From positions 695,927-759,926 of the forward strand of contig NZ_CP047901.1 of assembly GCF_009936135.1 (NCBI RefSeq): DNA of 64,000 nt, in the 5' to 3' direction. This DNA comes from Candidatus Chazhemtobacterium aquaticus (GTDB taxonomy: Bacteria; Patescibacteriota; Microgenomatia; UBA1400; Chazhemtobacteraceae). Position numbers and translations under genes: made by a program. Shown here one piece after another: positions 1-64,000 of the stretch. The notes beneath the pieces were generated by a model. It saw only the letters and a list, made by a program, of their open reading frames with translations. It was not told where the DNA came from and ran no database searches. How positions within the stretch are numbered: the first letter of the stretch is position 1; each line of letters opens with the position of its first letter.

Positions 1-1
1 A

Positions 2-475
2 GCCTACCTATCTGGTGGACAAAATCAAGGATTTAACCAACAAGGCCAACTTGAACTTGGTCGTCAAGGCAACATCATTCCTGACATTGCCGAAATCATT
101 ATCGATATCCGGCCAGCCAATCAATCACTCACCGCCAAACAGGTTGTCAAACTTCTACGATCAGAGCTTGAAAAAAATGGGCTTAAGCTTATCCAAACCA
201 AGATTCGCCATGATTTAGGTGCATGGATAACCAAGAAACAGGATCTCTTAAAAGTTACCCGGTTGGTAAATAATCCCAAATTCATCAACCCCAACAATCG
301 AGGTTACGTAGATCTGCAAATGCTCTGGCAAACGTTTAACCAAATTGCTTGTACCACCTATGGACCTGGTGATCCTGCTTGCCCTCACCAGCCTAATGAA
401 TATGTTCCAATTAAAAATATTAACCAAGCCTCAAAATTTTATAAATTACTTATCAGTTCTCCTGATACAATCTAA
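2..475 (+). CDS. C-terminal fragment of an M42/M20-clan metallopeptidase (5' end outside window)
   Basis: Frame 2 is open from the window start to TAA at 473-475; the tail ...TTYGPGDPACPHQPNEYVPIKNI...KFYKLLI resembles the conserved C-terminal metal-ligand region of M42/M20 aminopeptidases. Confidence 0.45.
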   Translation, partial: AYLSGGQNQGFNQQGQLELGRQGNIIPDIAEIIIDIRPANQSLTAKQVVKLLRSELEKNGLKLIQTKIRHDLGAWITKKQDLLKVTRLVNNPKFINPNNRGYVDLQMLWQTFNQIACTTYGPGDPACPHQPNEYVPIKNINQASKFYKLLISSPDTI

Positions 476-477
476 AC

Positions 478-1698
478 ATGACCAACAACAATCTCAAAGC
501 CACTACTCTTAAAGGTTTCCGTGACTTTCCACCCAGCCAAGCTCTCCAAAGACAATGGCTAGAAAAGAAGATCCGCCGCATCTTTGAACTCTGGGGATAT
601 GATCCTATCGAAACTCCTACCCTTGAATCCCTAGGTCTATTCTCAGGTCAAATTGGTGAGGATGAAAAACTTTTCTTTTCCTTCGAGGATCAGGGAGGCC
701 GACAAGTCGCCCTTCGCTACGACCAAACCGTTCCCACCTGCCGCTTTGTTGGCCAAAACCGTCAACAACTAGCCTTCCCTTTCAAACGTTATCAAATCCA
801 ACCCGCCTTTAGAGCCGAAAAGCCACAGAAAGGCCGCTATCGCGAATTTCTCCAATGCGATGCCGATATCTTTGGTCTTGACTCCCCTCTTGCCGATGCA
901 GAGCTTATTGCCTTAAGTCTTGATATCTTCAGACGCCTTGGTTTCCCTAAGGCCAAAGTTCTTATCAACGACCGTCAACTCCTTAAGGATATCCCCTACC
1001 CCGCTATCGCCGCTATCGACAAATTGAACAAAATTGGACCATCCGGTGTTATCAAAGAAATGATTGGCAAAGGTATTAACGAAAACGACGCCAAGCAGTA
1101 TCTACAAACCATTCAAAATCTTAAGCCTAATCAAACCATTAACACCATTCTCGATTATCTAAAACAGCTTGGATTCCCCAGCGACTGGTATCAATTCGAC
1201 CCAACCATTGCTCGATCCTTCTCCTACTCCACAGGCCCAATCTGGGAAGTAGTTATTCCAGGATTTGATGGAGGCTCAGTTCTAGGCGGTGAGCGTTTTG
1301 ACAAATTAGTGCTAGATATTTCAGGGCAAGAAGTACCTGCCACCGGATTTGGTCTTGGTTTTGATCGCACTCTGGAAGCCGCCATTCAACTTGGCATAGC
1401 TCCTCAGTTTTCAACGCTATCCTCTGTTCTCATATCCCCTCTAGACTCTAATAGCTTGAGTTACTCACTTGCTGTCTCTCAACAACTAAGAGATGCTGGC
1501 ATCAACACAGAACTCTATCCAGACCCCAACACCAAAATACAAAAACAACTTAAATATGCCAACAAAAAAGGCATCCCCTTCGTTGCCATCATCGGCGACC
1601 AGGAGCTTAAAGACAAGACAGTCACTCTTAAAGATATGACCAAAGGTGCTCAAGAAACTCTATTAGTGTCTGAATTGGTGTCAAAGCTTTCTTCATAA
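478..1698 (+). CDS. hisS: histidyl-tRNA synthetase
   Basis: 406 aa; N-terminal TLKGFRDFPP and ALRYDQTVP motifs of class II HisRS. Confidence 0.85.
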   Translation: MTNNNLKATTLKGFRDFPPSQALQRQWLEKKIRRIFELWGYDPIETPTLESLGLFSGQIGEDEKLFFSFEDQGGRQVALRYDQTVPTCRFVGQNRQQLAFPFKRYQIQPAFRAEKPQKGRYREFLQCDADIFGLDSPLADAELIALSLDIFRRLGFPKAKVLINDRQLLKDIPYPAIAAIDKLNKIGPSGVIKEMIGKGINENDAKQYLQTIQNLKPNQTINTILDYLKQLGFPSDWYQFDPTIARSFSYSTGPIWEVVIPGFDGGSVLGGERFDKLVLDISGQEVPATGFGLGFDRTLEAAIQLGIAPQFSTLSSVLISPLDSNSLSYSLAVSQQLRDAGINTELYPDPNTKIQKQLKYANKKGIPFVAIIGDQELKDKTVTLKDMTKGAQETLLVSELVSKLSS

Positions 1699-2618
1699 TG
1701 GCAAAGTCGACTAAATCTAGATCTCTGGCTTATCTTGCTCTTCTGGGTAACGCTCTGCTTTGGGGTCTGGCTACTCCAATTGTCAAAAAGGGCTACTCTC
1801 AAGGCCTTGATCCATATCTCTTCCTCTTTGGCCGCATGTTTGTTGCCTTTCTTTTCTCTCTACCTCTAATAGCTATTCTTAAACGCTCTCCCGGGTTTGC
1901 CAAATCCTTCACCCCCAAAAACTTAATCAAAACCATTCCTCTTGAAATATTAGGCACTGTTATAACCCTAGTCCTCCTTTACGAAGGTCTCCGTCTCACC
2001 ACTGCGGTCGAAGCGTCCCTAATTACCATGGCCCTACCCATTTTTATCACCATTGGCGGTCTGATTTTTTTAAAGGAAATCATCACCACCAAAGAGTGGT
2101 TTGGACTAGCCCTTGCCTTACTGGGCACTTTCCTTCTAGTTATCAAGCCACTACTAACTCAAGAAATTAACGGGGATACCCTAGGCAATCTACTTGTACT
2201 CATCCAAAACCTGACTGCAGCCGCCTACTATCTACTTGCCAAAAAACACTACCAAAATCAAAACAAACTTGCCATTACTCATATCAGCTTCATTATCGGT
2301 TCAATTTGCTTTTTAGTGCCCTTTTTAGTTTTTAATCCAACTCCCATCAGTTCCATGCTTGCCCTTTTTTCACTCACCCAACCCTGGCCACTACTCGCCA
2401 TCCTCTATATGGCCATCCCCGGCTCTATCCTTGGCCTCACTCTCTACCTCTACGGCCAAGACAAAATCGAAGCCAGCGAAGCCTCTCTTTTTACCTACCT
2501 ACAACCAGCTTTTGCCATCCCCGCCTCTATCCTCCTTCTCTCAGAATCAATCTCGCTGCTTGAGCTTCTAGCCACAGGTATCATCATCACCGGAGTTATC
2601 ATTGCCGAAAAACATTAA
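1698..2618 (+). CDS. EamA/DMT-family membrane transporter
   Basis: 306 aa; about 10 predicted TM helices in two halves; ATGA overlap with hisS. Confidence 0.6.
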   Translation: MAKSTKSRSLAYLALLGNALLWGLATPIVKKGYSQGLDPYLFLFGRMFVAFLFSLPLIAILKRSPGFAKSFTPKNLIKTIPLEILGTVITLVLLYEGLRLTTAVEASLITMALPIFITIGGLIFLKEIITTKEWFGLALALLGTFLLVIKPLLTQEINGDTLGNLLVLIQNLTAAAYYLLAKKHYQNQNKLAITHISFIIGSICFLVPFLVFNPTPISSMLALFSLTQPWPLLAILYMAIPGSILGLTLYLYGQDKIEASEASLFTYLQPAFAIPASILLLSESISLLELLATGIIITGVIIAEKH

Positions 2619-2654
2619 GCCCAATTTATCGCCTAACATGGTATAATTCTCGTC

Positions 2655-2945
2655 ATGCAAACATCAATTCACCCAAAATACCATAACGACACCAAAGTAA
2701 CCTGCGCTTGTGGTAACAGCTTCACCACTGGCTCAACTCTTCCGGAAATTAAAGTCGAGATCTGCTCAGCTTGCCACCCCTTCTTCACTGGTGAAATGAG
2801 ATTTGTTGACGTTCAAGGTCGGGTCGAAAAATTCCAAGCCAAACAAAAAGCCGCTACCAGCTACACCAAGAAAAACAAGAAACGTTCAACTCCTACCACC
2901 TCTCAACCGACCAAGACTCTCAAGGAAATGCTTTCCGGCAACTAA
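2655..2945 (+). CDS. rpmE: 50S ribosomal protein L31
   Basis: [28 protein letters not shown] signature, with a K-rich C-terminal extension. Confidence 0.85.
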
Positions 2946-2998
2946 CCACCTGTTCATATCTTCCCTTTATCCCCCACACTTTAAGGTAAACTGCTTCT

Positions 2999-3937
2999 AT
3001 GGACCACCAACTTGACTATCTCCAGAAACAAATTGATCAACTTGATCAGCAAATTGCCGATAACCAAAAACTTCTCCAAGACCCCACCCTCAAGGATCTG
3101 GCCTCAACTGAAATAACATCTCTAACTGAACAAAAGCAGTCTTTACTCCAAGCTCTAACAGAGCTAAAAAATAGTCTTAATCAAAAACAAAACTCCCCCA
3201 CCTCAAACTATGACAACAGTCCCGCCACCATTGAAATTAAAGGCGCCGCTGGTGGAGATGAGGCCAAAATCTTTGCCCAAGATCTCCAAGAAATGTACAC
3301 TCGTTTTGCCAACTCCTTAGGCTTCAAAGTCGAATCCATTGACGACGGTATCATCAAGATCTCCGGTAAAGCCAACCCTCCTTGGAAATTAGGCCCTTAC
3401 GCCACCTTTAAACACGAGGCAGGTGTTCATCGAGTTCAACGTGTTCCCAAAACCGAGTCCCAAGGCCGTATCCACACCTCTACCGCTACCGTCGCCGTTT
3501 TACCCCAAATCAAACCATCAGAGGTTGTCATCAAGGAGTCCGATCTAGAATGGCAATTTAGCCGAGCTGGCGGCCCAGGCGGCCAGAATGTCAACAAAGT
3601 CAGTACAGCTGTTAGACTAACCTACAAACCAACCGGAGAAGTCATCTCAGTCCGTGAAGAACGTTACCAACAGCGCAACCGCGACATTGCCCTAGAACTT
3701 CTTCGTCAACGACTCTGGCAAAGAGAACAAGACGAAAAACAAAAACAGCTTGAAACCACCAGATCCCAAGCCGTTGGTTCCGGTCAAAGAGCTGAAAAGA
3801 TAAGAACCTACAACTTCCCCCAAAACCGAGTTACTGATCACCGTCTCAATCAATCCTGGCACGATCTTGATCTAGTCATCCAAGGCAAACTCGACAAAAT
3901 CATCACCACCCTGCACCAACAACCACTCGAGTCGTAA
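2999..3937 (+). CDS. prfA: peptide chain release factor 1
   Basis: GGQ motif (GPGGQNVNK) and a PxT-type tripeptide (PKT); [15 protein letters not shown] block. Confidence 0.8.
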
Positions 3938-3985
3938 CTACCTCACTCATTCCCATTCCCTTACTTATCTCCTTCTTTTTTTCTT

Positions 3986-5158
3986 CTATTGATCAACCTG
4001 TTCCTTTAGTATTACCGCAAACTCCCTCATCTCACCCTCTCTCCACAGTTTCACACTTACCTGATCTCCTACCTTCTTGGTATTAATCACATTAGCCAAT
4101 CCTCCCCTAATCTCCCCCACCCTTTGTCCATCTACCTCGGTGATGATATCGCCAGGCTTAATTCCAGCTTCATCAGCACTTGAACCAGCCATCACGTCAA
4201 TTACATAAGCACCCTCAGTCACCTCATTAAGAATCGCTGTATCCTTACTAACCATTCTGTAACTCACCCCCAGCATTGGTCGACTAAATCTACCCGTCGC
4301 CTCAAAATTCTCCAAGCTTTCTCTAACTACGTTAATAGGCAGAGCAAAACCAATATTCTCACCGCTACTTGATACTGCCACATTTACACCAATCACCTGA
4401 CCCGCTGAGTTAAGCAACGGGCCACCAGAATTACCTGGGTTAATTGCCGCATCCGTCTGAATCACATTATCCAACTGTTCAAAGTCACTAAAACCATCTC
4501 CTGCCACAATTCCTCTGCCCAATCCAGACACCACACCAGTTGTCACTGTGTGTCTAAACTCACCCAAAGCCGTACCAATCGCAATCACAAACTGACCCAC
4601 CTTAAGCGAATCAGAATCACCCAACTCCAAGGTCTTCAGCTTATCCCCACCGGCAATTTGCAAAATAGCCAAGTCATTAATCGGATCACGATAAATCTTC
4701 TCCACCACATACTCTTCATCGTTGTAATCAATCACCTTGTAACTAGCCTGCGTGTCCGATACCACATGCTTGTTTGTCACCACCATTCCCCCTTCAACCA
4801 CGAAACCAGAGCCAATATCCTGCTCAATCACCTCAGTCTTACCACTATCCAACCCAAATCCAAAAAAACCAAATGGTGACTCTATTGGCTCTATTACCCG
4901 CTGCTCTCGCTCTACGGCTACTGTCACCACACCCACCGATGCCTTATCAGCCACATCAATTACCACTCCCTCCTCATTTAAGATCTTCTGTGTTACCAAG
5001 TTACTCTTCTCTGGCAAATGAAACCCACCTATACCCTCCCCAAGTAAATAATCCAAAGGCTTGATCACAAACACCCGATCAGCCACTGCTCCGCCAATGG
5101 CGCTAAACAACACCAATACCGAAACTGATAAACCCATTAAAAAAGACTTCATCTTCAC
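3986..5158 (-). CDS. HtrA/DegP-family serine protease with PDZ domain
   Basis: GNSGGPLLN catalytic-serine motif, signal/TM N-terminus, C-terminal PDZ-like region. Confidence 0.85.
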   Translation of the reverse strand: MKMKSFLMGLSVSVLVLFSAIGGAVADRVFVIKPLDYLLGEGIGGFHLPEKSNLVTQKILNEEGVVIDVADKASVGVVTVAVEREQRVIEPIESPFGFFGFGLDSGKTEVIEQDIGSGFVVEGGMVVTNKHVVSDTQASYKVIDYNDEEYVVEKIYRDPINDLAILQIAGGDKLKTLELGDSDSLKVGQFVIAIGTALGEFRHTVTTGVVSGLGRGIVAGDGFSDFEQLDNVIQTDAAINPGNSGGPLLNSAGQVIGVNVAVSSSGENIGFALPINVVRESLENFEATGRFSRPMLGVSYRMVSKDTAILNEVTEGAYVIDVMAGSSADEAGIKPGDIITEVDGQRVGEIRGGLANVINTKKVGDQVSVKLWREGEMREFAVILKEQVDQ

Positions 5159-5189
5159 TCCTTCATTAAATCTCTATCTGCCACAAATT

Positions 5190-6488
5190 TCAACCCTTAA
5201 GCACCTCAACCGCTTTAATAAGCTGCTCATCTACCTCCTCCTCACCTTCGGGTTGGAACACACTCTCAACCACTACATCAGGCTCAATTCCATCCAAATG
5301 AATATTATATCCACTTGGCAGTAACCATTTAGCTACAGTTACGTGCAAACCAGCTCCGCCAGGTAACTCCTGAGCCTCTTGCACTGTACCCTTACCAAAA
5401 GTGTGTTCACCAACTAGTTTTACCTTCAACTGGTCTCTTAAAGCTCCCGCCAAAATCTCACTGGCTGACGCTGAACCTCTGTTAACCAACACCACCAACG
5501 GCTCACCAATCAGCTTGCCTCTTCGACTCACACTATATTTCTCTGTTCTAAACTTACCCTGTTGTTGGACCACCACCCCAGATGATATAAACTCACTGGC
5601 CAAATCAATCGCTCCTTGTAAGTATCCCCCGGGATTATCTCTCACATCAACAACTACACCGCCCAGATTTGGCTTAGCCGATATCTCTCTTACTGCCTCT
5701 TCCCATTCCTCCAACGTCTTATCTCCAAATCTAACCACTCGCAGATGGGCAAATCTACCATTCTCATCTACCCTACCCTGATCATTCACGAAAGCCAACT
5801 CAACAGAAGGCACCACAATTGTGTCTCTAATTAATGTTACTTCTCGACTATCCACATCTCCCTCTGTATACAGTGTCAAAGTTATCGGTTTACCCTTTTC
5901 TCCCCGTATCGTCTGCACCGCCTCAGGCAAACTCATCCCATCTGTATCTATATCAATTCCCTGCTCCTCATCCTTAATATGCAGTATCAAATCACCCGCC
6001 TTTACTCCAGCTTTCTGTGCTGGTTGATCAGGTAAAGGCGCCATTACAGCTAAAGTTTTTTCAACATATCCAAGTTGAATTCCCACCCCTGCAAACTCAC
6101 CAGCCAAATCTTCCTTTGTCTGAGTATTCTCTTCTGGTGGCAAAAACACAGTATAAGGATCATCCAAGGCTGCCGTCATTCCCTTAATTGATCCATAAAC
6201 CATCTCCTGAGCATCTATTTTTTCGCTCTCCAAATAGCCTTGCTCAAGCCGCTCCCACACCTCCCAGAACAAATCAAAGTCTACCTGGCTTTTATCACCA
6301 GCCTTACCTATCACCGCCTCAAGTACCGACCCTCCTTCGTATGCCCTCGACTCCCCTGCTCTTACCCCCAACTGATATCCTCCAATACCTCCAAATGCTA
6401 GCAACAACAAAGCCACCAACAAAGCTCTCACTCTCATAAGGTTAGATGATGTTTCTTTAGAAGGTTTTTCCATAAGACAATTCCTCAT
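5190..6488 (-). CDS. S41 carboxyl-terminal processing peptidase
   Basis: VVDVRDNPGGYL (DxRxNxGG) tail-specific protease motif; PDZ region; N-terminal TM. Confidence 0.8.
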   Translation of the reverse strand: MRNCLMEKPSKETSSNLMRVRALLVALLLLAFGGIGGYQLGVRAGESRAYEGGSVLEAVIGKAGDKSQVDFDLFWEVWERLEQGYLESEKIDAQEMVYGSIKGMTAALDDPYTVFLPPEENTQTKEDLAGEFAGVGIQLGYVEKTLAVMAPLPDQPAQKAGVKAGDLILHIKDEEQGIDIDTDGMSLPEAVQTIRGEKGKPITLTLYTEGDVDSREVTLIRDTIVVPSVELAFVNDQGRVDENGRFAHLRVVRFGDKTLEEWEEAVREISAKPNLGGVVVDVRDNPGGYLQGAIDLASEFISSGVVVQQQGKFRTEKYSVSRRGKLIGEPLVVLVNRGSASASEILAGALRDQLKVKLVGEHTFGKGTVQEAQELPGGAGLHVTVAKWLLPSGYNIHLDGIEPDVVVESVFQPEGEEEVDEQLIKAVEVLKG

Positions 6489-6525
6489 TGTACGTAAACT
6501 CTAAAAACCAAACAACCCCAACCAT

Positions 6526-6912
6526 CTATTCCTCCACATCCCGCCTCTGCAACACAACTCCTCCATCTCCCCACATAAACTCAACCTCAGCAAAACCACC
6601 TGGATATACAAAGTTAAACTTACCTCCAGGGCCCAAATCCATAGTAATCTCCCTATCTAGCATATACGTTAATCTCACTACCTCCTCACTACTATTAACA
6701 AACAACACGTCCTGGCCAGCACTCACCCTCACTGGTACCGCGATTTCATCAGTCACTGCCACATCTATTTCTCCCACCGCCTCAATATCCACCACTGATT
6801 GTTGCGTTGGCACACCACTCTCCTCCTTTACCTTCTCAACACTTGGTACTCCACCAATCTGGCAACCAGACAAAAACACTCCCAACACAATCAATACCAT
6901 CAAATTCCTCAT
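6526..6912 (-). CDS. putative lipoprotein
   Basis: Signal peptide followed by a lipobox (LSGC). Confidence 0.45.
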   Translation of the reverse strand: MRNLMVLIVLGVFLSGCQIGGVPSVEKVKEESGVPTQQSVVDIEAVGEIDVAVTDEIAVPVRVSAGQDVLFVNSSEEVVRLTYMLDREITMDLGPGGKFNFVYPGGFAEVEFMWGDGGVVLQRRDVEE

Positions 6913-7178
6913 ATACCCAATCTATCATCTTCAACAACTCGATACTAGAGTTTATTCCAGTTATCTCTAGACACACATTTAGACGATACGAGAAAAACTC
7001 ACCTCACCGATCCGCAATACCACCAAAAAACCTCGTCGAGCATTGAGCATAGACGAGGCGTGAATACCAACATTGTATTACACAACACAAAATCCGTCAA
7101 TATCTTATAGGACAACAAAGAGGGTCTTTCCAATCAAGAAACGATACGAAGCGTTACAATAAACATACCCAGACAACG

Positions 7179-7823
7179 ATGAGCATTCGAAACAGAATCA
7201 GAAAAACCAAACATCTACGCAACCGCCATCTTATCTGCGTCCTCGAGAACCCAAACGACATCAAAAATGTCGCTACTGTAATCAGAAACCTTTCAGCTTT
7301 CGGCGTAGAAAAACTATATATCATCAGTGACAAAAAAGGGGTACCCTACAACCTAGAATCATCAAGGAAAAATAAATATCTTACTAGACTCAGCGTTGGT
7401 GCAAACAAATGGATATTCATCAAGCGTTTCACCACCACTGACGAATGTGCTCTTCACCTAAAAAAGAATCTATACACCAACGCTATCACCTCACCTCATC
7501 AAAAAGATGCCAATAACATCAATCTCTATGAGGGCACATTTACTCAAAAAAGGCTGGCAGTTTGGTTCGGTAACGAATCACACGGGATCTCAAAAAAGGC
7601 GATCAAGCATGCAGATATGTGTATTCAAGTTCCCATGAGAGGCGTAGTCGAAAGCCTAAACCTGGCTACTAGTACAGGGATTATCTTAAGCTTTATCAGC
7701 TATCAGCGACTAAAATTTATCTTCACACATAGCCAAAACCGCTTCAAACCTCAAGGTTTCGCCAAACTAATTACTCGTTCCTGGCACAATTTTTTAAATT
7801 GGCCCCACGATAACATTGCCTAA
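7179..7823 (+). CDS. SpoU/TrmH-family RNA 2'-O-methyltransferase
   Basis: LICVLENPNDIKNV and VWFGNESHGIS...VPMRGVVESLNLATSTGI motifs of the SPOUT methylase family. Confidence 0.65.
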   Translation: MSIRNRIRKTKHLRNRHLICVLENPNDIKNVATVIRNLSAFGVEKLYIISDKKGVPYNLESSRKNKYLTRLSVGANKWIFIKRFTTTDECALHLKKNLYTNAITSPHQKDANNINLYEGTFTQKRLAVWFGNESHGISKKAIKHADMCIQVPMRGVVESLNLATSTGIILSFISYQRLKFIFTHSQNRFKPQGFAKLITRSWHNFLNWPHDNIA

Positions 7824-7914
7824 CCACTACAGGTTTATACTAACACCCCCCTATTTGCTACAATCTAACCAAGCCCATTAGACAAAGGCACCCACATTAA
7901 AAAGGAGGTTGTCA

Positions 7915-8091
7915 TGCCCGACTCCAAGAATCGCCAGGCCAATCGAAAGGCCAGAAACGCTGGTAAAGAAGCTGGCTTGACCAATGAGCAACAAAGACAG
8001 CTTCACGAAGAGTTAGGAAAAATCCCCAACAAAGACGATCTCCCCTATCGTGAAATCGTCGAAATCGCTAGGGATATCAAGGCTAAGTAGC
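7915..8091 (+). CDS. small basic hypothetical protein (58 aa; missed by the 60-aa ORF track)
   Basis: Strong SD AAAGGAGG 5 nt upstream of ATG; MPDSKNRQANRKARNAGKEAGL... Confidence 0.5.
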
Positions 8092-8565
8092 CACCACCAG
8101 AAAATGTCTAATGGGCTACTACCTATGAAAAACAGGTCAAACATCCTCCAGCTGGCCGTAGGCAAAAAATGTTTTAGAGCATCCAGAAGCATTGGCTCAT
8201 GTCTACTTCTTGAGTTCGGCAAACAAATTCCATATCTTAATCACAAGAACCAAAAAAGGACAAAAGGAGAATATGGACTACTCATAGAAATGGGAGAGTG
8301 GATACTTTCTAAGCAAGATGCACAAATCCTCTCCTCTGAAAGTGACATTCAAAAAATCGACACAAACATCCACATTCTTGAAGACAAAGCCATCACCAAC
8401 ATCTCTCTTAATAAAAAGGGTGATCTAGAAATTTCTTTTGACACAGCTTACTCCTTACAAATCCCATTTAACTCAAGCGAGACAGACCTTTGGATCTTCT
8501 TTACCCCTTCCGTATCCTACTGGCTTGATCAGCGAGGACGTTGGCAGCAGGAAGAAAGAAAATAG
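8050..8565 (+). CDS. hypothetical protein (start uncertain; likely begins at an internal Met)
   Basis: Open frame of 171 aa overlapping the small ORF; no recognisable motifs. Confidence 0.3.
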   Translation: MKSSKSLGISRLSSHHQKMSNGLLPMKNRSNILQLAVGKKCFRASRSIGSCLLLEFGKQIPYLNHKNQKRTKGEYGLLIEMGEWILSKQDAQILSSESDIQKIDTNIHILEDKAITNISLNKKGDLEISFDTAYSLQIPFNSSETDLWIFFTPSVSYWLDQRGRWQQEERK

Positions 8566-8858
8566 ATACACCAAACATAGTCAGCCTATATATCCATAAC
8601 TACACCGCGGTGGTATATACTCATATTATGCCCTTAAACAAAAACGATCTCAGGCTAGTTCGTCAAGTAGTCAATGAGGTAATCGAAAAAATATACAAAA
8701 ACCTACCCACCAAAAACGAATTCTTCAATTCCATGGATCAGCTCATCACCGAGCTGAAAGCCAATCGTCAAGAACAAACCTTCATCGTTCACAGACTGAC
8801 CAACCACGAAAACCGAATCCAAAAAGTCGAAAAACACCTCTCACTTTCTACATCCTAA
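8541..8858 (+). CDS. hypothetical protein
   Basis: ORF only; likely start at MPLNKNDL. Confidence 0.35.
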   Translation: MAAGRKKIDTPNIVSLYIHNYTAVVYTHIMPLNKNDLRLVRQVVNEVIEKIYKNLPTKNEFFNSMDQLITELKANRQEQTFIVHRLTNHENRIQKVEKHLSLSTS

Positions 8859-8921
8859 TCACAAGCGATAGCCTCTTTCCCAACACCCAATCCACTGTTA
8901 CACCAGATTGTTTCCACCACA

Positions 8922-9071
8922 CTATCCCTCCACTTCCTGCCACCTCGTTATTGGCAATCTTACTCCATCAAAAGCTTCAATTACAAAGTCAGGCCTGAAG
9001 ATAAATAACTCACTTGGAGCTGTATTATCCACGTGTATAAATCGCGATACATTTCGGAATCTTCTTAACAA
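8922..9071 (-). pseudogene. C-terminal remnant (about 49 codons) of a paralog of the Cys-rich secreted protein gene at 10731-12449
   Basis: Minus-strand translation gives ...NTAPSELFIFRPDFVIEAFDGVRLPITRWQEVEG*, identical to the C-terminus of the 572-aa protein; an in-frame stop sits immediately upstream at 9072-9074. Confidence 0.7.
8936..9026. repeat. 91-bp direct repeat copy 1 (2 mismatches versus 10745-10835)
   Basis: cctgccacctcgttattggcaatcttactccatcaaaagc[t/c]tcaattacaaagtcaggcc[t/g]gaagataaataactcacttggagctgtatt. Confidence 0.9.
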
Positions 9072-10135
9072 TTAAAGAAGATTTAAAATGCCCAGTGACT
9101 ACCCTCATCTTAGATATTCATTTGATCGAAAGACTTGTCTGACATATCGTCGGGTAATGAAAACACTAGCCAGTTCACTTACCTTTGATACTTCTGATGT
9201 AGCTCGCTTCCGGCTCCATGTTCTGGAGCACTACTACAAGTATGGTCTTGTTCCAACCCTGGATGTCTTTGGGGTCAAGAAGAGTACTCTGTACGACTGG
9301 AAGAAGCGCTTTGAAGTCTCTGGCAAGAAACTCAACAGTCTGGTACCTGTCTCCACCAAACCAAAAGAACTCAGGAGAATGAACACAGACTGGAGACTAG
9401 TGGAGTTGATCAAGACCATGAGAAAAGAATATGGAAACGTTGGTGCCAATATACTAAAACCCTTTGTAGATGCTTTGGCGACAGACCTAAATATCCCCAC
9501 CATTAGCAAGACCACCATCACTAAGATCGTTAAGATACGAAGATTAACTTTTGAGACCAAAGTCAAGCTCAAAAAGAAGAGTAAACAACCACGGTTGCGA
9601 ACCAAAAGGTCTCCTAAAGTCACTTCTGCAGGATACGTTCAACTGGATTGTATTACCCTTTACATTAATCGCGAAAAACATTTGTTTGTGTGCTGTATTG
9701 ATGTCTTTACTAAGTTTGCTTTAGTGAGACGAGTTAAGTCCTTGTCGTCTCAATCAGCCAAACAAGTCTTGGTGACTTTTGAACAACTAACCAGTCACTC
9801 TGTCCACACTGTGCAAACAGACAATGGTAGTGAGTTTCTTGGAGTGTTTGACAGATATCTCGAAGACCAAGGTATCAAACACATCTTTACTTACCCCAGG
9901 TCTCCCAGAATCAATGGAGTGGTGGAGAGACTCAACAGAACTGTCCAAAAAGAGTTCATTAAAAGAAGTGATGAGATTTACTACAATACCAAAGCCTTTG
10001 ATGAAAAGCTGACAAAATGGTTACATTGGTACAATTACCAAAGACCACACTACGCACTTAAATATTTATCACCCGTTCAATTCATTAACACTCAGATTCC
10101 GAAAAGTGGGTGATCTATACACCACGATCCCCAAA
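9031..10135 (+). mobile_element. IS481-like insertion sequence (ends approximate)
   Basis: Single DDE transposase ORF; imperfect inverted ends around ..cacgtgtata.. (left) and ..tatacaccacg.. (right). Confidence 0.5.
9088..10113 (+). CDS. DDE transposase, rve integrase-core, IS481-like
   Basis: QLDCITLY...TDNGSEF...NGVVER catalytic triad context and HWYNYQRPHYAL..SP tail. Confidence 0.75.
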   Translation: MPSDYPHLRYSFDRKTCLTYRRVMKTLASSLTFDTSDVARFRLHVLEHYYKYGLVPTLDVFGVKKSTLYDWKKRFEVSGKKLNSLVPVSTKPKELRRMNTDWRLVELIKTMRKEYGNVGANILKPFVDALATDLNIPTISKTTITKIVKIRRLTFETKVKLKKKSKQPRLRTKRSPKVTSAGYVQLDCITLYINREKHLFVCCIDVFTKFALVRRVKSLSSQSAKQVLVTFEQLTSHSVHTVQTDNGSEFLGVFDRYLEDQGIKHIFTYPRSPRINGVVERLNRTVQKEFIKRSDEIYYNTKAFDEKLTKWLHWYNYQRPHYALKYLSPVQFINTQIPKSG

Positions 10136-10160
10136 ATTCAAAAATGTGTATAATCAAAGC

Positions 10161-10466
10161 ATGCCAAGACAAAGAATCCAATTCAACCTCCCTGTATCTA
10201 TCCTCAAAGAAGGTAAAGTTTTTGTCGCTTATTCACCCGCAATTGATATTTCCACAGTCGGCGAAACATTTGAAGAGGTACAACAGCGATTTGAGGAAGC
10301 CGCAAACATTTTTTTCGAGGAAACGATCGAACACCAAACTTTCGAAGAAGCTTTACTCGAATTAGGATGGCAGAAAGAGAACAAGCGTCTCGTACCCCCC
10401 ATCGTCATATCAAACCAAACAAAACTATTCTCCTTGAGTCACGACGCACCCACACCACATGCCTAG
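10161..10466 (+). CDS. hicB: HicB-family antitoxin (UPF0150/RNase H-like fold)
   Basis: FNLPVSILKEGKVFVAYSPAIDISTVGETFEEVQQRFEEA matches the HicB N-terminal domain; the frame is also open from GTG at 10110, overlapping the transposase stop. Confidence 0.6.
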   Translation: MPRQRIQFNLPVSILKEGKVFVAYSPAIDISTVGETFEEVQQRFEEAANIFFEETIEHQTFEEALLELGWQKENKRLVPPIVISNQTKLFSLSHDAPTPHA

Positions 10467-10689
10467 TATCACCCCCATTCACTGGAAAAAGTTTGAAAAA
10501 TTTTTAATTTACGTGGGCTGCGAATTCAAAAGGCAAAAGGGAGATCACCGTGTATACTGGAGATCAGGCCTAATAAGACCAATCATTCTCCCAACATACA
10601 AAAGTTTACCTGTATTCATCATCAGAAACAATCTCAGAACACTCGGCATTGACCATAATGATTACCTAGAAATACTAAAAACCATCTAG
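10459..10689 (+). CDS. hicA: HicA-family mRNA interferase toxin
   Basis: 76 aa; KKFEKFLIYVGCEFKRQKGDHRVYW...PIILPTYKSLPVFIIRNNLRTLGI matches the HicA/YcfA fold; 8-nt overlap with hicB. Confidence 0.65.
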   Translation: MPSITPIHWKKFEKFLIYVGCEFKRQKGDHRVYWRSGLIRPIILPTYKSLPVFIIRNNLRTLGIDHNDYLEILKTI

Positions 10690-10730
10690 CCACAATCCCT
10701 TTCCACCACTTGCCAACACACTCCCTCCTC

Positions 10731-12449
10731 CTATCCTTCTACCTCCTGCCACCTCGTTATTGGCAATCTTACTCCATCAAAAGCCTCAATTACAAAGTCA
10801 GGCCGGAAGATAAATAACTCACTTGGAGCTGTATTGTTAGTTGTTCCCCTGTCTCTGTTAAGCGAGACACTGCTCCACCCCACAAAAGTACCCTCACCCA
10901 CAAACTGTTGCTCTGTATTCTCATCACCAGTCGAAGCAATGTTTAGGGCATCTGCCATATACACCCCTTCCACTTGAGTTACATTACTAGCAAAGGAAAT
11001 TGATCCTGAAGCAACAATGCCTAAATAAGATCCTGGCTCTACATTAATATTACTGGTAATGGTTACATTACCGTCATGGATGATAAATAGCTTCTCATCT
11101 ACTCCACCACCCCCCATATTCCAATCAGAATCAATAACAATATCGCCACTACTTAAATATATGGTTCCTTCCTCACTGGCTGTTGGTTTACCCGATCCAT
11201 TCCAGGACTCTCGAGGTAGTATCCCTGTTTGAGCATAATAGTAACCATAATCAAAGACTCTACCCTGATAGGAAGACAAAGCGCTTCTCCTGTTTCCACT
11301 AGCAATGGCATTAGGTGTCTCGTAAATACTTAATGACGGTGCAAATGGTAATGCCGAGTCTCCAGTGCTTGAGTTTCTAACCAAAGGTGTATATATCGTT
11401 CCTCCAATATCAACACTTCCACAAGACGCTTGATTCTCAGCTAATATACAGGTCGATGGGATCGTCACAGCAATTCCTTGTTCGCTGGACATATCTCCTC
11501 CCTGAGTTTGGAACCATCCGCCAAAGATTCGATACAATCCCACTCTTCTGGTTACCACCTGTCCCTGAGAGCTTAAAGATATTCCACTTAAAGACCCATC
11601 ACAAAGCAACTTAGGAGGGCTAGTTACCCACAGATTCTCATCCACTGTATATGTCAGGTTGTAGCTGTCGGGTACTGGCAAATTACCTCTTGTGTATGCA
11701 CCGTTAACGTTAGTGGTAGTGGTGTATGAGCTTGAGTGATTTACCTGAGCAGTCAAGGTAACCCCAGCCCCTTCAATCTTTGGTTGAGAGGCAACAGTTG
11801 AACAGTTACTCACCGTACTGGCATCAAAGAAAGTTCCCGAAATTGTTCCTCGACAGTTCTCCGTTTCTGACAGACTTACCCCCGCACAATCATTAGTTCC
11901 ACAGTTCTCACTACAAGTTCTAGTTCTAGTCCTAGTAAAAGTAGTTGGACTACAGGCACTCCAAGCACTCCAAGCAGAAATATATGGACCACATTCAGTA
12001 CAAGTAGTTCCTACAGGTTGCCAATACCAACCGCCACAGGGATCAGCATAGGTGTTGTAGCAAGTTTGAGTTCCACAACCTGAATTACAGAAATACCCAG
12101 TCTGACTATAGTTCCCTATATCACTACTCGAACAAGTACCACCACAACCATCACTCTGACCACAATATGGGGAAGAACAAGAAGGAGTACATGGGGGTGA
12201 ACATGAATAACAATTAAAAAACGTGGGACTACCACACGTCGCAGGATCACCTGGACATGCCCCGGGACAAGAATAATATTCCACACCCTGACAATATCCA
12301 GGCCCACAACTTCCATTTGTACACCACTGGGTATCGCTACGATACATACACGAAGTCCACTTCTCACAAACATCAGCAAATAAATCACTATATCCAAATA
12401 CAACAAAAACCAACACAAAAACAAATACAAACAACCCTTTTCTTATCAT
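10731..12449 (-). CDS. large Cys-rich secreted protein with TSP1-like WSxWS motif and beta-helix-like C-terminal half
   Basis: Signal peptide MIRKGLFVFVFVLVFVVFG; more than 50 Cys in the N-terminal 200 aa; WSAWSACSPTTFTRTRTRTC resembles a thrombospondin type-1 repeat; G/S/T/N-rich repeats in the C-terminal half. Confidence 0.6.
   Translation of the reverse strand: MIRKGLFVFVFVLVFVVFGYSDLFADVCEKWTSCMYRSDTQWCTNGSCGPGYCQGVEYYSCPGACPGDPATCGSPTFFNCYSCSPPCTPSCSSPYCGQSDGCGGTCSSSDIGNYSQTGYFCNSGCGTQTCYNTYADPCGGWYWQPVGTTCTECGPYISAWSAWSACSPTTFTRTRTRTCSENCGTNDCAGVSLSETENCRGTISGTFFDASTVSNCSTVASQPKIEGAGVTLTAQVNHSSSYTTTTNVNGAYTRGNLPVPDSYNLTYTVDENLWVTSPPKLLCDGSLSGISLSSQGQVVTRRVGLYRIFGGWFQTQGGDMSSEQGIAVTIPSTCILAENQASCGSVDIGGTIYTPLVRNSSTGDSALPFAPSLSIYETPNAIASGNRRSALSSYQGRVFDYGYYYAQTGILPRESWNGSGKPTASEEGTIYLSSGDIVIDSDWNMGGGGVDEKLFIIHDGNVTITSNINVEPGSYLGIVASGSISFASNVTQVEGVYMADALNIASTGDENTEQQFVGEGTFVGWSSVSLNRDRGTTNNTAPSELFIFRPDFVIEAFDGVRLPITRWQEVEG
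10745..10835. repeat. 91-bp direct repeat copy 2 (inside the 3' end of the 10731-12449 gene)
   Basis: See copy 1. Confidence 0.9.
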
Positions 12450-13012
12450 AAACCACTACCTCTATAAATCATGATAAAACTCTCAACTTCATTGGTCTCT
12501 ATATTGCTCAATATACCAACAATATCACCAAACCTAACAACATGCATCAGTTCTAAGAAACCAACCTCTTCTGGGTCAGACAAATAAGCACCAACTAACT
12601 GCTCATTAGTAGCCAATTGAGCATTTTCTTCAACCCAACCCTTGTCAACCATAACATTAATCTTCTCCATGCTCGTTTCTACTAATTCCTCCTTAAAGTA
12701 AATCAATGACTCAATATTCTTTGCAGTGTTGTAACAATCAACGCTTTTACCACTCCAAACTAATAAACAACCTACTCTTCCCAGAAACACTCCCGGAGAT
12801 GCTGTCGTCACACCACCGGTATCACTCGACTTGTACTCATGCAAAATCGTAGAAGCATCAGCCAAACTACTATTAACCAGATCCATATGAGATCGTAAAA
12901 AAACGTGACTTTTAATCAAAACCATTCCATACCAACCAACAATAGCCAAAAATATCAAACCCGATATCAACATCAACCAATTCACCCAATCTACCTTCTT
13001 ATTCTCTTCCAC
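12446..13012 (-). CDS. membrane-anchored hypothetical protein (co-transcribed with the Cys-rich protein)
   Basis: N-terminal TM helix; ATGA overlap with the downstream gene. Confidence 0.45.
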   Translation of the reverse strand: MEENKKVDWVNWLMLISGLIFLAIVGWYGMVLIKSHVFLRSHMDLVNSSLADASTILHEYKSSDTGGVTTASPGVFLGRVGCLLVWSGKSVDCYNTAKNIESLIYFKEELVETSMEKINVMVDKGWVEENAQLATNEQLVGAYLSDPEEVGFLELMHVVRFGDIVGILSNIETNEVESFIMIYRGSGL

Positions 13013-13065
13013 ACCTTCATTTAATCACAATTCGAAAAAACAACATCATCTCCAGTCATCAATAT

Positions 13066-13437
13066 CTAACAAGGACATGTCTCGTTTAAACCCACTGTTG
13101 ATGAGAAATATCCCACACTCCAGATACCAGAGTCCAGATATATCTTCCTGATGAACTTAAATTTTTTCTTTAATCGAAAGCTGGTATATGTCTTAATCCT
13201 TTGAACCACCCTGGCTACTGATATATCTGGTGAAATCTCAATTTGTAGATGAATGTGATCACTACCCGTGTTGACAGCGTAAAGATACAGTGTGGGATAT
13301 TTCTTGATCAGTTGGTGTAACTCTAACAGCAACTCTTCCTTGACATACGACTTGATGTATTTCCGTCTGTATTTTGTTCCCCAGACTAGATGGTACTGGT
13401 GTTGATAGGCACAGTGATTAAGGCTTCTCTTTCTCAT
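13066..13437 (-). CDS. tnpA: IS200/IS605-family Y1 (HUH) transposase TnpA
   Basis: YHLVWGTKYRRK and HIHLQIEISPDISVARVVQRIK motifs. Confidence 0.8.
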   Translation of the reverse strand: MRKRSLNHCAYQHQYHLVWGTKYRRKYIKSYVKEELLLELHQLIKKYPTLYLYAVNTGSDHIHLQIEISPDISVARVVQRIKTYTSFRLKKKFKFIRKIYLDSGIWSVGYFSSTVGLNETCPC

Positions 13438-13443
13438 GCAGTC

Positions 13444-13469
13444 AGCATATCAGGTCAGCCTGATATGCT
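13444..13469. repeat. perfect 11-bp-stem hairpin next to the tnpA start (putative IS200 end hairpin)
   Basis: agcatatcagg-tcag-cctgatatgct; a second hairpin ccccgcat...atgcgggg lies at about 13477-13527. Confidence 0.55.
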
Positions 13470-13541
13470 CATTCATCCCCGCATTCCATACGCTAACTAC
13501 TCTCGTGTGACGCTATTCCATGCGGGGTTTCCTGTAAGGAA

Positions 13542-13582
13542 GAAAAAACCGCCAGTCGGGTATGGGTATACCAAAACTGGCG
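13542..13582 (-). terminator. rho-independent terminator of the 13622-13996 gene
   Basis: ccgccagt...actggcgg stem followed by a T6 run on the minus strand. Confidence 0.6.
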
Positions 13583-13621
13583 GTCAGGGCCCTTCGCAGT
13601 TGCGATGGCGCACAGGTGCGC

Positions 13622-13996
13622 TTACGAAGGGCGGACGCGGCAGAACATCTCCGGGCTGTCGGGGACAAAGCCGTCTGCGCATTCCAGGTCGAAGACCACT
13701 TCCGGCTGCTCGACGGTGTTGAAGGTGATGCGCGTGACCCCGCTCAGGGAGTAGGGCACATTGCAGGAAGCGTAAACGCTGGGCGACGGGCTGTCAGCGG
13801 GAGGAACGAACATTCCCCCAGACCAGCCGTTGTCCAACACTTCCGTTGCGCACATCACGCGAGAACCGTCGGCGTAGAAGACGATCAGTCCACCGGGTTG
13901 CGACAGATCAACCTCATCCTGCGCCTGAATGGCCGAGCCACCCAGTGCCAGCATGAGAATCACTGCCATAAAAAGTACGCGGTTAACCTTGTTCAT
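13622..13996 (-). CDS. secreted hypothetical protein on a GC-rich (about 60%) foreign segment
   Basis: Signal peptide MNKVNRVLFMAVILMLALGGSAIQA; SD AGGAGGT 6 nt upstream; local GC and G content differ from the rest of the window. Confidence 0.55.
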   Translation of the reverse strand: MNKVNRVLFMAVILMLALGGSAIQAQDEVDLSQPGGLIVFYADGSRVMCATEVLDNGWSGGMFVPPADSPSPSVYASCNVPYSLSGVTRITFNTVEQPEVVFDLECADGFVPDSPEMFCRVRPS

Positions 13997-14220
13997 CTCG
14001 TACCTCCTGTACGTCTATAGGTTATCCGATATTTATTAATATACAACAAAGTCATCCTCTTGTCAAGTGTTATGGGTCTCTAGGGGGCAAAAATCAATAC
14101 AGCTAAACTGCTACTCAACTGGTATCAGAATACCAAATCCCCTCCTCCTGTCAACTCGGGTACACATCAAGCCATTCTATGTGTCAACCCCCACGCTACT
14201 AAATAACTACTCAACCAGCT

Positions 14221-14289
14221 ACAATATTCCCTATGCAGACTGTTATTAACAACACTCTTACTCACTATCTGCTTATCAAATCCTACCGC
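14221..14289. repeat. about 70-bp imperfect direct repeat copy 1 (matches 17381-17459, the start of the hydrolase gene)
   Basis: tcaaccagctacaatattcc[c/t]tatgcagactgttattaaca[a/c]c[a/g]ctcttactcactatctgct[t/c]atcaa. Confidence 0.85.
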
Positions 14290-14302
14290 TAGACAACTAC
14301 TC
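14243..14302 (+). pseudogene. 19-codon duplicate of the N-terminus of the alpha/beta hydrolase gene (MQTVINNTLTHYLLIKSYR*)
   Basis: Sequence identity to 17403.. including 22 bp of upstream sequence. Confidence 0.65.
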
Positions 14303-14531
14303 TATCAGCCCTACACACCCAAGTAGGTGAAACATTTCTACTAAACCCTATTGGAACAAAACCCACCTTGGCTGCTTGATGTATCGTTGCACCAGCCCCA
14401 GAAGAAAAATCTACCCCAGAAAGATCATAACCAATTCTCGAGGACAACCACTCAACATCGGACCATATCCCCCGAACGCAGACTCTACCGTCCCCCATAC
14501 GACCGTTAACCTCCTCCTCAGAAGTCAACAT
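14289..14531 (-). CDS. hypothetical protein or fragment (80 aa)
   Basis: ORF only. Confidence 0.25.
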   Translation of the reverse strand: MLTSEEEVNGRMGDGRVCVRGIWSDVEWLSSRIGYDLSGVDFSSGAGATIHQAAKVGFVPIGFSRNVSPTWVCRADRVVV

Positions 14532-14593
14532 AGCTTGAGTTAATAACTGATTAATGTCAGTTTGAGCATATATGCCTCGGGCTATTGCAAATA

Positions 14594-15079
14594 TCAGTGA
14601 ATCAGATATTTTTTTAATTCTCCAACCCTGGCGTTAAAAAGACGCTTTCCATAACCAAATCCTCTAAATTTTGGGTTTACAACTACATAAGCCAACTCAC
14701 CAGCCCTATCAAACAACCTCGTACCAACTACTTTATCGACCAAATCCCCAAACTTAGCAAGCCGAAATCGCACCGTTCTCCCTAACACATCGTAACCTGG
14801 TTCTAAGTATAACTGATTTTCAATCTTACTCCATTCATATATTTTATAAGTTCCAACCCCTATCAATTCATCATCACTTATGATCACTTTTGCATGCTGT
14901 TCTCCCGAAGTAATACTCTCTCCAAAAATAGAGACACCCCCCTCAATACTCTTATGCCCATAAAATTCTTGTGCTAGAAGTATAACCGAAAGATCTTGAG
15001 CCCAAACAGGAGCATCATGAAAATCCAAAAGCTTATCATCATTACGGAGCGACTCTCTACGCTCACATCCCATCATCAT
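14594..15079 (-). CDS. GNAT-family N-acetyltransferase
   Basis: VVVNPKFRGFGYGKRLFNA acetyl-CoA-binding motif. Confidence 0.6.
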   Translation of the reverse strand: MMMGCERRESLRNDDKLLDFHDAPVWAQDLSVILLAQEFYGHKSIEGGVSIFGESITSGEQHAKVIISDDELIGVGTYKIYEWSKIENQLYLEPGYDVLGRTVRFRLAKFGDLVDKVVGTRLFDRAGELAYVVVNPKFRGFGYGKRLFNARVGELKKYLIH

Positions 15080-15112
15080 AATTTATATTATATAATAACA
15101 GACACCATTTCT

Positions 15113-16392
15113 ATGGCACCAATAACTGAACTCTTGTCACATTTAGACAAATACCCAAACACCCCATATTTATCTTATACAGAAACAAATACACGAATAG
15201 GTAGAGCCATTACAACAAAAAGAACCAGAACTTCAGATATTTGAAGATGAACCAGCTATATACATCCACTACCACAAAAAGCCGTGGCAAAGGAAAATCG
15301 TTATTGACACACATCTTGACCATCCTGGATTTGCGATCAACCATCAAAAAGAGGCAGTTGCAATCGGAACTATCATTGATGCAAGTTTTACAGCTCCAAA
15401 AAACGAGTTGACCCTACCAGTCATTTTTTATGATCCAGAAGGAAATTACATAGACCACAGCGAACTATCAGATTTCCAGGAGAAAAACGGCCGATGAGTA
15501 AGTCAACCACACACGCTTCACCCTGCAAATACCCTTCTACCAAATTCACAAGCCATTGCGTCTCTAAAGGCCTACAATGACCGAGACATGATGTTTATGA
15601 GATCTGCTGATAATCTCGCAACATCCGCCATAATGCTCGAACTAATTGAATGGCTAATAAGTACATCACCAGGGGGAAACATAACATTTATATTCAATAA
15701 ACTAGAAGAAGTAAGACAGGTTTCAGCAACTGGTATTGCCAAACGAAAGCATACAATGTCAGAGCCGATCGACCAAAACACGTTCATTATCATCTTAGAA
15801 GCTGCAAGCGTCGAACCAATACCACTTAGTGAAGCAGTGCACAAAAAAAATGACATATACTGACGGCCCCGTAATCAGGGTCTCCGACGGTGACATCGTA
15901 TATCAACAATCCGACAAAACAAATCAAGCTGAACACCTTGCCCTAAACGCGGCTGCCAACGCCAGGCTTGAGATACAACATGGACCACTTACCAATAACT
16001 GCAACTCCACACCACACATTCTTTTTGGTAACACACCACATGTGATTGGTGTTACAATACCCTGCGAACACAAACACAATTTTACAAATGAAGGAACATT
16101 TGAACACGAAGCCATCCGTATCTCTGATTTACACACCACCACAAAACTACTTCAACAGATGATAACTGACATCGATGCCCCCATCAAACGAAACACTTCA
16201 GCATTGCTAGAACAAATATACCCGGTCTACCGACTTGATCCACAATCTTTAACATCAAAGAGAAAGCTCTGGTCACAATCGTACGCATGGGCACTACCCA
16301 GACTTCAGAGCGGACAACTCTTCCCAACCAATCAACTCTCAGCAACAAGATTAAGACTAAAACATATCAAAGCATCTATACAAAGTCGCTAA
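15113..16392 (+). pseudogene. M42-family metallopeptidase pseudogene (two frameshifts and one in-frame TGA)
   Basis: Peptidase-like segments lie in different frames: ..VIDTHLDHPGFAI.. (frame 0), an in-frame TGA at 15495-15497, ..RSADNLATSAIMLELIEWL..FIIILEAASVE.., then a frameshift inside an A8 run (15843-15850) into ..IGVTIPCEHKHNF..EAIRISDL.. Confidence 0.5.
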
Positions 16393-17318
16393 TGTATCCC
16401 GTCACCTGCTACTACCCAAAACTCTATGACACCCTTGTGCACCACAATGCTGATAAAACAATAACCTATCAACTTGACCAAATTGAAAAAACCAAATGGC
16501 TCTATTACAAACTAAAAACTTCCCCAAATTACGATACCCAAGTAGTAAACAGCTCAGATGACTCAGTTTTAAACCTCTGCCACTCATCCAAATACCTAAA
16601 CTCACTCAAAACCGGCAAACCTCAACCCCTAGCTGAAACATCAGGACTCATCTGGCAAAAAAATCTATATCCCGCCCATGTTAACTCCGTCTGGTCTTCG
16701 ATAAAATCCTCCATCTCCGCCCTAAACAAAAACATCTCGATGACCTTAACCAGTGGCGGCCATCACGCAGTTGCAGACAGAGGTTATGGCTTCAACCCCA
16801 TCAACACCATTGCTCTAACTACTAAGTATCTACTAACCAACAAGATCATAAACAACATAGCCATCCTTGATCTAGACGTTCACCTCGGCAACGGCACAAT
16901 CGAACTCCTTCAGCACACCTCCAATATCCACATCTTTGACATTTACCGATACACCAAACCAGAGTGGATTACTCGACTACCATCCACACTTCCTGATAAC
17001 ATCCGTGTCTATCAAACCGATTCCACGAACCAATATTTTAAACAGCTGGAGTCGTACCTTGCCCAAATTAAAAAGCTCAATCCTGGTTTAGTTATTTACC
17101 ACCACGGAGTTGATGTTTACAAAAATGATCGCTATGGCGGCATTCTCAAATTTTCTGAAGAAAAAATTCATCTCCGCGAGCGTCTACTCCTTAAATCTCT
17201 TTACCGTCATGTCCCGATTATGATTATTCTTGGAGGTGGTTATGTTAAATACGACAATCCAAGTCTCACCACCTCACGCAAAAAACACCCTCCACCGCCT
17301 CCACACCATCTTCTTTGA
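16392..17318 (+). CDS. histone deacetylase-family (HDAC/AcuC/acetylpolyamine amidohydrolase-like) protein
   Basis: SGGHHAVADRGYGFNPIN and ILDLDVHLGNGT match the HDAC signature; start overlaps the preceding stop (TAATG). Confidence 0.7.
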   Translation: MYPVTCYYPKLYDTLVHHNADKTITYQLDQIEKTKWLYYKLKTSPNYDTQVVNSSDDSVLNLCHSSKYLNSLKTGKPQPLAETSGLIWQKNLYPAHVNSVWSSIKSSISALNKNISMTLTSGGHHAVADRGYGFNPINTIALTTKYLLTNKIINNIAILDLDVHLGNGTIELLQHTSNIHIFDIYRYTKPEWITRLPSTLPDNIRVYQTDSTNQYFKQLESYLAQIKKLNPGLVIYHHGVDVYKNDRYGGILKFSEEKIHLRERLLLKSLYRHVPIMIILGGGYVKYDNPSLTTSRKKHPPPPPHHLL

Positions 17319-17380
17319 AGAACTTGAGAAACAAACAAATGAATTATCATCAACATTCTAGAAAACTAGCCCCCCTCCCC

Positions 17381-17459
17381 TCAACCAGCTACAATATTCC
17401 TTATGCAGACTGTTATTAACACCGCTCTTACTCACTATCTGCTCATCAACCCCAAAGCC
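17381..17459. repeat. about 70-bp direct repeat copy 2 (native start of the hydrolase gene)
   Basis: See 14221-14289. Confidence 0.85.
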
Positions 17460-18164
17460 AAAAAGACTGCCATCCTTCTCCATGGTTGGGGTCACAACTC
17501 TTCACTTTGGCAACAAGCTGTTCTTGAGTTTGACTCGCGATACCGATACTATCTGCTCGATCTTCCTGGTTTTGGCAGTACTCAAAACCTTCCCCCCGGT
17601 GCCGACATCCCCGAATTTACTCAGTTTGTTTTAAGCTTCATCAAAAAAATGAAAATTAAACAACCTCTTGTTATCGGTCACTCCTTTGGCGGCCAAATTG
17701 CTATAGACCTAGCTGCCTCATATTCCAATCTGCTCTCCGCCCTCATCCTTATAGCCCCGGCTGGTATCAGGACCATAGACCCCAAACTAAATCTCAAGGT
17801 TTACCTCATAAATCACCTTGCTCGCCTCTATCGTCCAATTAAAAAGGCAATTCCTTTTCTGGCTCACACCCCCTTAACCAACAATCTCGCCTCGGCAGAT
17901 TACAAAGCTGCTTCTCCCGCCAATCGTCAGGTCTTGAAAAAAATTATCCGCCATGACCTGACTCATAAGCTTAACCAAATCTCTACTCCTACCCTCATCG
18001 TCTGGCCCGAGCTTGATCAAGAACTTCCTAATTTCTCAAGAACCTTAACAGATCATATCCCCAACTCCCGTCTGCGCGTCCTCTATGGCCAAGACCACAA
18101 CCCCCATCTAAACAACCCATCAGAGCTAATCAGTACCATCAATCACTTTCTCTCTACCCTATGA
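17403..18164 (+). CDS. alpha/beta-fold hydrolase
   Basis: GHSFGG nucleophile-elbow motif; 253 aa. Confidence 0.7.
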   Translation: MQTVINTALTHYLLINPKAKKTAILLHGWGHNSSLWQQAVLEFDSRYRYYLLDLPGFGSTQNLPPGADIPEFTQFVLSFIKKMKIKQPLVIGHSFGGQIAIDLAASYSNLLSALILIAPAGIRTIDPKLNLKVYLINHLARLYRPIKKAIPFLAHTPLTNNLASADYKAASPANRQVLKKIIRHDLTHKLNQISTPTLIVWPELDQELPNFSRTLTDHIPNSRLRVLYGQDHNPHLNNPSELISTINHFLSTL

Positions 18165-19561
18165 TCACTCTCCCCCTCACTCACCATCTTCACATCCTTC
18201 AACTCGAAGGCTACTCCCCTCTTCGTTTTCTCCGTTGGTGGCTTACCCATCCACTTGATTTCCAAGCCCCCATCAAAACCACTCTTAAATACACCCCTAA
18301 AGCCAAACGCCTTCTAGTCCTTTCTATTTTTAGCGCGTCTCTCCTCATTACCCTCTCATATATATATCTCTCTCTACCCACCACCCTGCTCATATCCTTT
18401 CTTCTTTTCTTCTTCCCCTATCCCCTTCTCTTCTTTGCTCTCTTACTCATCAAACCCTATGAGATTATTAATCTTCATCACACTATCATCAACACCAGCA
18501 AAATCCTTGCCTCTCAATCCAATCTCACCACCATCGGCATCACTGGATCCTATGGCAAAACCAGTACCAAAAACTTTCTCTATCATCTCTTAGACCATCA
18601 CCACTACTCTCTTAAAACCCCTGCTTCATACAACACCATCTTTGGTATTGCCAAAGCCATCTCTCTTGAACTAACCTCCAAAGTCGACTCCTTCATCTGT
18701 GAGTATGGCGCCTACGTCAGAGGTGAGATCAAACAACTAACCCGTATGGTTCCTCCAGACTACGCCATCCTCACCGCTATCGGACCACAACACCTTGAGC
18801 GTTTTAAATCCTTACACAACACTACCCTGGCCAAATTCGAACTCATCGACTCCGTTATTCCTCAAAACGCCCTGGTTAATCTTGACAACGAGCATATCCG
18901 CCACCATCTTGAAAAACACTCTTCATATCAAGGTCTTAACACTTACTCATTTAAGTACAAAAAGGCTACCTTTTATGTCTCTCAGTACCAACTTACCTCG
19001 ACAGGCTCCAGCTTTACCATTAAATACAAGGGGGAAAGCTATCCCTACTCCACTCATCTTTTTGGTACCAGTAATCTAGAGAACTTAGTTGCCGCCATCT
19101 CCATGTGCTTACTCCTTAAAGTCCCCCGTGCGACCATTACCAAAGCCCTTACCACCCTTAAACCCGCTCCCAATCGCCTTGAGATCAAAACCATCAACCA
19201 AGCCACCGTTATCGACAACACTTACTCCAGCAATGTAGAGGGTTTCACCAGTATTATTAATGACCTCAAACCTCTTAAAGGTAAGAAGGCCTTAATTACT
19301 CCAGGCATTGTTGAGTTAGGCCAACAAACCACACCTATCCATCACCAAGTTGGCAAGCAAGCGGCCACTGTCTTTGACACTATTATCTTAGTTGGTCAAT
19401 CCCCAAGAACATTAGCTCTAGAAAAAGCTATTAAATCCACCCACCCCTCAACCACTATTACTTACCTCACCTCGCCTTCAGATTACTGGCCCACAGTCAG
19501 AACCTTATCCCAAACCCACTCCTGGATTTTGCTTGAAAACGACTTACCAGACAACTACTAA
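18161..19561 (+). CDS. murF: Mur-ligase family protein, MurF-like, with a hydrophobic N-terminal extension of about 110 aa
   Basis: GITGSYGKTSTK P-loop of Mur ligases; convergent with ddl. Confidence 0.6.
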   Translation: MITLPLTHHLHILQLEGYSPLRFLRWWLTHPLDFQAPIKTTLKYTPKAKRLLVLSIFSASLLITLSYIYLSLPTTLLISFLLFFFPYPLLFFALLLIKPYEIINLHHTIINTSKILASQSNLTTIGITGSYGKTSTKNFLYHLLDHHHYSLKTPASYNTIFGIAKAISLELTSKVDSFICEYGAYVRGEIKQLTRMVPPDYAILTAIGPQHLERFKSLHNTTLAKFELIDSVIPQNALVNLDNEHIRHHLEKHSSYQGLNTYSFKYKKATFYVSQYQLTSTGSSFTIKYKGESYPYSTHLFGTSNLENLVAAISMCLLLKVPRATITKALTTLKPAPNRLEIKTINQATVIDNTYSSNVEGFTSIINDLKPLKGKKALITPGIVELGQQTTPIHHQVGKQAATVFDTIILVGQSPRTLALEKAIKSTHPSTTITYLTSPSDYWPTVRTLSQTHSWILLENDLPDNY

Positions 19562-20736
19562 GCCCCTCCTTTTACCCCACCCTTAGCAAATCCGCTTAAG
19601 ATATTACTCTCAAAGGTAGTCACTTTCTTTTGTTTCTTTTGCCAATCCGATACAGCTAGCTCGACCAACTCATCTACTAACTTATCAAACTTCACTCCAG
19701 TTTTTTCCCACAAGTAAAAAGCTAATGATCCTGGCATGGTGTTGATCTCATTAAAATACAATCTCTTACCGTCATACATAAAATCAACCCTAGCAATCCC
19801 CTTACCCCCAATCGCTCTAAAAAATCTTATCGCCATCTCCTCCACTGCTTTAATAATCTTTTTATCAACTCTGGCTGGCATCAATCTATCCGCAGCTGCC
19901 ATTCCCTGCGTCTTACCACTCTTCTTAGCTCCTGGCTTAATATACTTATCCTCAAATGACAGCACCTCACCGCTAGTCAATGGCTGCTCCGTAATCGAAA
20001 CTTGATATGGATCATTTCCCTTAATCGAGATGTTAACCTCAACCATATTCTTAACTGCCTTTTCCACCAAAACTCGGCTATCATACGCCAAAGCCACCTC
20101 AATCGCGTTGACCAGTTCGCTTTTACTCTTTGCTCTTGTGATTCCAATACTAGAACCCAAACTATTAGGCTTTACAAATACATCACTCCCCAGTTTGTCT
20201 ATTTCACTCAACAATCCTTTCTTATTAACACCCCACTCTTCTTCACTGACTAACACATCCTCGACTACCTCTATACCCAAATCCTTAGCAACTCTTTTAG
20301 CCAAATACTTATCCATTCCCAAAGCACTTGCCCCCACTCCACATCCCACTAAAGGCAATCCCGTCAGCTCCACCAATCCCTGCATCGTTCCATCCTCACC
20401 ATTCTTTCCATGAAATACTGGGAACACCACCCCTATCTCCTCGGCTACTCCTCCAAAACCCATCATCCCTTTTCCAAGTAGCTTTAGCTCTCTATCCGGC
20501 GGCAACACCACTCGTTTCCCGTCTTTAACCGGATTGTTTAAGTTTTGGTAGAAAGATGGCTCCAAAAATTTATCTCCTCCCATATACCATTCACCTGATT
20601 TACTAACATAAATAGGCAATACCTTATGACCCGCTCCTTTTAAGGCATGCATCACCTGCAACGCCGTCACGATCGAAACTTCATGCTCAGTACTTACACC
20701 TCCATACAATACCAAAACGTTTCTCATAAACGCCAT
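19558..20736 (-). CDS. ddl: D-alanine--D-alanine ligase
   Basis: VLVLYGGVSTEHEVS...VFPVFHGKNGEDGTMQGLLE ATP-grasp Ddl motifs. Confidence 0.85.
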   Translation of the reverse strand: MAFMRNVLVLYGGVSTEHEVSIVTALQVMHALKGAGHKVLPIYVSKSGEWYMGGDKFLEPSFYQNLNNPVKDGKRVVLPPDRELKLLGKGMMGFGGVAEEIGVVFPVFHGKNGEDGTMQGLVELTGLPLVGCGVGASALGMDKYLAKRVAKDLGIEVVEDVLVSEEEWGVNKKGLLSEIDKLGSDVFVKPNSLGSSIGITRAKSKSELVNAIEVALAYDSRVLVEKAVKNMVEVNISIKGNDPYQVSITEQPLTSGEVLSFEDKYIKPGAKKSGKTQGMAAADRLMPARVDKKIIKAVEEMAIRFFRAIGGKGIARVDFMYDGKRLYFNEINTMPGSLAFYLWEKTGVKFDKLVDELVELAVSDWQKKQKKVTTFESNILSGFAKGGVKGGA

Positions 20737-20759
20737 TATATCCTCTTTACCTCCTATCC

Positions 20760-20996
20760 TTAAACCCTTTGGGCAAACGGCAATATAGCCAACACTCTAG
20801 CTCTCTGCACTTCTCGAGTCACTCTTCGCTGGTGCTTCTGACACACACCAGTTCTCATTCTCGATACCAACCGACCCTTAGACGACAAATACTTTGACAA
20901 CACCTCAATTTCCTTATAATCAGGCTCCTTCATGTTCACACAAAAGTAACAAGGCTCCTTTGATCTTCTGATTTTCTTTTTTACTGGTGTTGCCAT
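20760..20996 (-). CDS. rpsR: 30S ribosomal protein S18
   Basis: CYFC...GRLVSRMRTGVCQKHQRRVTREVQRARVLAILPF. Confidence 0.85.
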   Translation of the reverse strand: MATPVKKKIRRSKEPCYFCVNMKEPDYKEIEVLSKYLSSKGRLVSRMRTGVCQKHQRRVTREVQRARVLAILPFAQRV

Positions 20997-21017
20997 TTTT
21001 ATTTACTACTAATTACT

Positions 21018-21554
21018 TTAAAAAGGAATATCATCGGCTACTTCCTCAGCCAAATCCTTCTCTTCTTTCTTACTCTTCTTCTCTTTCTTGTCGTCTCCAC
21101 CCTGATCATCCTGTTTCTCATCCTCAGCGGTTTCTAACTCAATTCCTTCTCCACCTTCCTCAGGCATCATCGAGCTTGTGTCTACTCCACCGCCAAACTC
21201 TTCTTCCTGCCCTTGTTTACCTTGACCAAAGGCAATCATCTCCTCGATCACTATCTCAGTGGTTTTTCTCTCAGCTCCATCCTGACCCGCCCAAGTTCGG
21301 GTAGATAGTCTTCCCTCAACATATACTTTTCTACCCTTAAAGAGTAAATTGGCACAAATCTCAGCCAACTTGTTCCACGCCACCACATTATGAAACTCAA
21401 CATCTTCCTGCTTTTGACCGCTGTTATCAACCCACTCACGATTAGTCGCAATTCCAAATGAACAAACTGGAGTTCCCTGAGGTGTATATCTAAGTTCAGG
21501 ATCTCTGGTTAGGTTTCCAATTATAATAACTTTGTTTAAGCTTCTAGCTGCCAT
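21018..21554 (-). CDS. ssb: single-stranded DNA-binding protein
   Basis: OB-fold SSB N-terminus and acidic tail ending DDIPF. Confidence 0.85.
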   Translation of the reverse strand: MAARSLNKVIIIGNLTRDPELRYTPQGTPVCSFGIATNREWVDNSGQKQEDVEFHNVVAWNKLAEICANLLFKGRKVYVEGRLSTRTWAGQDGAERKTTEIVIEEMIAFGQGKQGQEEEFGGGVDTSSMMPEEGGEGIELETAEDEKQDDQGGDDKKEKKSKKEEKDLAEEVADDIPF

Positions 21555-21582
21555 ATTCTTTTATTACCGAAAAACTAAAAAG

Positions 21583-21924
21583 TTACTCCTTCTTACTTTT
21601 AAGCTTTGCCGGCTTATTATCCTTAATAATCCGCTGATTTTTAACTACCAATAAATGTCGTAGTAATCCTTCCTCTAGTTTAATCCGCTTCTGCAACTCA
21701 GTCACCTCATCAGCCGCCAACTCCAACTCAAACAAAACATACACACCCTTCATTTGTTTTTTAATTGGATATACCAAATCTTTCTTGCCCCAAAAATCAA
21801 CACTTACCACTTTACCACCACTTTTACCCAACCACTCTTTAACCAAAGCCTCAGCCTCTTTCTGTTGCTTACCATCAGGCAATACCAACATTAACTCGTA
21901 ATTCTTTTTTGTCATCTTGTTCAA
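21583..21924 (-). CDS. rpsF: 30S ribosomal protein S6
   Basis: YELMLVL...GVYVLFELE pattern; rpsF-ssb-rpsR gene order. Confidence 0.8.
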   Translation of the reverse strand: MNKMTKKNYELMLVLPDGKQQKEAEALVKEWLGKSGGKVVSVDFWGKKDLVYPIKKQMKGVYVLFELELAADEVTELQKRIKLEEGLLRHLLVVKNQRIIKDNKPAKLKSKKE

Positions 21925-22058
21925 AATAAATATATCACACTAATTTTACTTTTAGACTCATGCTTGATCAAAAAGCCAAGTCTAAAACCGATCCATTTAT
22001 CAGTTACATCGGCCTGGAAATTTTACCTCAATATAGCTTCAAAAGCAATTATATATCC

Positions 22059-23123
22059 TTACTGACCAATCATAAACTCCACTACATCCCCCTCCTTCAT
22101 CTCATACTCTCTTCCCTCCATTCTCATTTTTCCTTCCTCAGCCACACCTTTCCAACCCTGATACTCGATAAAATCGTCATAACTACACACCTTTGCCTTA
22201 ATAAACTTCTTTTCAAAATCACTGTGAATCACCCCTGCAGCCTCAGGGGCCTTACTCCCCCTCTCTATAGTCCAGGCCCTCACTTCCTTTTCTCCAGCCG
22301 TCAGGAAACTAATCAAGTTTAGTTTTCCATAAGCCAAACTCACCAACCGATCTAGACCCGACTGGCTTACTCCCAACTCAGCCAAATAAAGTCTTGCCTC
22401 TTCCCTACCTAACTCAGCCACCTCAGCCTCTACTCGAGCCGACAGCGCCACGACTGGTATCTTTAACTTTGCCTCCACCTCAACCTCAACCTCTGTCACT
22501 TTATCCATCTGATTCTCACCAATATTCACTACCGCCACCTCATCCTTCATGGTTAACAAAAACATCTCCCCCACCCACTCCCTCTGTTTATCACTCATCT
22601 TAAGCAATCTAGCTGGTTTACCCTCATTTAGATGGTTAAATAACACCTCAGCCCACTCCCTTATCTCCGCTGTCTGTTTTCTGGCTACACTAAGCTGTCT
22701 CTCTACCGTCTCTAGATCCTTCATGATCAACTCAGCCTCAACTACTGCATAATCATCCTCAGGACTAACAGCCCCAGCTCTAACCACATCGTCATCCTCA
22801 AAAGCCCGCAACACATGACAAACCAAATCGACCTCGCGAATATTAGCCAAAAACTTATTTCCCAACCCCTCACCCTTGGCCGCCCCCTTAACCAAACCGG
22901 CAATATCATTAAATGTCACTGTCGCTGGTACTATTCGCTCAGTCCCCACTACCTTAGCAAGTTTCTCCAATCTCTCATCCGGCACCGGCACTACTCCCAC
23001 ATTAGGCTCAACTGTGGCAAATGGGTAATTAGCTGCCAACGCCTGTTGCTTACCCAACAATGCATTAAATAAAGTACTCTTCCCCACATTTGGTAACCCG
23101 ACTATGCCGACTGATAAACTCAT
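22059..23123 (-). CDS. ychF: ribosome-binding ATPase YchF
   Basis: GIVGLPNVGKSTLFNALL and FATVEPNVGVV; the ORF extends 7 codons upstream to 23144. Confidence 0.85.
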   Translation of the reverse strand: MSLSVGIVGLPNVGKSTLFNALLGKQQALAANYPFATVEPNVGVVPVPDERLEKLAKVVGTERIVPATVTFNDIAGLVKGAAKGEGLGNKFLANIREVDLVCHVLRAFEDDDVVRAGAVSPEDDYAVVEAELIMKDLETVERQLSVARKQTAEIREWAEVLFNHLNEGKPARLLKMSDKQREWVGEMFLLTMKDEVAVVNIGENQMDKVTEVEVEVEAKLKIPVVALSARVEAEVAELGREEARLYLAELGVSQSGLDRLVSLAYGKLNLISFLTAGEKEVRAWTIERGSKAPEAAGVIHSDFEKKFIKAKVCSYDDFIEYQGWKGVAEEGKMRMEGREYEMKEGDVVEFMIGQ

Positions 23124-23187
23124 GTCAGCATTATACCGCCACACCCCTCTCCTTATTCTCCTGCCAATTTGCTACCATTAACTAGAC

Positions 23188-24126
23188 ATGCTTGCCCACC
23201 TGATTATCTATTTTCTATCATTTGTCGGTGTCTGGGTCGGATCAGGCCTAGCCATTAAATCAGTCGAACGGCTTTCCCGTACTCTTAAAGTCTCCTCCTT
23301 TGCCATCTCCTTTATCACCCTAGGCTTCTTCACCTCCATTGGCGAGCTCTCTGTTGGTCTAAACTCCATCATCAAGAATGATCCAGAAATCTATGTTGGC
23401 AACCTTATCGGTGCCACCATCGTCATCTTCATGCTCATCATTCCGCTCCTGGCAATTCTTGGCAACTCCATTCGTATTACTCCTGAGTTTAAAGGCTTTA
23501 ACCTAGCTGCTTCCCTTGTCGTTATCTCTCTCCCTGTCATCTTAGCCATGGATGGCCGTGTTGGTCACACCGACAGCTACAGTGTTCTCATTCTCTTTAC
23601 TCTTCTTTTAATCAGCGTTCAAAGTCGTCGTGGTTTAATCGAAAAGCTAAAAAGCATAACTCCCAAGCCAAATATCAAGTTAGGTAAAGAACTGGTCAAG
23701 ATTGTTTTTGGTCTTGCCACCATCTTCATCTCCAGTCGTTTCATCGTTGAACAAACTCTCTACTTTTCCAATTTTTTTCACATCTCTCCCTTCCTCATCA
23801 GCCTTATGGTCATCTCGTTAGGTACTAATATTCCAGAGCTTTCACTCGTGCTTCGCTCAGCCTTCATCCGTAACCACCAGATTGCCTTTGGCAACTATGT
23901 TGGCTCAGCCGCTTTTAATACCTTTTTACTAGGCCTGCTTACCCTTATATACGGCGACACTGTTTACCTCACCAATAGCTATCTAGTAAGCCTACTCTTC
24001 CTCATCTTTGGACTGATTGCCTTCTACTACTTCGCCCGCACCAAAAACACCATCTCTCGTCTTGAAGGAGTGTTTCTCCTTTTCATCTATCTTGCTTTTA
24101 TCTCCACTGAAATAATCCTCCACTAA
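23188..24126 (+). CDS. Ca2+/cation antiporter (CaCA/YrbG-like) membrane protein
   Basis: Two GTS/GTNIPEL-type alpha-repeat motifs; multi-TM. Confidence 0.55.
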   Translation: MLAHLIIYFLSFVGVWVGSGLAIKSVERLSRTLKVSSFAISFITLGFFTSIGELSVGLNSIIKNDPEIYVGNLIGATIVIFMLIIPLLAILGNSIRITPEFKGFNLAASLVVISLPVILAMDGRVGHTDSYSVLILFTLLLISVQSRRGLIEKLKSITPKPNIKLGKELVKIVFGLATIFISSRFIVEQTLYFSNFFHISPFLISLMVISLGTNIPELSLVLRSAFIRNHQIAFGNYVGSAAFNTFLLGLLTLIYGDTVYLTNSYLVSLLFLIFGLIAFYYFARTKNTISRLEGVFLLFIYLAFISTEIILH

Positions 24127-24148
24127 TCAAGCTAAGTGATTCCATTTT

Positions 24149-24502
24149 TTGTTGATGCGCTACAATTCTAGTATGAAATTTTTGCCCAAACTTCTTCTCA
24201 TTATCTCAGTTGTTTCTGTCCTCCTAGTATCTACTCTCCTCTACTTGTATCTCAAAAACCAAACACCACTCGTCAACTCTTTTGATGATTGTGCCAAATA
24301 CTATCCCGTTATGGAAAGCTATCCCCGCCGCTGCAACACCCCCGATGGCCGCAGTTTCACCGAAACCCTCTCCCCCACTCCCACCCCCACACCAACTCCA
24401 GTCGATGACACCATCGCCTGCACCATGGAAGCCCTACTTTGTCCTGATGGTTCCTACGTTGGTCGAGTCCCTCCCAGTTGCGAGTTCGCCCTCTGTCCCT
24501 AA
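24149..24502 (+). CDS. membrane-anchored Cys-containing hypothetical protein
   Basis: N-terminal TM; TPTPTPTP linker. Confidence 0.4.
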   Translation: MLMRYNSSMKFLPKLLLIISVVSVLLVSTLLYLYLKNQTPLVNSFDDCAKYYPVMESYPRRCNTPDGRSFTETLSPTPTPTPTPVDDTIACTMEALLCPDGSYVGRVPPSCEFALCP

Positions 24503-24577
24503 AAACCGCTTTTTCCACCGCAAGTCCTATAAAATGATAAAATATACTTCTCGTACCTAATATTGTGGAGATTAATC

Positions 24578-24697
24578 ATGGTTGAAGTACTTGTGATCAT
24601 TGCTCTCTTGATCTCAGTAGGATCAGGAGTTCTCTATCTGATCAGCCGCATGCCACTTACTGAGGAAGACTTCGACGAATTCGACCTCTACCACTAA
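24578..24697 (+). CDS. 39-aa single-TM peptide
   Basis: GGAG SD; MVEVLVIIALLISVGSGVLYLISRMPLTEEDFDEFDLYH. Confidence 0.4.
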   Translation: MVEVLVIIALLISVGSGVLYLISRMPLTEEDFDEFDLYH

Positions 24698-24707
24698 GGA
24701 GATTGTC

Positions 24708-24821
24708 ATGTCGCCAGGAGCACTGTTTGTTATAGCCTTGGCTATTGTTCTAGGCTTCAACCTGTATCTGGCCTCGAAGCCAAAAAACAAACCCCCCGAC
24801 GACCGGGAGTTCTACAAGTAG
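24708..24821 (+). CDS. 37-aa single-TM peptide
   Basis: AAGGAG SD 6 nt upstream; MSPGALFVIALAIVLGFNLYLASKPKNKPPDDREFYK. Confidence 0.45.
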   Translation: MSPGALFVIALAIVLGFNLYLASKPKNKPPDDREFYK

Positions 24822-24880
24822 ACTTCCACCCACTGGCTGGTGCCATCTTCACCTTGGCACCAGCCTTCTTTCGTTAACGA

Positions 24881-26464
24881 CTATTCCTTCCCAACTAACC
24901 ACACCCCTGAATATGCCGGCAAAACAATCTTGTCTTCTTTCCTTTCTGCTCTGTTAATAGAGAGAGCTAGCTTCTTATTTTCATCCAAACTTACTACCCG
25001 TTTTTTTCTACTTAAATTAACAAACACCTCAATCTTTCTCCCTTCTCCTCCATACCGCAAGCTCAACCAGTTTCTTTTTCCTCGATTACTTCTTATAGGT
25101 TTCACCACCGCCAACTCTGGATACTTCAACCTTGTTCTAAAAATCTTACTCAACTCATCTCGAACCAACTTAGCTTTTTTGCTTCCCAACTCAGTCTCGG
25201 TCAACCATCCCCTATTTCCATCACGGGCATCGATCCTGATATATCGCCTGTTTGTCACTTTTCCTACTTCATCACCATAGACCACCGCACAAGCCCCATT
25301 CACCGAGGCTAACAAAAAATGTGCTAAGACAATCTTGCGCGGATCTTTTTTCAAGAAAGAGGCTGTTCTTCCAGCCAACCCATACTCCCCCCTAAACTCA
25401 ACTCCATTTTTAACCAAAGAATCATAAACCAATCTCCTCACTTTAGGCTGCGCATACTCCAAACTCAGCTCATCATGATTCCTCAAAAAACTCACCCACC
25501 CAGCATGACTAGGAATATCTCTCGTTCTCCTTAAGGCCTTCCAGATATAGCTACCCTTTCTTGACACTATCGTTGCCCACAACCCTCGCATTAACTCAAA
25601 GTTATATGCCATCTCTGCCTCAGGCTGTTCATCGCTACCAAAATACTTTTTCATCTTATACATCGGCTGACACGCCTCAATCAACAACACTCCATCCTTA
25701 TTTACCTCCTTAACCATTCGGCGCAACTCTCTTACTACCTTATGACTACCCATCTGACCTTCTCTAATATTACTTAAATTCTTTCCCGCAAACGGTGCCG
25801 CATCAATCCGAAAGCTTAAACCCTTACCTCCCCAGAAACTTATTACCTCCCCAAATGCCTTTACTACTTCAGGATTAGTCCAGTTCAAATCTATCTGGTG
25901 TTTATAGAATGTGTGGTAATACCAAAAACCATCCTCACCCCTAAACCAGTGAGGCAACTCTCCATTTTGATTTAAGAATATGATTCGCGATCTTAACTCC
26001 CTCCTATTCAACCTGTACCTCGCCCACTTACCCCACCGATCATCCTCAACCTCAATCAGTTTAGGTTGCACTGGGGTATGTATAAAAAAGTTGCGGTAGT
26101 ACTCATCTCCTGATACCGCCTTTTTGAACCACTCATGCTCCACTGACACATGGTTTACCACCAAGTCCATAAACACCTTCATCTTTAGTCTCCCAACCTC
26201 TCTTAAAAACACCTCAAAACCTTCATTGCCACCCAACCTCTTTCTTACTTTAAAAAAATCACTTACATCAAATCCGGCATCCTGCATTGGTGACTCCAAA
26301 AACGGTAACACATGAATTACATCAAACCCTGTCTCTTTTATATACTCCAAGTTTTTAGCCAGACTAAAAAAATCTCCTCTCTTACCATTACGAAACGCGT
26401 CAGCGTAAACCACATACAAATTCATTCTCTTGTACCACTCCACCTGCTTTCCAATATCCACCAT
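24881..26464 (-). CDS. GH13 alpha-amylase-family enzyme (trehalose synthase/amylosucrase-like)
   Basis: DLVVNH (region I), GLSFRIDAAPF (region II), N-terminal EWYK..GDFFSL..FDVSDFFKV. Confidence 0.7.
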   Translation of the reverse strand: MVDIGKQVEWYKRMNLYVVYADAFRNGKRGDFFSLAKNLEYIKETGFDVIHVLPFLESPMQDAGFDVSDFFKVRKRLGGNEGFEVFLREVGRLKMKVFMDLVVNHVSVEHEWFKKAVSGDEYYRNFFIHTPVQPKLIEVEDDRWGKWARYRLNRRELRSRIIFLNQNGELPHWFRGEDGFWYYHTFYKHQIDLNWTNPEVVKAFGEVISFWGGKGLSFRIDAAPFAGKNLSNIREGQMGSHKVVRELRRMVKEVNKDGVLLIEACQPMYKMKKYFGSDEQPEAEMAYNFELMRGLWATIVSRKGSYIWKALRRTRDIPSHAGWVSFLRNHDELSLEYAQPKVRRLVYDSLVKNGVEFRGEYGLAGRTASFLKKDPRKIVLAHFLLASVNGACAVVYGDEVGKVTNRRYIRIDARDGNRGWLTETELGSKKAKLVRDELSKIFRTRLKYPELAVVKPIRSNRGKRNWLSLRYGGEGRKIEVFVNLSRKKRVVSLDENKKLALSINRAERKEDKIVLPAYSGVWLVGKE

Positions 26465-27894
26465 TACCTTCTCCTTACCAGCCTACTTTCCTCACCATCA
26501 TCCTCTACTTTCCAACCTTGTTTCTCAATTTTCTCTCTCACCGCATCTGCCTCCTCCCACTTTTTCTCCTCTCTTAATCTGTTTCGTTTCTCAAGCATTT
26601 TAGTTAACTCCTCAGGGGCTTGCTCCTCACTCAACCCTTCTACTGATTTTCGCAAATCAAGGCCCAATACCTCATCAAACTCTAAAATCAGATCATATTT
26701 ATCATAATCAGCCACATTACTCTTAACTACCTCCCAAACTACTGCCAATGCCTCTGGCATATTAAGATCATCTCCAATTGCGTGTAAAAACTTCTCTCGA
26801 TAGTCGTTAATCTTTTTAAGCTTATCCTCTCGCAAATTAGTTCTCTCGCTTCCCTTCTTGTATCCTGACAGCATTCTCACCAACCTATCTCTTGCTTCAC
26901 TGGCTGCTTTCAACGCCTCCCAGGTGAAGTTGAGTTGTTTGCGATAATGACCACTCAAGTAAAAATACTTTAAGTCCATTGCTCCAAAATCTTTTCCTCT
27001 TAAGTCATTAAGACCATACGCGTTACCCAAACTCTTACCCATTCTTCCCCCATCAACTAAAAGAAAGGCACCGTGTACCCAGTACTTAACAAAAGGTCCC
27101 TTACCTGTTGACGCCTCGCTCTGAGCTATCTCATTAGGGTGATGTGTCGACCGCAAGTCCTCCCCCCCTACATGGATATCAAATTGTTCACCCAAATACT
27201 TCATCCCCATAGCAGAACACTCAATATGCCATCCAGGAAACCCTACCCCCCAAGGACTCTCCCACTCCATATCTCTTTTCTCATTCTTAGGTGAAAACTT
27301 CCACAAAGCAAAGTCTCGCTTATCTCTCTTCTCAGGATTAACCTCCACTCTCGCTCCCTCCTTAATCTCAGTTAAATTGGACAACTCCCCATACTTACTC
27401 CCCGCCGCCTCAAACGCCTTAACATCAAAATACACACCATCGCTTATACGATAAGCAAATCCTTTTTCCTCAATTCTTTTAATCAACTCAATCTGTTCCC
27501 TAATATGATCAGTCGCCTTACAAAACACCATCGGCTTGCTTAAGTTAAGCTCAGCAAAACCCTCCAAAAACTCATCTGTGTATGCCTGAGCAACCTGCCA
27601 AGCTGTTTTTCGCTCTCTCTTAGCCGCCTTTTCCAGTCTATCCTCACCCGTATCAGCATCTCCCAGGTTATCTCCAGTCAAATGCCCCACATCTGTAATG
27701 TTCATTACATACGAAACCTCAAGACCTAAGTACTGCAAAGCTCTAACCAACCAATCAGCTAGTACATATGTTCGCCAGTTCCCAATTGTTACTGTAGAGT
27801 AAACCGTCGGTCCACAAGTATACATACCCACCTGACCTTCCTTGATAGGAACAATCTCTTCAATCTGTCTACTCAACGAGTTATATATCTTCAT
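26464..27894 (-). CDS. cysS: cysteinyl-tRNA synthetase
   Basis: CGPTVYS...HIGN-type region and RMGKSLGN (KMSKS) motif. Confidence 0.85.
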   Translation of the reverse strand: MKIYNSLSRQIEEIVPIKEGQVGMYTCGPTVYSTVTIGNWRTYVLADWLVRALQYLGLEVSYVMNITDVGHLTGDNLGDADTGEDRLEKAAKRERKTAWQVAQAYTDEFLEGFAELNLSKPMVFCKATDHIREQIELIKRIEEKGFAYRISDGVYFDVKAFEAAGSKYGELSNLTEIKEGARVEVNPEKRDKRDFALWKFSPKNEKRDMEWESPWGVGFPGWHIECSAMGMKYLGEQFDIHVGGEDLRSTHHPNEIAQSEASTGKGPFVKYWVHGAFLLVDGGRMGKSLGNAYGLNDLRGKDFGAMDLKYFYLSGHYRKQLNFTWEALKAASEARDRLVRMLSGYKKGSERTNLREDKLKKINDYREKFLHAIGDDLNMPEALAVVWEVVKSNVADYDKYDLILEFDEVLGLDLRKSVEGLSEEQAPEELTKMLEKRNRLREEKKWEEADAVREKIEKQGWKVEDDGEESRLVRRR

Positions 27895-27915
27895 ACTTCT
27901 TTAAGTATATCAACC

Positions 27916-28341
27916 CTACCCCACCTGCTTCACCACCTCACCCGTTCCCCCACCTCTCTTCGCTTTAAGCAACAAATCACGCAATCTCTTTTTTCGACTA
28001 CTTTCCTGCTGGTCACTTACGGCCTCCTCTCTCGCCTCTCGCTGAATCGCTTCCTCTCTAACCCTCTCCTTATTCCTAACTACTGCCGCCAGCTCCTGAC
28101 GCAGCTGTTCTATCCTAGCTCTAGCCTGCCTCTCCTTCATCATTCGCCTTTCTGCCTCCTCATGATTCACAGACTGTGACTGGCCACCACTATCAACATT
28201 TTCTTTCAACTCACCACCGCCTGTAACCACCTCACCAGCCATTTTCTTACCAGCATCAACCAAACCCTCAACCACATCACTCGAAGCCGCTTTTCCTGCA
28301 TCTGCCAATCCTTGTTGTAACTGTTTTCCTAGTGTAGCCAT
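27916..28341 (-). CDS. hypothetical coiled-coil protein
   Basis: ORF only; charged and coiled-coil-like. Confidence 0.35.
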   Translation of the reverse strand: MATLGKQLQQGLADAGKAASSDVVEGLVDAGKKMAGEVVTGGGELKENVDSGGQSQSVNHEEAERRMMKERQARARIEQLRQELAAVVRNKERVREEAIQREAREEAVSDQQESSRKKRLRDLLLKAKRGGGTGEVVKQVG

Positions 28342-28348
28342 ACTCCTA

Positions 28349-28966
28349 TTATTCCATTTCCTTTCTACCCTCCATAGCCCTACTTAAGGTCGTGTCATCC
28401 GCATACTCGAGGTCTGCTCCGGTCGGCAAACCTCTCCCGATTCGCGTTACCCTTACTTTTTCTCCCATCTCCTTAACTTTGTCGGCAATGTACATCGCTG
28501 TCGCCTCCCCCTCCATCGAAGGGTTGGTGGCAATAATCAATTCATCTACCTGCTCCTCCTTAATCCGTTTTAACAATTGAGGTAAATAAATGTCATTCGG
28601 TCCAATATTATTTAAGGGATTAATCACTCCGTGTAAAACGTGATACACCCCAGTGTATCCATCAGATCGCTCCAAAGCCAACAAATCAAGCGGTGTCTCC
28701 ACCACACAAATCTGACTACTGTTTCTACCCCTATCACTACAAATCCGACACGGACTCTCCTCATCCACATTGAAACATCTCTCACACATCTTGGTATCCT
28801 TCTTTAATCTTTCCACCGCCTCAGCAAATCTCTCTAATCGATCCTGCGGAAACCTAAGCATATAGTAAGCCAATCTCTGGGCAGTTTTAGGCCCAATTCC
28901 CGGCAACCCCTCCAATTGATCCACCAATCTTTGTATCGGTCGTATACTTCTCATAGCAACTACCAA
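28349..28966 (-). CDS. recR: recombination protein RecR
   Basis: HhH (GIGPKTAQRLA), C4 zinc finger (CERC..CRIC) and Toprim domain. Confidence 0.85.
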   Translation of the reverse strand: MVVAMRSIRPIQRLVDQLEGLPGIGPKTAQRLAYYMLRFPQDRLERFAEAVERLKKDTKMCERCFNVDEESPCRICSDRGRNSSQICVVETPLDLLALERSDGYTGVYHVLHGVINPLNNIGPNDIYLPQLLKRIKEEQVDELIIATNPSMEGEATAMYIADKVKEMGEKVRVTRIGRGLPTGADLEYADDTTLSRAMEGRKEME

Positions 28967-29019
28967 GTATATCTCTTAATCAAACAAAAACGAAGGATAA
29001 TTCCAAACCCACTACAAAA

Positions 29020-29295
29020 CTACTTAAACATCTTACCTAGATCACCCATCATTCCCTGCATCTCACTAGCTGCCCATTTCTGTGCTCGCTCAATCGCTTG
29101 ATTCACCACCTTTGACAGCTCTTTCATCTCCTCACCTGCCACCTCAATCCGCTTCACCTTACCATCACCACTCACTATTACCTTAACATCACCTTCTTCA
29201 TGAACAATCTTCTTTTTACTTATCCTTCTCTGCAACATCACCAACTTAGCTGCTGCTGCTCCTTTTGATCCGATTCCTCCCAGTTTATCTAGCAT
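29020..29295 (-). CDS. ybaB: nucleoid-associated protein YbaB/EbfC
   Basis: MLDKLGG...VKVIVSGDGKVKRIEV; the ORF extends upstream to 29337. Confidence 0.8.
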   Translation of the reverse strand: MLDKLGGIGSKGAAAAKLVMLQRRISKKKIVHEEGDVKVIVSGDGKVKRIEVAGEEMKELSKVVNQAIERAQKWAASEMQGMMGDLGKMFK

Positions 29296-29309
29296 TACCC
29301 CATTATACC

Positions 29310-29347
29310 AAAAAAAACGGCGAGTCGTTTTTAACAAAACTCGCCGT
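29310..29347 (-). terminator. rho-independent terminator
   Basis: acggcgagt/actcgccgt 9-bp stem with a T8 run on the minus strand. Confidence 0.6.
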
Positions 29348-29365
29348 CAACACGAAACGGTCTGC

Positions 29366-29647
29366 TCAGATGTAGGCAGGCTCCCAGGTTAACAGTTCCA
29401 ACCACTGTTCATCACTGTCAGGCTGGACACTGACTGTCACCTCAGAACACATGCGAGTCACTATCTCTAGCAACTCATCCCGAGTGACAGCTTTACCGAA
29501 AGGAACTCCGGCCTTAACCGCTCTGGCGACCACTTCACGGGCCATTGCTGCAATCTGGTCTGGAGGCAGATAGTTAAATTCCACTGACTCCACCATCAGC
29601 TTAATGACCCTGACCTTAAAGTACTCCTCGCTTATTACGTACAGCAC
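29366..29647 (-). CDS. hypothetical 93-aa protein on a compositionally atypical cassette
   Basis: GTG start with AAAGGAG SD; own terminator; inserted between dnaX and ybaB. Confidence 0.5.
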   Translation of the reverse strand: MLYVISEEYFKVRVIKLMVESVEFNYLPPDQIAAMAREVVARAVKAGVPFGKAVTRDELLEIVTRMCSEVTVSVQPDSDEQWLELLTWEPAYI

Positions 29648-29703
29648 GGCAGAACTCCTTTCTACCTTAAGTTACCAGTATTTTACCACTATATAGGATA
29701 CTT

Positions 29704-31236
29704 TTACACCTCTACTCCAAACACATCCTCTACTGCTTCAACCAGCTTGTCATCCTTCTCTGGAGCAGTGACATTATCATGCTCCTCCATTACTTTTGCC
29801 GCTCTCACCGCCTTCTCTCCCAACACAAACTTAACTGCTGGCAAACCCACTTCCCTTTTTAGTGTTTCCTCAAGCATTCGCCTTCTCGTCTCCTGTTCCA
29901 ACTGCTCCTTATGAAACTTGTAATATGCCTCTATCACCAAAAAATGATTTTCAACCCTTTTTGGTCTACAGGACCTAAGTAACCCAGCCACACTATGATT
30001 TAAAGGTGACAATGACTTAATCACCTCATCCCATTTACTCATCACCTCATCCAAAGACACCTTCTCTCGAACCTGTACCATATCTGCCTTAATCTCGTCT
30101 CGACCTGTCTCGTTCTTTTCACCCATCTCATCCCTTTTCTCATCTAGTTTGCCAACCTCAGCTTTTTGCTCCTTAGCTACCCTCACGCTTCCACCACTTA
30201 TTTCCACTTCCCTATCTAGCTCAACTGCCACCATTTCTAAAGGTAAAGCCGGTACCACTGCTGTCTTGATCTCTCCGCATGCTCGTGCCACCAACATTGT
30301 CACCACTCGCAATCTCTCAATCTCCGCCTCTATCTCCACCTTACCTATCCCGTATTTTGCTTTTAGCTGACCTCTTACATAATCAAGTAGCTTCTCGGCA
30401 AAGTTACTCCAATCCACACCACCTTTCTCCATACTCTCAAGCTTCTCTAAAACCAACTTAGTTTTACCACTAATCAATAACTGGGCAACTTGCTTAACCT
30501 CTCCACCTCTCACACTTCCCAGTATCTCCTCAACTTTCTTCAAACTAACCTCTTTTCCAAAACTAGCCAGTTGCTCCAACAACTTGTGTCCCTCCCGAAA
30601 ACTCCCATCCACCGACTCAGCCAATAACTCAAGCACCCCTTCCTCAAGTTTTAGCCCTTCACCTTTAACCACTTTACTCAAACTTTTAATCACCTCATCC
30701 TTACCTGCCTTTACAAAACCAACTCGAGTACACCTACTCACTATCGTCTCAGGTACCTTATGCTCCTCAGTTGTACACAACACAAACATTGCATGCTCTG
30801 GTGGCTCCTCCAAAGTCTTAAGCAAAGCGTTAAAAGCCTCTACCGTCAACATGTGTACCTCATCGATGATATACACCTTCTTTCTACCAGCTACCGGTGA
30901 CAAACCAATCTTATCTCTTAACTCCCTGATTGCATCAATCCCTCGATGCGACGCTGCATCAATCTCCATTACATCTACAAAACTTCCCTGTTCTATAGCC
31001 CTACAGTTATCACACTCTAAACACGGCTCACCACTAGCGGTTGGCTTCTCACAATTAACCACCTTAGCCAGTATTCTAGCCGCCGAGGTTTTACCCGAAC
31101 CCCTTGGGCCCACAAACAAATATGCATGGGCCAACTCACCCTTCTTTAACCCCGCCGCCAAAGTATTCCTTACCTCCTCAAGGTCAAGTTCCTCAATTCT
31201 TCTTGGTCGATATTTACGATAGAAACTACTCATCAA
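29704..31236 (-). CDS. dnaX: DNA polymerase III subunit gamma/tau
   Basis: AYLFVGPRGSGKTS P-loop, C4 zinc module, DEVHML box. Confidence 0.85.
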   Translation of the reverse strand: MMSSFYRKYRPRRIEELDLEEVRNTLAAGLKKGELAHAYLFVGPRGSGKTSAARILAKVVNCEKPTASGEPCLECDNCRAIEQGSFVDVMEIDAASHRGIDAIRELRDKIGLSPVAGRKKVYIIDEVHMLTVEAFNALLKTLEEPPEHAMFVLCTTEEHKVPETIVSRCTRVGFVKAGKDEVIKSLSKVVKGEGLKLEEGVLELLAESVDGSFREGHKLLEQLASFGKEVSLKKVEEILGSVRGGEVKQVAQLLISGKTKLVLEKLESMEKGGVDWSNFAEKLLDYVRGQLKAKYGIGKVEIEAEIERLRVVTMLVARACGEIKTAVVPALPLEMVAVELDREVEISGGSVRVAKEQKAEVGKLDEKRDEMGEKNETGRDEIKADMVQVREKVSLDEVMSKWDEVIKSLSPLNHSVAGLLRSCRPKRVENHFLVIEAYYKFHKEQLEQETRRRMLEETLKREVGLPAVKFVLGEKAVRAAKVMEEHDNVTAPEKDDKLVEAVEDVFGVEV

Positions 31237-31364
31237 TCACCACTCTAGAATAGCCCCATCAGTGATATCAACTACCAATTAATAGATCAAAATACTACTC
31301 CTCATCCACATACTATGAAGTATCAGGCAAAACTCAATTCACTAAATTCCTTTCATTAACCCCG

Positions 31365-31393
31365 TTGCAAAATTATTTTTATCATGTTATACT
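31365..31393 (+). promoter_or_regulatory. sigma70-like promoter (TTGCAA-17-TATACT)
   Basis: Near-consensus -35/-10 with 17-nt spacing, 48 nt upstream of the 31442 ATG. Confidence 0.45.
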
Positions 31394-31441
31394 ATAGGTC
31401 CGCAACCAGCGGATTGCACATATATTGCTAAGGAGCACAGA

Positions 31442-31630
31442 ATGGCTAAGAATGCTCACGGTGAAAAGCTCTGCAGGTGTGGGGTGCCGTTAAGATGGCA
31501 TCCAGCAGGCTGCCCCTCCGCGAAGGACCTGCCCAAGGTTCTCGCCAAAATCGAGAAAGAACGGCAAGCAAGAGAGGCCCAAGAAGCCGCTCGAACCACC
31601 GTTCCTGAAGCAGCCGCTGCAACAGACTGA
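31442..31630 (+). CDS. hypothetical 62-aa Cys-containing protein (GC-rich cassette)
   Basis: AAGGAG SD; CRCG...HPAGC; about 58% GC and G-rich, unlike native plus-strand genes. Confidence 0.5.
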   Translation: MAKNAHGEKLCRCGVPLRWHPAGCPSAKDLPKVLAKIEKERQAREAQEAARTTVPEAAAATD

Positions 31631-31662
31631 TCACCACTCCCCTAGCTCTTCTTTCTTTTTTC

Positions 31663-31704
31663 AGCCACCCTGCGAAATACTTTCAAAGGGTGGCTCCTTT
31701 TTTT
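31663..31704 (+). terminator. rho-independent terminator
   Basis: agccaccc/gggtggct stem followed by T7. Confidence 0.65.
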
Positions 31705-31711
31705 CTAGAAT

Positions 31712-32119
31712 CTAATCGTGATGAATCCCCATCAAGTGAAGCAGCCCGTGTTTAACCAAGAAGTCGACTTCCTCATCTACTGTAATCTGTCTCTCTAATG
31801 CTTGCTTCATTGCCTGTGGCCAACTTACAATCACTTCTCCCAAATACAATCCGTTATCAGTGGGTTCAATAAACTCACTTACCTTCTCACTAGTCTCCGT
31901 TTGCGAAAAACTTAATACATCAGTCGTTCCCTCCACCTTTAAATATTTCATATTTAACTCCTTCATCTTCCGATCTCCCACCATCACCACACCTACCTGC
32001 ATCTCGCCCTCCACCCCCATCTCACGCAAAAAATCTCTCACTAATTTTCTAATTCGCTTTCGATCAATCGGATATCGACTATCCGCCCTTATATGAACCT
32101 TAATCTCTTTGTCTCCCAT
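31712..32119 (-). CDS. ybeY: rRNA maturation endoribonuclease YbeY
   Basis: TDVLSF...HGLLHLMGIHHD zinc-binding motif. Confidence 0.8.
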   Translation of the reverse strand: MGDKEIKVHIRADSRYPIDRKRIRKLVRDFLREMGVEGEMQVGVVMVGDRKMKELNMKYLKVEGTTDVLSFSQTETSEKVSEFIEPTDNGLYLGEVIVSWPQAMKQALERQITVDEEVDFLVKHGLLHLMGIHHD

Positions 32120-32123
32120 ACCC

Positions 32124-32558
32124 TTACTTCACCAACTCATTAACAATCCTTGCCACCAAGTTACCATCTACCTTTTCTTTACCAATCTTGCCAATTACCT
32201 TACCAATCACCATTCCTTTATTTACTCCCTCACCAGCTTCCCCTACTACTTCTTTAACCACCTTTCTTACCTCATCCTCACCCACCTGCTCTGGCATATA
32301 CTCCATTAACACCTTCATCTCATCCTCCTCATCCTTAACTCTCTCCTGCTCACCTACCTGACCAAAGGCTTCAATTGCTTCCTTACGTTTCTTTATCTCC
32401 AACTTAACCGCTGCCATCTCATCCTCAGTAGTTACCTGACTACCTCTTTTTTCCAAATACTCCAAAGAAGAAATTAGCATCCGCAAAGCCCTCACCCTGG
32501 GCAAATCTCTCGCCTTGGTAGCTTGATACAAATCTGTTCGAACTTTCTCTATCAACAT
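32124..32558 (-). CDS. GatB/YqeY-domain protein
   Basis: Overall YqeY-like pattern. Confidence 0.55.
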   Translation of the reverse strand: MLIEKVRTDLYQATKARDLPRVRALRMLISSLEYLEKRGSQVTTEDEMAAVKLEIKKRKEAIEAFGQVGEQERVKDEEDEMKVLMEYMPEQVGEDEVRKVVKEVVGEAGEGVNKGMVIGKVIGKIGKEKVDGNLVARIVNELVK

Positions 32559-32785
32559 TAGCGCTTTAATGTCCCTCGACGACGCGCTGCTCTGCGCCTC
32601 TCTCGAGCTTGTTCTTTCTTTTTGATGATTCTCTCTCGTTTTCGCAGTTCAGATGGTGGTACAAAACCCTCCATCAGTCTCTGTTTCATCTTTTCCAACA
32701 CCTCATCAAACATAGTTTCTCTACGAAACTCGCTTAAGACTTGTTGGTTAGAATCACCTGGTTTTTTCCTAATAACTACTGGCAC
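32558..32785 (-). CDS. rpsU: 30S ribosomal protein S21
   Basis: MPVVIRKK...RRRAARRRGTLKR basic tail. Confidence 0.65.
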   Translation of the reverse strand: MPVVIRKKPGDSNQQVLSEFRRETMFDEVLEKMKQRLMEGFVPPSELRKRERIIKKKEQARERRRAARRRGTLKR

Positions 32786-32815
32786 TTACAGTGCACCTCC
32801 TTTCTTATATTACGT

Positions 32816-33172
32816 TTATGTTTCTCCACCGGGCTCGGTTTCTGATCCACCCATCACATGTATATGTTCATGGTCAAAGTGGTTATACCCTCCCCCGTTG
32901 TTCACTAATTTATATCCCCGCTTATCCAAACCTTTCTCGCGCACCACCTCGTAAACCGCCTCCATTAATCCCTGGTAAAGATCTAAACCTTTACCTTGAA
33001 CTAACGCCAATTTACTTCGGTGTTCTTTCGGCATTACCAAAATATGCACCGGGGCTTTCGGATACTTGTTCAATATCGCGAGAAAAGACTGATTCTCCCA
33101 GACTTTAACAGACGGTTCTTCACCATCAATTATCTTACAAAAAAGACAATCCGGGTCCTTTGTCATCGCCAT
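32816..33172 (-). CDS. HIT-family hydrolase
   Basis: HEHIHVMGG histidine triad. Confidence 0.8.
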   Translation of the reverse strand: MAMTKDPDCLFCKIIDGEEPSVKVWENQSFLAILNKYPKAPVHILVMPKEHRSKLALVQGKGLDLYQGLMEAVYEVVREKGLDKRGYKLVNNGGGYNHFDHEHIHVMGGSETEPGGET

Positions 33173-33208
33173 AAGTATATCAGGTCATCCACCTCCAACT
33201 CAACCCCA

Positions 33209-34321
33209 TCAAAACCAACTCTGCAGTTTTTCCTGAATCCCCATCCACCCTCCAGTTATTCTCGCCACATCATTAAAGGTAATCACCACCATTAGTCCCA
33301 ACAAAAGCATCATTCCTGCCATGTTAATCCATCCCTCGACATCCTCTCTAAGCTTCCTTCCCCTAACCAACTCTATCCCTAAAAACAACAATCTTCCTCC
33401 ATCTAAACCAGGGAAAGGCAGTAAGTTAAGAATCATTAAATTAACTGACAAAATTCCCACAAACTGAAGCACCGCCATCCAACCAGCCTCTCTCGCCTGA
33501 TTACTAATCTGATAAATACCCACCGGCCCAGCAATGTCCTTAGGCAATCCCTGACCTGTTACCAACTGATACACCATTCCTCCCAGCCCCACCACTATCT
33601 CTCTTCCCCAAGCAAAAGCCTCCTGAAATCCCACCCAAACACCTCTAAACGGCATTTGATACCAAGGATACTTAGTTAGTTCCGTATCCGTCACCACCGC
33701 CCCCAGTGCCCCTTCATTGGGCCCTGGATCACTTCTTAGTGTTACTTTCTTTTCAACTACTCCCTCCCCCTCCTTTATCTTCAGCACTACCTCCTCACCC
33801 AAGTTTTCTCGTAACTTCTCAACAAACCCTTCACTCCCCTCGATTACCAGCTCCCCCTCATTGGTCACTAAAGAAGTCACAATCACCCCCTCCTCAAGAC
33901 CAGCGGTCTGAGCCGGACTTCCCTCACTTACTTCCAAAACCCTTACTCCATCAATCATCGCCGGCACCCCAAGAATCGAGTAAACAGTTCCAAACAATAC
34001 CACTGCCAATACCAAGTTCATTGTTACTCCCGCCACCAATACCACCGCTCTCTGCCAAACCGGCTTGCTCCAAAAAGCCCTCTCATCCTTAACCTCCTGA
34101 CCCTCACCGTTCTCTCCATAGATCTTCACAAAACCACCAATCGGCAACCAGTTAATCGTATACTCCGTCTCTCCTCTCTTAAACAGTCTCAACATTCTCG
34201 GCGGGAAACCGATTCCAAACTCCTCTACCTTGATCTTGAAAAACCTAGCTGCTGCAAAATGACCCCACTCGTGTACCAACACCACCACCGTCAAAATCAG
34301 TAAAAACAACAAAACCTGCAT
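33209..34321 (-). CDS. rseP: RIP site-2 metalloprotease RseP (M50)
   Basis: HEWGH zinc motif in TM1, PDZ domain, C-terminal TM region. Confidence 0.8.
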   Translation of the reverse strand: MQVLLFLLILTVVVLVHEWGHFAAARFFKIKVEEFGIGFPPRMLRLFKRGETEYTINWLPIGGFVKIYGENGEGQEVKDERAFWSKPVWQRAVVLVAGVTMNLVLAVVLFGTVYSILGVPAMIDGVRVLEVSEGSPAQTAGLEEGVIVTSLVTNEGELVIEGSEGFVEKLRENLGEEVVLKIKEGEGVVEKKVTLRSDPGPNEGALGAVVTDTELTKYPWYQMPFRGVWVGFQEAFAWGREIVVGLGGMVYQLVTGQGLPKDIAGPVGIYQISNQAREAGWMAVLQFVGILSVNLMILNLLPFPGLDGGRLLFLGIELVRGRKLREDVEGWINMAGMMLLLGLMVVITFNDVARITGGWMGIQEKLQSWF

Positions 34322-34345
34322 GCACTCTATCCTAGCACAATTTAC

Positions 34346-36007
34346 CTACATCCTCTCCGGTACTCCAATACCCAACAACCCTAGTCCTTGCTCCAAAACC
34401 TCAACCACTCCCTTGGCCAAAAACCACCGCAAAGGCTCTACCTCACCCTCATCAATCACCCGATGCTTGCTGTAGAAATCATTGAATGACTTAGCCAAAT
34501 CAAAAACATAATCGGCCAGCAAGTTGGGTGAATAATCTAGTGTCGCCTCCTTGACTACCTCTGGAAACTTATCAAGCAACTTGATAACCCTTACTTCCTC
34601 TATATCAAGATTCTTTCTTAAACTTATGTCTTGATTCACCTCACTTGAGGTATCAATTATCCGCCTGGCCCTCACTGTCGCATACTGCACATATGGTCCA
34701 GAATACCCATCCAGTCTTAAAGCCTCCTCCTGATCAAATCGGTACGCTGTTACAGGGCTATGCTTAAGATCAAAAAACTTCACCGCTCCAATACCCACCA
34801 TCTCAGCTGAGTGTTTGTTAATCTCACCCGCTCTCTTCACAATTTCATCAAGCCACTCTGCCATTCTCACTCCCGTTCCTTTCCTGGTACTCATCTTTTT
34901 TCCATCCTCTCCCAAAACCATCCCATGTGCCACATGAACCAGATTATCCCGCTTCACCCAGCCCAGTTTATCCACCGCCGCAAACACTTGTTTAAAATGT
35001 AAACTCTGCTCCCCACCAACTTCGTAAACATACAAATCCGATTTCAATCCCTGCGTCCTGCTTCTATATCTAACTGTCGCCAAATCTCTGGTAAAGTAGG
35101 TTGTCCCCCCGTCTGACTTAACCAGCATTCCAACTGGTAGTCCATCACCTAGATCCATCACCAGTGCTCCCTCACTCTCTCTTGCCAGTCCCTTCTCCTT
35201 TACCTCTCTGATTACCTCCTTCATCTCCTCTTCATAAAAACTCTCTCCATATGCATGCTCTATCTCTACCCCCAGTTGTTTGTATATCTTCTCAAAATCG
35301 GCCTTTGACTTATCTATCGCCACCTGCCAAATACTTCTTGCTCCCTCATCTCCTTGCTCGAGTCTTACAAACGCTTCTTTTGCCTTTTCTCGCAAACTTT
35401 CATCTTCCTTAGCTCTCTGGTTGTACTCCACATACAGTCTCTCCATCTCCTCTACCGTCATTTCACTCAAATCAAGACCTCCTTCCTCAACTGCAGCGAT
35501 AATCATGCCAAACTGAGTTCCCCAATCACCCAAATGATTATCTCCCACTGTCTTCCATCCAGAAAACTCAAACAAATTCCTGATACTTTGCCCAATAATG
35601 GTGCTTCTAAGATGCCCTACCGAGAAATTCTTGGCAATATTCGGACTACTGTACTCAATCAATACCTGCCTACCCTTTCCCCAATCACCACTACCCCAAT
35701 CCTTTCCTTGTTTAACTATTTCCTGTAATCTTTCTACCCACCATTCGGTTTTTATCGTAAAGTTAATAAAACCAGGACCAGCTATCTCTATTCCATCCAA
35801 ACTCTTCATCAAATCTGAATTCTTTAGTTCACTCACAATCTTTTCAGCTTTTTCTATCGGATTACCAGCACCAACAAGCGCTACATTACTGGCCCAATCT
35901 CCATGACCTTCCTCTCTTGGTCTCTCAACAACATAACTCTCTACTGCCAGCTTGAGCTTATGTAAAACCTCATCTATCGCCTTCCTTATCTCTCTCTCCA
36001 TGCCCAT
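34346..36007 (-). CDS. argS: arginyl-tRNA synthetase
   Basis: 553 aa; ...FSVGHLRSTIIG class I motif. Confidence 0.8.
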   Translation of the reverse strand: MGMEREIRKAIDEVLHKLKLAVESYVVERPREEGHGDWASNVALVGAGNPIEKAEKIVSELKNSDLMKSLDGIEIAGPGFINFTIKTEWWVERLQEIVKQGKDWGSGDWGKGRQVLIEYSSPNIAKNFSVGHLRSTIIGQSIRNLFEFSGWKTVGDNHLGDWGTQFGMIIAAVEEGGLDLSEMTVEEMERLYVEYNQRAKEDESLREKAKEAFVRLEQGDEGARSIWQVAIDKSKADFEKIYKQLGVEIEHAYGESFYEEEMKEVIREVKEKGLARESEGALVMDLGDGLPVGMLVKSDGGTTYFTRDLATVRYRSRTQGLKSDLYVYEVGGEQSLHFKQVFAAVDKLGWVKRDNLVHVAHGMVLGEDGKKMSTRKGTGVRMAEWLDEIVKRAGEINKHSAEMVGIGAVKFFDLKHSPVTAYRFDQEEALRLDGYSGPYVQYATVRARRIIDTSSEVNQDISLRKNLDIEEVRVIKLLDKFPEVVKEATLDYSPNLLADYVFDLAKSFNDFYSKHRVIDEGEVEPLRWFLAKGVVEVLEQGLGLLGIGVPERM

Positions 36008-36032
36008 ATTGTAACTTAAATCTACTCAAGCC

Positions 36033-36074
36033 AAAAAAAGAACCGCCAAGAGGTATGTTGCTGCCACTTGGCGG
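36033..36074 (-). terminator. rho-independent terminator
   Basis: ccgccaag/cttggcgg stem with T-run on the minus strand. Confidence 0.6.
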
Positions 36075-36264
36075 TCGGTACAACTTTCAGATACTTCCAC
36101 GCGCCAAAGGCATTATGTTTGCAATAGTTTGCTACGCGCCGACGCGTGAACATCGGGCGAGCCCGTATCCTAGACCTAGAAGGTCATCCTGCCCCCGCGT
36201 GTTTTCTCCGAAAGTCAAAAGAACCCCTACATTGTCTCTCCACATCAAATTACTGTCAAGCTAA

Positions 36265-36304
36265 CAAAAAAAGCCGCCGGATTTAAGTAAAAAATCTCGG
36301 CGGC
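36265..36304 (-). terminator. rho-independent terminator downstream of the minus-strand tRNA cluster
   Basis: gccgccgg/tcggcggc stem with T8 on the minus strand. Confidence 0.55.
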
Positions 36305-36489
36305 CTGCCAAGCGGTTCAAACTTGGCGCAGAATAGGATCACCCCCTTTCAGCTCGACGACAATGTGATTGTCAACGTCTCTTTCATTGGGCAATCCTCC
36401 TTTCTCTTCCCCCACCATACCACAAAAAAACCGGTAGCAAAATCACTTAAAGGGGGTGTCCCAAAAAGCCGCTACCGGTAACCAATACA

Positions 36490-36564
36490 TGCGCACAAGA
36501 GGATTCGAACCTCTAATTTCGACTCTCGTCATCTGTCGACGTTTTGCCGTTAAACTATGTGCGC
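36490..36564 (-). tRNA. atypical tRNA-like gene (perfect acceptor, D- and T-arms; anticodon stem TCGAC/GTCGA closes an 11-nt loop)
   Basis: GCGCACA-TA-GTTT-AACGGCA-AAAC-G-TCGAC-AGATGACGAGA-GTCGA-AATT-AGAGG-TTCGAAT-CCTCT-TGTGCGC-A. Confidence 0.5.
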
Positions 36565-36582
36565 CCAAACCACGTGGGGGGA

Positions 36583-36652
36583 GGGACTCGAACCCTCAAC
36601 CTTGGATTGACAGTCCATGCTCGTCCATTGAGCTTCCCCCAACATATAAAAG
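36583..36652 (-). tRNA. tRNA-Asp(GUC), with non-canonical acceptor and 8-9 positions
   Basis: D-arm GCTC/GAGC; anticodon loop CUGUCAA; T-arm GAGGG-TTCGAGT-CCCTC; discriminator G; 5 G versus 6 C at the acceptor homopolymers. Confidence 0.6.
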
Positions 36653-36660
36653 AACAAACA

Positions 36661-36767
36661 AGCGGGTAGGAGGACTCGAACCCCCAACCGTCGGTTTCCA
36701 TCAGAAAGCCTGCAGACCTCCCATGAAAACTGGAAAGCGCCGCTCTATCCAATTGAGCTATACCCGC
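36661..36767 (-). tRNA. 107-nt tRNA-like gene with an internal insertion or duplication in the anticodon arm (possibly Arg-UCU or Lys-UUU)
   Basis: Acceptor GCGGGTA/TACCCGC, D-arm GCTC-AATTGGATA-GAGC, T-arm GGGGG-TTCGAGT-CCTCC; 55 nt between D- and T-arms containing near-duplicate TTTTCATGGGA / TTTCTGATGGAAA. Confidence 0.5.
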
Positions 36768-36820
36768 ATGTCAACTTACGCGCCGATTATTATATTATAA
36801 GACTCTCTCTTGTCAAGCTC

Positions 36821-37378
36821 TTAAACCCTCATTACCTCCGCTTCCTTCTCCTGCGCCATCTGCTCTAACCGATCGTTATACTCTCCTGTCAATTTATCAA
36901 GTTCCTCATACAACCTCTTCACATCATCCTCACTCACTCCAGCCTCCTCCTCCAGTTTCTCAATCTCTTCCCTGCCCTCTTGCCTAACTCCTCGAAGCAT
37001 TACTCTACCACTCTCCAATTTCTGCCCCACTAGTTTTACAAAATCCCTTCTCCTCTCCTCAGTTAAAGGTGGTACTACAATCCTTATTACCTCTCCCGAC
37101 ACGTTAGGCATAAACCCTAAATTAGCCTCAATTATTCCCTTTTCAATATCCTTAATCACACTCTTATCCCACGGGCTGATCACGATCTGATTCGGATCAG
37201 GTGCTGATATAGAAGCTACCTCCATCAGTCTCATCCTCTGACCGCCATAAGCACTAATCTCTACACTCTCTACCATTTTTGGATTTGCTCCACCCACTCT
37301 GATCGTCGCCATGTCTTCTGCCACAACCGCCAACACCTTATCCATCTTTGAACCTATACCTTCAATCAGTTTATCCAT
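36821..37378 (-). CDS. frr: ribosome recycling factor
   Basis: 185 aa; typical RRF pattern. Confidence 0.8.
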   Translation of the reverse strand: MDKLIEGIGSKMDKVLAVVAEDMATIRVGGANPKMVESVEISAYGGQRMRLMEVASISAPDPNQIVISPWDKSVIKDIEKGIIEANLGFMPNVSGEVIRIVVPPLTEERRRDFVKLVGQKLESGRVMLRGVRQEGREEIEKLEEEAGVSEDDVKRLYEELDKLTGEYNDRLEQMAQEKEAEVMRV

Positions 37379-37398
37379 AACCTAAATATATTTAACCA

Positions 37399-37848
37399 TT
37401 ACTCGCCACCCAACTCAAATCGCACGAACCTTCTCACTTGGATATTCTCACCGATTTTTCCAATTAAGTTGGTAACCAGATCCTTGATCTTCTTACCTCC
37501 ATCACGAATATAATCTTGCTCAAGAAGCTCCTCCACGTCTTTTGGCTCCATGCTCGCCACCTGCAAAGCAACCTCCTTACACAAAGCCTCAAACTCAGGA
37601 TTTTTGGCCACAAAATCAGTCTCACAACTCACCTCAACCAATACCCCCACTCGACCCTGATGAGTGTATCCATAAACCAAACCAGATTTCACCTCTCTAT
37701 CAGCCTTTTTTTCAGCCTTAACGATTCCCTTAGCTGCAATAATCTCCTCTGCCTTTTTCATGTCTCCTCCACTTTCTTCCAAAGCTTTCTTTGCATCCAT
37801 TACTCCAGCTCCAGTCTTTTCTCGAAGTTGCTTAATTTTTTCCATCAT
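37399..37848 (-). CDS. tsf: elongation factor Ts (short form)
   Basis: N-terminal UBA-like LREKTGAGVMDAKKAL; 149 aa. Confidence 0.75.
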   Translation of the reverse strand: MMEKIKQLREKTGAGVMDAKKALEESGGDMKKAEEIIAAKGIVKAEKKADREVKSGLVYGYTHQGRVGVLVEVSCETDFVAKNPEFEALCKEVALQVASMEPKDVEELLEQDYIRDGGKKIKDLVTNLIGKIGENIQVRRFVRFELGGE

Positions 37849-38560
37849 TTACTTTTTTAGAATTTTTAACTCCTAATTCCAACGCCTCACCCACTGTCTC
37901 CACAATTATCTTAATACTTCTTACCGCATCATCATTAGCTGGAATCACATAATCAACCAAGGCTGGATCAGCATTGCTATCAATCACTCCCACTACCTTA
38001 ATACCCCTACTCTTAGCTTCTCTTACCGCAATTCTTTCCTTCTGAGTATCTACCACAAACAACACATCAGGTAAACTATTCAATCCAACCAAACCACCAA
38101 AGAAGCGTTCCAATCGATCAATTTCTCGATCAATCAATACCTGCTCTCTTTTGGTATATTTCTTAAACTCACCCGCCTCTCGACCAGCTTTCAAATCCTC
38201 AAGTTTCTTAACTCTACCCTTAATCTGACCCCAGTTAGTGATCGTTCCCCCAAGCCATCTCTCTGTTACATAAAACACGCCAGCTTTTTTTGCCGCTTCC
38301 TTAACGATCTCAGATGCTTGCCTCTTGGTTCCCACCATCACAATTTTTTTACCCTCACTCGCTGCCTTACTTAAAAACTCGCATGCCTCCTCAAGTTTCT
38401 CAGCTGTAACCGCCAAATCAAAAATGTGCACTCCATCTCTGGCTGCCCAAATGTACTCATGCATTCTCGGGTTCCATCGCTTTACCTGATGTCCAAAGTG
38501 AGCACCTGCCTCTAGTAACGCCTCTAAATCAACACTGAACTTCTTTTGTTTTGTAGCCAT
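37832..38560 (-). CDS. rpsB: 30S ribosomal protein S2
   Basis: LLEAGAHFGHQVKRWNPRM motif. Confidence 0.85.
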   Translation of the reverse strand: MATKQKKFSVDLEALLEAGAHFGHQVKRWNPRMHEYIWAARDGVHIFDLAVTAEKLEEACEFLSKAASEGKKIVMVGTKRQASEIVKEAAKKAGVFYVTERWLGGTITNWGQIKGRVKKLEDLKAGREAGEFKKYTKREQVLIDREIDRLERFFGGLVGLNSLPDVLFVVDTQKERIAVREAKSRGIKVVGVIDSNADPALVDYVIPANDDAVRSIKIIVETVGEALELGVKNSKKVNDGKN

Positions 38561-38672
38561 TTTATATCTCCTTTACTGGTTTTGAGTTAATTCAAAAACC
38601 GATATCCTCCCTTGGCTAATATATCAGGAGAAATCTGCCAAGGTGTGTAATTAATGAACAAATTATATCACT

Positions 38673-39074
38673 CTACTCCTCATTTTCCAACTCACTAGCC
38701 TCAACATATTCAAACTCAACTGGCGCCATTATCCCTTCCCCATCTTTTGTTGAAATCAACATCCCCACCTTACCCACCTCCTCAGCTGGCGGTAATATTG
38801 CCACCACCACCGTTTCGTCATAACGCAATACTTCTTCAGCCTTTCTATCTCCAAACCATACCTCAACATCCTCCGGAAAATTTTCTCCCAAAAACACTAT
38901 CGACTCACCTCCCTCGATCGGGCCGCGTACTGGTTCAACCTGATTGATAACCATATCCGTCTCAACTACCTCAGACTCAGTACTCACCTCTCTAGGCTGC
39001 ATCCACCAAAACAAACCGACAAATATGGCTATCACCCCCAAGACCGTTATACTCCAATACTTTCTCTCACTCAT
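38673..39074 (-). CDS. membrane-anchored protein with IPT/TIG-like domain
   Basis: N-terminal TM; IVFLGENFPEDVEVWFGDRKAEEV...VVVAILPP. Confidence 0.4.
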   Translation of the reverse strand: MSERKYWSITVLGVIAIFVGLFWWMQPREVSTESEVVETDMVINQVEPVRGPIEGGESIVFLGENFPEDVEVWFGDRKAEEVLRYDETVVVAILPPAEEVGKVGMLISTKDGEGIMAPVEFEYVEASELENEE

Positions 39075-39867
39075 TCTCTACTGATCTTACTAAATTCTCA
39101 AACAAACACACTACCGTCATTGGCCCTACTCCTCCAGGCACAGGTGTCACAAAACTAGCCACTTGATCTATACCCTCCTCAAAATCACCCTTCGGAAAAC
39201 CAACATCAATCGCCACCACTCCCTTCTTCACCATCGATTTCTTAATTAATCCAGTCTGTCCAGTTGCGGAAATCACCACGTCATACTCACCTAACTCCAA
39301 TCCATCACCTAAATCAAACTCACCTACCTCAAAACCAAATCGTTTTAATTGAGATACTAAAGGCTTGCCTACCATCCCTTTACTTCCCACCACTGCCACC
39401 TTCATTCGCTCAATGTCTAAACCAACTTCCCTAATTGCCTCATCCATTATCTTACCCACTGCCATCACCGTTGCCGGTAAAAATTCTTGTTCTCCTGTCG
39501 CAATCAGCCTTAGATTCTCACTACTCAATCCATCCACATCCTTAGCTACCGGTATTATCTCAAGTAGCTCCCTTACTTTATCCGGATCAATTCCCGGCAC
39601 TGGTAACTGTACCATTACCCCATCAATATTCTTATCATCTACAAGCTTCTTAAGCCTATCCTCCAATTCAACAGCCTCTACTCTCTCAACTCTTACCTCA
39701 GCTCCAATCCGCTCTCCTAGCCCTTTCTTATTCTCAATATACTTAGCACTTGCCTGATTATCACCTACCCATAGAATTGCCAAAACTGGCTTTCTTCCCA
39801 AATCAGCTACTCTTTGCTTTAAACCTACCTCAATCTCACCCGCCTTCTTCCTTCCTTCAAATACCAT
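39067..39867 (-). CDS. folD: methylenetetrahydrofolate dehydrogenase/cyclohydrolase
   Basis: 266 aa; typical FolD N-terminus (AILWVGDNQAS..Y) and Rossmann region. Confidence 0.8.
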   Translation of the reverse strand: MVFEGRKKAGEIEVGLKQRVADLGRKPVLAILWVGDNQASAKYIENKKGLGERIGAEVRVERVEAVELEDRLKKLVDDKNIDGVMVQLPVPGIDPDKVRELLEIIPVAKDVDGLSSENLRLIATGEQEFLPATVMAVGKIMDEAIREVGLDIERMKVAVVGSKGMVGKPLVSQLKRFGFEVGEFDLGDGLELGEYDVVISATGQTGLIKKSMVKKGVVAIDVGFPKGDFEEGIDQVASFVTPVPGGVGPMTVVCLFENLVRSVENE

Positions 39868-39868
39868 A

Positions 39869-40135
39869 TCAGTGAAAGCCTCCTCCTCGGTTAAACGCCT
39901 TTCTCCCCTCAGAAGTACTAATCACCGGCGCAGTCCATGCACTAGTTTGTTCCTCTTCCTCTCGCAACATCTCCTCCAAAATCAAAGCCACCTCCTCCTC
40001 ATCCTCAATTCCCTGATCCTGTAAAGCTCGTAAAATATCCTCCTCAGTCTCGGGTTTTTTTACCCCCACCACTCTCCTCCAGAAAAAATCATCTCTCCAC
40101 CTACTCAAATCCCTATTAAGTGTTTCCCTGCTCAT
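39869..40135 (-). CDS. acidic hypothetical protein
   Basis: ORF only. Confidence 0.3.
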   Translation of the reverse strand: MSRETLNRDLSRWRDDFFWRRVVGVKKPETEEDILRALQDQGIEDEEEVALILEEMLREEEEQTSAWTAPVISTSEGRKAFNRGGGFH

Positions 40136-40178
40136 AACAACTTAATATATCCCAAAATACCAGAGCCGCCAACCCACC

Positions 40179-40841
40179 TCATATCCTCACCAACCCATAC
40201 TCACAAAGCACCTCAAGACAGTCCTGCACCACCTTATCTCTACTTTGTGATGCATCAATTACTCTCCAATGGTCTACTTGCTCTCCAAGTTCAAGATACG
40301 CCTGCCTTACCCGAGCAAAAAAATCAATCGCTTGAAGGTCATACCGATCCAGATCATCTTTTGCCCCCCTTCTTTCTAGCACTACCTCAGGTACCAAGTC
40401 AAAAAACAAAGTCAAAGGTACCAACCCCCTAGTAACCTTAAGACTTACTGTCCTAATAAATCCACGATCTAAACCTTCTCCCCCTCCTTGGTATGCATAA
40501 CTGCTATACCACCACCGATCAGAGATAACACTCTTACCATCAACTAGCTCAGGTAAAATCACCTCACTCACCAGCTGTGCCCTAGAGGCACTGTATCCCA
40601 AAAACGCTGCCAACGGGTCAACCGGATGCCCAAACTCAGTCTGTTGTACAACCGTTCTGATCAAGTCGCCAAACTCAGTCCCTCCAGGCTCTCTTACCTT
40701 CACCCAATCAACCAAGTATTTATCCATGCCTCTAACCGCTGTACTTTTACCCGAAGAAGACATTCCCTCCACTACCACAAATGGTCTGACCAACTCACTT
40801 TTCATTGTTGCCATAATAACTAGCCAATTACCCAAACACAA
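40179..40841 (-). CDS. tmk: thymidylate kinase (likely starts at the internal Met, about 40805)
   Basis: VVEGMSSSGKST P-loop and DRWWYSSYAYQGG motif. Confidence 0.75.
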   Translation of the reverse strand: MCLGNWLVIMATMKSELVRPFVVVEGMSSSGKSTAVRGMDKYLVDWVKVREPGGTEFGDLIRTVVQQTEFGHPVDPLAAFLGYSASRAQLVSEVILPELVDGKSVISDRWWYSSYAYQGGGEGLDRGFIRTVSLKVTRGLVPLTLFFDLVPEVVLERRGAKDDLDRYDLQAIDFFARVRQAYLELGEQVDHWRVIDASQSRDKVVQDCLEVLCEYGLVRI

Positions 40842-40886
40842 TATAAGATAAATCGACTCGCACTATACACAACAGGAGGCATATCC

Positions 40887-41606
40887 ATGGAAATCCTTAA
40901 ATCCTCAGGCACCTATCGCATCCTCACTCCAACCGAAGTACTCCTAAACCAGCTTCTCATCATCGAGGAAGCTGGACGGACCAGTTACCAATCGCAAAAA
41001 GGGTCAATCACTCTGGCTACCGCTACCAAGTTTGTCCGCATGCTCATCCGCAATGGACACGAAAGTGTCATTGAGCACGGATCACTTTCCGTCAAATTCA
41101 CTGGCGTCTCCCGGGGCTTCACTCACGAAGACGTCCGCCACCGCCTCTCCTCATTCACCCAGGAGTCAACCAGATATGTTGACTACACCAGAGGTGGAGA
41201 TGAACCAGACCTAGAACGCTTTCAGGCCCGATTCATTCTTCCTCCCCACCGCGATGAACAAGAACTCATGACCCGACCAGACGGTAGGCAGATCACCCCA
41301 GCACAGATGTTTGAGGAAGCAGAACAAAACTACCGTACCCTCAGACTTCACGGCTGGAAGCCTCAAGATGCCCGTCAAGTTCTCCCCATAGGCATCGAAT
41401 CCGATCTTGTTCACACCGCCAACTTTAGGGAGTGGCGCCACATCTTTAAGCTAAGAACCGCCAAGGACGCCCACTGGGAAATTCGTCTCGTCATGTGCGC
41501 CCTCCTCCAAGAACTGCAAACTGTTCTACCCGCAGTTTTTGACGACCTCCAATACGCTGGCCAGGACCAAGATGGTCATCCCTACTTTAAAACCGTCAAG
41601 ATCTAG
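40887..41606 (+). CDS. thyX: flavin-dependent thymidylate synthase
   Basis: RHRLSSFTQESTRY (RHRxxSxxxxSxRY) ThyX signature. Confidence 0.85.
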   Translation: MEILKSSGTYRILTPTEVLLNQLLIIEEAGRTSYQSQKGSITLATATKFVRMLIRNGHESVIEHGSLSVKFTGVSRGFTHEDVRHRLSSFTQESTRYVDYTRGGDEPDLERFQARFILPPHRDEQELMTRPDGRQITPAQMFEEAEQNYRTLRLHGWKPQDARQVLPIGIESDLVHTANFREWRHIFKLRTAKDAHWEIRLVMCALLQELQTVLPAVFDDLQYAGQDQDGHPYFKTVKI

Positions 41607-41625
41607 GAGGTGCCACAAACACAAA

Positions 41626-41661
41626 CCCCGTCAGGACATGTTGCCTCACGGGGTTTATTTT
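41626..41661. terminator. bidirectional stem-loop between convergent thyX and dcd
   Basis: ccccgtcagg...cctcacgggg followed by a T-run. Confidence 0.45.
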
Positions 41662-42212
41662 TACTCACTATCCCAGAACCGGCTCTCAGTTGGACCCATC
41701 TGTCCTTGATAGCGGTTGCCAGCAGTTCCATATGGTCGATTGACCGGACTGCTCATCACAAAAAAGCAGATCTGAGCTACCTTGATTCCCGGACGCAGGA
41801 CGATTGGTACCACGTTGACATTACTCATCTCGAAGGTGATCTGCCCCTCAAAGCCGGGATCAATATATCCAGCAGTCGCGTGGACCACCAGTCCCAACCT
41901 CCCCAGGCTACTCTTTCCCTCAAGTTTAGCCGCCAAATCAATCGGTATCCTGAAACGCTCTACCGTCGAGGCCAGCGCAAACTCGCCAGGATGAAGTACA
42001 AAGCCCAACTCATCAACCTCAACCAACTGAGTCTCCACACGCCTTTTTTGAGCCAAGTCGATATGAGTCATATCATGGCTGGAAAAAAGACGAAACTGAC
42101 TACCCAGACGAACATCATAAGTTGACGGCTGGACACACTCCGGGTCAAACGGGTCAATCAGTAACGAATGAGTCGCCACTCGCTCCAGCATATCCCTGTC
42201 AGACAGTATCAT
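41661..42212 (-). CDS. dcd: dCTP deaminase
   Basis: 183 aa; dUTPase-superfamily pattern (..YDVRLG..GYIDPGFEGQITFE..). Confidence 0.8.
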   Translation of the reverse strand: MILSDRDMLERVATHSLLIDPFDPECVQPSTYDVRLGSQFRLFSSHDMTHIDLAQKRRVETQLVEVDELGFVLHPGEFALASTVERFRIPIDLAAKLEGKSSLGRLGLVVHATAGYIDPGFEGQITFEMSNVNVVPIVLRPGIKVAQICFFVMSSPVNRPYGTAGNRYQGQMGPTESRFWDSE

Positions 42213-42251
42213 TGCCCTGCTCCTATTTTGGCTAGATTTCCAAGGTTCTCT

Positions 42252-44270
42252 TTAAGATTCTACCCCAGCGCTCTCCTTATCCTCCTTTTTACCCTTCACT
42301 TTCGGTCTCTTCCAGGTAGCCCACTTACATTTAGGATAATTCTCACAACCATAAAACTCTCTCCCAAAACGAGTCCGCTTAATCACCACACCCGCACCAC
42401 ATTCCTCACATTTTGCTCCCTCAACATACTCTTTGTAATTCTCCGTATACTTACACTCCGGAAATCGACTACAACTTAAAAACTTGCCAAATCTTCCCTC
42501 TCTGATCACTACCTCTCCTTCCTTACACTCAGGACATTTTTCTCCCGTCCTCTCCACTGGCACCTCCACTCGTTTCGCCTTCTCTGTCACTTCCTCAACC
42601 TTTTTCTCAAACGGACCGTAAAAGTCAGACAAATACTTCTGCCAATCCTTCTCGCCCATAGCTATCTCATCCAAACCATCCTCCATTCGTGCCGTGAAAT
42701 CGTAATCCATCTCTTCTTTAAAGTTACCAACCAAAAAGTCACTCACTGCCATTCCCACCTTTGTCGCAAAAAACCGCCTACTTTCTCTGTTTACATACGC
42801 CCGGGCCAAAATCGTACTGATAATCGAGGCATAGGTAGACGGCCTACCAATCCCTCTCTTTTCCAGCTCCTTAACCAAAGAAGCATCGTTATATCTTGGT
42901 GGTGGTTGGGTAAATTTTTGCTCAGCTACCACCCCTTCATTCTTTAAACTCTCTCCTTTTCCTACTTGAGGTAAGACTACCTCACCATCAATCTTCTTAT
43001 ACAACCTTCTCCATCCATCAAACTTAATTATCTCCCCCGTCACCCGCAACTCATAATTTCTCTCTCCCCTTGCCTCCACTACCACCGTTGTTGCATCAAA
43101 TACAGCTGGTCTCATCTGACAAGCTATCGTTCTTCTCCAAATCAACCCATACAACTTCTCCTGATCACGAGCCATCTTACCCTCACCCTTGTAGCTGTTA
43201 GTCCCCATCTCTAAGTTAGTCGGTCTGATTGCCTCATGAGCTTCCTGAGCCACCACCTTACCCTTCGTTTTATAAAACACTCCCCTGTCAGGTAAATACT
43301 CATTTCCAAACTCACTTACTATAAATTTTCTTACCCCCTCAACCGCGCTTTCCACTAAATTAAGAGAGTCGGTTCGATGATAAGTAATATCACCTTGTTC
43401 ATAAAGTTTCTGCGCTACCTGCATCGTCTTTTTCGAAGACCACCCCAACACATTTGCCGCCGCCTGCTGCAAGGTGGATGTTTTAAATGGCGGATGAGGC
43501 CAGCTCCTTCTCTCTTTTTTTTCAACATCACTTATCACCAAATCAGCACCTGACAAATCAGCCTCGATCTCTCTCATCTCTTTCTCGTTCTTCACCTCAA
43601 CCTTTTTCCCATTCATTTTCTTAAGCAACAACAACATCTCCTCACCACCACTCGTTTCTGCCTTAACATTAATCAACCAGTACTCATCAGGTTTGAACGC
43701 CTCAATCTCTCTTTCTCTCTCCACAATCATTCGTAGTGCCACACTCTGCACCCGACCTGCTGACAAACCCCTTCTTACTTTCTTCCACAACACTGGTGAC
43801 AATTTGTATCCCACCAAACGGTCCAACACTCTTCTGGCTTGCTGGGCATCAACCAAGTCCTGACTCACTTGTTTAGGTGATTTCAATGCCTCCAATACCG
43901 ACTCCTTGGTAATTGAATGAAAACTAATTCTCTTAAACTTATCCTTCTTCTCTCCCTTTAGTATCTCCTGCACATGCCAGGCAATCGCCTCTCCCTCTCG
44001 ATCTGGGTCAGTTGCCAGAAAAACCTCATCTGCCTTTTTAGCTGCCGCTTTTAGCTTACTTACCTCTTTACCCTTACCACGAACCAAAACATACTCCGGC
44101 TTAAAGCTATATTTACCACCCTTCTCCTCTATCTCCACCCCCATCTTGCTCTTGGGCAAATCGCTTACATGACCCATACTTGCCAACACCTCAAAACCCT
44201 TACCCAAATACTTAGATAAGGACTTTGTTTTCGTTGGAGACTCAACAATCACTAATTTCATCCTCCCCAT
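42252..44270 (-). CDS. topA: DNA topoisomerase I
   Basis: Toprim N-terminus LVIVESPTKTKSL; C-terminal C4 zinc ribbons. Confidence 0.85.
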   Translation of the reverse strand: MGRMKLVIVESPTKTKSLSKYLGKGFEVLASMGHVSDLPKSKMGVEIEEKGGKYSFKPEYVLVRGKGKEVSKLKAAAKKADEVFLATDPDREGEAIAWHVQEILKGEKKDKFKRISFHSITKESVLEALKSPKQVSQDLVDAQQARRVLDRLVGYKLSPVLWKKVRRGLSAGRVQSVALRMIVEREREIEAFKPDEYWLINVKAETSGGEEMLLLLKKMNGKKVEVKNEKEMREIEADLSGADLVISDVEKKERRSWPHPPFKTSTLQQAAANVLGWSSKKTMQVAQKLYEQGDITYHRTDSLNLVESAVEGVRKFIVSEFGNEYLPDRGVFYKTKGKVVAQEAHEAIRPTNLEMGTNSYKGEGKMARDQEKLYGLIWRRTIACQMRPAVFDATTVVVEARGERNYELRVTGEIIKFDGWRRLYKKIDGEVVLPQVGKGESLKNEGVVAEQKFTQPPPRYNDASLVKELEKRGIGRPSTYASIISTILARAYVNRESRRFFATKVGMAVSDFLVGNFKEEMDYDFTARMEDGLDEIAMGEKDWQKYLSDFYGPFEKKVEEVTEKAKRVEVPVERTGEKCPECKEGEVVIREGRFGKFLSCSRFPECKYTENYKEYVEGAKCEECGAGVVIKRTRFGREFYGCENYPKCKWATWKRPKVKGKKEDKESAGVES

Positions 44271-44330
44271 TTAACTGTAATTACTTCTAAAACGCAAAGG
44301 TCAACTCTATCCCAACAAATTTAAATTCGC

Positions 44331-44927
44331 CTAAAACGACCACTCATCCACCCCTTCATTAATCAACAAATCAGTTCCCGGCGATCCTCTTACTACCCAT
44401 ACTTTTCTATTTAACTCTGCAGCCCAGTTTGCTGTTGTCATTGTCCCCGACTTAATTTCTGCTTCGATCACCACCACTCCCAAACACATTCCCACAATCA
44501 ACCTATTTCTTAACGGAAAAAAGTATCTCTCCGGTCTTACTCCTTCTTCTAACTGGCTCACCAAAGCCCCACCTGCTTCAACTATTTTTTCAGCCAATCC
44601 AGCATTCTCTCTTGGATACACCCAATCCAATCCATGTGCTAATACTGCTACCGTCCTACCCCCCAAACGCAAACACTCTCTATGTGCCACGCTATCAACT
44701 CCTCTAGCCAACCCAGAAACCACTACCATCTCCATATCCACCAACTGCTTAACCACTCTTCTAGTCACTTCCTCACCCTTAACACTCATCTTTCTTGATC
44801 CCACTACCGCTACCATTTTTTCAAGCAAAACCTTACTCTCACCCCTTACATACAACCTGTCTGGATGATTAACCACCTCCAACAACAACGGTGGATACAC
44901 CTGACTATCTACATCAATTTCCCTCAC
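44331..44927 (-). CDS. dprA: DNA processing protein DprA/Smf (short form)
   Basis: VVGSRKMS..GEEV...SGLARGVDSVAH Rossmann-like DprA core. Confidence 0.7.
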   Translation of the reverse strand: MREIDVDSQVYPPLLLEVVNHPDRLYVRGESKVLLEKMVAVVGSRKMSVKGEEVTRRVVKQLVDMEMVVVSGLARGVDSVAHRECLRLGGRTVAVLAHGLDWVYPRENAGLAEKIVEAGGALVSQLEEGVRPERYFFPLRNRLIVGMCLGVVVIEAEIKSGTMTTANWAAELNRKVWVVRGSPGTDLLINEGVDEWSF

Positions 44928-45291
44928 TCCTTTAATTTATCAAATATCCATATCCCAAGGTCAAAAAAAGACCTGGTTATATTGGGAAAAGCTGTGTGTG
45001 AGTCGCCCCACTTCTCCACGGCGGTTGCCGCTGCGTTTCTATCCCTAACCAGGTCAATCTTCAAATAAGAGGCTGCAATGCTCTTCGTCCAGATCCCTCT
45101 GGGCAATTTGCATTTTTGCAGGTTCAGTCAAGAGTTCAAGCAAACCGCAGATTATCTGCCAGAGTCATCCTTTTGAGGAAATCGTCTGTTTGCAGGTTCA
45201 CCAAACTACTTGAAAAAACCACAGCCTCACATCTTTCAATGTATGGATGTAATATACCAAAAATAGTCTTAAATGTCAATAATATAGGCTG

Positions 45292-46914
45292 CTATATCCC
45301 CTTCTCCACTATATATCTAGCAATCTGTGTCGCCACTGGACCAGCCTCAGCACTACCCTCTCCACTTGCTTCAAGCAACACCGTTATCACCACACCATTA
45401 GCATAATCATCATCTCTGTTTCCCTCACTGTTCTCTGCCGGAACCACCGCCGTAATCCACGCATGTGGATCATCCTCCTCACCACCCTGTTGTGCTGTCC
45501 CTGTCTTACATGCAACTCTAACAGGGAAATCAAAAAAACTGGCAGCAGTCCCCCCCTCACTACAAGCTCCTACCATTCCCTCCACAATCATCTCTCTCCC
45601 CACCTCGCTTAAGGATAGATCCTCACACCTTCCTTCCTCACCCACAACCAATCCAGGCTTACACAACTTACCCGACACCACCGCTGCCGTCATCAAGTTT
45701 CCCTGTAATGGCGTAACTGTTAAGTCGCCCTGCCCAATCGCCATGTGATACGTGTTTCCCAAAAACCAACGCTCACCTGTCAATTTTTCCTTCCACAATG
45801 GATCAGGTACTCTACCAGTTCCTTCAGCCTCCAACCCAATCCCCGTTCTTCTACCCAAACCCAGTTTTCTTGACCACTCACCTAACTTCTCTACTCCAAC
45901 CCACTCACCCACTTTGTAAAAAAAGATATCGTTACTTCTTGCCAAAGCTCTCTGTAAACCAATCTCCCCCTCTGTCTTACCATACTGATCAAAATACCAG
46001 TTGCCGTAACGATAACTATCGATTTTAATTTCACCCTCATCTATTACACTAGTTTCACTATTCACCTTTCCTTCCTCAACTCCAGCCACTGCCGTTACCA
46101 GTTTATATATCGACCCAGGGGGATAATTTCCACCCACCGCTCTATCAAACATCGGCTGCCTTTCACCATCACCCAACACCTCTTCTACCTTTTTGTATTT
46201 TCCCTCACCCGGAAGTCCAGAAAACAAGTTATTATCAAAACTTGGCCAACTTACCAAAGCCAACAACTCTCCTGTTCCTGCCCGACTCACCACCACCGCC
46301 CCTTTATATTCCCCCTTCTCTTCCTCTCGTACTGCCAAAATTCTCCCTATCTCCTTTGACAACTCAGCATCAATATTAAGCTTAACCAACTGACCCGCCA
46401 CTGCCTCCCTCTTTCCGATCAGATCTACTCTTTTACCAGTTGCATCTACCTCAACCAACTCCTCACCAAACTCTCCTCGCAATCTCTCATCCTCACTCCG
46501 TTCCACCCCCATTTTTCCCGATCTTGAACCCAATACCAAACCCTGACTAACCTCCTCCTCACCAACCTCACCAACATACCCAATCACATGCGCCACCACC
46601 TCACCATACGGATACTCCCTTACCACCTCTCCATCCATATCAACATTACGAGCCAATATCCTATCCTCTCGGTCTTTAATCACCCCCCTATCTGCCATCA
46701 CTATCACTCGCTCTAACCGATTACCCTCAGCCACCATCACCTGCTGTTCTCCCAACACTACCTGCAAAAACACCATTCTAGCCAATATCATCCCTACCAC
46801 TGCAAACACCATTACCCTCATCCACCATCCAATCTTCACATCATCTCTAGTCTTAGGCTGACCATCTCTCCACACATTTTCCATCACTAATTTCCAGTCA
46901 CTCTGCCTCATCAT
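45292..46914 (-). CDS. mrdA: class B penicillin-binding protein (PBP2/FtsI-type transpeptidase)
   Basis: SIYK (SxxK), SRSN-like ARSND, KTGTAQ motifs. Confidence 0.8.
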   Translation of the reverse strand: MMRQSDWKLVMENVWRDGQPKTRDDVKIGWWMRVMVFAVVGMILARMVFLQVVLGEQQVMVAEGNRLERVIVMADRGVIKDREDRILARNVDMDGEVVREYPYGEVVAHVIGYVGEVGEEEVSQGLVLGSRSGKMGVERSEDERLRGEFGEELVEVDATGKRVDLIGKREAVAGQLVKLNIDAELSKEIGRILAVREEEKGEYKGAVVVSRAGTGELLALVSWPSFDNNLFSGLPGEGKYKKVEEVLGDGERQPMFDRAVGGNYPPGSIYKLVTAVAGVEEGKVNSETSVIDEGEIKIDSYRYGNWYFDQYGKTEGEIGLQRALARSNDIFFYKVGEWVGVEKLGEWSRKLGLGRRTGIGLEAEGTGRVPDPLWKEKLTGERWFLGNTYHMAIGQGDLTVTPLQGNLMTAAVVSGKLCKPGLVVGEEGRCEDLSLSEVGREMIVEGMVGACSEGGTAASFFDFPVRVACKTGTAQQGGEEDDPHAWITAVVPAENSEGNRDDDYANGVVITVLLEASGEGSAEAGPVATQIARYIVEKGI

Positions 46915-47339
46915 TTTCGTAGTCTAATTTCCCTCCCCCAACTTCTCCAACTAGACATCAACACCACTACTACACTTATACCCAAAAGTAACCCCATTCC
47001 CATTACTCCTCTCACTCCCCCAAAAAACCAACCCCACACCAAGCTATTTACTACCACCCAGACTCTCTCTACCCCACTCTCCCCAGCAAACCACCTTTGC
47101 AGCAACATGGCTACTACAATCACCAACCACAACCAAATCGCCGCTATGCCCACCAGCCTGCCCAACATCACATCAAGCAAAACCCCGGTTATTACAGCCA
47201 GCCATAGCAATACTCGATCATCAACCCTACCCAACCACCACCACATCACCCACAAACTCCACGGCCACAACCAAACACTACTCTCTACCAGCACCGACAC
47301 CATCAAACTTAAAAACAACCAAAAAACCTTACCTTTCAT
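46911..47339 (-). CDS. mreD: rod shape-determining protein MreD
   Basis: Polytopic Trp-rich membrane protein with a GVLLDVMLG motif; ATGA overlap with the pbp2 gene. Confidence 0.55.
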   Translation of the reverse strand: MKGKVFWLFLSLMVSVLVESSVWLWPWSLWVMWWWLGRVDDRVLLWLAVITGVLLDVMLGRLVGIAAIWLWLVIVVAMLLQRWFAGESGVERVWVVVNSLVWGWFFGGVRGVMGMGLLLGISVVVVLMSSWRSWGREIRLRK

Positions 47340-47395
47340 CTCCTTCCCATCTTACCACTTTAGCCACCACAACTTGATACAATACTCTCTAAACC

Positions 47396-48172
47396 ATGGC
47401 CACCAATCAACCATCACTCTCCACCCACCTCATCCTCACCTTACTTGTCAGCACCATCATCACCAGTCTGTCATATCAACAGCGGCTTAACTTCATTGTC
47501 TCACCCATCTCTCAACTTACTACTCCAATTCGCCAACCTTTTTTTAGTCTTCGCCGTAATCTAGATAATCAACTCCGGTTCATATCCAATCTACCTCACC
47601 AACAACGCATCATCGATGATCTCAAGCGTCAAAACGCCCAACTAAGTCTCCTGGCCCAAAAAACCAAACAACTCGAAGCTGAAAACCAAGCTCTCAAGGA
47701 TGTCTTGTCAGCCAACATCACTCCCAATCATCAGGTACTTCCCGTCCAAGTTATCAGCCTTTCCCGCTATGCCATCATTAACCAGGGCACATCAAATGGT
47801 CTTACCCAAGGCATGCCCATTGTCACAGACGACATTCTTCTAGGAATCATTACCCGAACCTCTGCCAATACCTCCCAAGTTCGTCTCTTAACTGATCCTG
47901 ACACCAATATACCTGCCACCACCCTTAATCAAGATTCAGGTAATCTAATTTTCACCCATAACACTCTTCAGCTAACCCAAGTTACCCAAAAACAAGTCCT
48001 CAACCCAGAAGAACCTGTCTTCACTACTGGTTCAGAAACTATTCCCCCAGGCCTACTCATCGGCACCATTAAACAAATCACCTCCAATGATAGTGATGTC
48101 TATCAAACCGCCACCATCACTCCAGCCGCGACCATCACCCAACACCAACATCTTTTTGTCATCATCAACTAA
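47396..48172 (+). CDS. mreC: rod shape-determining protein MreC (opposite strand to mreB/mreD/pbp2)
   Basis: N-terminal TM, coiled-coil, ..ETIPPGLLIGTIKQI.. MreC beta-domain motif. Confidence 0.6.
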   Translation: MATNQPSLSTHLILTLLVSTIITSLSYQQRLNFIVSPISQLTTPIRQPFFSLRRNLDNQLRFISNLPHQQRIIDDLKRQNAQLSLLAQKTKQLEAENQALKDVLSANITPNHQVLPVQVISLSRYAIINQGTSNGLTQGMPIVTDDILLGIITRTSANTSQVRLLTDPDTNIPATTLNQDSGNLIFTHNTLQLTQVTQKQVLNPEEPVFTTGSETIPPGLLIGTIKQITSNDSDVYQTATITPAATITQHQHLFVIIN

Positions 48173-48197
48173 ATCAACTAACAGATTTTTCAATACC

Positions 48198-48779
48198 CTA
48201 ACCAAACCACTGTAGCCCCAAACTCACCCACACCAAAGCCAAAGTCGCCCCCACTAACACCTGAGCCCAAGTATGTTTTTTAATCTCAACCCTACTCCAC
48301 AACACTACTATTAGTACTAAAACCAACCACCAAAACCTATCCCACCCATAATAGTGATTAAAGAAAGCTACCACTGCTGCGTTGGTACCAGCATGCACCG
48401 AGATCTTCCAAAACAAGGTCACCACTGCAAAAACTACCGCCATCGTCCAAAACACCAACAAAATCTCAAACAGATCAGTTTTACCAACTGCATAAGCTGC
48501 CACCACCCCAAACAAATGAGCGAAAATGGTGAAAAAATACAACCCCATCCTCTCCTCCCTCCTTGTTATATCCCAGTCTCTAATTTTCCCCTTCATCAAG
48601 CCATACACCATATACAAAGCAGGCAGTAATGCATCGACTACCAACAACATCACCAAAAAACGCCACCGCAGACCATTAGACAGAGCATAATACACTGACC
48701 CAGCCAGTAGTATCGGAATCTCAATTACCGGATCAAACACTCGAGAAATAGCCCAAGCCAACTTACGCTTCATACTCAC
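48198..48779 (-). CDS. PAP2-family membrane phosphatase
   Basis: KISVHAG (SxH) and SRVEIKKHTWAQV (SRx5Hx3) motifs. Confidence 0.5.
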   Translation of the reverse strand: MSMKRKLAWAISRVFDPVIEIPILLAGSVYYALSNGLRWRFLVMLLVVDALLPALYMVYGLMKGKIRDWDITRREERMGLYFFTIFAHLFGVVAAYAVGKTDLFEILLVFWTMAVVFAVVTLFWKISVHAGTNAAVVAFFNHYYGWDRFWWLVLVLIVVLWSRVEIKKHTWAQVLVGATLALVWVSLGLQWFG

Positions 48780-48801
48780 ATACTAACCCATACTTAGGTA
48801 A

Positions 48802-49866
48802 CTAGTCCAAACCTCTTACTACTCTCACCTGTCGCAACAGCTTCTCGTTTTCTAACACCATTCCACAACCCCTCACCACCGCCTCCATTGGCTTCTCTGT
48901 CACCCACACCGGCATCCCTGTCTCCTCGGCTATCAGCTTATCAATCCCTCTAAGTAAAGACCCACCTCCAGCCAGAATCATTCCTCGCTCCAATATATCA
49001 CTCACCAACTCAGGCGGTGTCTCCTCAATCACTAACGCAATCTCATTTAATATCTGTCTTACTACCGAAGCCAAAGCCTCCCGCAGCTCCACACTATTAA
49101 TCTGCTGGCTTTTTGGCAATCCATTTTCCAAACTTCTTCCCCTTACCACCATCGACAACGGCTTACCTTCGCTCTCTGACTTAACAGGATAAGCCGAACC
49201 TACCGCAATCTTGACCTGTTCAGCAGTAGCATCACCCAAAAGTAAGTTGTACTTTAATCTAGCAAAATTAATCACTGCCTCAGTCAATTCGTCACCAGCA
49301 ATTCGCAAACTTCTATTTAACACCAAACCACCCAGACTGATCACCCCTATCTCACTCGTTCCGCCCCCAATATCTACCACCATCTGTCCTGTCGGCTCCA
49401 TCACCGGCAATCCCGCCCCTATCGCTGCCGCCATTGGCTCCTCAATCAGAAAAGCCTGCCTAGCCCCAGCATTAACTGTCGCTTCATGAACCGCCCGCCT
49501 CTCCACCTCAGTCACCCCAGAAGGTATTCCCACTACTACCTTTGGTCTTCCTAAACTTGCCTTTAGTCCACCCATCATTTGCTGCACTTCCTTGATGTAG
49601 TACTTCAACATCGCCTCTGCAGCATCAAAATCAGCAATCACCCCATCACGTAGTGGTCTTACCACCTCGATATTCTCCGGCGTCTTACCTGTCATTTTTT
49701 TCGCCTCTGTTCCTATTGCCAAGATCTCCTTAGTTTTCAAGTGTCTCGCCACCACTGATGGTTCTCTAATCACCACACCCATCCCCTTAACATGAACCAC
49801 TGTGTTGGCTGTCCCCAAATCCACCCCAATATCATGACTTAAAATACTCCACAATCGATCTAACAT
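48802..49866 (-). CDS. mreB: rod shape-determining protein MreB
   Basis: IGVDLGTANTVV actin-fold phosphate-1 motif; 354 aa. Confidence 0.9.
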   Translation of the reverse strand: MLDRLWSILSHDIGVDLGTANTVVHVKGMGVVIREPSVVARHLKTKEILAIGTEAKKMTGKTPENIEVVRPLRDGVIADFDAAEAMLKYYIKEVQQMMGGLKASLGRPKVVVGIPSGVTEVERRAVHEATVNAGARQAFLIEEPMAAAIGAGLPVMEPTGQMVVDIGGGTSEIGVISLGGLVLNRSLRIAGDELTEAVINFARLKYNLLLGDATAEQVKIAVGSAYPVKSESEGKPLSMVVRGRSLENGLPKSQQINSVELREALASVVRQILNEIALVIEETPPELVSDILERGMILAGGGSLLRGIDKLIAEETGMPVWVTEKPMEAVVRGCGMVLENEKLLRQVRVVRGLD

Positions 49867-49962
49867 CGCCCGAAGTATATCAAGCCAATACGCACCCGTC
49901 TATCACCACCACAATTTTACAAATCCACTAGCATCAATCTCCATCCTTGTTACAATATCTCC

Positions 49963-52197
49963 ATGTTCAAACACCCTTGGAACAAACCACTTGATATCAT
50001 CATTACTTTTTCTTTCGCTGCACTCCTTTTCTTTGTACCTCTTTTCTTCTACCCCACCTCCAGCGAACTCTTTGAATTTAACAAGATGATTCTCACTTAT
50101 ATCCTTACCGGTTTTATAACTACTTTCTGGTTAATTAAAATTATTATCAACAAACAACTTGTCTTAAGAAAATCCTTTCTTAACCTAACGGTCCTTCTCT
50201 TTCTATTAGGTCAACTCATAACCACTTTATTTTCTATCAACCCCCACACCTCTATCTGGGGCTACTACTCCAGGTTCCACGGAGGTCTAGCCTCAACCAT
50301 TTCCTACAGCCTACTCTTCTATATCGCCTTAAATCATTTCTCGCAAGACTCACAAAAACCCAAACTTAAACTCCTCCTCTACTCGGCTTTATCTACCTCT
50401 ACTCTTATCTCACTTTATGGCATTCTCGAACACTTCGGCATTGACAAGCACCTCTGGGTTCAGGATGTTCAAAACCGTGTTTTTTCCACTCTAGGACAAC
50501 CCAACTGGCTCTCAGCTTATCTTGTCGCCATTCTCCCCTTCCCTCTACTTATAGCCCTAAACTCAAAAGAAAAGAAAATCTCACTTCTTCTCGGGTTAGT
50601 TGCTTTCGCCAACTTCATTACTATCCTCTATACCAAATCCCGCTCCGGTATTGGCACTACCTTTATCATTCTTTTTCTCATCATTCTTTACCAACTGACT
50701 AAGCTAAAAAAAGCCACCCACACCCGTTCTCGTTTTCTAGGGTTACTACTTCTTCTTGTCACCTCGCTAGCCATCATTGGCTCCCCCTGGTCACCTAATC
50801 CTCAAAATATCCAAGACAGCTTAAAAGTAGGCGGTCCTCTCTGGCCACAGCTCGAACCCTACCTAAACCAAGTTAATCTAACCACTCAGTTAAAACCCCT
50901 AGATATTTCAGCCCTACCAGAAGAAAATCAAAAACAACTCATCGCCCAAGCAGATGGTCGTCCGTACGGCGGCTCAAACTCCTGGGATATCCGCCAGGTC
51001 GTCTGGCAAGGTGCTGTTAATTTATTTAAAAGTCACCCTCTTACTGGTACTGGACCGGAAACCTTTGCCTACGCCTATTACTGGACCAGGCCAGCCGCTC
51101 ACAACCTTCTCTCTGAATGGGATTTCCTCTACAACAAAGCCCACAATGAGTACCTTAACTTCCTTGCTACTACCGGACTTATCGGTATCTCTACTTACCT
51201 AATTCTCATCCTCTCTACTCTCATCTTACTTATCAGACTCTATCGGCAATACCCAGCTCACCAAACCATCACCATCAGTTTTATCCTAAGCTACCTCTCC
51301 ATCCTCATCACCAACTACTTCGGTTTCTCCGTCGTCACTGTCGCCACTTTCTTTTTTCTAACCCCTGCTCTTGCCCTTGCCTACACCTCATCCCAATTCA
51401 ACACCTTCAGTTTCGGACCTGGATGGAGTTTTAGTAAAAAAGACCTCAAGAAACTTAAGAATAATGTTACTACCCCTTCTTTATCTATGCTCCAATATAT
51501 AGCCATCACTCTTCTCACTCTTATCTTTGTTTTTTGGTTCTCTCTAATCCTTAAACACTGGTTGGCCGATCGTCACTATGCTAAAGGCAAAGCTTTAAGC
51601 CAAAACGGTTACTTAAGCCAAGCCATTCCCTCTCTTGAGTCAGCCGTTAATCTCTACCCCGGTGAACCTACTTTTCGCTCCATTCTGGCCGAAACCTACG
51701 CCAACGCTGCTCTGGCCACCAAACAACAATATGACTCCCTTGACCAAGAACAGGCCAAATTACTCCAGAAAGCTGCTCTTGCCCAGCAGCAAAACTACAC
51801 CAAACTTGCTCTGGATAACATCAATCAGACCCTAGACCAAAACCCACACCACCTGAATTTCATTAAGTCCAAAGCCAAGGTGTATCTTTCTCTCGCCCAA
51901 ATCGATCCTCAGTACTACCAACTCACCCTTGACACACTCCTACGCGCTACTCAACTCGCCCCCACCGACCCCAAGCTTCTCTATAACATTGGCCTTCTCT
52001 ACATCCAACTCGACAATCTCCCTCAAGCCAAAATCGCTCTTCGACAGGCCATCGATCTAAAACCCAACTATGACCATGCTATTGCCGAACTTATCAAGCT
52101 CTATCAACAAGAAGACAATCAAGATCACATCCAAAAACTAAAAGACCAACTTCTATTTTACTACCCCGACCATCCCTTTGCCGCAACCCTAGAGTAA
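49963..52197 (+). CDS. O-antigen ligase/polymerase-like (Wzy_C) membrane protein with C-terminal TPR repeats
   Basis: About 12 TM helices and a TPR-like C-terminal third. Confidence 0.55.
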   Translation: MFKHPWNKPLDIIITFSFAALLFFVPLFFYPTSSELFEFNKMILTYILTGFITTFWLIKIIINKQLVLRKSFLNLTVLLFLLGQLITTLFSINPHTSIWGYYSRFHGGLASTISYSLLFYIALNHFSQDSQKPKLKLLLYSALSTSTLISLYGILEHFGIDKHLWVQDVQNRVFSTLGQPNWLSAYLVAILPFPLLIALNSKEKKISLLLGLVAFANFITILYTKSRSGIGTTFIILFLIILYQLTKLKKATHTRSRFLGLLLLLVTSLAIIGSPWSPNPQNIQDSLKVGGPLWPQLEPYLNQVNLTTQLKPLDISALPEENQKQLIAQADGRPYGGSNSWDIRQVVWQGAVNLFKSHPLTGTGPETFAYAYYWTRPAAHNLLSEWDFLYNKAHNEYLNFLATTGLIGISTYLILILSTLILLIRLYRQYPAHQTITISFILSYLSILITNYFGFSVVTVATFFFLTPALALAYTSSQFNTFSFGPGWSFSKKDLKKLKNNVTTPSLSMLQYIAITLLTLIFVFWFSLILKHWLADRHYAKGKALSQNGYLSQAIPSLESAVNLYPGEPTFRSILAETYANAALATKQQYDSLDQEQAKLLQKAALAQQQNYTKLALDNINQTLDQNPHHLNFIKSKAKVYLSLAQIDPQYYQLTLDTLLRATQLAPTDPKLLYNIGLLYIQLDNLPQAKIALRQAIDLKPNYDHAIAELIKLYQQEDNQDHIQKLKDQLLFYYPDHPFAATLE

Positions 52198-52243
52198 ACC
52201 AGCAAAACACGGCAGAATCAGTCAAAAGTGCTAAAATATACCC

Positions 52244-52807
52244 ATGAAAGTTCTCACTACCCCCCATCCATTTCTGCGACACACCGCCAAATCCATTAAC
52301 CAACTTACTACTAAGACTATAAGGGAAGCTCTACAGATGATCGATACTCTCAAACAGGCTCGTGATCCAGAAGGTGTCGGACTAGCTGCCACTCAAGTCG
52401 GCTTAGACAAACGCATTTTTATACTTCTAAAACCCGACAAACAAGCCACTATATACATCAACCCTCAGATCATCTCCACCTCCAAGTTAACCACCTCACA
52501 AAAATATCCCCAAGACCAAGATCGCCCTCTAGAAGGTTGTCTTTCTATACCCCGCATCTGGGGTTTTGTTGACCGACCATATCGCATCAAAGCCAGGTAT
52601 CAAACCTTCAACCCCGATCAATCCAATCCGACACTTACCACTGTTACCAAAACTCTTGAGGGTTTTCGTGCCATTGCCTTCCAACACGAAACCGATCACC
52701 TTAACGGCATTCTCTTTACTGACCACATTCTCAAACAAAACGGCACCATCCTTAAAGAAACACCGTCCGGACTTCAACCTATTAAACCAGAATTTTTATT
52801 AAGTTAA
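52244..52807 (+). CDS. def: peptide deformylase
   Basis: GVGLAATQVG, EGCLSIP, QHETDHLNG motifs. Confidence 0.85.
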   Translation: MKVLTTPHPFLRHTAKSINQLTTKTIREALQMIDTLKQARDPEGVGLAATQVGLDKRIFILLKPDKQATIYINPQIISTSKLTTSQKYPQDQDRPLEGCLSIPRIWGFVDRPYRIKARYQTFNPDQSNPTLTTVTKTLEGFRAIAFQHETDHLNGILFTDHILKQNGTILKETPSGLQPIKPEFLLS

Positions 52808-52810
52808 TCC

Positions 52811-53743
52811 ATGGTATTTAATCTCGTCTATTTCGGGTCCCCCTCCTTTTCTGCTGACATCCTTAAGTCTCTAATTACCAAACCTATTGGAAATATTAAA
52901 GTAGTTGCCGTTGTTACCAATCCCGATCGACCTACCGGCAGACACCAACTCCTTACCCCATCCCCCATTGCTCAGTTGGCTCAACAACATCACCTGCCTG
53001 TATTCAAACCAGACAAACTTGACTCATCCAATCTTGCCCACTTAAAACTTCTTAATCCTCATCTTTTCTTAATAGCCGCCTACGGCAAAATTATCCCCCC
53101 CGAGTGGTTAGATTTACCTCAAATTGCTCCTCTTAACCTACACTTCTCACTTCTACCTCAATATCGAGGCGCTCTATGTATCCATCAGGCTATTAAGAAC
53201 CAAGATCGCCACACCGGCGTTACTCTTATGGAAGTTGATCCAGAACTAGACCACGGTCCCATTATCGCTCAAGTCAAACAGTCCATTTCCATATCCGATG
53301 ACACAGCTAGTTTAACCAAAAAACTTACCAGAAAAGCAATTCAATTAACTAAAGTGGTCTTACCTGCATATCTTAACTGGCATCAACATAAAAAAACTAC
53401 TCCAAACACTCCGGGTATAAAAATCTATCTCCCTCCCAAAACCCAAGACCACACTCAAGCCTCCTATACTCCTTCCACTTCATTTCTTAATCACGCCAAC
53501 GCTCACATTCCCTGGTCAAACCTTCAACAAGCTATCAATGGATACCAATCAGCCGCCACTCATGCCTTAATTCGCTCACTCAATCCACAACCAGGAGCCT
53601 GGACCGACATTGACCAACAACCACTAAAAATTCTTTCAACCACTCTTAATCAAGACCATTTAAGAATAGACAAAGTTCAACTCCCCGGCAAAAATCCCAT
53701 TACCTGGACTCAGTTCCTCTCCGGCCACCCCCTAAAAATTTAA
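52811..53743 (+). CDS. fmt: methionyl-tRNA formyltransferase
   Basis: LVYFGSPSFS N-terminus; def-fmt gene order. Confidence 0.8.
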   Translation: MVFNLVYFGSPSFSADILKSLITKPIGNIKVVAVVTNPDRPTGRHQLLTPSPIAQLAQQHHLPVFKPDKLDSSNLAHLKLLNPHLFLIAAYGKIIPPEWLDLPQIAPLNLHFSLLPQYRGALCIHQAIKNQDRHTGVTLMEVDPELDHGPIIAQVKQSISISDDTASLTKKLTRKAIQLTKVVLPAYLNWHQHKKTTPNTPGIKIYLPPKTQDHTQASYTPSTSFLNHANAHIPWSNLQQAINGYQSAATHALIRSLNPQPGAWTDIDQQPLKILSTTLNQDHLRIDKVQLPGKNPITWTQFLSGHPLKI

Positions 53744-53745
53744 GT

Positions 53746-54003
53746 TTACTTCTCGCTCTTTCCTCGACCTGGTCTATTAGCTTTGCGCAAACAACTAGTA
53801 CACAATCTCACCTTAACCTTCTTGCCACTCTTTAAGACGGTGACAGCATGAAGATTTGGTTTTCTTACTCTTTTAACCCGATTCTTTGCATGAGACACCA
53901 AATTCCCTCTCTGAATTCCCTTACCGCAACTATCACACACATAAGCTCCTGTATTCATGCCTGTCATTATATCAAACAAACCGTCAAGCGTCGACCTTCC
54001 CAT
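53746..54003 (-). CDS. rpmB: 50S ribosomal protein L28 (probably starts at an internal Met)
   Basis: CDSCGKG...VSHAKNRVKRV..PNLH..RLCTSCLR. Confidence 0.7.
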   Translation of the reverse strand: MGRSTLDGLFDIMTGMNTGAYVCDSCGKGIQRGNLVSHAKNRVKRVRKPNLHAVTVLKSGKKVKVRLCTSCLRKANRPGRGKSEK

Positions 54004-54041
54004 TTAAAAACCACTTACCATCACCTGATACAATAATAGCC

Positions 54042-54671
54042 ATGCTAGAAACCTTGTTCACTAACCCACTCCTCTTTTTTGTCTGGATTCTCTCGCTCCT
54101 AATCGCCATCAGTGTCCACGAAGCCGCACATGCCTACAGCGCCGAATACCTCGGTGACCCCACCCCCAGACTCCAAGGACGTACTACTCTCAATCCCCTA
54201 GCCCATCTTGATCCCTTAGGAACCCTTATGCTTCTACTCTTCCGCTTTGGCTGGGGTCGACCGGTTCAGTTTGATCCCTACAATCTCGCCAATCCTCGCC
54301 GTGATGCCGCTCTCATCTCTCTGGCCGGACCTGTAAGCAATCTTGTTCTAACTACCATAGCTAGTTTACTCATTCACTTTATTCTTCCTTCCTACTACGC
54401 TCCACTTCTTTACCCCTTTGTCTTTCTCAATGTTGGTCTTGCTATCTTCAATCTTATCCCTGTTCATCCCCTCGACGGTGGCAAGATCCTTATCGGCATT
54501 CTTCCCCAAGACCTCGCCTATGAATGGCAATCCATTATGAACCGTTACGGCACCATCATCCTAATCCTCCTTATCTTTCCTATCAACGGTGTTTCCCCTG
54601 CTATCAGCCTAATTACCCCCGTCATCGACTTTCTCATCAACCTCCTTCTCCCCACCGGTGGGTTAATATGA
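54042..54671 (+). CDS. M50 site-2-protease-family zinc metalloprotease
   Basis: SVHEAAHAY HExxH motif within a TM helix. Confidence 0.7.
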   Translation: MLETLFTNPLLFFVWILSLLIAISVHEAAHAYSAEYLGDPTPRLQGRTTLNPLAHLDPLGTLMLLLFRFGWGRPVQFDPYNLANPRRDAALISLAGPVSNLVLTTIASLLIHFILPSYYAPLLYPFVFLNVGLAIFNLIPVHPLDGGKILIGILPQDLAYEWQSIMNRYGTIILILLIFPINGVSPAISLITPVIDFLINLLLPTGGLI

Positions 54672-55297
54672 CCAAACCAAACCTCGATTTTGAATCCCAA
54701 CTCTGGAAACAATATCGCTATATCGCTGGTATAGATGAAGTCGGTCGTGGTGCCTTAGCTGGACCAGTAGTCACTGCAGCTGTTGTGTTACCCACACACT
54801 TCTCTTCCCAGCTTCTTCCTAATATTAACGACTCCAAACTCCTTACCTCCAACAAACGACTACAACTGGCCCAACTTATTTCTCAACACGCTATCTATAC
54901 CTCAATTAACACTACCTCTGTTTCAATCATAAATCGTCTTGGTATTAACAAGGCCATCTTTATCTCCATGAGAAAAAGTCTTAAACAACTGCCCCATTGC
55001 GATCATGTCTTAGTCGATGGCTACCGCATTCCTCATCTTCCCCGTCTTTCTAACCACCAAACACCAATTATTAAAGGAGACTCCATCAGCATCTCGATTG
55101 CAGCCGCCTCCATCCTAGCCAAAGTCTATCGCGATCATCTTATGGATCAGCTCCATCTTCAAATCCCCCACTATTTCTGGAATCAAAACAAGGGTTACGG
55201 GACAACTAAACACGCCCAAGCTTTACAACAATACGGCCCCACTCAATACCACCGCCACCTATTTATTCGAAAAATCTTTAAACCTCAAAACCCTTAA
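54668..55297 (+). CDS. rnhB: ribonuclease HII
   Basis: IAGIDEVGRGALAGPVV motif; ATGA overlap with the preceding gene. Confidence 0.85.
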   Translation: MTKPNLDFESQLWKQYRYIAGIDEVGRGALAGPVVTAAVVLPTHFSSQLLPNINDSKLLTSNKRLQLAQLISQHAIYTSINTTSVSIINRLGINKAIFISMRKSLKQLPHCDHVLVDGYRIPHLPRLSNHQTPIIKGDSISISIAAASILAKVYRDHLMDQLHLQIPHYFWNQNKGYGTTKHAQALQQYGPTQYHRHLFIRKIFKPQNP

Positions 55298-55926
55298 ATC
55301 TGCTCTTTCCTACGAGTCACAATCGTCATCACCACCACACCCACTAGTAACAACAAGAAACCAATTCCCACAATTCTTCCCACCGTGGCCAAGAACTTAG
55401 CCACTCCGCTTTTCTCACCCTCATCCTCAATTACTACCTCAGTTGTAGCTTTCTTCTCAGTCGGGCTTGGAGTCAAGCTCACCAAAGGACCTGAATCAAT
55501 TTTATTTTCCTCCCCCTCCAAGGGTACCGCCTGCCAATCTCCCTTAACCACCACGAACTCACTCGGTTTTCTAGCAGTCGATTTCTCCTCAGCTGTCACC
55601 ATCAAGCTCACAAATTTCTTCGACACTGACGCCTCAATCTTGCCATACTTCACCTCACCAATTCTCACACTTTCTCCCTCATCATTAATTGCCCACAATA
55701 CATAACGATTTAACTCGGCTGAGTAAGGTGTCATCAACTCTCTACAAGTTCCATTCACCTTATATCTCCCCGATCCAAAAACACTCAAGGCATAACAACT
55801 TGCACCCGAGTCATTAACAGAATCAAGTTTAAACACGCCCTCACTTGCCACCACTTCACTAACCGACAAACCTAGCCACAATATACCTGCCAATATTGAC
55901 ACCAATATTCCTTTTTTCATGGCCAT
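55294..55926 (-). CDS. secreted or membrane-anchored hypothetical protein
   Basis: Signal peptide and C-terminal TM anchor. Confidence 0.4.
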   Translation of the reverse strand: MAMKKGILVSILAGILWLGLSVSEVVASEGVFKLDSVNDSGASCYALSVFGSGRYKVNGTCRELMTPYSAELNRYVLWAINDEGESVRIGEVKYGKIEASVSKKFVSLMVTAEEKSTARKPSEFVVVKGDWQAVPLEGEENKIDSGPLVSLTPSPTEKKATTEVVIEDEGEKSGVAKFLATVGRIVGIGFLLLLVGVVVMTIVTRRKEQI

Positions 55927-55981
55927 AAGTATACCATATTAGTCCGATAGTATAAAGCTGGCTGTCTTAATAATCCTTCAT

Positions 55982-57193
55982 TTGCCTTTATACGTAAATT
56001 TAGGCTATATTAAAATCATGCCCGACCAACCCGATCCCCACAGCCTTAATCTACCACCTGGTTTTGGTGACACAGACTCCGACACGCCATCCAGTTCTTC
56101 GGATGATACCCCACCAACTCCTTCATCCAATCAAGACGCAGACAAATCATCAAAATCAGATCAAGACAAAAATACCTCCAACCCCCCTACTTTCTCTACA
56201 TCCTCATATCCACCACCTCCACCTCCACCCCCACCGGCATCCTCAACCCCATCCTCGTCTCCTACCTCAACCCCACCCGCTAATCCAACCCCAACACCAC
56301 CTACTCCACCATCTTTATCTCGAGATGAGAGCTCAACCCCCAATCGACCCAGCCTCATTGGATCCTACTCACCTCCTACTGATCTTAAAGCCAATCCTGA
56401 CCCAGTCTCTGATCACCTTAAGCCAGCCTCAACAAACAATCTTCATCCCAAACCTGTATCTAGCCTTTTTATCCTAGCTCTTGCCGGCATTGCCATCCTC
56501 ACCATCGCCCTCTCCGCCTTTCTCTACCTTCAAAACAACGCCCTTAAAAAGCAAGTTAACATTCTTCAGTCAACAGAAGCGGGTAGACAACTTTCTCCCA
56601 CCGATCAAGACTCACCCCCTGAAAACGATCAAACACCAGAAACTCAACCCACAGAATCATCTACTACCGAACCAGTCACCCTCTCATCTGCCTTCACTAA
56701 CTTAGCCAAAGTTATCGACATCGCCCGCCAAAAATACTCTACCGCCCAGCTTCTAATGATTACCACCGACAATCTATTAACCCTTGAAAACAACGTCTAT
56801 CGTTACTGGTTCCGCCAGGCCCCTGATGCCAAAAGCTACTTCTATATCCAATACTCACAAAACGAAGATCCCCAGCTAGTTATCAACGCCATCATTAATC
56901 CTGATAATAATATTCCTGACCTTATTCCACTCTTTGAACAAAACCAACTCGGAGTTTCCGATATAGATGCCCACGCCATTGCTTGGTCCAAGGCTATCTC
57001 ACCCACTATCACAAATCTTACCCCATCATCTGTCAAAGCCAAATTCATCCGCGCTATTCCCAGCAACACCACCACAACTGAGACCACCAACATCTGGCAA
57101 CTCACCTACTCATTTCCGCAGCAGGCCAATCAAAAAGACATCGTTGTTCAGATCGACTCCACCACTCAAGAAGTCCTTTACTCCACCCTTTAA
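55982..57193 (+). CDS. Pro/Ser/Thr-rich membrane protein
   Basis: Low-complexity PPPPPPPPPAS N-terminal half, one TM, extracellular C-domain. Confidence 0.4.
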   Translation: MPLYVNLGYIKIMPDQPDPHSLNLPPGFGDTDSDTPSSSSDDTPPTPSSNQDADKSSKSDQDKNTSNPPTFSTSSYPPPPPPPPPASSTPSSSPTSTPPANPTPTPPTPPSLSRDESSTPNRPSLIGSYSPPTDLKANPDPVSDHLKPASTNNLHPKPVSSLFILALAGIAILTIALSAFLYLQNNALKKQVNILQSTEAGRQLSPTDQDSPPENDQTPETQPTESSTTEPVTLSSAFTNLAKVIDIARQKYSTAQLLMITTDNLLTLENNVYRYWFRQAPDAKSYFYIQYSQNEDPQLVINAIINPDNNIPDLIPLFEQNQLGVSDIDAHAIAWSKAISPTITNLTPSSVKAKFIRAIPSNTTTTETTNIWQLTYSFPQQANQKDIVVQIDSTTQEVLYSTL

Positions 57194-57220
57194 CTCTTAT
57201 TCTCCAAACATTCAAATTTG

Positions 57221-57293
57221 AGCCGAGACAGGGAATCGAACCCTGGACCCCGATCTTACCATGATCGTGCTCTACCGACTGAGCTATCTCGGC
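57221..57293 (-). tRNA. tRNA-Thr(GGU)
   Basis: Canonical cloverleaf; anticodon loop AUGGUAA. Confidence 0.85.
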
Positions 57294-57330
57294 CAATTAC
57301 TATGTTAAAAGTAGAATCATATCTCTACTG

Positions 57331-57413
57331 TGCTGGGGGAGGGATTCGAACCCCCGTAGGCTTAAGCCAGCGGATTTACAGTCCGCCCCCGTTGACCGCT
57401 TGGGTACCCCAGC
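57331..57413 (-). tRNA. tRNA-Tyr(GUA)
   Basis: Class II with long variable arm GGCTTAAGCC; anticodon loop CUGUAAA. Confidence 0.85.
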
Positions 57414-57469
57414 ATGCCCTTCAATTTTAACATGTTACAAGCACAAAATGTTAAAATTAATAGGCCTAA

Positions 57470-57545
57470 GCCGGCATAGCTCAGCAGGTAGAGCAACGCT
57501 TTTGTAAAGCGAAGGTCAGAGGTTCGATTCCTCTTGCCGGCTCCA
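57470..57545 (+). tRNA. tRNA-Thr(UGU)
   Basis: Canonical cloverleaf with encoded CCA; anticodon loop UUUGUAA. Confidence 0.85.
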
Positions 57546-57601
57546 AAAAGTAATAGACACCACAAATCAACTCTTACAACAAAGTTATAATAAATCTAGT
57601 A

Positions 57602-57907
57602 ATGAACACACTTATATCCGGCACAATCGCGGGCCTCATTTTCGGAGTTGTTGACGTTTTGTTAATGGTTCCACTTCCCATAAGGGATAAGCCGGTTGCG
57701 ATGCTTGGCTCCTTTATAAATCGCTTTGCAATCGGTTTCCTTATCGCCACCACCAACATCCCTCTACCACCCTGGCTTAAGGGTGCATCAATTGGATTGC
57801 TTCTCAGTCTACCTGATGCGATTATCACCAAAACATACCTTCCCATCATCGGAGTGGGGACTACAGGTGGACTAATTATTGGTAGCCTGCTTGGCGCGCT
57901 TAACTAA
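57602..57907 (+). CDS. small polytopic membrane protein
   Basis: Three hydrophobic segments. Confidence 0.4.
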   Translation: MNTLISGTIAGLIFGVVDVLLMVPLPIRDKPVAMLGSFINRFAIGFLIATTNIPLPPWLKGASIGLLLSLPDAIITKTYLPIIGVGTTGGLIIGSLLGALN

Positions 57908-58037
57908 ATATCAAAATTCACAAAACTTCACACCCAAAACATTTTCCCGATGGATCGGACTATAAAGTCAATTAAGCCACACAACTCAACACGTTATAAC
58001 TATGAACAACTCACAATATTTACAGTGTCAACCACAA

Positions 58038-58826
58038 CTATCTACTCCAACCCATCGCCATCACATTAACCGCCTCCCATAGGTTTGCAACCACTCTTAC
58101 TCCATCGGGCAACTCAACCTCACCAACAGGGACACTCTTGGCATTTATCCAAAATATATTCTCACCAGGAACCCCTGCCTCAACAGCGGTTAAGACATCA
58201 GATCTTAAGCTATCACCCACAACCACCACCTCGTTTGGGCCAACACCCAAACTACTAAGCACACTCCCACACTCCTTTGGCTTATCAACATCTACCGCAT
58301 ACACCCCACCACTAAAAACCCGCTCCAACCCTAGATGCATCATCATCTTCCTTCCAGTCCAATCTGTGTCAGCGTGAGTCCAGGCTGCCACCCGAATACC
58401 CCTCAAGCCCTTCAAAACAGGCCAACTCATCTCCGCCTCAGCATAAAGTGGCAAGAAGTCATCAAATATCTCCAGTATTGAACCATATGCCATTGCCAAC
58501 GCCATCTTATCCTCCAGCCCATACCTTCTATACAAATCAGCCACCGCAGCTGGCATAATCAAAGGATTAACCTCCATCACCGACCGTCTCGCCAATATCG
58601 CTGACAGCAAATCATCAAACACCTGCTCAGTCTCCTTACCAGCCATCGGCGCAAATACTTGGGCTACCTCACTCATCCTTCTCTCATATACCTCACTAGT
58701 CCTAAACCAAACATCATCCAAGTCAGTGATCACCACCCCTGCACTACCCAACTGCTTCTCCAGGCTTTGCTCCAAGCCTAAACTCAAACCTTCCACCTTT
58801 ATCAAACCCTCGGTTTTCATTCCCAT
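58038..58826 (-). CDS. HAD-superfamily hydrolase
   Basis: VVVVGDSLRSDV motif IV; N-terminal DxD-type motif. Confidence 0.55.
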   Translation of the reverse strand: MGMKTEGLIKVEGLSLGLEQSLEKQLGSAGVVITDLDDVWFRTSEVYERRMSEVAQVFAPMAGKETEQVFDDLLSAILARRSVMEVNPLIMPAAVADLYRRYGLEDKMALAMAYGSILEIFDDFLPLYAEAEMSWPVLKGLRGIRVAAWTHADTDWTGRKMMMHLGLERVFSGGVYAVDVDKPKECGSVLSSLGVGPNEVVVVGDSLRSDVLTAVEAGVPGENIFWINAKSVPVGEVELPDGVRVVANLWEAVNVMAMGWSR

Positions 58827-58900
58827 AATTTACCAGAAAAAGGCATCCTTGTCTCCATGATCCACCCCAAACTAAAAAACTTACTCAAGCCTATATATCC

Positions 58901-59572
58901 CTACTCACCCAAAACTATCCTCGCAATTATCTCACCATCATCTTCCAACTCACCAGATATTGTGGCAATCTCCAGTTCATCCAACACATCGTCCATTAGT
59001 ACCTCAATCTTGTCCTCATAACCAGACCTAACATACAACTCATTACCCGGTACCGTCTCAGCATTACCCACACTAATCTCTTCATAACCCAACCCCTCAA
59101 AAGCAACCATAGTCTCCGCCGCCAATCCAGCCACCCCAGATCCATTCAATATCTCCAAGCTTATCTCATTTCTCTCAAGCTGCTCAGTCTCAGTAACCTC
59201 AATCTCATCCTCTACTACGGGCTCTTGAACTGTCTGCTCCTCACTTTCCATCTGATTTGCCGCCAACTCCTGTCTTCTCATCCATTCGCTTCGAACATAC
59301 ATCATCCAACCAGTTACTGACAAGATTAGTAAAGCAATCACAGCAATCATCAACATCCCCGAACCATTCTTCCCACTATCACTCACTCCACTCATAGCAG
59401 ACCCATTACTACCAGACATACCTACCACCTCACCGATAGGGGAGGTGTCCTCTTCTACTCCTTCATCCTTAGTCTTCTCATCATCTGCATTATCCTCATC
59501 CTTAACTACTTCCACCACCAACCTTCTTCCAGTCTCAAGTTCTTTTGTATCAGATTCCTTATCTTTCTTCAT
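58901..59572 (-). CDS. LytR_C-domain cell-envelope protein
   Basis: TM anchor and C-terminal ISLEILNGSGVAGLAAETMVAFEGLGYE LytR_C-like domain. Confidence 0.55.
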   Translation of the reverse strand: MKKDKESDTKELETGRRLVVEVVKDEDNADDEKTKDEGVEEDTSPIGEVVGMSGSNGSAMSGVSDSGKNGSGMLMIAVIALLILSVTGWMMYVRSEWMRRQELAANQMESEEQTVQEPVVEDEIEVTETEQLERNEISLEILNGSGVAGLAAETMVAFEGLGYEEISVGNAETVPGNELYVRSGYEDKIEVLMDDVLDELEIATISGELEDDGEIIARIVLGE

Positions 59573-60791
59573 ATATGACTAGATTAGCACACACCGCCTG
59601 CCATAACCACTTTATCGTCTCCATCCCTATCGTATTTATTTTTCCAACGACAAATATAAATATCCCATACAAATATATACACACCAATCACACATAATAC
59701 TCGTAATTAATACCAAAGTATCTATATTCAAGCAAATACAACTTGCCTATTTTCTATTATCAACCCAAATAACTACAATGATAAAAACCTAGAATAATAT
59801 ATTCACGATCCCTAAAAACTACCCAATCAAGCAATAAAATATTAATTATCTGCACGTCCCAAGCAGGGGAGAAAGCGTACATACCATCATCTAACATCCC
59901 TCATCCCCAAATAATCAATTATTAAATCATCATCAACATCAAACCGGCAGCAAGATCTCCCGATAAAATAGCCACAAAAACCTATAATATGAAAGTCTGC
60001 CACCTATTAAAATCACAAATACAGCTAAAAAAATAGCAAACAACCTATATAATTCCAACCGAAACTTGACAAACTATCAACCAAAGCCAGATCTAATCTG
60101 ATTAATCACACAAACAACATAACCATCACTCAATCATATATACAAACATTAACCAACAACTCAACTCAATCATAATCACAAAACTTTTTTAATTTACTGC
60201 CTTTCTACACGAGTAAACATAAGTTGTTCAAAATCCCGCCCAATATTCAAAAATCGAATTCTCATTCACTACAGCTATTCATCAACCAACTCACATCCGC
60301 GATTCAATAATCAAAAACCCAGGTCAACTCCCCTTATCTATCATCAAATCCCCAACTCCAGGCACAAAAACAGCAGATATTTGAGGCTGAAAACGCTTCT
60401 AGTGGCCCTAGAAACCTCTCTCATAAGAAACTCGAATATCAGGAAGGTCATTATTCCATACAAGATTGCAGTTTTCCCTCGTTTGTTATCTTCGTAACTC
60501 GAACCACCTTTATATTATGTCGCACAATGTTGTAAACCACTTATTGTCAGAAACAAATGTCCACTATCAACTAATACATCACCGACTCTTCATCAACTAT
60601 TGCCGTCTTAACCCAATCTAGGTTTACAATTAACACCTCCTTCCACCTACCCCAGCTCTACCAAGGCCCGTTATCTTAAGAAAATATTAATATACTCATT
60701 TATTTAATAATCACCTCTTAATCAAGACAAACATCACGGAGCCTACATCCACTAACTAGAGAAAAACCTCACTCTCTGCTAAAATACCAAC
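59573..60791. other. 1.2-kb ORF-free, A+C-rich, low-complexity noncoding region
   Basis: No ORF of 60 aa or more in any frame; strong C>G and A>T skew; CA-rich short repeats. Confidence 0.8.
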
Positions 60792-60965
60792 ATGGCCAAA
60801 AAAGGACCCCGACAACTAGCAGGTTTGCGATGTTCTGAATGCAAGAATTTCAACTACATCTCTGAACGCAACCGCACCAACACTCCAGACAAAATCGAAC
60901 TCAAGAAGTACTGTCCTCGTTGTCGTAAACACACCACCCACAAAGAAGTCTCCAAACTAAAGTAA
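60792..60965 (+). CDS. rpmG: 50S ribosomal protein L33 (57 aa; missed by the ORF track)
   Basis: [52 protein letters not shown]; followed by tRNA-Trp as in many bacteria. Confidence 0.85.
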
Positions 60966-61008
60966 ATTCATCCTCAAGACATTTTCACCCTTGTTAAGAT
61001 ACAATATA

Positions 61009-61079
61009 GACCTTAGTTAGGCCCGTAGTGAAACGGCATCACAACTCTCTCCAAAAGAGTTATTCCAGGTTCGAATCCT
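61009..61079 (+). tRNA. tRNA-Trp(CCA)
   Basis: Canonical cloverleaf; anticodon loop CUCCAAA. Confidence 0.85.
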
Positions 61080-61136
61080 GGCGGGCCTGCCCCAATACCT
61101 CTTCCCGAACTAATCTATCCCAAAACACCTCAAAAC

Positions 61137-61149
61137 CCTATAATCTTGA
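61137..61149. repeat. 13-bp direct repeat CCTATAATCTTGA (copy 1)
   Basis: Identical copy at 61563-61575; together they bracket the 61217-61483 cassette. Confidence 0.8.
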
Positions 61150-61216
61150 ATTATCTCCCTCTTTTGAGTAAAATATTACTCGCACACTTTTGTGCCAGTT
61201 CTAAAAGGAGAACATT

Positions 61217-61483
61217 ATGTACCTTTTGCGGCGCAATGAATTTGCCGACCTCCAACCTGGCGAGGAACTCCTCATCCAGGCTGGATGCCCCACCGCCAAC
61301 GGACCCCTGGCTGAAAACAAAACAGTGGTCGTAGCCGCTGTTGACGGCTTCTCCTTCCTCACCACCGAAGGAGATGGGTTCGGGGCCTGTCATTCTGAGG
61401 GTTTTGTCCTCAAGACCGGCAACACTCAGGAAGTCGCCTTGAGCGACAAAGCTCGTCAAATCCTGGACGAACTCGGCCTCTAA
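61217..61483 (+). CDS. hypothetical 88-aa protein (GC-rich cassette)
   Basis: AAAGGAG SD 6 nt upstream of the ATG; about 55% GC and G-rich; strong terminator downstream. Confidence 0.5.
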   Translation: MYLLRRNEFADLQPGEELLIQAGCPTANGPLAENKTVVVAAVDGFSFLTTEGDGFGACHSEGFVLKTGNTQEVALSDKARQILDELGL

Positions 61484-61503
61484 CCTTTCCCCTTCCCTAT
61501 TCA

Positions 61504-61540
61504 CTGGCTACCAGCCACAAAACTGGTGGCCAGTTTTTTA
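61504..61540 (+). terminator. rho-independent terminator
   Basis: 11-bp stem ctggctaccag/ctggtggccag followed by T6. Confidence 0.7.
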
Positions 61541-61562
61541 TATACACCCACCCCTTTTCTAA

Positions 61563-61575
61563 CCTATAATCTTGA
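61563..61575. repeat. 13-bp direct repeat CCTATAATCTTGA (copy 2)
   Basis: See copy 1. Confidence 0.8.
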
Positions 61576-61853
61576 CTTTCGTGCCTAAATTTGATACAAT
61601 TCCCCTATCGCATTTTTAACAGAAAGACGAAGACACGTGTCGCCTTCCACCCAATATCCCGTATACGAAGTAACTAAGTTTTATATCGACAAAGATGATA
61701 ACGAACATCTTGTCGGTGAAATCATCGTCGCAGTAACTTCTGACCAAGAGCAAAAACTAACGGGGCTTGAGGTCAAGGATTTTGTTCGATTCATTGGTTG
61801 GTCAAGACCAGGTCTGTAGCAAAAAGAGCAAGAACAGAAAGGAGTACAAAACA

Positions 61854-61970
61854 ATGGAGATATACGAGGTGGAAGAAACAAACAAAGTGGGGGGCGTGCT
61901 GATCGTCATCATGATCATCAGTGGTCTCTTCACCTGTTCGTGTGGCCTCCTGGCCGCACTCCTTCTCTAA
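61854..61970 (+). CDS. 38-aa single-TM peptide
   Basis: AAAGGAG SD 8 nt upstream; MEIYEVEETNKVGGVLIVIMIISGLFTCSCGLLAALLL; own terminator. Confidence 0.45.
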   Translation: MEIYEVEETNKVGGVLIVIMIISGLFTCSCGLLAALLL

Positions 61971-61989
61971 AGCTCTCTGTCCCTGCTTA

Positions 61990-62026
61990 GGCAGCGTTTC
62001 CTTAAACCAAGGGCGCTGCCTTTTTT
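61990..62026 (+). terminator. rho-independent terminator
   Basis: ggcagcg/cgctgcc stem followed by T6. Confidence 0.6.
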
Positions 62027-62046
62027 GGTCTGGTATAACATAAGGT

Positions 62047-63087
62047 ATGGTAAGTCACCCCCACACACCCAAGATACCCAAGTTTCCAGCGCTTAAAACC
62101 AAAGCTCTCGCCTGGCCAAAAAACTCAGCTGGACACCACCTCACTACCAAGGTTCCTCTAGCCACCAGTCAACAGACTCTATCCTCAATCCGATCATATC
62201 TCACCGACCACATTGATCAGTTTGACACCATCAACTACGTCTACATCATCACTGGTAGCCATCGACTTGTTGGCATTCTTTCTATTCGAGAACTTCTAAA
62301 ACACCCTCCCGAAACCAAGGTCTCTTCGATCATGACTAAATCAAATCTTCTCACTGCCAGGCCCGATACTCTCCCCAACCAACTTGCTCATCAAGCCATC
62401 AAAAACAGCATTAAAGCTGTCCCCGTCATTGATCAACATCGCACCCTCATCGGTGTCGTTCCCTCAGACCGTATCCAAACCATTCTTCAGCACGAAACTC
62501 AACAAAAATTGCTTAACCTGGCTGGTGTCTTACCTCAAGACATCTCCCATCTCTCTACGCTCGAAACCCCTCTTCTTAAATCCTTTATCTCCAGACTACC
62601 CTGGATCCTAGTTGGCCTGCTTGGTGGTCTCTTTGTCGCTCAAGTCATCAACTTCTTCTCCCCCACTTTAGAGCAAAACTTGATTCTTGCCGCTTTTATA
62701 CCCCTAGTCGCTTACCTTGCCAACGCAGTTGGCACCCAGACCCAAACACTCTTCATTCGTGACCTCATCTTGAACCACCAACTCAACTTTACTACCTACC
62801 TCCTCCGCCAAACCCTCATCTCCACCCTTATTGGCCTAACCTGCTTTGCCAGCATTACCCTCATCACTACCCTATTCTGGTCAGCCCCATTTCTAGGAAC
62901 CATCATCGGCATCTCGGTATTCACCTCAATTCTCATCGCCTCGTACTCTGCGCTGATCATCCCTCATCTAATCTCCCGACTTAACCATGACCCTGCCCTA
63001 GGCTCAGGGCCCTTTGCTACCATTATTCAAGACTTACTCAGTGTTATCGTCTACTTCCTCATCGCCAACCTTTTTCTTGCCAAGTAG
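62047..63087 (+). CDS. mgtE: magnesium transporter MgtE (CBS pair and MgtE TM domain)
   Basis: CBS region followed by five TM helices with a ..AVGTQTQTLFIRDL.. motif. Confidence 0.7.
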   Translation: MVSHPHTPKIPKFPALKTKALAWPKNSAGHHLTTKVPLATSQQTLSSIRSYLTDHIDQFDTINYVYIITGSHRLVGILSIRELLKHPPETKVSSIMTKSNLLTARPDTLPNQLAHQAIKNSIKAVPVIDQHRTLIGVVPSDRIQTILQHETQQKLLNLAGVLPQDISHLSTLETPLLKSFISRLPWILVGLLGGLFVAQVINFFSPTLEQNLILAAFIPLVAYLANAVGTQTQTLFIRDLILNHQLNFTTYLLRQTLISTLIGLTCFASITLITTLFWSAPFLGTIIGISVFTSILIASYSALIIPHLISRLNHDPALGSGPFATIIQDLLSVIVYFLIANLFLAK

Positions 63088-63109
63088 GTATAATCGAGGG
63101 TACTAAAAA

Positions 63110-64000
63110 ATGAAGCAACCAAACATCGTTACTTTTGGCGGCGGCACTGGCTCCCCTGTTATCATCAAAAGTCTGATTGAAGCTGGCTTTACCAACATCA
63201 AAGCCATCTCCTCCGCCACTGACTCCGGTGGCAAGACTGGTTCTATCCGCTCCGATGAGCGAGACCGTGTTATTGCCGTCTGCGACCTATTACGCAACCT
63301 ACTTGCCCTTATTCCCAATCATCGCCACACCAAACAACTTACTACCTTCACTGATCTCTTCTCCTACACCGATGGACGCAACCGCAATCTAGGTTACACC
63401 ATCTACTATGCTCTACTAGAAAAGTACAACAATGACTTTTTAAGTGTTCAAAAACATTTAGAACAACTTCTCTCCATCCGTTTTGCAGGTACCGCCATTC
63501 CCGTTACCTTATCCCCCGCCAATCTCCACTTCACTACTAACTCAGGTAAGCTTTTCTATGGCGAACACGAACTGGATCGTCAAAGTATGTCCAAAGACTC
63601 AGTCAAAAGCATCTGGCTTAAACCATCTGTTCCAGCTACCCCTCTAGCCCTTGAAGCAATCAGCTCAGCCGACTATCTTATCTACTCTCCCGGCAGCCTC
63701 TATGGTTCCATCATTGCCAATTTCCTCCCCACTGGCATTATCAAAGCTCTTCAGCAATCCTCTGCCCACAAAATCCTTATCACCAATCTTGTCTCCACCC
63801 GCAACGAAACCCACCGCTTCACTCCTCTAGATTACCTCCACCTCTTCCGTCTCTATACTCGCCTAGACCAACCTTTTGACACCATCATCACCCCATATCT
63901 CTCCACCAAAGAATTCAACCACCGTTATCCAAACATTGCTCACAGCTACGCCCAAGAACACTCTCACTTCCTAGGCTGGACCAAAGCTCAATCTAACAAA
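63110..64000 (+). CDS. YvcK/CofD-family (UPF0052) protein, 3' end outside window
   Basis: IVTFGGGTGSPVIIKSLIEAG N-terminal glycine-rich motif; frame open to the window end. Confidence 0.6.
   Translation, partial: MKQPNIVTFGGGTGSPVIIKSLIEAGFTNIKAISSATDSGGKTGSIRSDERDRVIAVCDLLRNLLALIPNHRHTKQLTTFTDLFSYTDGRNRNLGYTIYYALLEKYNNDFLSVQKHLEQLLSIRFAGTAIPVTLSPANLHFTTNSGKLFYGEHELDRQSMSKDSVKSIWLKPSVPATPLALEAISSADYLIYSPGSLYGSIIANFLPTGIIKALQQSSAHKILITNLVSTRNETHRFTPLDYLHLFRLYTRLDQPFDTIITPYLSTKEFNHRYPNIAHSYAQEHSHFLGWTKAQSNK

What the first reader, a model, noticed from the sequence alone, without database searches (positions are those of the whole stretch)
14221..17459. A 3.1-kb block is inserted between a duplicated 5' end of the alpha/beta hydrolase gene (about 70-bp imperfect direct repeats)
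14221-14289 repeats 17381-17459 with 4 mismatches, including a 19-codon pseudo-start (MQTVINNTLTHYLLIKSYR*). The intervening block carries an 80-aa ORF, a GNAT acetyltransferase, an M42 peptidase pseudogene and an HDAC-family deacetylase. No integrase lies inside the block. The pattern resembles an integrative element that carries a copy of its target gene end, or a partial tandem duplication followed by insertion.
Basis: seen in the sequence. Interest (0 to 1): 0.6.

Follow-up and report, generated by a model that had tools for sequence, protein, structure and literature searches.

The report
Strain-variable insertion duplicating a gene start
A 3.1-kb packet of three decaying enzyme genes was added just upstream of a cell-wall operon in an uncultivated Microgenomates bacterium by a recombination event that duplicated the first 70 bases of the target; it is a real but fairly ordinary piece of genome plasticity, not an integrase-driven mobile element.

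Summary
The repeat is real: window 14210-14279 and 17380-17449 match at 66 of 70 bases, and the only other long repeat in the window is an unrelated 105-bp pair. Each copy holds the hydrolase's -10 box, its ATG and 16 codons. The 3100 bp between them (14280-17379) carry an 80-aa ORF, a GNAT, an M42-like metallohydrolase pseudogene and an HDAC-family gene. No recombinase, terminal inverted repeats, tRNA or ncRNA is present.

Sibling and more distant contigs (hydrolase 98, 88 and 81% identical) have precise empty sites with one copy of the 70 bp, so the block is a derived insertion.

The block is about 99-100% identical between genomes whose flanking core genes differ by 4-5%. It was therefore exchanged recently. 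It is decaying independently in different strains.

A sibling contig shows a nested second event at the same gene: a 4150-bp insert with a 238-bp duplication and a different junction. A third case lies in the window: a 105-bp duplication of a gene's 3' end around an IS plus hicBA.

Best explanation: duplicative integration with one homologous and one illegitimate joint, most simply a circularised donor fragment entering by a single crossover. The block then spread by flanking homology. It is a new member of a known kind, of modest interest.

The parts
14011..14209 (.). U: native intergenic region upstream of the hydrolase. It is shared with the divergently transcribed 124-aa gene and sits directly next to the single repeat copy in empty-site contigs.
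   Evidence: Window 14015-14279 aligns at 98% to L006 2274-2538 and L007 1-251, which run straight on into the hydrolase. Promoter-like sites on the minus strand at 14066-14038 and 14154-14127.
14210..14279 (+). H_L: left copy of the 70-bp repeat. It holds the -10 box TACAAT at 14220-14225, an ATG at 14233 and 16 hydrolase codons. The reading frame then runs into block sequence and stops (pseudo-ORF 14233-14292).
   Evidence: Its alleles resemble those of the L004/L006 strains, not the window's own right copy.
14280..17379 (.). Inserted block of 3100 bp, absent from the empty-site contigs L006, L007, L008 and L012.
   Evidence: It differs at 0-1 sites per 100 bp from L004, against 4-12 per 100 bp in the flanking core. 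GC skew is -0.34, close to the host value.
14289..14531 (-). 80-aa ORF of unknown function. Its stop codon lies about 10 nt from the left junction. Whether it is a real gene is not established.
   Evidence: No hit in Pfam, NCBIfam, PADLOC or PHROGs. Its DNA is invariant in the window, L004, L013 and L028, so selection cannot be tested.
14594..15079 (-). GNAT acetyltransferase, 161 aa.
   Evidence: Pfam Acetyltransf_1 E=2.4e-5. Homologous GNAT genes sit divergently next to M42-like genes in L032 and L033. Its N-terminal half is deleted in L013 and L028.
15113..16392 (+). M42-like dinuclear metallohydrolase pseudogene. In the window it has a TGA stop at 15495-15497 and two frameshifts (near 15175 and 15843).
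   Evidence: L004 reads in a single frame with a different single stop. Family assignment.
16392..17361 (+). HDAC-family deacetylase/amidohydrolase. The likely start is at 16392. The window copy has an extra A at 17280, so the called ORF ends at 17318 instead of 17361.
   Evidence: Pfam Hist_deacetyl E=1.2e-32. Indel seen. tblastn splits the L004 protein at 17281. The same 343-aa product is called on Logan contig L001.
17380..17449 (+). H_R: right copy of the repeat, the functional start of the hydrolase gene.
   Evidence: L002 and L019 show the same HDAC-end/H/hydrolase junction.
17403..18164 (+). Alpha/beta hydrolase, the intact target gene. Its stop overlaps the start of the next gene (ATGA at 18161-18164).
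   Evidence: Pfam Abhydrolase_6 E=2.3e-23. Orthologues are followed by the Mur ligase, and by ddl where the contig extends that far (L009, L020), down to 47% identity.
18161..19561 (+). Mur ligase family gene, apparently in one operon with the hydrolase. It is conserved core sequence to the right of the insertion.
   Evidence: Pfam Mur_ligase_M E=4.7e-35. dS=0.18 against L004.

Best explanation
The block is a strain-variable insertion made by general recombination, not by a dedicated recombinase.

Proposed origin. A DNA fragment from a related Microgenomates genome ran from just past the 80-aa ORF, through GNAT, the M42-like gene and the HDAC gene, into the first about 70 bp of that donor's own hydrolase promoter and start. 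It joined the recipient chromosome through one homologous and one illegitimate joint. The simplest form is that the fragment was closed into a circle (closure joint = 14279|14280) and entered by a single RecA-type crossover within the 70-bp homology (Campbell-type insertion-duplication). That reaction necessarily leaves the homologous segment as a direct repeat on both sides of the insert. Because the fragment carried the 5' end and -10 box, it also regenerates an intact hydrolase/Mur-ligase operon on the right. On the left it leaves a 19-codon stump behind the original upstream region.

Later history. Once formed, the U-H-block-H-hydrolase arrangement moved between strains by ordinary double crossover in the flanking homology. 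This explains why the window's left copy carries another strain's alleles (the 4 mismatches). The cargo is a conserved GNAT / M42-like pair plus an HDAC-family gene. At least the M42-like gene is no longer maintained, and the block is eroding.

Shown: the insertion, the precise empty sites, the duplication, the absence of recombinase or element ends, recent exchange, decay, and recurrence of the pattern. Inferred: the circular intermediate, DNA uptake as the entry route, and that the donor natively had the HDAC gene next to its hydrolase.
For: 1. Empty sites. L006/L007 (hydrolase protein 98% identical to the window's and identical to L004's), L012 (88%) and L008 (81%) each have the U-type upstream sequence (U itself in L006, L007 and L008; only the 13 nt present in the short L012 contig), one H copy and the hydrolase. 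The breakpoints fall exactly at the repeat ends. More distant orthologues also lack the block.

2. No element machinery. The block proteins are a GNAT, an M42-like hydrolase and an HDAC-family enzyme, with no PADLOC or PHROGs hit below E=0.01. No inverted repeats sit at the block ends. There is no tRNA or Rfam family at the site. Seventy bp is far longer than a transposase target duplication.

3. Nested second event. L004/L005 equals L006 (flanks 99.96% and 99.79% identical) plus 4150 bp, bounded by a 238-bp duplication of the same hydrolase 5' end. The insert is ordinary chromosomal DNA of another strain type: a fragment of the 188-aa gene, the 121-aa gene, U, H and the block. The new joint (hydrolase nt 238 | interior of the 188-aa gene) has no microhomology. 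This is the structure expected if a circularised fragment integrated by a single crossover.

4. Third case in the window. 105-bp direct repeats (8922-9026 / 10731-10835) of the 3' end of the 572-aa gene flank an rve-family IS plus hicBA. L029 is a precise empty site.

5. Recent exchange. dS between the window and L004 is 0-0.03 for the GNAT, HDAC and 80-aa genes and up to 0.055 in the M42-like pseudogene fragments, against 0.13-0.18 for the hydrolase and Mur ligase. There are 0-1 differences per 100 bp across most of 14043-17342 (4-9 per 100 bp in a patch at 14843-15542), against 4-12 per 100 bp to the right.

6. Independent decay. The window has a TGA stop, two frameshifts and the HDAC +A. 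L004 has a different single stop. L013 and L028 have a 776-bp deletion.

7. The block keeps the host lineage's extreme negative GC skew (-0.34), unlike the nearby IS200 (-0.07) and IS/hicBA (-0.13). The donor was therefore probably a relative, with the block in the same orientation.

8. Literature. Linear DNA in cells can be circularised and integrated by a single crossover, alongside homology-facilitated illegitimate recombination (PMC3240628). The related Microgenomates genome Ch65 encodes DprA, ComEC and ComEA (PMC7143001).
Against: 1. No donor with an HDAC gene natively next to a hydrolase orthologue was found. HDAC homologues drop from 99% to 40% identity and sit in unrelated contexts.

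2. There is no read-level evidence for a circular form.

3. Seventy bp is near the lower limit for efficient RecA-mediated crossover.

4. The left end of the block falls neatly about 10 nt beyond a stop codon. That is tidier than a random closure joint, although selection or chance can explain it.

5. The L004/L005 three-copy structure crosses a 238-bp near-identical repeat in a mixed-strain sample; in L005, copy a carries L007-like alleles. The joint is real, but it could belong to a circle or a tandem duplication rather than an integrated copy.

6. RecA and competence genes were not looked for in this genome.

7. A recombinase encoded outside the 64-kb window cannot be excluded.
Confidence: 0.6

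Rival explanations
1. The block is an integrase-less integrative element (a satellite or cis-mobilisable element). Its attachment core is the 70-bp hydrolase start, and it is moved by a tyrosine or serine recombinase encoded elsewhere in the genome.
For: Direct repeats at a conserved gene end, precise empty sites with one copy, and a block more similar between strains than the core genome are all typical of integrative elements.
Against: There is no integrase in the block, and none among the window ORFs scanned. No independent cargo is seen at this site in any related contig. The second event at the same gene has a different duplication length and joint and carries plain chromosomal DNA. Spread between strains is explained by flanking homology. 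The cargo is decaying enzymes with no element functions.
Confidence: 0.1
2. Two-step origin: a short tandem duplication of the hydrolase promoter and start came first, and unrelated DNA was later inserted between the two copies by illegitimate recombination.
For: It gives the same end product. The region from about 7000 to 17400 is a compositionally atypical, highly variable island where several rearrangements have happened.
Against: No contig shows the intermediate with two adjacent copies and no block. It needs two independent rare events at the same few bases. The L004 and 105-bp cases would each need the same coincidence.
Confidence: 0.1
3. A linear fragment was inserted with a homologous anchor in the hydrolase and an illegitimate joint formed inside the displaced anchor region or across sister chromosomes (HFIR-like, template-switch or unequal-crossover variant), with no circular intermediate.
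For: It uses the same two joints (one homologous, one illegitimate) as the favoured model. HFIR and transformation-triggered duplications are documented (PMC3240628, PMC3784515). The L004 joint lacks microhomology.
Against: As I recall the original descriptions (not checked in the papers fetched), HFIR usually replaces or deletes recipient DNA rather than duplicating the anchor. The merodiploid mechanism uses pre-existing repeats and gives duplications of 100-900 kb. Sequence alone cannot separate this from the circle model.
Confidence: 0.15
4. The block is ancestral, and the 'empty' contigs are deletions by recombination between pre-existing repeats. There was no insertion in this lineage.
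For: Recombination between 70-238-bp direct repeats would regenerate exactly the observed empty sites. L006 could derive from L004 in this way.
Against: It does not explain where the repeats came from. The block is confined to a shallow set of strains and is about 99-100% identical among them, while the core differs by 4-5%. Outgroups at 88%, 81%, 62% and 47-48% hydrolase identity lack it, and the two closest (88%, 81%) have the uninterrupted upstream-H-hydrolase arrangement.
Confidence: 0.05

Closest known systems
Campbell-type (single-crossover) integration of circular DNA, i.e. insertion-duplication
   Same: The homologous segment ends up as a direct repeat on both sides of the insert. The repeat length differs from event to event (70, 238, 105 bp here). 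An intact gene is regenerated when the fragment carries the gene end and promoter. Recombination between the repeats can reverse it. Circularisation of linear DNA followed by a single crossover is documented in E. coli (PMC3240628).
   Different: These are natural events in an uncultivated Patescibacteria lineage with no vector. The donor and the circular form have not been observed. The homology is only 70 bp.
Homology-facilitated illegitimate recombination (HFIR) during transformation or conjugation
   Same: Foreign DNA is added through one homologous anchor and one illegitimate joint, with no recombinase or element ends. The lineage probably has DNA-uptake genes (PMC7143001).
   Different: As I recall the original descriptions (not checked in the papers fetched), HFIR normally replaces or deletes recipient DNA next to the anchor. 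Here the anchor is duplicated.
Integrative elements that carry a copy of their target gene's end (islands and prophages in tRNA genes; from memory, e14 and phage 21 in icd)
   Same: Imperfect direct repeats that include a gene end. The gene stays intact after insertion. Empty sites have one copy.
   Different: There is no integrase or excisionase. The 5' end with the promoter is duplicated rather than a 3' end. No fixed crossover core is seen, and the second event uses different boundaries. The cargo is only enzymes, and it is decaying.
Transformation-generated merodiploids in Streptococcus pneumoniae (PMC3784515)
   Same: Duplications arise as by-products of recombination with incoming DNA that is partly repeated in the chromosome.
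   Different: Those are 100-900-kb tandem duplications between pre-existing IS-derived repeats. Here 70-238-bp duplications flank newly added DNA.

Membership tests
Site-specific integrative element / genomic island | Encodes, or sits next to, a tyrosine or serine recombinase | tested here: not met
   Block proteins are a GNAT, an M42-like hydrolase, an HDAC-family enzyme and an unassigned 80-aa ORF. The 20 largest other window ORFs are housekeeping genes. Only an rve transposase and an IS200 TnpA lie nearby, both outside the block.
Site-specific integrative element / genomic island | attL/attR direct repeats, and an empty attB with one copy in relatives | tested here: met
   70-bp repeats. 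Single-copy empty sites in L006, L007, L008 and L012.
Site-specific integrative element / genomic island | The same attachment core is reused: independent insertions share identical boundaries | tested here: not met
   The second event in L004/L005 duplicates 238 bp, with its novel joint elsewhere. No other cargo was found at the 70-bp site.
Site-specific integrative element / genomic island | An excised circular form with the att core | not testable with these tools
   This needs raw reads or PCR. Contigs ending at the repeat (L013, L030) are uninformative.
DDE transposon / insertion sequence | Terminal inverted repeats and a transposase within the inserted segment | tested here: not met
   No inverted repeat pairs the two ends of 14280-17379, and there is no transposase domain.
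DDE transposon / insertion sequence | A short target-site duplication (2-15 bp) | tested here: not met
   The duplication is 70 bp. Its two copies carry different strain alleles.
Campbell-type insertion-duplication by homologous recombination | The insert is flanked by direct copies of a segment that is single-copy in the uninserted chromosome, with no fixed length | tested here: met
   70 bp (window), 238 bp (L004/L005) and 105 bp (window 8922/10731), each with a single-copy empty site.
Campbell-type insertion-duplication by homologous recombination | One insert boundary is a native adjacency in the donor; the other is a novel closure joint | tested here: inconclusive
   In L004 the right boundary is inherited from a window-like donor and the left one is a novel joint without microhomology. 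For the primary 70-bp event no donor was found.
Campbell-type insertion-duplication by homologous recombination | RecA and a DNA entry route are present in the organism | not tested
   Only inferred from the related genome Ch65, which encodes DprA, ComEC and ComEA (PMC7143001).
Anti-phage defence or toxin-antitoxin cassette | Proteins match known defence or TA families | tested here: not met
   No PADLOC hits for the 80-aa ORF, GNAT or HDAC-family protein. The GNAT pairs with an M42-like gene in other genomes, which suggests a metabolic module.

The most novel reading that the evidence does not exclude
In the UBA1400 Microgenomates, which have extreme strand asymmetry and DNA-uptake genes, gene gain may routinely proceed without integrases. 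Circularised foreign or sibling-strain fragments, some perhaps produced by IS activity, would be captured by a single crossover at gene ends. If so, 70-240-bp duplications of gene starts and ends are a lineage-wide scar that dates and orders acquisitions, and promoter-bearing gene starts such as this one act as preferred landing sites.
Probability: 0.2. Interest if true: 0.5.

Novelty: new member of a known kind. Interest (0 to 1): 0.33.

Why it matters
The locus is a clean natural before-and-after series. It includes empty sites, an occupied site, a nested re-insertion and deletion derivatives. Together they show how an uncultivated, host-dependent bacterium with a tiny genome gains and then loses accessory genes without a dedicated mobile-element enzyme. 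Three such gene-end duplications lie within about 9 kb. That points to recombination of taken-up DNA as a practical route of gene flow in Patescibacteria, and it suggests a simple genomic signature to look for. In itself it is ordinary genome plasticity: the cargo is decaying, and no new molecular machine is implied.

Tried and rejected
1. Common intergenic motif: rejected. There are two copies only, and 0 of 100 shuffles reach that. The 15-nt start of the repeat has one extra 2-mismatch copy at 14295-14309. An alignment of that region is only marginal (9 of 500 shuffles), so it is not used.

2. Assembly artefact: rejected. The junctions recur in Logan, ENA, JGI and NCBI assemblies from different samples.

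3. tRNA or ncRNA target: none found.

4. Phage origin: there is no HDAC relative in viral contigs and no PHROGs hit below E=0.01.

5. Defence or TA system: no PADLOC hits.

6. Search for a donor with the block next to something else failed. A genome-contig scan with the HDAC protein found nothing. The metagenome scan found only a window-like contig. The protein search showed a gap from 99% to 40% identity. Distant HDAC homologues sit beside dnaJ or asnS/aspS, and L020 has an HDAC remnant after ddl.

7. The IS200 TnpA next door (13066-13437) as the agent: rejected. Its element (13079-13542) is a strain-specific insertion absent from other block-bearing contigs (L004, L028), and from my knowledge IS200/IS605 elements make no duplications.

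8. Hidden recombinase in the large broken ORF: rejected. Its family has M42/M20-type metal ligands. A PDB sequence search gave nothing.

9. Selection test on the 80-aa ORF: impossible, because there is no variation.

10. Microhomology at the L004 joint: none.

Full report
**1. Observation**

The repeat is real. The repeat finder reports 14210-14279 and 17380-17449 as a 70-nt direct pair with 66/70 identity and 3170-nt spacing. A 42-nt core occurs exactly twice in the window and never in 100 shuffles. In a whole-window self-BLAST it is one of only two significant repeats. The left copy opens the 19-codon pseudo-ORF MQTVINNTLTHYLLIKSYR* (14233-14292).

Each copy contains TACAAT followed 7 nt later by the ATG. 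A TACAAT or TATAAT box 7-9 nt before the start codon is conserved in hydrolase orthologues down to 47% identity. The repeat therefore carries the core promoter, a leaderless-type start (inference) and 16 codons.

**2. Content of the block (14280-17379)**

- An 80-aa ORF (14289-14531, minus strand) with no family hit.
- A GNAT (14594-15079, minus strand; Pfam E=2.4e-5).
- A roughly 427-codon gene on the plus strand, split over three frames by one TGA and two frameshifts.
- An HDAC-family gene (E=1.2e-32).

The broken gene alone hits Peptidase_M42 only weakly (E=3.6e-4, below the cut-off). A search of 1.84 billion representatives found a family of 410-450-aa proteins. Their alignment has invariant H-x-D, D, E-E, E and H columns, and 19 of 24 members hit Peptidase_M42. 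'M42-like metallohydrolase' is therefore justified.

In two unrelated contigs (L032, L033) an M42-like gene sits divergently next to a GNAT, as it does here. The cargo thus includes a conserved enzyme pair. Nothing in the block matches recombinases, phage families (PHROGs, E<0.01) or defence systems. There is no tRNA or Rfam family near the site.

**3. Organism and setting**

Hydrolase homologues are from Patescibacteria/Microgenomates (Shapirobacteria, Collierbacteria). The whole window has G 13.2%, C 31.4% and GC skew -0.41, regardless of gene orientation. This strand disparity is already described for the order UBA1400 (Ch65: G 14.97%, C 29.83%; PMC7143001).

The hydrolase overlaps the start of a Mur ligase gene, and ddl follows. 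The hydrolase-Mur ligase pair is conserved in distant relatives, with ddl following where the contig reaches that far (L009, L020). To the left, roughly 7000-17400 is the compositionally most atypical part of the window. It contains:
- an rve-family IS with hicBA;
- a large secreted protein;
- hypervariable small secreted proteins;
- an IS200-type TnpA element.

The block sits at the right-hand edge of this variable island, against conserved core sequence.

**4. Empty and occupied alleles**

Exact-protein look-ups and BLAST gave a natural series.

- Occupied: the window, L001 (Logan), L002 (ENA), L019, L013, L028 and L004/L005.
- Empty: L006 and L007 (hydrolase protein identical to L004's), L012 (88%) and L008 (81%).

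In each empty contig the sequence upstream of the single repeat is that of the left copy (window 14015-14209). The sequence downstream is that of the right copy, and exactly one 70-bp unit is present. More distant orthologues (62% and 47-48%) have no block either.

The block is confined to a shallow group, while the uninterrupted upstream-H-hydrolase arrangement extends at least to the 81% relative. The insertion is therefore the derived state.

**5. Age and fate**

Between the window and L004, dS is:
- 0.13 for the hydrolase and 0.18 for the Mur ligase;
- 0 for the 80-aa ORF, 0.03 for the GNAT and 0.01 for the HDAC gene;
- 0-0.055 for the M42-like pseudogene fragments.

Differences are 0-1 per 100 bp across most of 14043-17342 (4-9 per 100 bp in a patch at 14843-15542) and rise to 4-12 per 100 bp from about 17343. 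The block, with its left repeat copy, has therefore moved between strains more recently than the strains diverged.

This also explains the four mismatches. The left copy carries alleles like those of L004/L006, while the right copy is the window's own allele.

The cargo is eroding independently in different strains:
- the window has W->TGA, two frameshifts and an extra A at 17280 that changes the HDAC C-terminus;
- L004's M42-like gene is in one frame with a different stop (Q->TAG);
- L013 and L028 have lost 776 bp (14764-15539), including half of the GNAT.

**6. Recurrence**

L004/L005 equals L006 (flanks 99.96% and 99.79% identical) plus a 4150-bp insert bounded by a 238-bp duplication of the same hydrolase 5' end. 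The insert is plain chromosomal DNA of another strain type: the N-terminal part of the 188-aa gene (window 12753-13078), the 121-aa gene, U, a repeat copy and the block. Its only novel joint links hydrolase nucleotide 238 to the interior of the 188-aa gene, with no microhomology.

Caveat: the 238-bp copies are identical in L004. In L005 one copy carries alleles of an empty-site strain. The joint is real, but it might belong to a circle or a tandem duplicate rather than the integrated form as assembled.

Separately, the window's only other long repeat is 8922-9026 / 10731-10835 (105 bp, 95%). It duplicates the 3' end of the 572-aa gene around a 1.7-kb insert. That insert consists of an rve-family IS (imperfect terminal repeats at 9033-9062 / 10094-10122, no target duplication) plus hicB/hicA. 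L029 is a precise single-copy empty site.

So there are three insertions with 70-238-bp gene-end duplications in one neighbourhood.

**7. Mechanism**

A fixed-core site-specific recombinase does not fit. There is no integrase, no reuse of the boundaries, and plain chromosomal cargo in the second event. A transposase does not fit either: there are no element ends and the duplication is 70 bp.

All three structures are what a single homologous crossover produces when the incoming molecule is a closed fragment that contains a piece of the target. The homologous piece is duplicated. One insert boundary is a native adjacency from the donor, and the other is the illegitimate closure joint.

Only events that carry the gene end, here with its -10 box and start codon, regenerate an intact essential operon. 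That would explain why such events are the ones seen (inference).

Circularisation of linear DNA followed by a single crossover, and the related one-anchor HFIR route, are documented (PMC3240628). Recombination-generated duplications during transformation are also documented (PMC3784515). DNA-uptake genes are reported in a related genome.

A linear HFIR-like or template-switch variant cannot be separated from the circle model by sequence alone. After formation, the allele can spread by ordinary double crossover in U and the hydrolase, and it can be lost again by recombination between the repeats.

**8. What remains open**

- The original donor was not found. HDAC relatives fall from 99% to 40% identity and lie in other contexts.
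- The block keeps the lineage's strong negative GC skew (-0.34), unlike the nearby IS elements. This points to a related donor in the same orientation, as the model predicts, but it is indirect.
- No read-level test for circles was possible.

**9. Verdict**

The 'inserted block with duplicated target end' reading is right. The 'integrative element' reading is not supported.

This is a new example of a known kind of event: insertion-duplication by general recombination. It is documented unusually well by natural alleles in an uncultivated Patescibacteria lineage. Interest is modest (0.33). It would be higher if gene-end duplications prove to be a general signature of gene gain in this lineage.

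Noticed in passing
window 8922-9026 and 10731-10835 (insert 9027-10730): A second long direct repeat (105 bp, 95%) duplicates the 3' end of the 572-aa gene. It flanks an rve-family IS (imperfect terminal repeats at 9033-9062 / 10094-10122, no target duplication) plus hicB- and hicA-like genes. L029 is a precise single-copy empty site and L004 is occupied. The logic is the same as in the finding.
   Followed up: partly
L004/L005 5590-5827 and 9978-10215 (insert 5828-9977): A nested second event in a sibling strain. A 4150-bp insert of another strain's chromosomal DNA, including the block, is bounded by a 238-bp duplication of the hydrolase 5' end. The novel joint has no microhomology. Threading through the repeat is uncertain because of strain mixture.
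   Followed up: yes
window 13079-13542 (TnpA ORF 13066-13437, minus strand): An IS200/IS605-type TnpA-only element (Pfam 5e-27, NCBIfam IS200) about 464 bp long. It is a strain-specific insertion absent from L004, L008, L028 and L030. Logan contig L001 starts inside it, which may mean it is multi-copy. The ORF's last codons run into flanking DNA.
   Followed up: partly
window 13543-14010 (ORF 13622-13996, minus strand): A 124-aa signal-peptide, Cys-containing ORF lies in a GC 0.59, zero-skew patch within a genome of GC 0.45 and skew -0.41. It is hypervariable: 59% aa identity to L004's copy, which is itself 90% identical to L008's. The alternative flank type (L006) has an unrelated 133-aa secreted ORF here.
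   Followed up: partly
whole window: GC skew is extreme at -0.41 (G 13.2%, C 31.4%) whatever the gene orientation, so proteins from the two strands differ in amino-acid make-up. This is already described for UBA1400 Microgenomates (Ch65, PMC7143001).
   Followed up: yes
window 14764-15539 (absent in L013 and L028): A 776-bp deletion variant of the block removes the N-terminal half of the GNAT and the first third of the M42-like gene. The deletion lies between short imperfect repeats (ACCAAATYC...CAAGCC).
   Followed up: partly
window 17280: An extra A in a homopolymer run shifts the HDAC frame, so the called ORF ends at 17318. L004, L013 and L019 encode an intact 357-aa product ending at the equivalent of 17361. 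The same 343-aa product is called on Logan contig L001, so the shift is probably real.
   Followed up: partly
window 14220-14235 and 17390-17405; L009, L020, L021 upstream regions: A TACAAT or TATAAT box 7-9 nt upstream of the hydrolase ATG is conserved down to 47% protein identity. No Shine-Dalgarno spacing is available. This suggests a leaderless mRNA for the hydrolase/Mur-ligase operon.
   Followed up: no
window 14295-14309: AACTACTCTATCAGC, just after the left repeat, resembles the start of the repeat (AACTACTCAACCAGC, 2 mismatches). A local alignment is only marginally above shuffles (9 of 500). It could be the scar of an older event or chance in a G-poor genome.
   Followed up: partly
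L004 12160-14229 / L006 4651-6720, versus window 19562-19570: Sibling strains carry a 2.07-kb insertion (SpoU methylase and small ORFs) between the Mur ligase and ddl. The window lacks it. It has no long flanking duplication, only a short CTAACTCAAC motif near both ends.
   Followed up: no
L032 1-1885; L033 4823-6889: GNAT and M42-like genes form a conserved divergent pair in unrelated genomes (one without strand skew). This suggests a functional acyl-transfer/deacylation module of unknown substrate.
   Followed up: partly
L020 11396-11725: A 109-aa N-terminal remnant of an HDAC-family gene lies between ddl and aspS in a relative with 48% hydrolase identity. In L018 an intact HDAC homologue follows an asnS/aspS-type gene. 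HDAC-family genes seem patchy and prone to decay in these lineages.
   Followed up: no

What the first reader, a model, noticed from the sequence alone, without database searches (positions are those of the whole stretch)
29300..29703. An extra 93-aa ORF with its own SD and terminator is inserted in the conserved dnaX-ybaB-recR module
dnaX, ybaB and recR are normally contiguous. Here a GTG-initiated ORF (AAAGGAG Shine-Dalgarno site) with atypical composition and a dedicated hairpin and T8 terminator sits between dnaX and ybaB. It has the same cassette architecture as the other GC-rich units.
Basis: partly seen in the sequence, partly recalled or inferred. Interest (0 to 1): 0.55.

Follow-up and report, generated by a model that had tools for sequence, protein, structure and literature searches.

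The report
Hypervariable small gene between dnaX and ybaB
A self-contained small gene of unknown function sits inside the normally contiguous dnaX-ybaB-recR replication/repair module of an uncultured groundwater-type bacterium (Ca. Chazhemtobacterium), and near-identical strains carry very different versions of it, as if versions are swapped by recombination.

Summary
On the minus strand, a GTG-initiated 93-codon ORF (29366-29647) lies between dnaX and ybaB. It has an AAAGGAG Shine-Dalgarno site 7 nt upstream, a promoter-like TGGTAAAAT, and a hairpin plus T8 terminator. Its composition is atypical for this genome.

The "recently inserted foreign cassette" reading is only half right. The gene is absent from this slot in wider Microgenomates relatives. 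Every sampled member of the window's own genus has it at exactly this position, as at least four deeply diverged allele types (37-78% amino-acid identity).

Between strains whose DnaX, YbaB and RecR are 97-100% identical, the ORF is only 42% identical, with saturated synonymous divergence. Allele A is 98.6-99.6% identical in DNA across backgrounds whose dnaX differs by 5-8%. Allele type does not follow flank phylogeny.

The break points are the promoter on one side and the last nine codons (invariant LLTWEPA[YF]I) plus the terminator on the other.

The protein is real (dN/dS 0.16 within an allele lineage), acidic, and confidently predicted to fold. It has no sequence or fold relative anywhere.

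Best reading: a chromosomal, moron-like, recombination-swapped accessory gene under diversifying selection. Its biochemical role is unknown. A second GC-rich unit upstream of dnaX behaves the same way.

The parts
29704..31236 (-). dnaX (clamp-loader tau/gamma subunit), the upstream neighbour. Its last ~170 nt and stop codon form the conserved left anchor.
   Evidence: Pfam DNA_pol3_delta2 2e-45 and DnaX_C. It is 97% amino-acid identical in the allele-B strain L086.
29680..29697 (-). Promoter-like element CCTATATAGTGGTAAAAT (extended -10 TGGTAAAAT at 29688-29680). It is conserved in all allele types.
   Evidence: The identical motif precedes each of two tandem units in L082. Promoter function is inferred from the consensus only.
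29395..29673 (-). Allele-specific (non-alignable) segment: leader, Shine-Dalgarno site, start codon and the first 84 codons.
   Evidence: DNA homology between the window and L086/L103 (flanks about 94% identical) stops at 29674 and resumes at 29394.
29655..29661 (-). Shine-Dalgarno site AAAGGAG, 7 nt upstream of the GTG.
   Evidence: Read directly from the sequence. Alleles B, B' and C have GGGAGG, AGGAGG and TGGAG at the equivalent place.
29366..29647 (-). ORF93: a 93-aa acidic protein (pI 4.5), allele type A. It is identical to GenBank QHO63736.1 / WP_161932100.1, 'hypothetical protein', Ca. Chazhemtobacterium aquaticus.
   Evidence: dN/dS is 0.16 between alleles B and B'. AlphaFold pLDDT is 79.7.
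29369..29395 (-). The last nine codons, LLTWEPAYI. They are invariant at the peptide level in all alleles (Y/F only) and mark the right recombination boundary.
   Evidence: The alleles differ by several synonymous changes here and by only one conservative replacement.
29310..29348 (-). Intrinsic-terminator-like hairpin (GACGGCGAG...CTCGCCGT) followed by T8.
   Evidence: -16.9 kcal/mol, z -4.0. It is conserved in alleles A, B, B' and C.
29302..29310 (-). Promoter-like extended -10 (TGGTATAAT), 6 nt before the ybaB ATG. This suggests a leaderless or near-leaderless ybaB transcript.
   Evidence: Outgroups L096 and L102 also have a -10-like box just before ybaB. This is inference.
29020..29295 (-). 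ybaB/ebfC (nucleoid-associated protein), the downstream neighbour and right anchor. Its diversity is unusually low within the species complex.
   Evidence: Pfam YbaB_DNA_bd. It is 98.6-100% nt identical across strains whose dnaX is 91.5-95% identical.
28349..28954 (-). recR.
   Evidence: Pfam Toprim_4, RecR_HhH, RecR_ZnF and RecR_C.

Best explanation
ORF93 is a genuine protein-coding gene restricted to one genus. It forms its own transcription unit (promoter-like box, Shine-Dalgarno site, ORF, intrinsic terminator) wedged between dnaX and ybaB in Ca. Chazhemtobacterium (order UBA1400, Microgenomatia).

It encodes a small acidic cytoplasmic protein with two parts. One is an allele-specific globular body (beta-alpha-alpha-beta-alpha-alpha). 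The other is an invariant exposed C-terminal tail, W-x2-LLTWEPA[YF]I.

The gene exists as discrete, anciently diverged allele types (A, B/B', C). Homologous recombination moves these between closely related chromosomes. One crossover falls in the conserved dnaX 3' end and promoter. The other falls in the conserved tail codons, terminator and ybaB.

Shown:
- the architecture of the unit;
- that it codes for a protein under purifying selection within an allele lineage;
- the discrete alleles;
- incongruence between allele type and flank phylogeny;
- the break points;
- the non-host composition of all alleles.

Inferred:
- Every allele lacks the genome-wide G/C strand disparity, although allele divergence is saturated. 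The alleles therefore did not diverge in place. They were probably drawn repeatedly from a pool with a different strand or replication history (a mobile or extrachromosomal source, or frequent relocation).
- The pattern 'always present, always different' points to diversifying or frequency-dependent selection. That is typical of conflict proteins such as an inhibitor, immunity or decoy protein against a variable antagonist.
- In that reading the invariant tail docks to a conserved host partner or processing machine.

The biochemical function is not established.
For: Architecture.

Positional homologues, found only in this slot:
- The exhaustive HMMER search of 1.84 billion representative proteins gave only P0001, P0003 and P0004, plus one junk repeat protein.
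- The profile search added only P0005.
- All lie between dnaX and ybaB.

Hypervariability:
- Window versus L086: DnaX 97%, YbaB 100% and RecR 99% amino-acid identity, but ORF 42%.
- In the same pair, ORF dS is about 2.0 and dN 0.57, against flank dS of 0.02-0.38.

Real gene: for B versus B', dS is 0.75, similar to the flanks (0.86-0.99), and dN/dS is 0.16. The tail codons carry synonymous changes only, plus one Y/F replacement.

Allele spread and incongruence:
- Allele A is 98.6-99.6% nt identical in 11 contigs whose dnaX is 91.5-95.1% identical.
- dnaX dS is 0.18 for L086(B)-L092(A), against 0.27-0.30 for either versus the window (A).
- Left-flank haplotypes of L001(A) and L092(A) are closer to B strains than to the window.

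Break points: 29674 and 29394.

Composition:
- Third-position skew is 0.15-0.43 in all alleles, against 0.69 in the host (binomial p from 1e-2 to 2e-6).
- The same weak skew marks bona fide mobile genes in the window, the IS3 and IS200 transposases.
- The genome-wide strand disparity is a published property of this lineage (PMC7143001).

Other points:
- All alleles are acidic, pI 4.4-4.9.
- The structure prediction is confident, with a disordered tail.
- L082 carries a second, unrelated acidic ORFan unit with the same promoter and a terminator in tandem.
Against: - No functional evidence of any kind. There were no hits in Pfam, PHROGs, NCBIfam, PADLOC, PDB sequences, or Foldseek against PDB and BFVD.
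- No external reservoir was found in viral contigs, phage records, plasmids or the 1.84-billion-protein library. The 'imported from elsewhere' step therefore rests only on composition.
- Selection on codon usage or mRNA properties could also keep the composition atypical.
- The gene is present in every sampled strain, which fits a housekeeping accessory role as well as a conflict role.
- The promoter is a consensus match only. 3 matches to TGGTAWAAT in the window is not significant by itself.
- Alleles B, B' and C are each known from only a few short contigs.
Confidence: 0.6

Rival explanations
1. Recent one-off horizontal insertion of a foreign mobile cassette into this genome.
For: Atypical GC and skew. 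Own Shine-Dalgarno site and terminator. The slot is empty in most wider relatives.
Against: - The slot is occupied by a homologue in every sampled close relative, across backgrounds down to 69% DnaX identity.
- B and B' co-diverged with their flanks.
- No transposase, integrase or repeat flanks the unit.
- No homologue exists outside this slot.
Confidence: 0.1
2. In-place rapid evolution. A resident gene diverges extremely fast through positive selection or local hypermutation, without allele import or exchange.
For: All alleles sit at one site in one orientation. No donor pool was found. dN/dS between alleles (0.2-0.3) is higher than in neighbours (0.01-0.08).
Against: - Synonymous divergence is also saturated (dS about 2, against 0.27 in dnaX), so the effect is not selection on amino acids alone.
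- Alleles are discrete, with no intermediates. There are 22 near-identical A variants.
- Allele A is far more uniform than its flanks, and allele type is incongruent with flank haplotypes.
- Saturated in-place evolution should have produced the host strand skew, and it did not.
- There is no template repeat for a diversity-generating retroelement in the window.
Confidence: 0.12
3. A lineage-specific housekeeping accessory of the replication/recombination module. For example, a partner of the clamp loader, YbaB or RecR that docks through the conserved C-terminal tail, under relaxed constraint elsewhere.
For: Fixed position inside dnaX-ybaB-recR. Present in every sampled strain. Invariant tail under purifying selection. 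Tail disordered in the model, like a docking peptide.
Against: - The body is 42% identical where DnaX, YbaB and RecR are 97-100% identical. This is hard to reconcile with a co-evolving core complex.
- It has its own promoter and terminator rather than operon coupling.
- There is no similarity to HolC, HolD or any replisome family.
- The tail does not resemble the local SSB tail, DDIPF.
Confidence: 0.13
4. Not a protein gene: a structured RNA or a regulatory leader/attenuator of ybaB. Balanced G/C content would then reflect base pairing.
For: The allele-A mRNA folds better than shuffles (z -3.1 for the CDS, -4.2 with the terminator). Balanced G/C is also seen at the tRNA genes.
Against: - No Rfam match even at E <= 1.
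- The folding excess is not conserved in alleles B, B' and C (z -1.8, -0.2, -0.6).
- An ORF of 93-102 codons with a Shine-Dalgarno site is kept in all four types.
- Protein-level homology has E-values of 1e-12 to 1e-16 without DNA similarity.
- dN/dS is 0.16.
Confidence: 0.03

Closest known systems
Phage 'morons': single accessory genes with their own promoter and terminator, inserted between two genes that are adjacent in related phages (definition as quoted in PMC4378225).
   Same: A single ORF with a promoter-like box and an intrinsic terminator. It is inserted between genes that abut in relatives. Its nucleotide composition differs from its neighbours. No recombinase target is recognisable.
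   Different: It sits in the core chromosome between essential housekeeping genes of a Candidate Phyla Radiation (CPR) bacterium, not in a phage or prophage. It is fixed in the genus and occurs as exchangeable alleles of one protein family rather than as presence/absence of unrelated genes.
Replacement-type variable loci: the same chromosomal slot, mutually unalignable alleles, conserved flanks used for homologous recombination. Examples are O-antigen and capsule clusters, pherotype or specificity genes, and immunity genes. This comparison is from general knowledge.
   Same: Discrete deep alleles at one slot. Near-identical flanks. Allele type incongruent with background phylogeny. One allele is homogeneous across diverged backgrounds.
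   Different: The replaced unit is only about 280 nt (84 codons plus the ribosome-binding site). The product is a small cytoplasmic protein with no signal peptide and no partner gene. One boundary lies inside the coding sequence, at a conserved tail.
Small acidic inhibitor or immunity proteins, such as colicin DNase immunity proteins, anti-restriction proteins and anti-CRISPR proteins. This comparison is from general knowledge.
   Same: Size of about 90-100 aa. Acidic (pI 4.4-4.9). Strain-level diversification. An independent transcription unit.
   Different: No sequence or fold similarity was detected. No cognate toxin, defence or phage context. The resemblance is circumstantial only.
Integron gene cassettes.
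   Same: A compact ORF followed by an imperfect inverted repeat. A tandem arrangement of two units occurs in one relative (L082).
   Different: Each unit carries its own promoter. The inverted repeat is followed by a T-run, as in an intrinsic terminator. No integrase adjoins the array, whose neighbours are dnaX and ybaB.

Membership tests
Moron (phage accessory transcription unit) | Single coding region flanked by its own promoter and terminator | tested here: inconclusive
   The terminator is clear. The promoter is only a conserved extended -10-like box. No transcript data are available.
Moron (phage accessory transcription unit) | Inserted between two genes that are adjacent in related genomes | tested here: met
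   The dnaX-ybaB gap is 20 nt or less in 21 of 28 relatives and 408 nt here.
Moron (phage accessory transcription unit) | Nucleotide composition different from adjacent genes | tested here: met
   Third-position skew is 0.22, against 0.76 (dnaX) and 0.95 (ybaB). This is the lowest 0.3% of core windows.
Moron (phage accessory transcription unit) | Resides in a phage or prophage genome | tested here: not met
   The neighbours are cysS, recR, ybaB, dnaX, ybeY, yqeY, a HIT-family gene and rseP-like housekeeping genes. There is no match in viral contigs or phage records.
Replacement-type allelic locus | Homologous but unalignable alleles at the same position with conserved flanks | tested here: met
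   Break points at 29674 and 29394. Flanks are about 94% nt identical. The ORF has no DNA similarity and is 42% amino-acid identical.
Replacement-type allelic locus | Allele type incongruent with background phylogeny (exchange by recombination) | tested here: met
Integron gene cassette | Adjacent intI integrase and attI site; promoterless cassettes ending in attC | tested here: not met
   The immediate neighbours are dnaX and ybaB. The units have their own promoter-like boxes, and the inverted repeat is followed by a T-run. No formal attC model was run.
Target gene of a diversity-generating retroelement | Nearby template repeat; variation confined to adenine-templated positions | tested here: not met
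   No second copy of any part of the unit exists in the 64-kb window. The alleles differ at all codon positions and by indels.
Type II toxin-antitoxin pair | Two small co-transcribed genes | tested here: not met
   It is a single ORF between a promoter-like box and a terminator. The alleles of the nearby 62-aa unit are not linked to ORF93 alleles.
Known anti-phage defence proteins (PADLOC) | Match to a defence-system protein model | tested here: not met
   There is no hit for alleles A, B or C. B' has one insignificant hit (E 0.01).
Clamp-loader accessory subunits (HolC/HolD-like) or any Pfam/NCBIfam family | Profile match above the curated threshold | tested here: not met
Structured RNA family (Rfam) | Covariance-model match | tested here: not met
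   There is no match at E <= 1 in 28900-31800.

The most novel reading that the evidence does not exclude
Ca. Chazhemtobacterium (and perhaps other UBA1400 CPR bacteria) may carry a previously unrecognised class of chromosomal, moron-like micro-cassettes: promoter, small ORF, terminator. At least two flank dnaX. These cassettes would be continually replaced by recombination from an unsampled pool (phage, plasmid or another replicon lacking the host's G/C strand disparity). They would encode strain-specific conflict proteins. ORF93 would be an acidic inhibitor or immunity-type protein whose invariant LLTWEPA[YF]I tail plugs into a conserved host machine.
Probability: 0.2. Interest if true: 0.7.

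Novelty: new variant of a known kind. Interest (0 to 1): 0.5.

Why it matters
CPR/Patescibacteria have tiny, streamlined genomes, and little is known about how their populations diversify or defend themselves. This locus matters for three reasons.

- Even the conserved dnaX-ybaB-recR core module hosts single-gene slots that are always filled. They are swapped among strains as discrete, ancient alleles.
- The lineage's extreme genome-wide G/C strand disparity works as a built-in clock for residence time. Genes that lack it, although their divergence is saturated, cannot have evolved in place. That points to an unseen gene pool, possibly CPR phages or plasmids.
- The protein family has no relatives in about 15 billion proteins and a confidently predicted fold with no structural match. 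It is a candidate for a new interaction module with an unusual invariant C-terminal peptide.

If the function is never found, it remains a well-characterised orphan gene of modest importance.

Tried and rejected
- **Spurious hit.** The 1325-aa HMMER hit P0002 is a low-complexity repeat translation, not a homologue.
- **Structured RNA or attenuator.** No Rfam hit. Excess folding is limited to allele A.
- **Diversity-generating retroelement or local repeats.** No second copy in the window.
- **External reservoir.** Nothing in viral contigs, phage records or plasmids.
- **Homology between ORF93 and the tandem unit g78 in L082.** None. g78 is itself an orphan.
- **Cognate pair.** I tested whether ORF93 pairs with the basic Cys-rich 62-aa unit upstream of dnaX. 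Rejected: allele-A strains carry at least four different types of the 62-aa gene.
- **SRP RNA.** The GC-rich unit upstream of dnaX is not SRP RNA. It is a protein gene with positional homologues.
- **SSB-tail mimic.** The local SSB ends in DDIPF, unlike LLTWEPAYI.
- **Shared mobile-element signal.** The promoter motif is not an obvious shared signal. Its only approximate copies in the window (2 mismatches each) lie about 100 nt upstream of rpsF and at 24526-24543.

Full report
**1. What is there**

All genes in this part of the window lie on the minus strand.
- dnaX is 29704-31236, ybaB is 29020-29295 (ATG) and recR is 28349-28954. Pfam identifies all three securely.
- Between dnaX and ybaB lies a 93-codon ORF, 29366-29647.
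- Its GTG is the first possible start after an in-frame TAA. AAAGGAG lies 7 nt upstream.
- Downstream, a stem-loop (29348-29318) is followed by T8. It folds at -16.9 kcal/mol with z = -4.0.
- A promoter-like extended -10 box (TGGTAAAAT, 29688-29680) sits 30 nt after the dnaX stop.
- A second box (TGGTATAAT) sits 6 nt before the ybaB ATG.

**2. Organism and compositional background**

The + strand of the whole window has a GC skew of about -0.41. Genes of both orientations follow the strand rather than their own direction.

The ORF's product is identical to a 'hypothetical protein' of Candidatus Chazhemtobacterium aquaticus (QHO63736.1 / WP_161932100.1). The genome-wide G/C disparity between strands is a published peculiarity of this UBA1400 / Microgenomatia lineage (PMC7143001).

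Against this background ORF93 is an outlier.
- Its third-position skew is 0.22, against 0.69 +/- 0.13 in core genes. That is the lowest 0.3% of 962 core windows of equal size.
- Its GC3 is 0.57, in the top 2.3%.
- The other weak-skew genes in the window include an IS3-type and an IS200-type transposase, plus thyX and dcd.

Weak skew therefore behaves as a marker of DNA that has not resided long in this strand context.

**3. Is it 'extra'?**

The dnaX-ybaB(-recR) arrangement is widely conserved (PMC9610160).
- In 28 Microgenomates loci where ybaB could be placed, the dnaX-ybaB gap is 20 nt or less in 21. Here it is 408 nt.
- No ORF93 homologue is detectable in 80 genome loci or in the more distant metagenome loci.
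- The nearest strongly skewed outgroups (L100, L101, L102) have an empty slot.
- A few lineages carry unrelated material there: L042 has a small ORF, and L097/L098 have two genes.

The gene is thus a derived addition, and the module tolerates insertions.

**4. It is not a private insertion**

The exhaustive HMMER search of 1.84 billion representative proteins found only three real relatives. These are P0001 (99%), P0003 (102 aa, 52%) and P0004 (98 aa, 41%). A profile search added P0005 (99 aa).

Every one of them lies between dnaX and ybaB. This gives four allele types:
- A: the window, L001, L092, L104-L117;
- B: L086-L090, L093, L103;
- B': L091, 78% identical to B;
- C: L082-L085, L094.

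No strain of the genus with an empty slot was seen.

**5. The key result: discrete, ancient alleles in near-identical backgrounds**

| Comparison | DnaX | YbaB | RecR | ORF93 |
|---|---|---|---|---|
| Window (A) vs L086 (B), amino-acid identity | 97% | 100% | 99% | 42% |
| Window (A) vs L086 (B), dS | 0.27 | 0.018 | 0.38 | ~2.0 (dN 0.57) |

- DNA homology between the window and L086 stops at 29674, just past the -10 box. It resumes at 29394, the last nine codons.
- Because synonymous divergence is saturated too, the alleles are old. They are not merely under positive selection.
- Conversely, allele A is 98.6-99.6% identical in DNA in 11 independent contigs whose dnaX is only 91.5-95.1% identical and whose recR is 92.4-96.5% identical.
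- Flank phylogeny contradicts allele type. dnaX dS is 0.18 between L086 (B) and L092 (A), but 0.27-0.30 between either and the window (A).
- The left-flank haplotypes of L001 (A) and L092 (A) are closer to B strains than to the window.
- The 22 members of the allele-A cluster differ by at most a few residues, and there are no intermediates.

This is the signature of allele exchange by homologous recombination, anchored in conserved flanks.

**6. It is a real protein**

- B and B' have diverged in step with their flanks (dS 0.75, against 0.86-0.99), with dN/dS of 0.16.
- All four types keep an ORF of 93-102 codons with a Shine-Dalgarno site.
- The final nine residues, LLTWEPA[YF]I, are invariant. 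Their codons carry several synonymous differences and only the Y/F replacement.
- AlphaFold gives a confident beta-alpha-alpha-beta-alpha-alpha model (pLDDT 79.7) with a disordered tail.
- The proteins are acidic, pI 4.4-4.9.
- There is no signal peptide or membrane segment. This was read from the sequence by eye; no predictor was run.
- Nothing similar exists in Pfam, PHROGs, NCBIfam, PADLOC, PDB sequences or Foldseek PDB/BFVD.

The RNA alternative fails. There is no Rfam hit, and folding excess appears in allele A only.

**7. Composition as a clock**

All alleles lack the host disparity. Third-position skew is 0.22 (A), 0.43 (B), 0.39 (B') and 0.15 (C).

With saturated synonymous divergence, in-place evolution should have imposed the strand bias, as it has on ybaB (0.95) next door. 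The simplest inference has two parts.
- The allele lineages spent most of their history in a different replication or strand context. This could be a mobile or extrachromosomal pool, or frequent relocation, as for the equally skew-less IS elements.
- They enter the slot by recombination. The B lineage would be the longest resident, since it has the highest skew and has co-diverged with its flanks.

No such pool was found in public data, so this step remains inference.

**8. Cassette-like organisation**

In L082 (the allele-C lineage) two units stand in tandem after dnaX. Each begins with CCTATATTATGGTAAAAT and ends with a hairpin and T-run. The first encodes an unrelated 78-aa acidic orphan protein.

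In the window, a second GC-rich unit lies upstream of dnaX at 31442-31630 (+).
- It encodes a 62-aa basic Cys-rich protein.
- It has the same promoter / Shine-Dalgarno / ORF / hairpin-T7 build.
- It is also hypervariable, with at least six types at 39-66% identity among strains whose dnaX is 91-95% identical.
- Its types are not linked to ORF93 alleles, so the two are not a cognate pair.

It hints at a class of swap-prone micro-cassettes.

**9. Mechanism and function**

Shown: the unit is autonomous, lineage-restricted, protein-coding and recombination-swapped.

Inferred: it is under diversifying or frequency-dependent selection, because it is always present and always different. The proposed two-part design is a variable body facing a variable antagonist or ligand, and an invariant C-terminal peptide docking to a conserved host component.

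A conflict role (inhibitor, immunity or decoy protein) is the best guess, but it has no direct support. A housekeeping accessory of the replication/repair module is the main functional rival. The 42% identity of the body against 97-100% identical putative partners weakens that rival.

**10. Comparison and novelty**

The closest concepts are phage morons (PMC4378225) and replacement-type allelic loci.
- It meets the architectural, positional and compositional criteria of a moron, but it is chromosomal and core-embedded rather than in a phage.
- It meets the criteria of a replacement locus, but at the scale of about 280 nt and with one boundary inside the coding sequence.

The protein family is new and annotated only as 'hypothetical'. 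I rate it a new variant of a known kind, of moderate interest.

Noticed in passing
window 31442-31630 (+), terminator 31663-31705: A second GC-rich (0.58), skew-less unit lies between ybeY and dnaX. It has a promoter-like TTGCAA-17-TATACT, the Shine-Dalgarno site AAGGAG, a 62-aa basic Cys-rich ORF (C-x-C-G-[IV]-P ... G-C-P) and a hairpin plus T7. It is also hypervariable: at least six types at 39-66% amino-acid identity among strains whose dnaX is 91-95% identical. Its types are not linked to ORF93 alleles.
   Followed up: partly
whole window: There is an extreme G/C disparity between strands (+ strand GC skew about -0.41, mean of 200-nt windows). Genes of both orientations follow it. This matches the published peculiarity of Ca. 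Chazhemtobacterium / UBA1400 genomes (PMC7143001). Skew-less segments coincide with tRNAs, IS elements and variable small ORFs.
   Followed up: partly
window 13066-13560 (-); L103 10352-10374: The left end of an IS200/IS605-type element (tnpA 13066-13437), CTTCCTTACAGGAAACCCCGCAT..., abuts the T-run of a terminator-like hairpin. In allele-B strain L103, the same IS end sits directly after the T-run of the ORF93 terminator, where the contig ends. The IS appears to target sites just 3' of terminator T-runs, and it is polymorphic at the ORF93-ybaB junction.
   Followed up: partly
window 27895-27915 versus L091 2993-3715, L092 5390-6315, L104-L114: A PIG-L family deacetylase gene (about 0.92 kb) lies between the 141-aa gene and cysS in most related strains. 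It is absent from the window.
   Followed up: no
L082 7666-7902: In the allele-C lineage, an additional 78-aa acidic orphan ORF with its own terminator is inserted between dnaX and the ORF93 homologue. It is flanked by a 19-nt direct repeat of the promoter motif, CCTATATTATGGTAAAATA.
   Followed up: yes
window 29020-29310 (-): ybaB has a TGGTATAAT box only 6 nt before its ATG, which suggests a leaderless transcript. Its diversity is far lower (98.6-100% nt identity) than that of dnaX and recR (91-96%) across the species complex. This suggests a local recombination sweep.
   Followed up: partly
window 36571-36640: The 70 nt that include tRNA-Asp(GTC) (36573-36642) are missing from the otherwise colinear allele-B contig L103. 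Rfam also calls a 107-nt tRNA-like match at 36661-36767 that ARAGORN does not report.
   Followed up: no
window 40887-42212: thyX (+) and dcd (-) have higher GC (0.51-0.52). Their strand skew is weaker than in core genes, clearly so for dcd (third-position skew 0.31) and only slightly for thyX (-0.51). This is consistent with horizontally acquired nucleotide-metabolism genes.
   Followed up: no
window 29704-29872 versus L001, L092, L086: The last ~170 nt of dnaX in the window differ by 14-15 substitutions from all other A and B strains. Those strains differ from each other by only 0-9. This indicates a separate recombination tract ending at the ORF93 promoter.
   Followed up: partly
L097/L098 2942-5601; L004, L005, L011 and others: In other Microgenomates the ybaB-recR gap often holds 1-2.4 kb of extra genes. 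In L097/L098 both gaps are filled, the genes between ybaB and recR lie on the opposite strand, and locus-wide skew is weak (0.28). The dnaX-ybaB-recR module seems to be a recurrent insertion site in this group.
   Followed up: no

What the first reader, a model, noticed from the sequence alone, without database searches (positions are those of the whole stretch)
31237..31711. The 62-aa Cys-containing ORF cassette is bracketed by an 8-bp TCTAGAAT and a 9-bp TCACCACTC direct repeat between dnaX and ybeY
TCTAGAAT occurs at 31244-31251 and again at 31704-31711, and TCACCACTC at 31237-31245 and 31631-31639. Between them lie a TTGCAA-17-TATACT promoter, an AAGGAG Shine-Dalgarno site, a GC-rich ORF (CRCG..HPAGC, possibly a small zinc-binding protein) and a strong terminator. 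This architecture looks like a target-site duplication or att-core duplication created when an autonomous micro-cassette inserted exactly between the dnaX start and the ybeY stop.
Basis: seen in the sequence. Interest (0 to 1): 0.7.

Follow-up and report, generated by a model that had tools for sequence, protein, structure and literature searches.

The report
Swappable small zinc-knuckle gene, not insertion
The flagged short repeats are chance matches, but the 62-residue gene between dnaX and ybeY is a real, self-contained gene of a small group of Microgenomates bacteria, and it occurs in very different versions in genomes that are otherwise almost identical.

Summary
The two direct repeats are not significant. 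An 8-mer repeat occurs in 82% of shuffles and a 10-mer in 12%. The right-hand copies mutate in close relatives. The left-hand copies lie inside dnaX's own conserved -10/RBS region, which a relative without the small gene also has. There is no target-site duplication.

The ORF (31442-31630, +) is a real gene. Against an 87%-identical relative, dN/dS is 0.07 and differences fall 6/5/23 by codon position. The promoter, 5' hairpin, AAGGAG site and terminator are conserved, and the terminator has two compensatory pairs. The protein is identical to MICH65_0757, a hypothetical protein of Ca. Chazhemtobacterium aquaticus.

It belongs to an undescribed family with the motif C-x-C-G-x-P...H-x3-4-C followed by a helix. 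I found the family only in this slot, in one Microgenomates subclade.

Genomes 98-100% identical in the neighbouring genes carry alleles only 37-42% or 66% identical in protein. ORF synonymous divergence is 1.2 to saturated, against 0-0.14 in the flanks. The divergent block ends at the 5' UTR and at the terminator. Old alleles therefore appear to be exchanged by homologous recombination. Function is unknown; a zinc-binding protein under diversifying pressure is my best guess.

The parts
29704..31236 (-). dnaX (DNA polymerase III tau/gamma). The ORF opens at TTG 31236; the likely start is ATG at 31233.
   Evidence: ORF; PF13177, E 2e-45, plus DnaX_C.
31237..31298 (-). Conserved dnaX promoter/leader block. 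-35 TTGATA is at 31271-31266, -10 TAGAGT at 31247-31242, and a GGTGA RBS-like site lies just upstream of the start. The block contains the left copies of both 'repeats' (31236-31251).
   Evidence: TTGATA-18-TAGAGT; the block is conserved in L001, L096, L100 and L105 (L106 has TAGACT at the -10), and L105 lacks the small gene.
31365..31393 (+). Promoter of the small gene: -35 TTGCAA, 17-nt spacer, extended -10 TGtTATACT.
   Evidence: Both hexamers and the TG are unchanged in L001, L087, L103 and the distant L096.
31399..31413 (+). Small hairpin at the 5' end of the mRNA: TCCGC-loop-GCGGA. Only the loop varies between lineages (AACCA, AACA, TCCCG).
   Evidence: fold; alignments. The position of the transcription start is inferred.
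31430..31435 (+). Shine-Dalgarno site AAGGAG, 6 nt before the ATG.
   Evidence: AAGGAG is kept in front of every allele even though the surrounding 5' UTR diverges.
31442..31630 (+). 62-aa protein gene, identical to MICH65_0757 / QHO63738.1. It has a CCHC knuckle (C11, C13, H20, C24), a helix at residues 30-52 and a disordered Ala/acid-rich tail.
   Evidence: dN/dS 0.067; differences 6/5/23 by codon position; family alignment; AlphaFold2, mean pLDDT 80; identity to QHO63738.1.
31423..31662 (+). Hyperdivergent allelic block: the distal 5' UTR with the SD site, the ORF and the 3' UTR. It is 43-69% identical to L087, where the surrounding 9.7 kb has a median of 97%.
31630..31639 (+). Right copy of ATCACCACTC. 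It starts at the last base of the stop codon and runs into the 3' UTR. It is not conserved.
31663..31704 (+). Intrinsic terminator of the small gene: a 9-bp plus 4-bp hairpin, then CC and U7. On the minus strand the hairpin is followed by an A-run, so it is not an obvious terminator for ybeY transcripts.
   Evidence: -19.8 kcal/mol, z = -3.3; two compensatory pair changes in L096.
31704..31711 (+). Right copy of TCTAGAAT. It runs from the last T of the terminator's T-run to the base before the ybeY stop codon. Within the species it varies (TCTAAAAT, TCTAGAAC).
31712..32119 (-). ybeY (endoribonuclease YbeY).
   Evidence: (PF02130, E 2.7e-25).

Best explanation
The dnaX-ybeY spacer holds an ordinary but lineage-restricted small gene. 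It is transcribed on the opposite strand to its neighbours, from its own strong extended -10 promoter. Transcription runs through a short 5' hairpin and a consensus AAGGAG site and ends at its own U-tailed terminator. The 62-residue cytoplasmic product has an invariant Cys-x-Cys...His-x3-4-Cys cluster, which probably chelates one zinc ion, followed by a long charged helix and a disordered tail.

The gene has occupied this slot through family-level divergence of a Microgenomates subclade; it was not recently inserted. Within one species-level population it exists as at least three old, very different alleles (A, B1, B2). These alleles have been moved between nearly identical genomes by homologous recombination. 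The crossovers fall in the conserved promoter/5' UTR on one side and in the conserved terminator (or, for B1 against B2, the shared 3' UTR) on the other.

The flagged 8- to 10-bp repeats are coincidences. The left copies are part of dnaX's -10/RBS region.

Shown: protein coding, the expression signals, synteny, allele divergence and phylogenetic incongruence. Inferred: zinc binding, the recombination mechanism, and a role as a binding or regulatory protein whose partner is itself variable, such as a phage or host factor.
For: Coding:
- Against L001, dN/dS is 0.067 and differences fall 6/5/23 by codon position.
- The in-frame motif is kept across six sequences that are 37-89% identical.

Expression signals: found by the scan and conserved out to L096, where the terminator stem has two compensatory pairs.

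Synteny: the family is found only in the ybeY|dnaX slot and always antisense to the neighbours. This holds in L001-L006, L087-L092 and L102-L104, and in L096/L097 and L106, where gene callers missed it.

Family size: an exhaustive HMMER search of 1.84 billion representatives found only this family.

Hypervariability:
- The ybeY-yqeY-S21 block is 98-100% identical in nucleotides among window, L002, L003, L087, L103 and L104. The small protein is only 37-42% identical between A and B, and 66% between B1 and B2.
- ORF dS is 1.19 (B1 vs B2) or saturated (A vs B). Flank dS is 0-0.14.
- In 100-nt windows the block is 43-69% identical, against a median of 97%.

Incongruence: L001 is 87% identical to the window overall and shares allele A at 88-89% protein identity. 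L087 is 95% identical overall but carries allele B at about 40%.

Not local hypermutation: for window vs L001 the ORF dS (1.06) lies within the flank range of 0.24-1.47.

Structure: AlphaFold2 gives mean pLDDT 80, with 81-91 over residues 1-40 and a helix at 30-52.
Against: - There is no expression or metal-binding data.
- dN/dS between alleles is 0.2-0.4, not above 1, so positive selection is not demonstrated. With dS saturated the ratio is unreliable.
- I did not find alleles A, B1 and B2 in the same sample, so they may mark separate populations rather than a balanced polymorphism.
- No donor lineage for any allele has been identified.
- The high GC (55-60%) and high GC3 of every allele are unexplained.
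Confidence: 0.75

Rival explanations
1. One reading: a mobile micro-cassette inserted between dnaX and ybeY and duplicated TCTAGAAT and/or TCACCACTC as a target-site or att-core duplication.
For: The repeats exist at the stated positions. The unit carries its own promoter and terminator. A distant relative, L105, has no gene in the slot. Other lineages carry different small genes there.
Against: - The repeats are at chance level, and equally good chance repeats abound in the same 651 nt.
- The right-hand copies mutate within the species.
- The left-hand copies lie in dnaX's conserved -10/RBS element, which is also present at the empty site of L105.
- Two overlapping repeats on the left map to two places 73 bp apart on the right, which no single duplication produces.
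- There are no terminal inverted repeats, no second copy in 64 kb and no recombinase.
- The gene is syntenic across family-level divergence.
Confidence: 0.03
2. The alleles arose in place by very fast, positively selected or hypermutation-driven divergence (for example a diversity-generating mechanism), not by import of old alleles through recombination.
For: Divergence is confined to about 240 nt with sharp edges. The protein evolves faster than its neighbours: dN against L096 is 0.54, compared with 0.11 for YbeY and 0.29 for YqeY.
Against: - Synonymous sites are saturated between alleles while flank dS is 0-0.14. Selection on the protein cannot do that.
- Within allele A (window vs L001) the ORF dS matches the flanks and dN/dS is 0.07, so there is no standing hypermutation.
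- Each allele was recovered with an identical protein sequence from several independent assemblies.
- No template repeat or second copy exists in the window.
- The 5' and 3' UTRs diverge too, not only the codons.
Confidence: 0.1
3. The GC-rich segment is not protein-coding. Instead it is a structured RNA, or the real gene is an ORF on the minus strand, co-directional with ybeY and dnaX.
For: GC is 58% against 45% for the genome, which is what a structured RNA would show. In many bacteria the SRP RNA gene precedes dnaX (my own knowledge). Several other frames are also open. Gene callers chose the opposite strand in L096/L097.
Against: - There is no Rfam match, even at E <= 10.
- Substitutions concentrate at third positions of the plus-strand frame, 23 of 34. 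Those positions are not third positions of the 63-codon minus-strand ORF.
- The Cys/His motif is conserved in frame across alleles that are about 50% identical in nucleotides.
- The SD site, promoter and U-tailed terminator all face the plus strand.
Confidence: 0.04
4. The divergent alleles are assembly or binning chimeras from different organisms.
For: Most of the contigs come from metagenomes.
Against: Allele A lies in a closed 801.5-kb genome and in 10 or more contigs. B1 was found in six contigs from six samples, including a 106.8-kb contig. B2 was found in three contigs. Both junctions are seamless within conserved sequence.
Confidence: 0.02

Closest known systems
MICH65_0757 (QHO63738.1; UniRef100_A0A857NI65), hypothetical protein of Candidatus Chazhemtobacterium aquaticus
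   Same: The 62-aa sequence is identical. The window's base composition (C 31%, G 13%) matches the strand disparity reported for that genome (PMC7143001).
   Different: Nothing differs. The gene is already annotated, but only as 'hypothetical'. I found no family assignment, allele analysis or function for it in the sources I checked.
Allelic 'specificity' loci kept as old, sharply bounded alleles and shuffled by homologous recombination, such as the comC, comQXP and agrD pherotype loci (my own knowledge)
   Same: A small gene carries alleles far more diverged than their near-identical flanks. The edges are sharp, the allele tree disagrees with the genome tree, and each allele is under purifying selection.
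   Different: There is no adjacent receptor or processing gene that co-varies. The product has no leader or signal peptide and looks like a cytoplasmic zinc knuckle. Coexistence of alleles in one community has not been shown.
CCHC zinc knuckles and the SEC-C / SecA metal-binding motif (PF02810; C-x-C-x8-C-[CH])
   Same: A short Cys/His cluster begins with C-x-C-G and has an aromatic residue before the distal ligands. The protein is small, and the cluster is the only invariant part.
   Different: The ligand order and spacing differ (C-x-C-x6-8-H-x3-4-C). There is no Pfam hit even at E <= 1-10. There is no structural match. Metal binding is untested.
IS/MITE insertions with target-site duplications, and integron gene cassettes
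   Same: A small unit sits between two housekeeping genes, and short direct repeats lie nearby.
   Different: The repeats are at chance level and not conserved. There are no terminal inverted repeats, no transposase or integrase and no other copies. The unit has its own promoter, which integron cassettes typically lack. It is stably syntenic over long evolutionary distances.

Membership tests
Transposable element or cassette insertion with target-site duplication | Identical direct repeats lie exactly at the two ends of the inserted segment, more often than chance allows, and are conserved among carriers. | tested here: not met
   An 8-mer repeat occurs in 82% of shuffles and a 10-mer in 12%. 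The right-hand copies vary among close relatives. The repeats do not coincide with the variable block at 31423-31662.
Transposable element or cassette insertion with target-site duplication | The empty site in relatives carries a single copy of the duplicated sequence. | tested here: not met
   The L105 empty site is 131 bp long. It keeps the dnaX promoter element that contains the left 'repeat', and it has no junction of the predicted kind. L105 is a distant relative (YbeY 60% identical). I found no close relative with an empty site.
Transposable element or cassette insertion with target-site duplication | Terminal inverted repeats, a recombinase, or multiple copies. | tested here: not met
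   The only strong inverted repeat (87% complementary arms, 3 nt apart) is the terminator hairpin; the other pairs are short or weak and do not sit at the unit's ends. There is no other copy of the DNA or the protein in 64 kb. The genome is reported to lack genes related to mobile elements (PMC7143001).
Integron gene cassette | A promoterless ORF followed by an attC site, next to intI and attI. | tested here: not met
   The unit has its own conserved promoter. The neighbours are dnaX and ybeY, with no integrase. An attC covariance model was not available, so attC itself could not be scored.
Independent sigma-70-type transcription unit (promoter, SD site, ORF, intrinsic terminator) | -35/-10 hexamers at 16-18 nt spacing, an SD site 5-10 nt before the start codon, and a GC-rich hairpin plus U-tract after the stop codon, all conserved in relatives. 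| tested here: met
   The terminator shows two compensatory pairs in L096. Actual transcription cannot be tested with these tools.
Protein-coding gene under purifying selection | dN/dS well below 1, third-position excess, and a conserved in-frame motif. | tested here: met
   dN/dS is 0.067 and differences fall 6/5/23 by codon position. B1 vs B2 gives 0.22. The motif is conserved in six sequences.
Zinc-binding CCHC knuckle protein | Four invariant Cys/His ligands close together in sequence. | tested here: met
   C11, C13, H20 and C24 are invariant in all six members, with G14 and P16. The region has pLDDT 81-91.
Zinc-binding CCHC knuckle protein | Stoichiometric zinc binding with tetrahedral ligand geometry. 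| not testable with these tools
Biochemistry is needed.
SEC-C / SecA metal-binding domain (PF02810) | A match to the Pfam model, with C-x-C-x8-C-[CH] spacing. | tested here: not met
   There is no Pfam hit for any member. The spacing is C-x-C-x6-8-H-x3-4-C.
Hypervariable allelic locus shuffled by homologous recombination | Allele divergence far exceeds flank divergence, with sharp boundaries inside conserved sequence. | tested here: met
   ORF dS is 1.2 to saturated against 0-0.14 in the flanks. The edges lie at the 5' UTR and at the terminator (A vs B) or the stop codon (B1 vs B2).
Hypervariable allelic locus shuffled by homologous recombination | The allele tree disagrees with the genome tree. 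| tested here: met
   L001 (87% identical overall) shares allele A. L087, L103 and L104 (95-99% identical overall) carry the B alleles.
Hypervariable allelic locus shuffled by homologous recombination | Alleles coexist in one population, or there is a formal signal of balancing or positive selection. | tested here: inconclusive
   I did not find alleles in a shared sample. Between-allele dN/dS is 0.2-0.4 with dS saturated. Read-level population data were not available.
Diversity-generating retroelement target | A template repeat near-identical to the variable region, plus a reverse transcriptase. | tested here: not met
   There is no second copy in the 64-kb window. The rest of the genome was not searched.

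The most novel reading that the evidence does not exclude
The small CCHC protein is a conflict or specificity determinant. It would bind a variable partner such as a phage protein, a host-cell factor of this presumed episymbiont, or a co-varying self protein. Frequency-dependent selection would keep ancient alleles alive and favour their exchange. The conserved promoter and terminator would then act as built-in recombination arms, making a minimal 'allele-swap cassette'. The genome is reported to lack CRISPR and restriction-modification systems, so this could be part of an unrecognised defence or compatibility system. The persistent high GC3 of all alleles would be a footprint of GC-biased gene conversion at a recombination hotspot.
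Probability: 0.15. Interest if true: 0.7.

Novelty: new member of a known kind. Interest (0 to 1): 0.4.

Why it matters
As flagged, with a duplication-bracketed mobile micro-cassette, the finding does not hold and should not be carried forward.

What remains is modest but real. It is an undescribed small Cys/His protein family restricted to a Microgenomates (CPR) subclade. Gene callers sometimes miss it or call it on the wrong strand. It is the single hyperdivergent spot in about 10 kb of otherwise 95-99% identical housekeeping DNA.

CPR bacteria have tiny genomes, few recognised defence systems and many unexplained small proteins. A small gene that keeps several old alleles and swaps them between clones points to something under unusual selection. 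It is cheap to test for zinc binding, for interaction partners and at the level of population reads.

It is also a cautionary example. Repeats of 8-10 bp in a compositionally skewed genome are expected by chance.

Tried and rejected
- SRP RNA (ffs) upstream of dnaX, or any other known RNA. Rfam gave nothing in the spacer at gathering thresholds or at E <= 10 apart from two chance-level hits.
- Foreign origin judged from composition. GC3 is 0.53 against a genome value of 0.45 +/- 0.06, which is not decisive. Every allele in every lineage is GC-rich and unskewed, so the anomaly belongs to the gene and does not mark recent arrival.
- Close relatives in the GTDB species-representative genomes. None was found; the best DnaX match was 45% identical.
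- A metagenome DNA-pattern scan with the conserved dnaX leader. It returned only three contigs I already held.
- A viral link. None of 532 pattern matches in IMG/VR was confirmed.
- P0004, a 469-aa repeat protein at E 6e-6. I rejected it as a low-complexity artefact.
- A 37-aa 'CRC...HPC' ORF in L007. It overlaps the end of ybeY and did not score with the family HMM, so I rejected it as coincidence.
- Literature searches for CPR or Microgenomates small zinc or hypervariable proteins. No papers were found.

Full report
**1. What is in the sequence**

The interval 31237-31711 is the spacer between dnaX and ybeY. dnaX lies at 29704-31236 on the minus strand, with a likely ATG at 31233. ybeY lies at 31712-32119 on the minus strand. 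These two genes are part of a long minus-strand housekeeping run: recR, ybaB, a 93-aa ORF and dnaX on one side; ybeY, yqeY, an S21-like ORF, HIT, rseP and argS on the other.

- TCTAGAAT at 31244 and 31704.
- TCACCACTC at 31237 and 31631. It is actually a 10-mer, ATCACCACTC, at 31236 and 31630.
- TTGCAA-17-TATACT at 31365-31393, with a TG extension.
- AAGGAG at 31430-31435.
- The 62-codon ORF at 31442-31630.
- A hairpin at 31663-31695 followed by CC+U7 (-19.8 kcal/mol, z = -3.3).

**2. The repeats are chance**

Shuffles of the spacer that preserve dinucleotide content contain a repeated 8-mer in 82% of trials (mean 2.3 per shuffle), a 9-mer in 36% and a 10-mer in 12%.

The plus strand is strongly C-rich: C 31%, G 13%. 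Both words recur elsewhere in the window. The same 651 nt contain another exact 10-mer pair and two more exact 8-mer pairs. One of these, CCCCATCA at 31254 and 31727, 'brackets' the ORF just as well.

In close relatives the right TCTAGAAT reads TCTAAAAT (L002-L004), TTTAAAAT (L001) or TCTAGAAC (L087). The right TCACCACTC reads TCACCATCC in L001 and is missing from L087 and L103.

The left copies are functional dnaX sequence. On the minus strand they read ATTCTAGAGTGGTGAT. This stretch holds a -10 box, TAGAGT (31247-31242), that pairs with TTGATA 18 nt upstream, and a GGTGA ribosome-binding site. The TAGAGT/TTGA element is conserved upstream of dnaX in L001, L096, L100 and L105, and in L106 as TAGACT.

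**3. The empty-site test**

In L105, YbeY is 60% identical to the window's protein and synteny is complete from argS to recR. There ybeY and dnaX are 131 bp apart and no small gene lies between them. The dnaX promoter element is present in that spacer.

I found no terminal inverted repeats, no second copy of the DNA or protein in 64 kb, and no recombinase. The published genome description reports no genes related to mobile elements or integrated prophages (PMC7143001). The target-site or att duplication model is therefore not supported.

**4. The ORF is a real gene**

The comparison here is with L001, a relative that is 87% identical overall:
- The ORF differs at 6, 5 and 23 first, second and third codon positions.
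- dN/dS is 0.067 and dS is 1.06, which lies within the range of the neighbouring genes (0.24-1.47).

The expression signals are conserved as far as L096, whose YbeY is 81% identical:
- The promoter hexamers and TG extension are kept.
- A 5'-terminal hairpin, TCCGC-loop-GCGGA, varies only in its loop.
- The AAGGAG site is kept.
- The terminator stem shows two compensatory double changes there: A-U/G-C becomes G-C/A-U.

There is no Rfam match on either strand. Other frames are open only because the segment is GC-rich.

The protein is identical to QHO63738.1 (MICH65_0757), a 'hypothetical protein' of Candidatus Chazhemtobacterium aquaticus. The window's extreme G/C strand disparity matches that closed 801.5-kb genome (PMC7143001).

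**5. The family**

Word-indexed and exhaustive HMMER searches found only near relatives plus two divergent 59-aa proteins, P0005 and P0108.

All of them lie in the same slot between dnaX and ybeY, on the opposite strand.

A family HMM run over six-frame ORFs of all fetched loci added two uncalled members in the same slot and orientation:
- L096/L097, where the gene caller had chosen the wrong strand.
- L106, whose YbeY is 67% identical (E 1.2e-6).

The shared features are C-[KR]-C-G-[VIL]-P, then 3-5 residues, then His, then 3-4 residues ending in Gly-Cys. After that comes a helix with conserved Leu, Ile and Lys positions. The two tails are variable.

AlphaFold2 gives mean pLDDT 80, with 81-91 over residues 1-40, a helix at 30-52 and a disordered C-terminus.

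No library or structure search gave a meaningful match. Zinc binding is therefore a reasonable inference from four invariant ligands, not a demonstrated fact.

Other relatives fill the slot differently:
- L100 has five small membrane ORFs.
- L098 has a large gene.
- L105 has nothing.

**6. The unexpected part: very different alleles in near-identical genomes**

L087 is 95% identical to the window over about 10 kb. L103 and L104 are 98-99% identical to it in the ybeY-yqeY-S21 block. Yet their small proteins are only 37-42% identical to the window's. P0005 and P0108 are 66% identical to each other.

| Comparison | ORF | Flanks |
|---|---|---|
| Window vs L087, 100-nt windows | 43-69% identity across 31406-31706 | median 97% |
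| Window vs L087, dS | saturated (pS 0.74) | 0-0.14 |
| L087 vs L103, dS | 1.19 | 0.05-0.14 |

The divergent block starts just after the 5' hairpin, at about 31423. It ends just before the terminator hairpin, at about 31662, for A against B, and at the stop codon for B1 against B2.

The more distant L001 shares the window's allele type, so the allele tree conflicts with the genome tree.

Saturated synonymous sites rule out in-place positive selection as the cause of this divergence. Normal dS and strong constraint within allele A rule out standing hypermutation. Each allele recurs with an identical protein sequence in several independent assemblies, which rules out chimeras.

The simplest reading is that old alleles are exchanged by homologous recombination, with crossovers in the conserved promoter/5' UTR and terminator/3' UTR.

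Between-allele dN/dS is 0.2-0.4, so positive selection is not shown. I did not find the alleles in a shared sample, so balancing selection is also not shown.

All alleles are GC-rich (55-60%, GC3 0.53-0.76) and unskewed, in loci that are 44-48% GC with skew of -0.35 to -0.45. This could be a footprint of biased gene conversion or of selection. It remains unexplained.

**7. Verdict**

The insertion-duplication interpretation fails.

What is there is an already-annotated but uncharacterised small gene. It founds a small lineage-restricted family and is notable for hyperdivergent, recombining alleles. Interest is moderate (0.4). Function remains open. My best guess, at low confidence, is a zinc-knuckle binding or regulatory protein whose partner is itself variable.

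Noticed in passing
window 27906-27909; L002 551-1475; L087 1536-2460: The window lacks a segment of about 925 bp carrying a PIG-L family (PF02585) gene. The 95-97% identical relatives L002, L087 and L088 have this segment between cysS and a 141-aa ORF, so it is a clean presence/absence difference within the species.
   Followed up: partly
window 31237-31345 (minus strand, upstream of dnaX): This non-coding stretch is about 97% identical to L001, where neighbouring genes have synonymous divergence around 1. Its core, 31237-31298, is recognisable even in L105 (YbeY 60% identical). Only 11 nt separate the -10 TAGAGT from the ATG at 31233, so dnaX may be expressed as a leaderless or very short-leader mRNA. 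L096 has about 24 extra nt with a GAGG site.
   Followed up: partly
window 31442-31630 and its orthologues in L001, L087, L103, L096, L106: Every allele of the small gene is 55-60% GC with GC3 of 0.53-0.76 and GC skew near zero. The host loci are 44-48% GC with skew of -0.35 to -0.45. The anomaly persists across lineages, so it does not mark recent arrival. GC-biased gene conversion or selection are possible causes.
   Followed up: partly
L096 4424-4603 (+) versus 4469-4651 (-); L097 2653-2832 (+) versus 2698-2880 (-); L106 1284-1475 (-): Gene callers annotated a spurious same-strand 59-aa ORF, or nothing at all, where the conserved CCHC gene lies on the opposite strand. The family is therefore under-counted in protein databases.
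   Followed up: yes
L100 4428-5661; L106 1553-1771; L098 4453-6978: In other Microgenomates relatives the ybeY-dnaX slot holds different content. L100 has five small predicted membrane ORFs, L106 an extra 72-aa ORF, and L098 a gene of more than 840 aa. The slot looks like a recurrent landing place for accessory genes.
   Followed up: partly
window 31663-31704, minus strand: The terminator hairpin has T-runs on both sides of the plus strand. On the minus strand it is therefore flanked by A-runs and is not an obvious terminator for ybeY. Read-through from ybeY would be antisense to the small gene's mRNA before reaching dnaX.
   Followed up: no
window 7500-15900: Several stretches here have GC skew near zero in a window whose mean skew is -0.41. 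They include a plus-strand 342-aa ORF at 9088-10113 with skew -0.05. I did not examine them.
   Followed up: no
window 36661-36767 (minus strand): This tRNA match spans 107 nt, against a 71-position model, and has the lowest score of the seven tRNAs (41.7 bits). It may carry an intron or another insertion.
   Followed up: no
window 32558-32785 (minus strand): This 75-aa ORF lies between HIT and yqeY, in the position usual for rpsU. It matches the S21 model only weakly (TIGR00030, E 0.083, below the cut-off) and has no Pfam hit. It is conserved in all relatives examined.
   Followed up: partly
window 30106-30600 (dnaX linker region) and 34506-34605 (argS): These are secondary low-identity patches against close relatives: 72% vs L002 at 30106, 86-89% vs L087, and 84-85% at 34506. 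They are much milder than the small-gene block.
   Followed up: no
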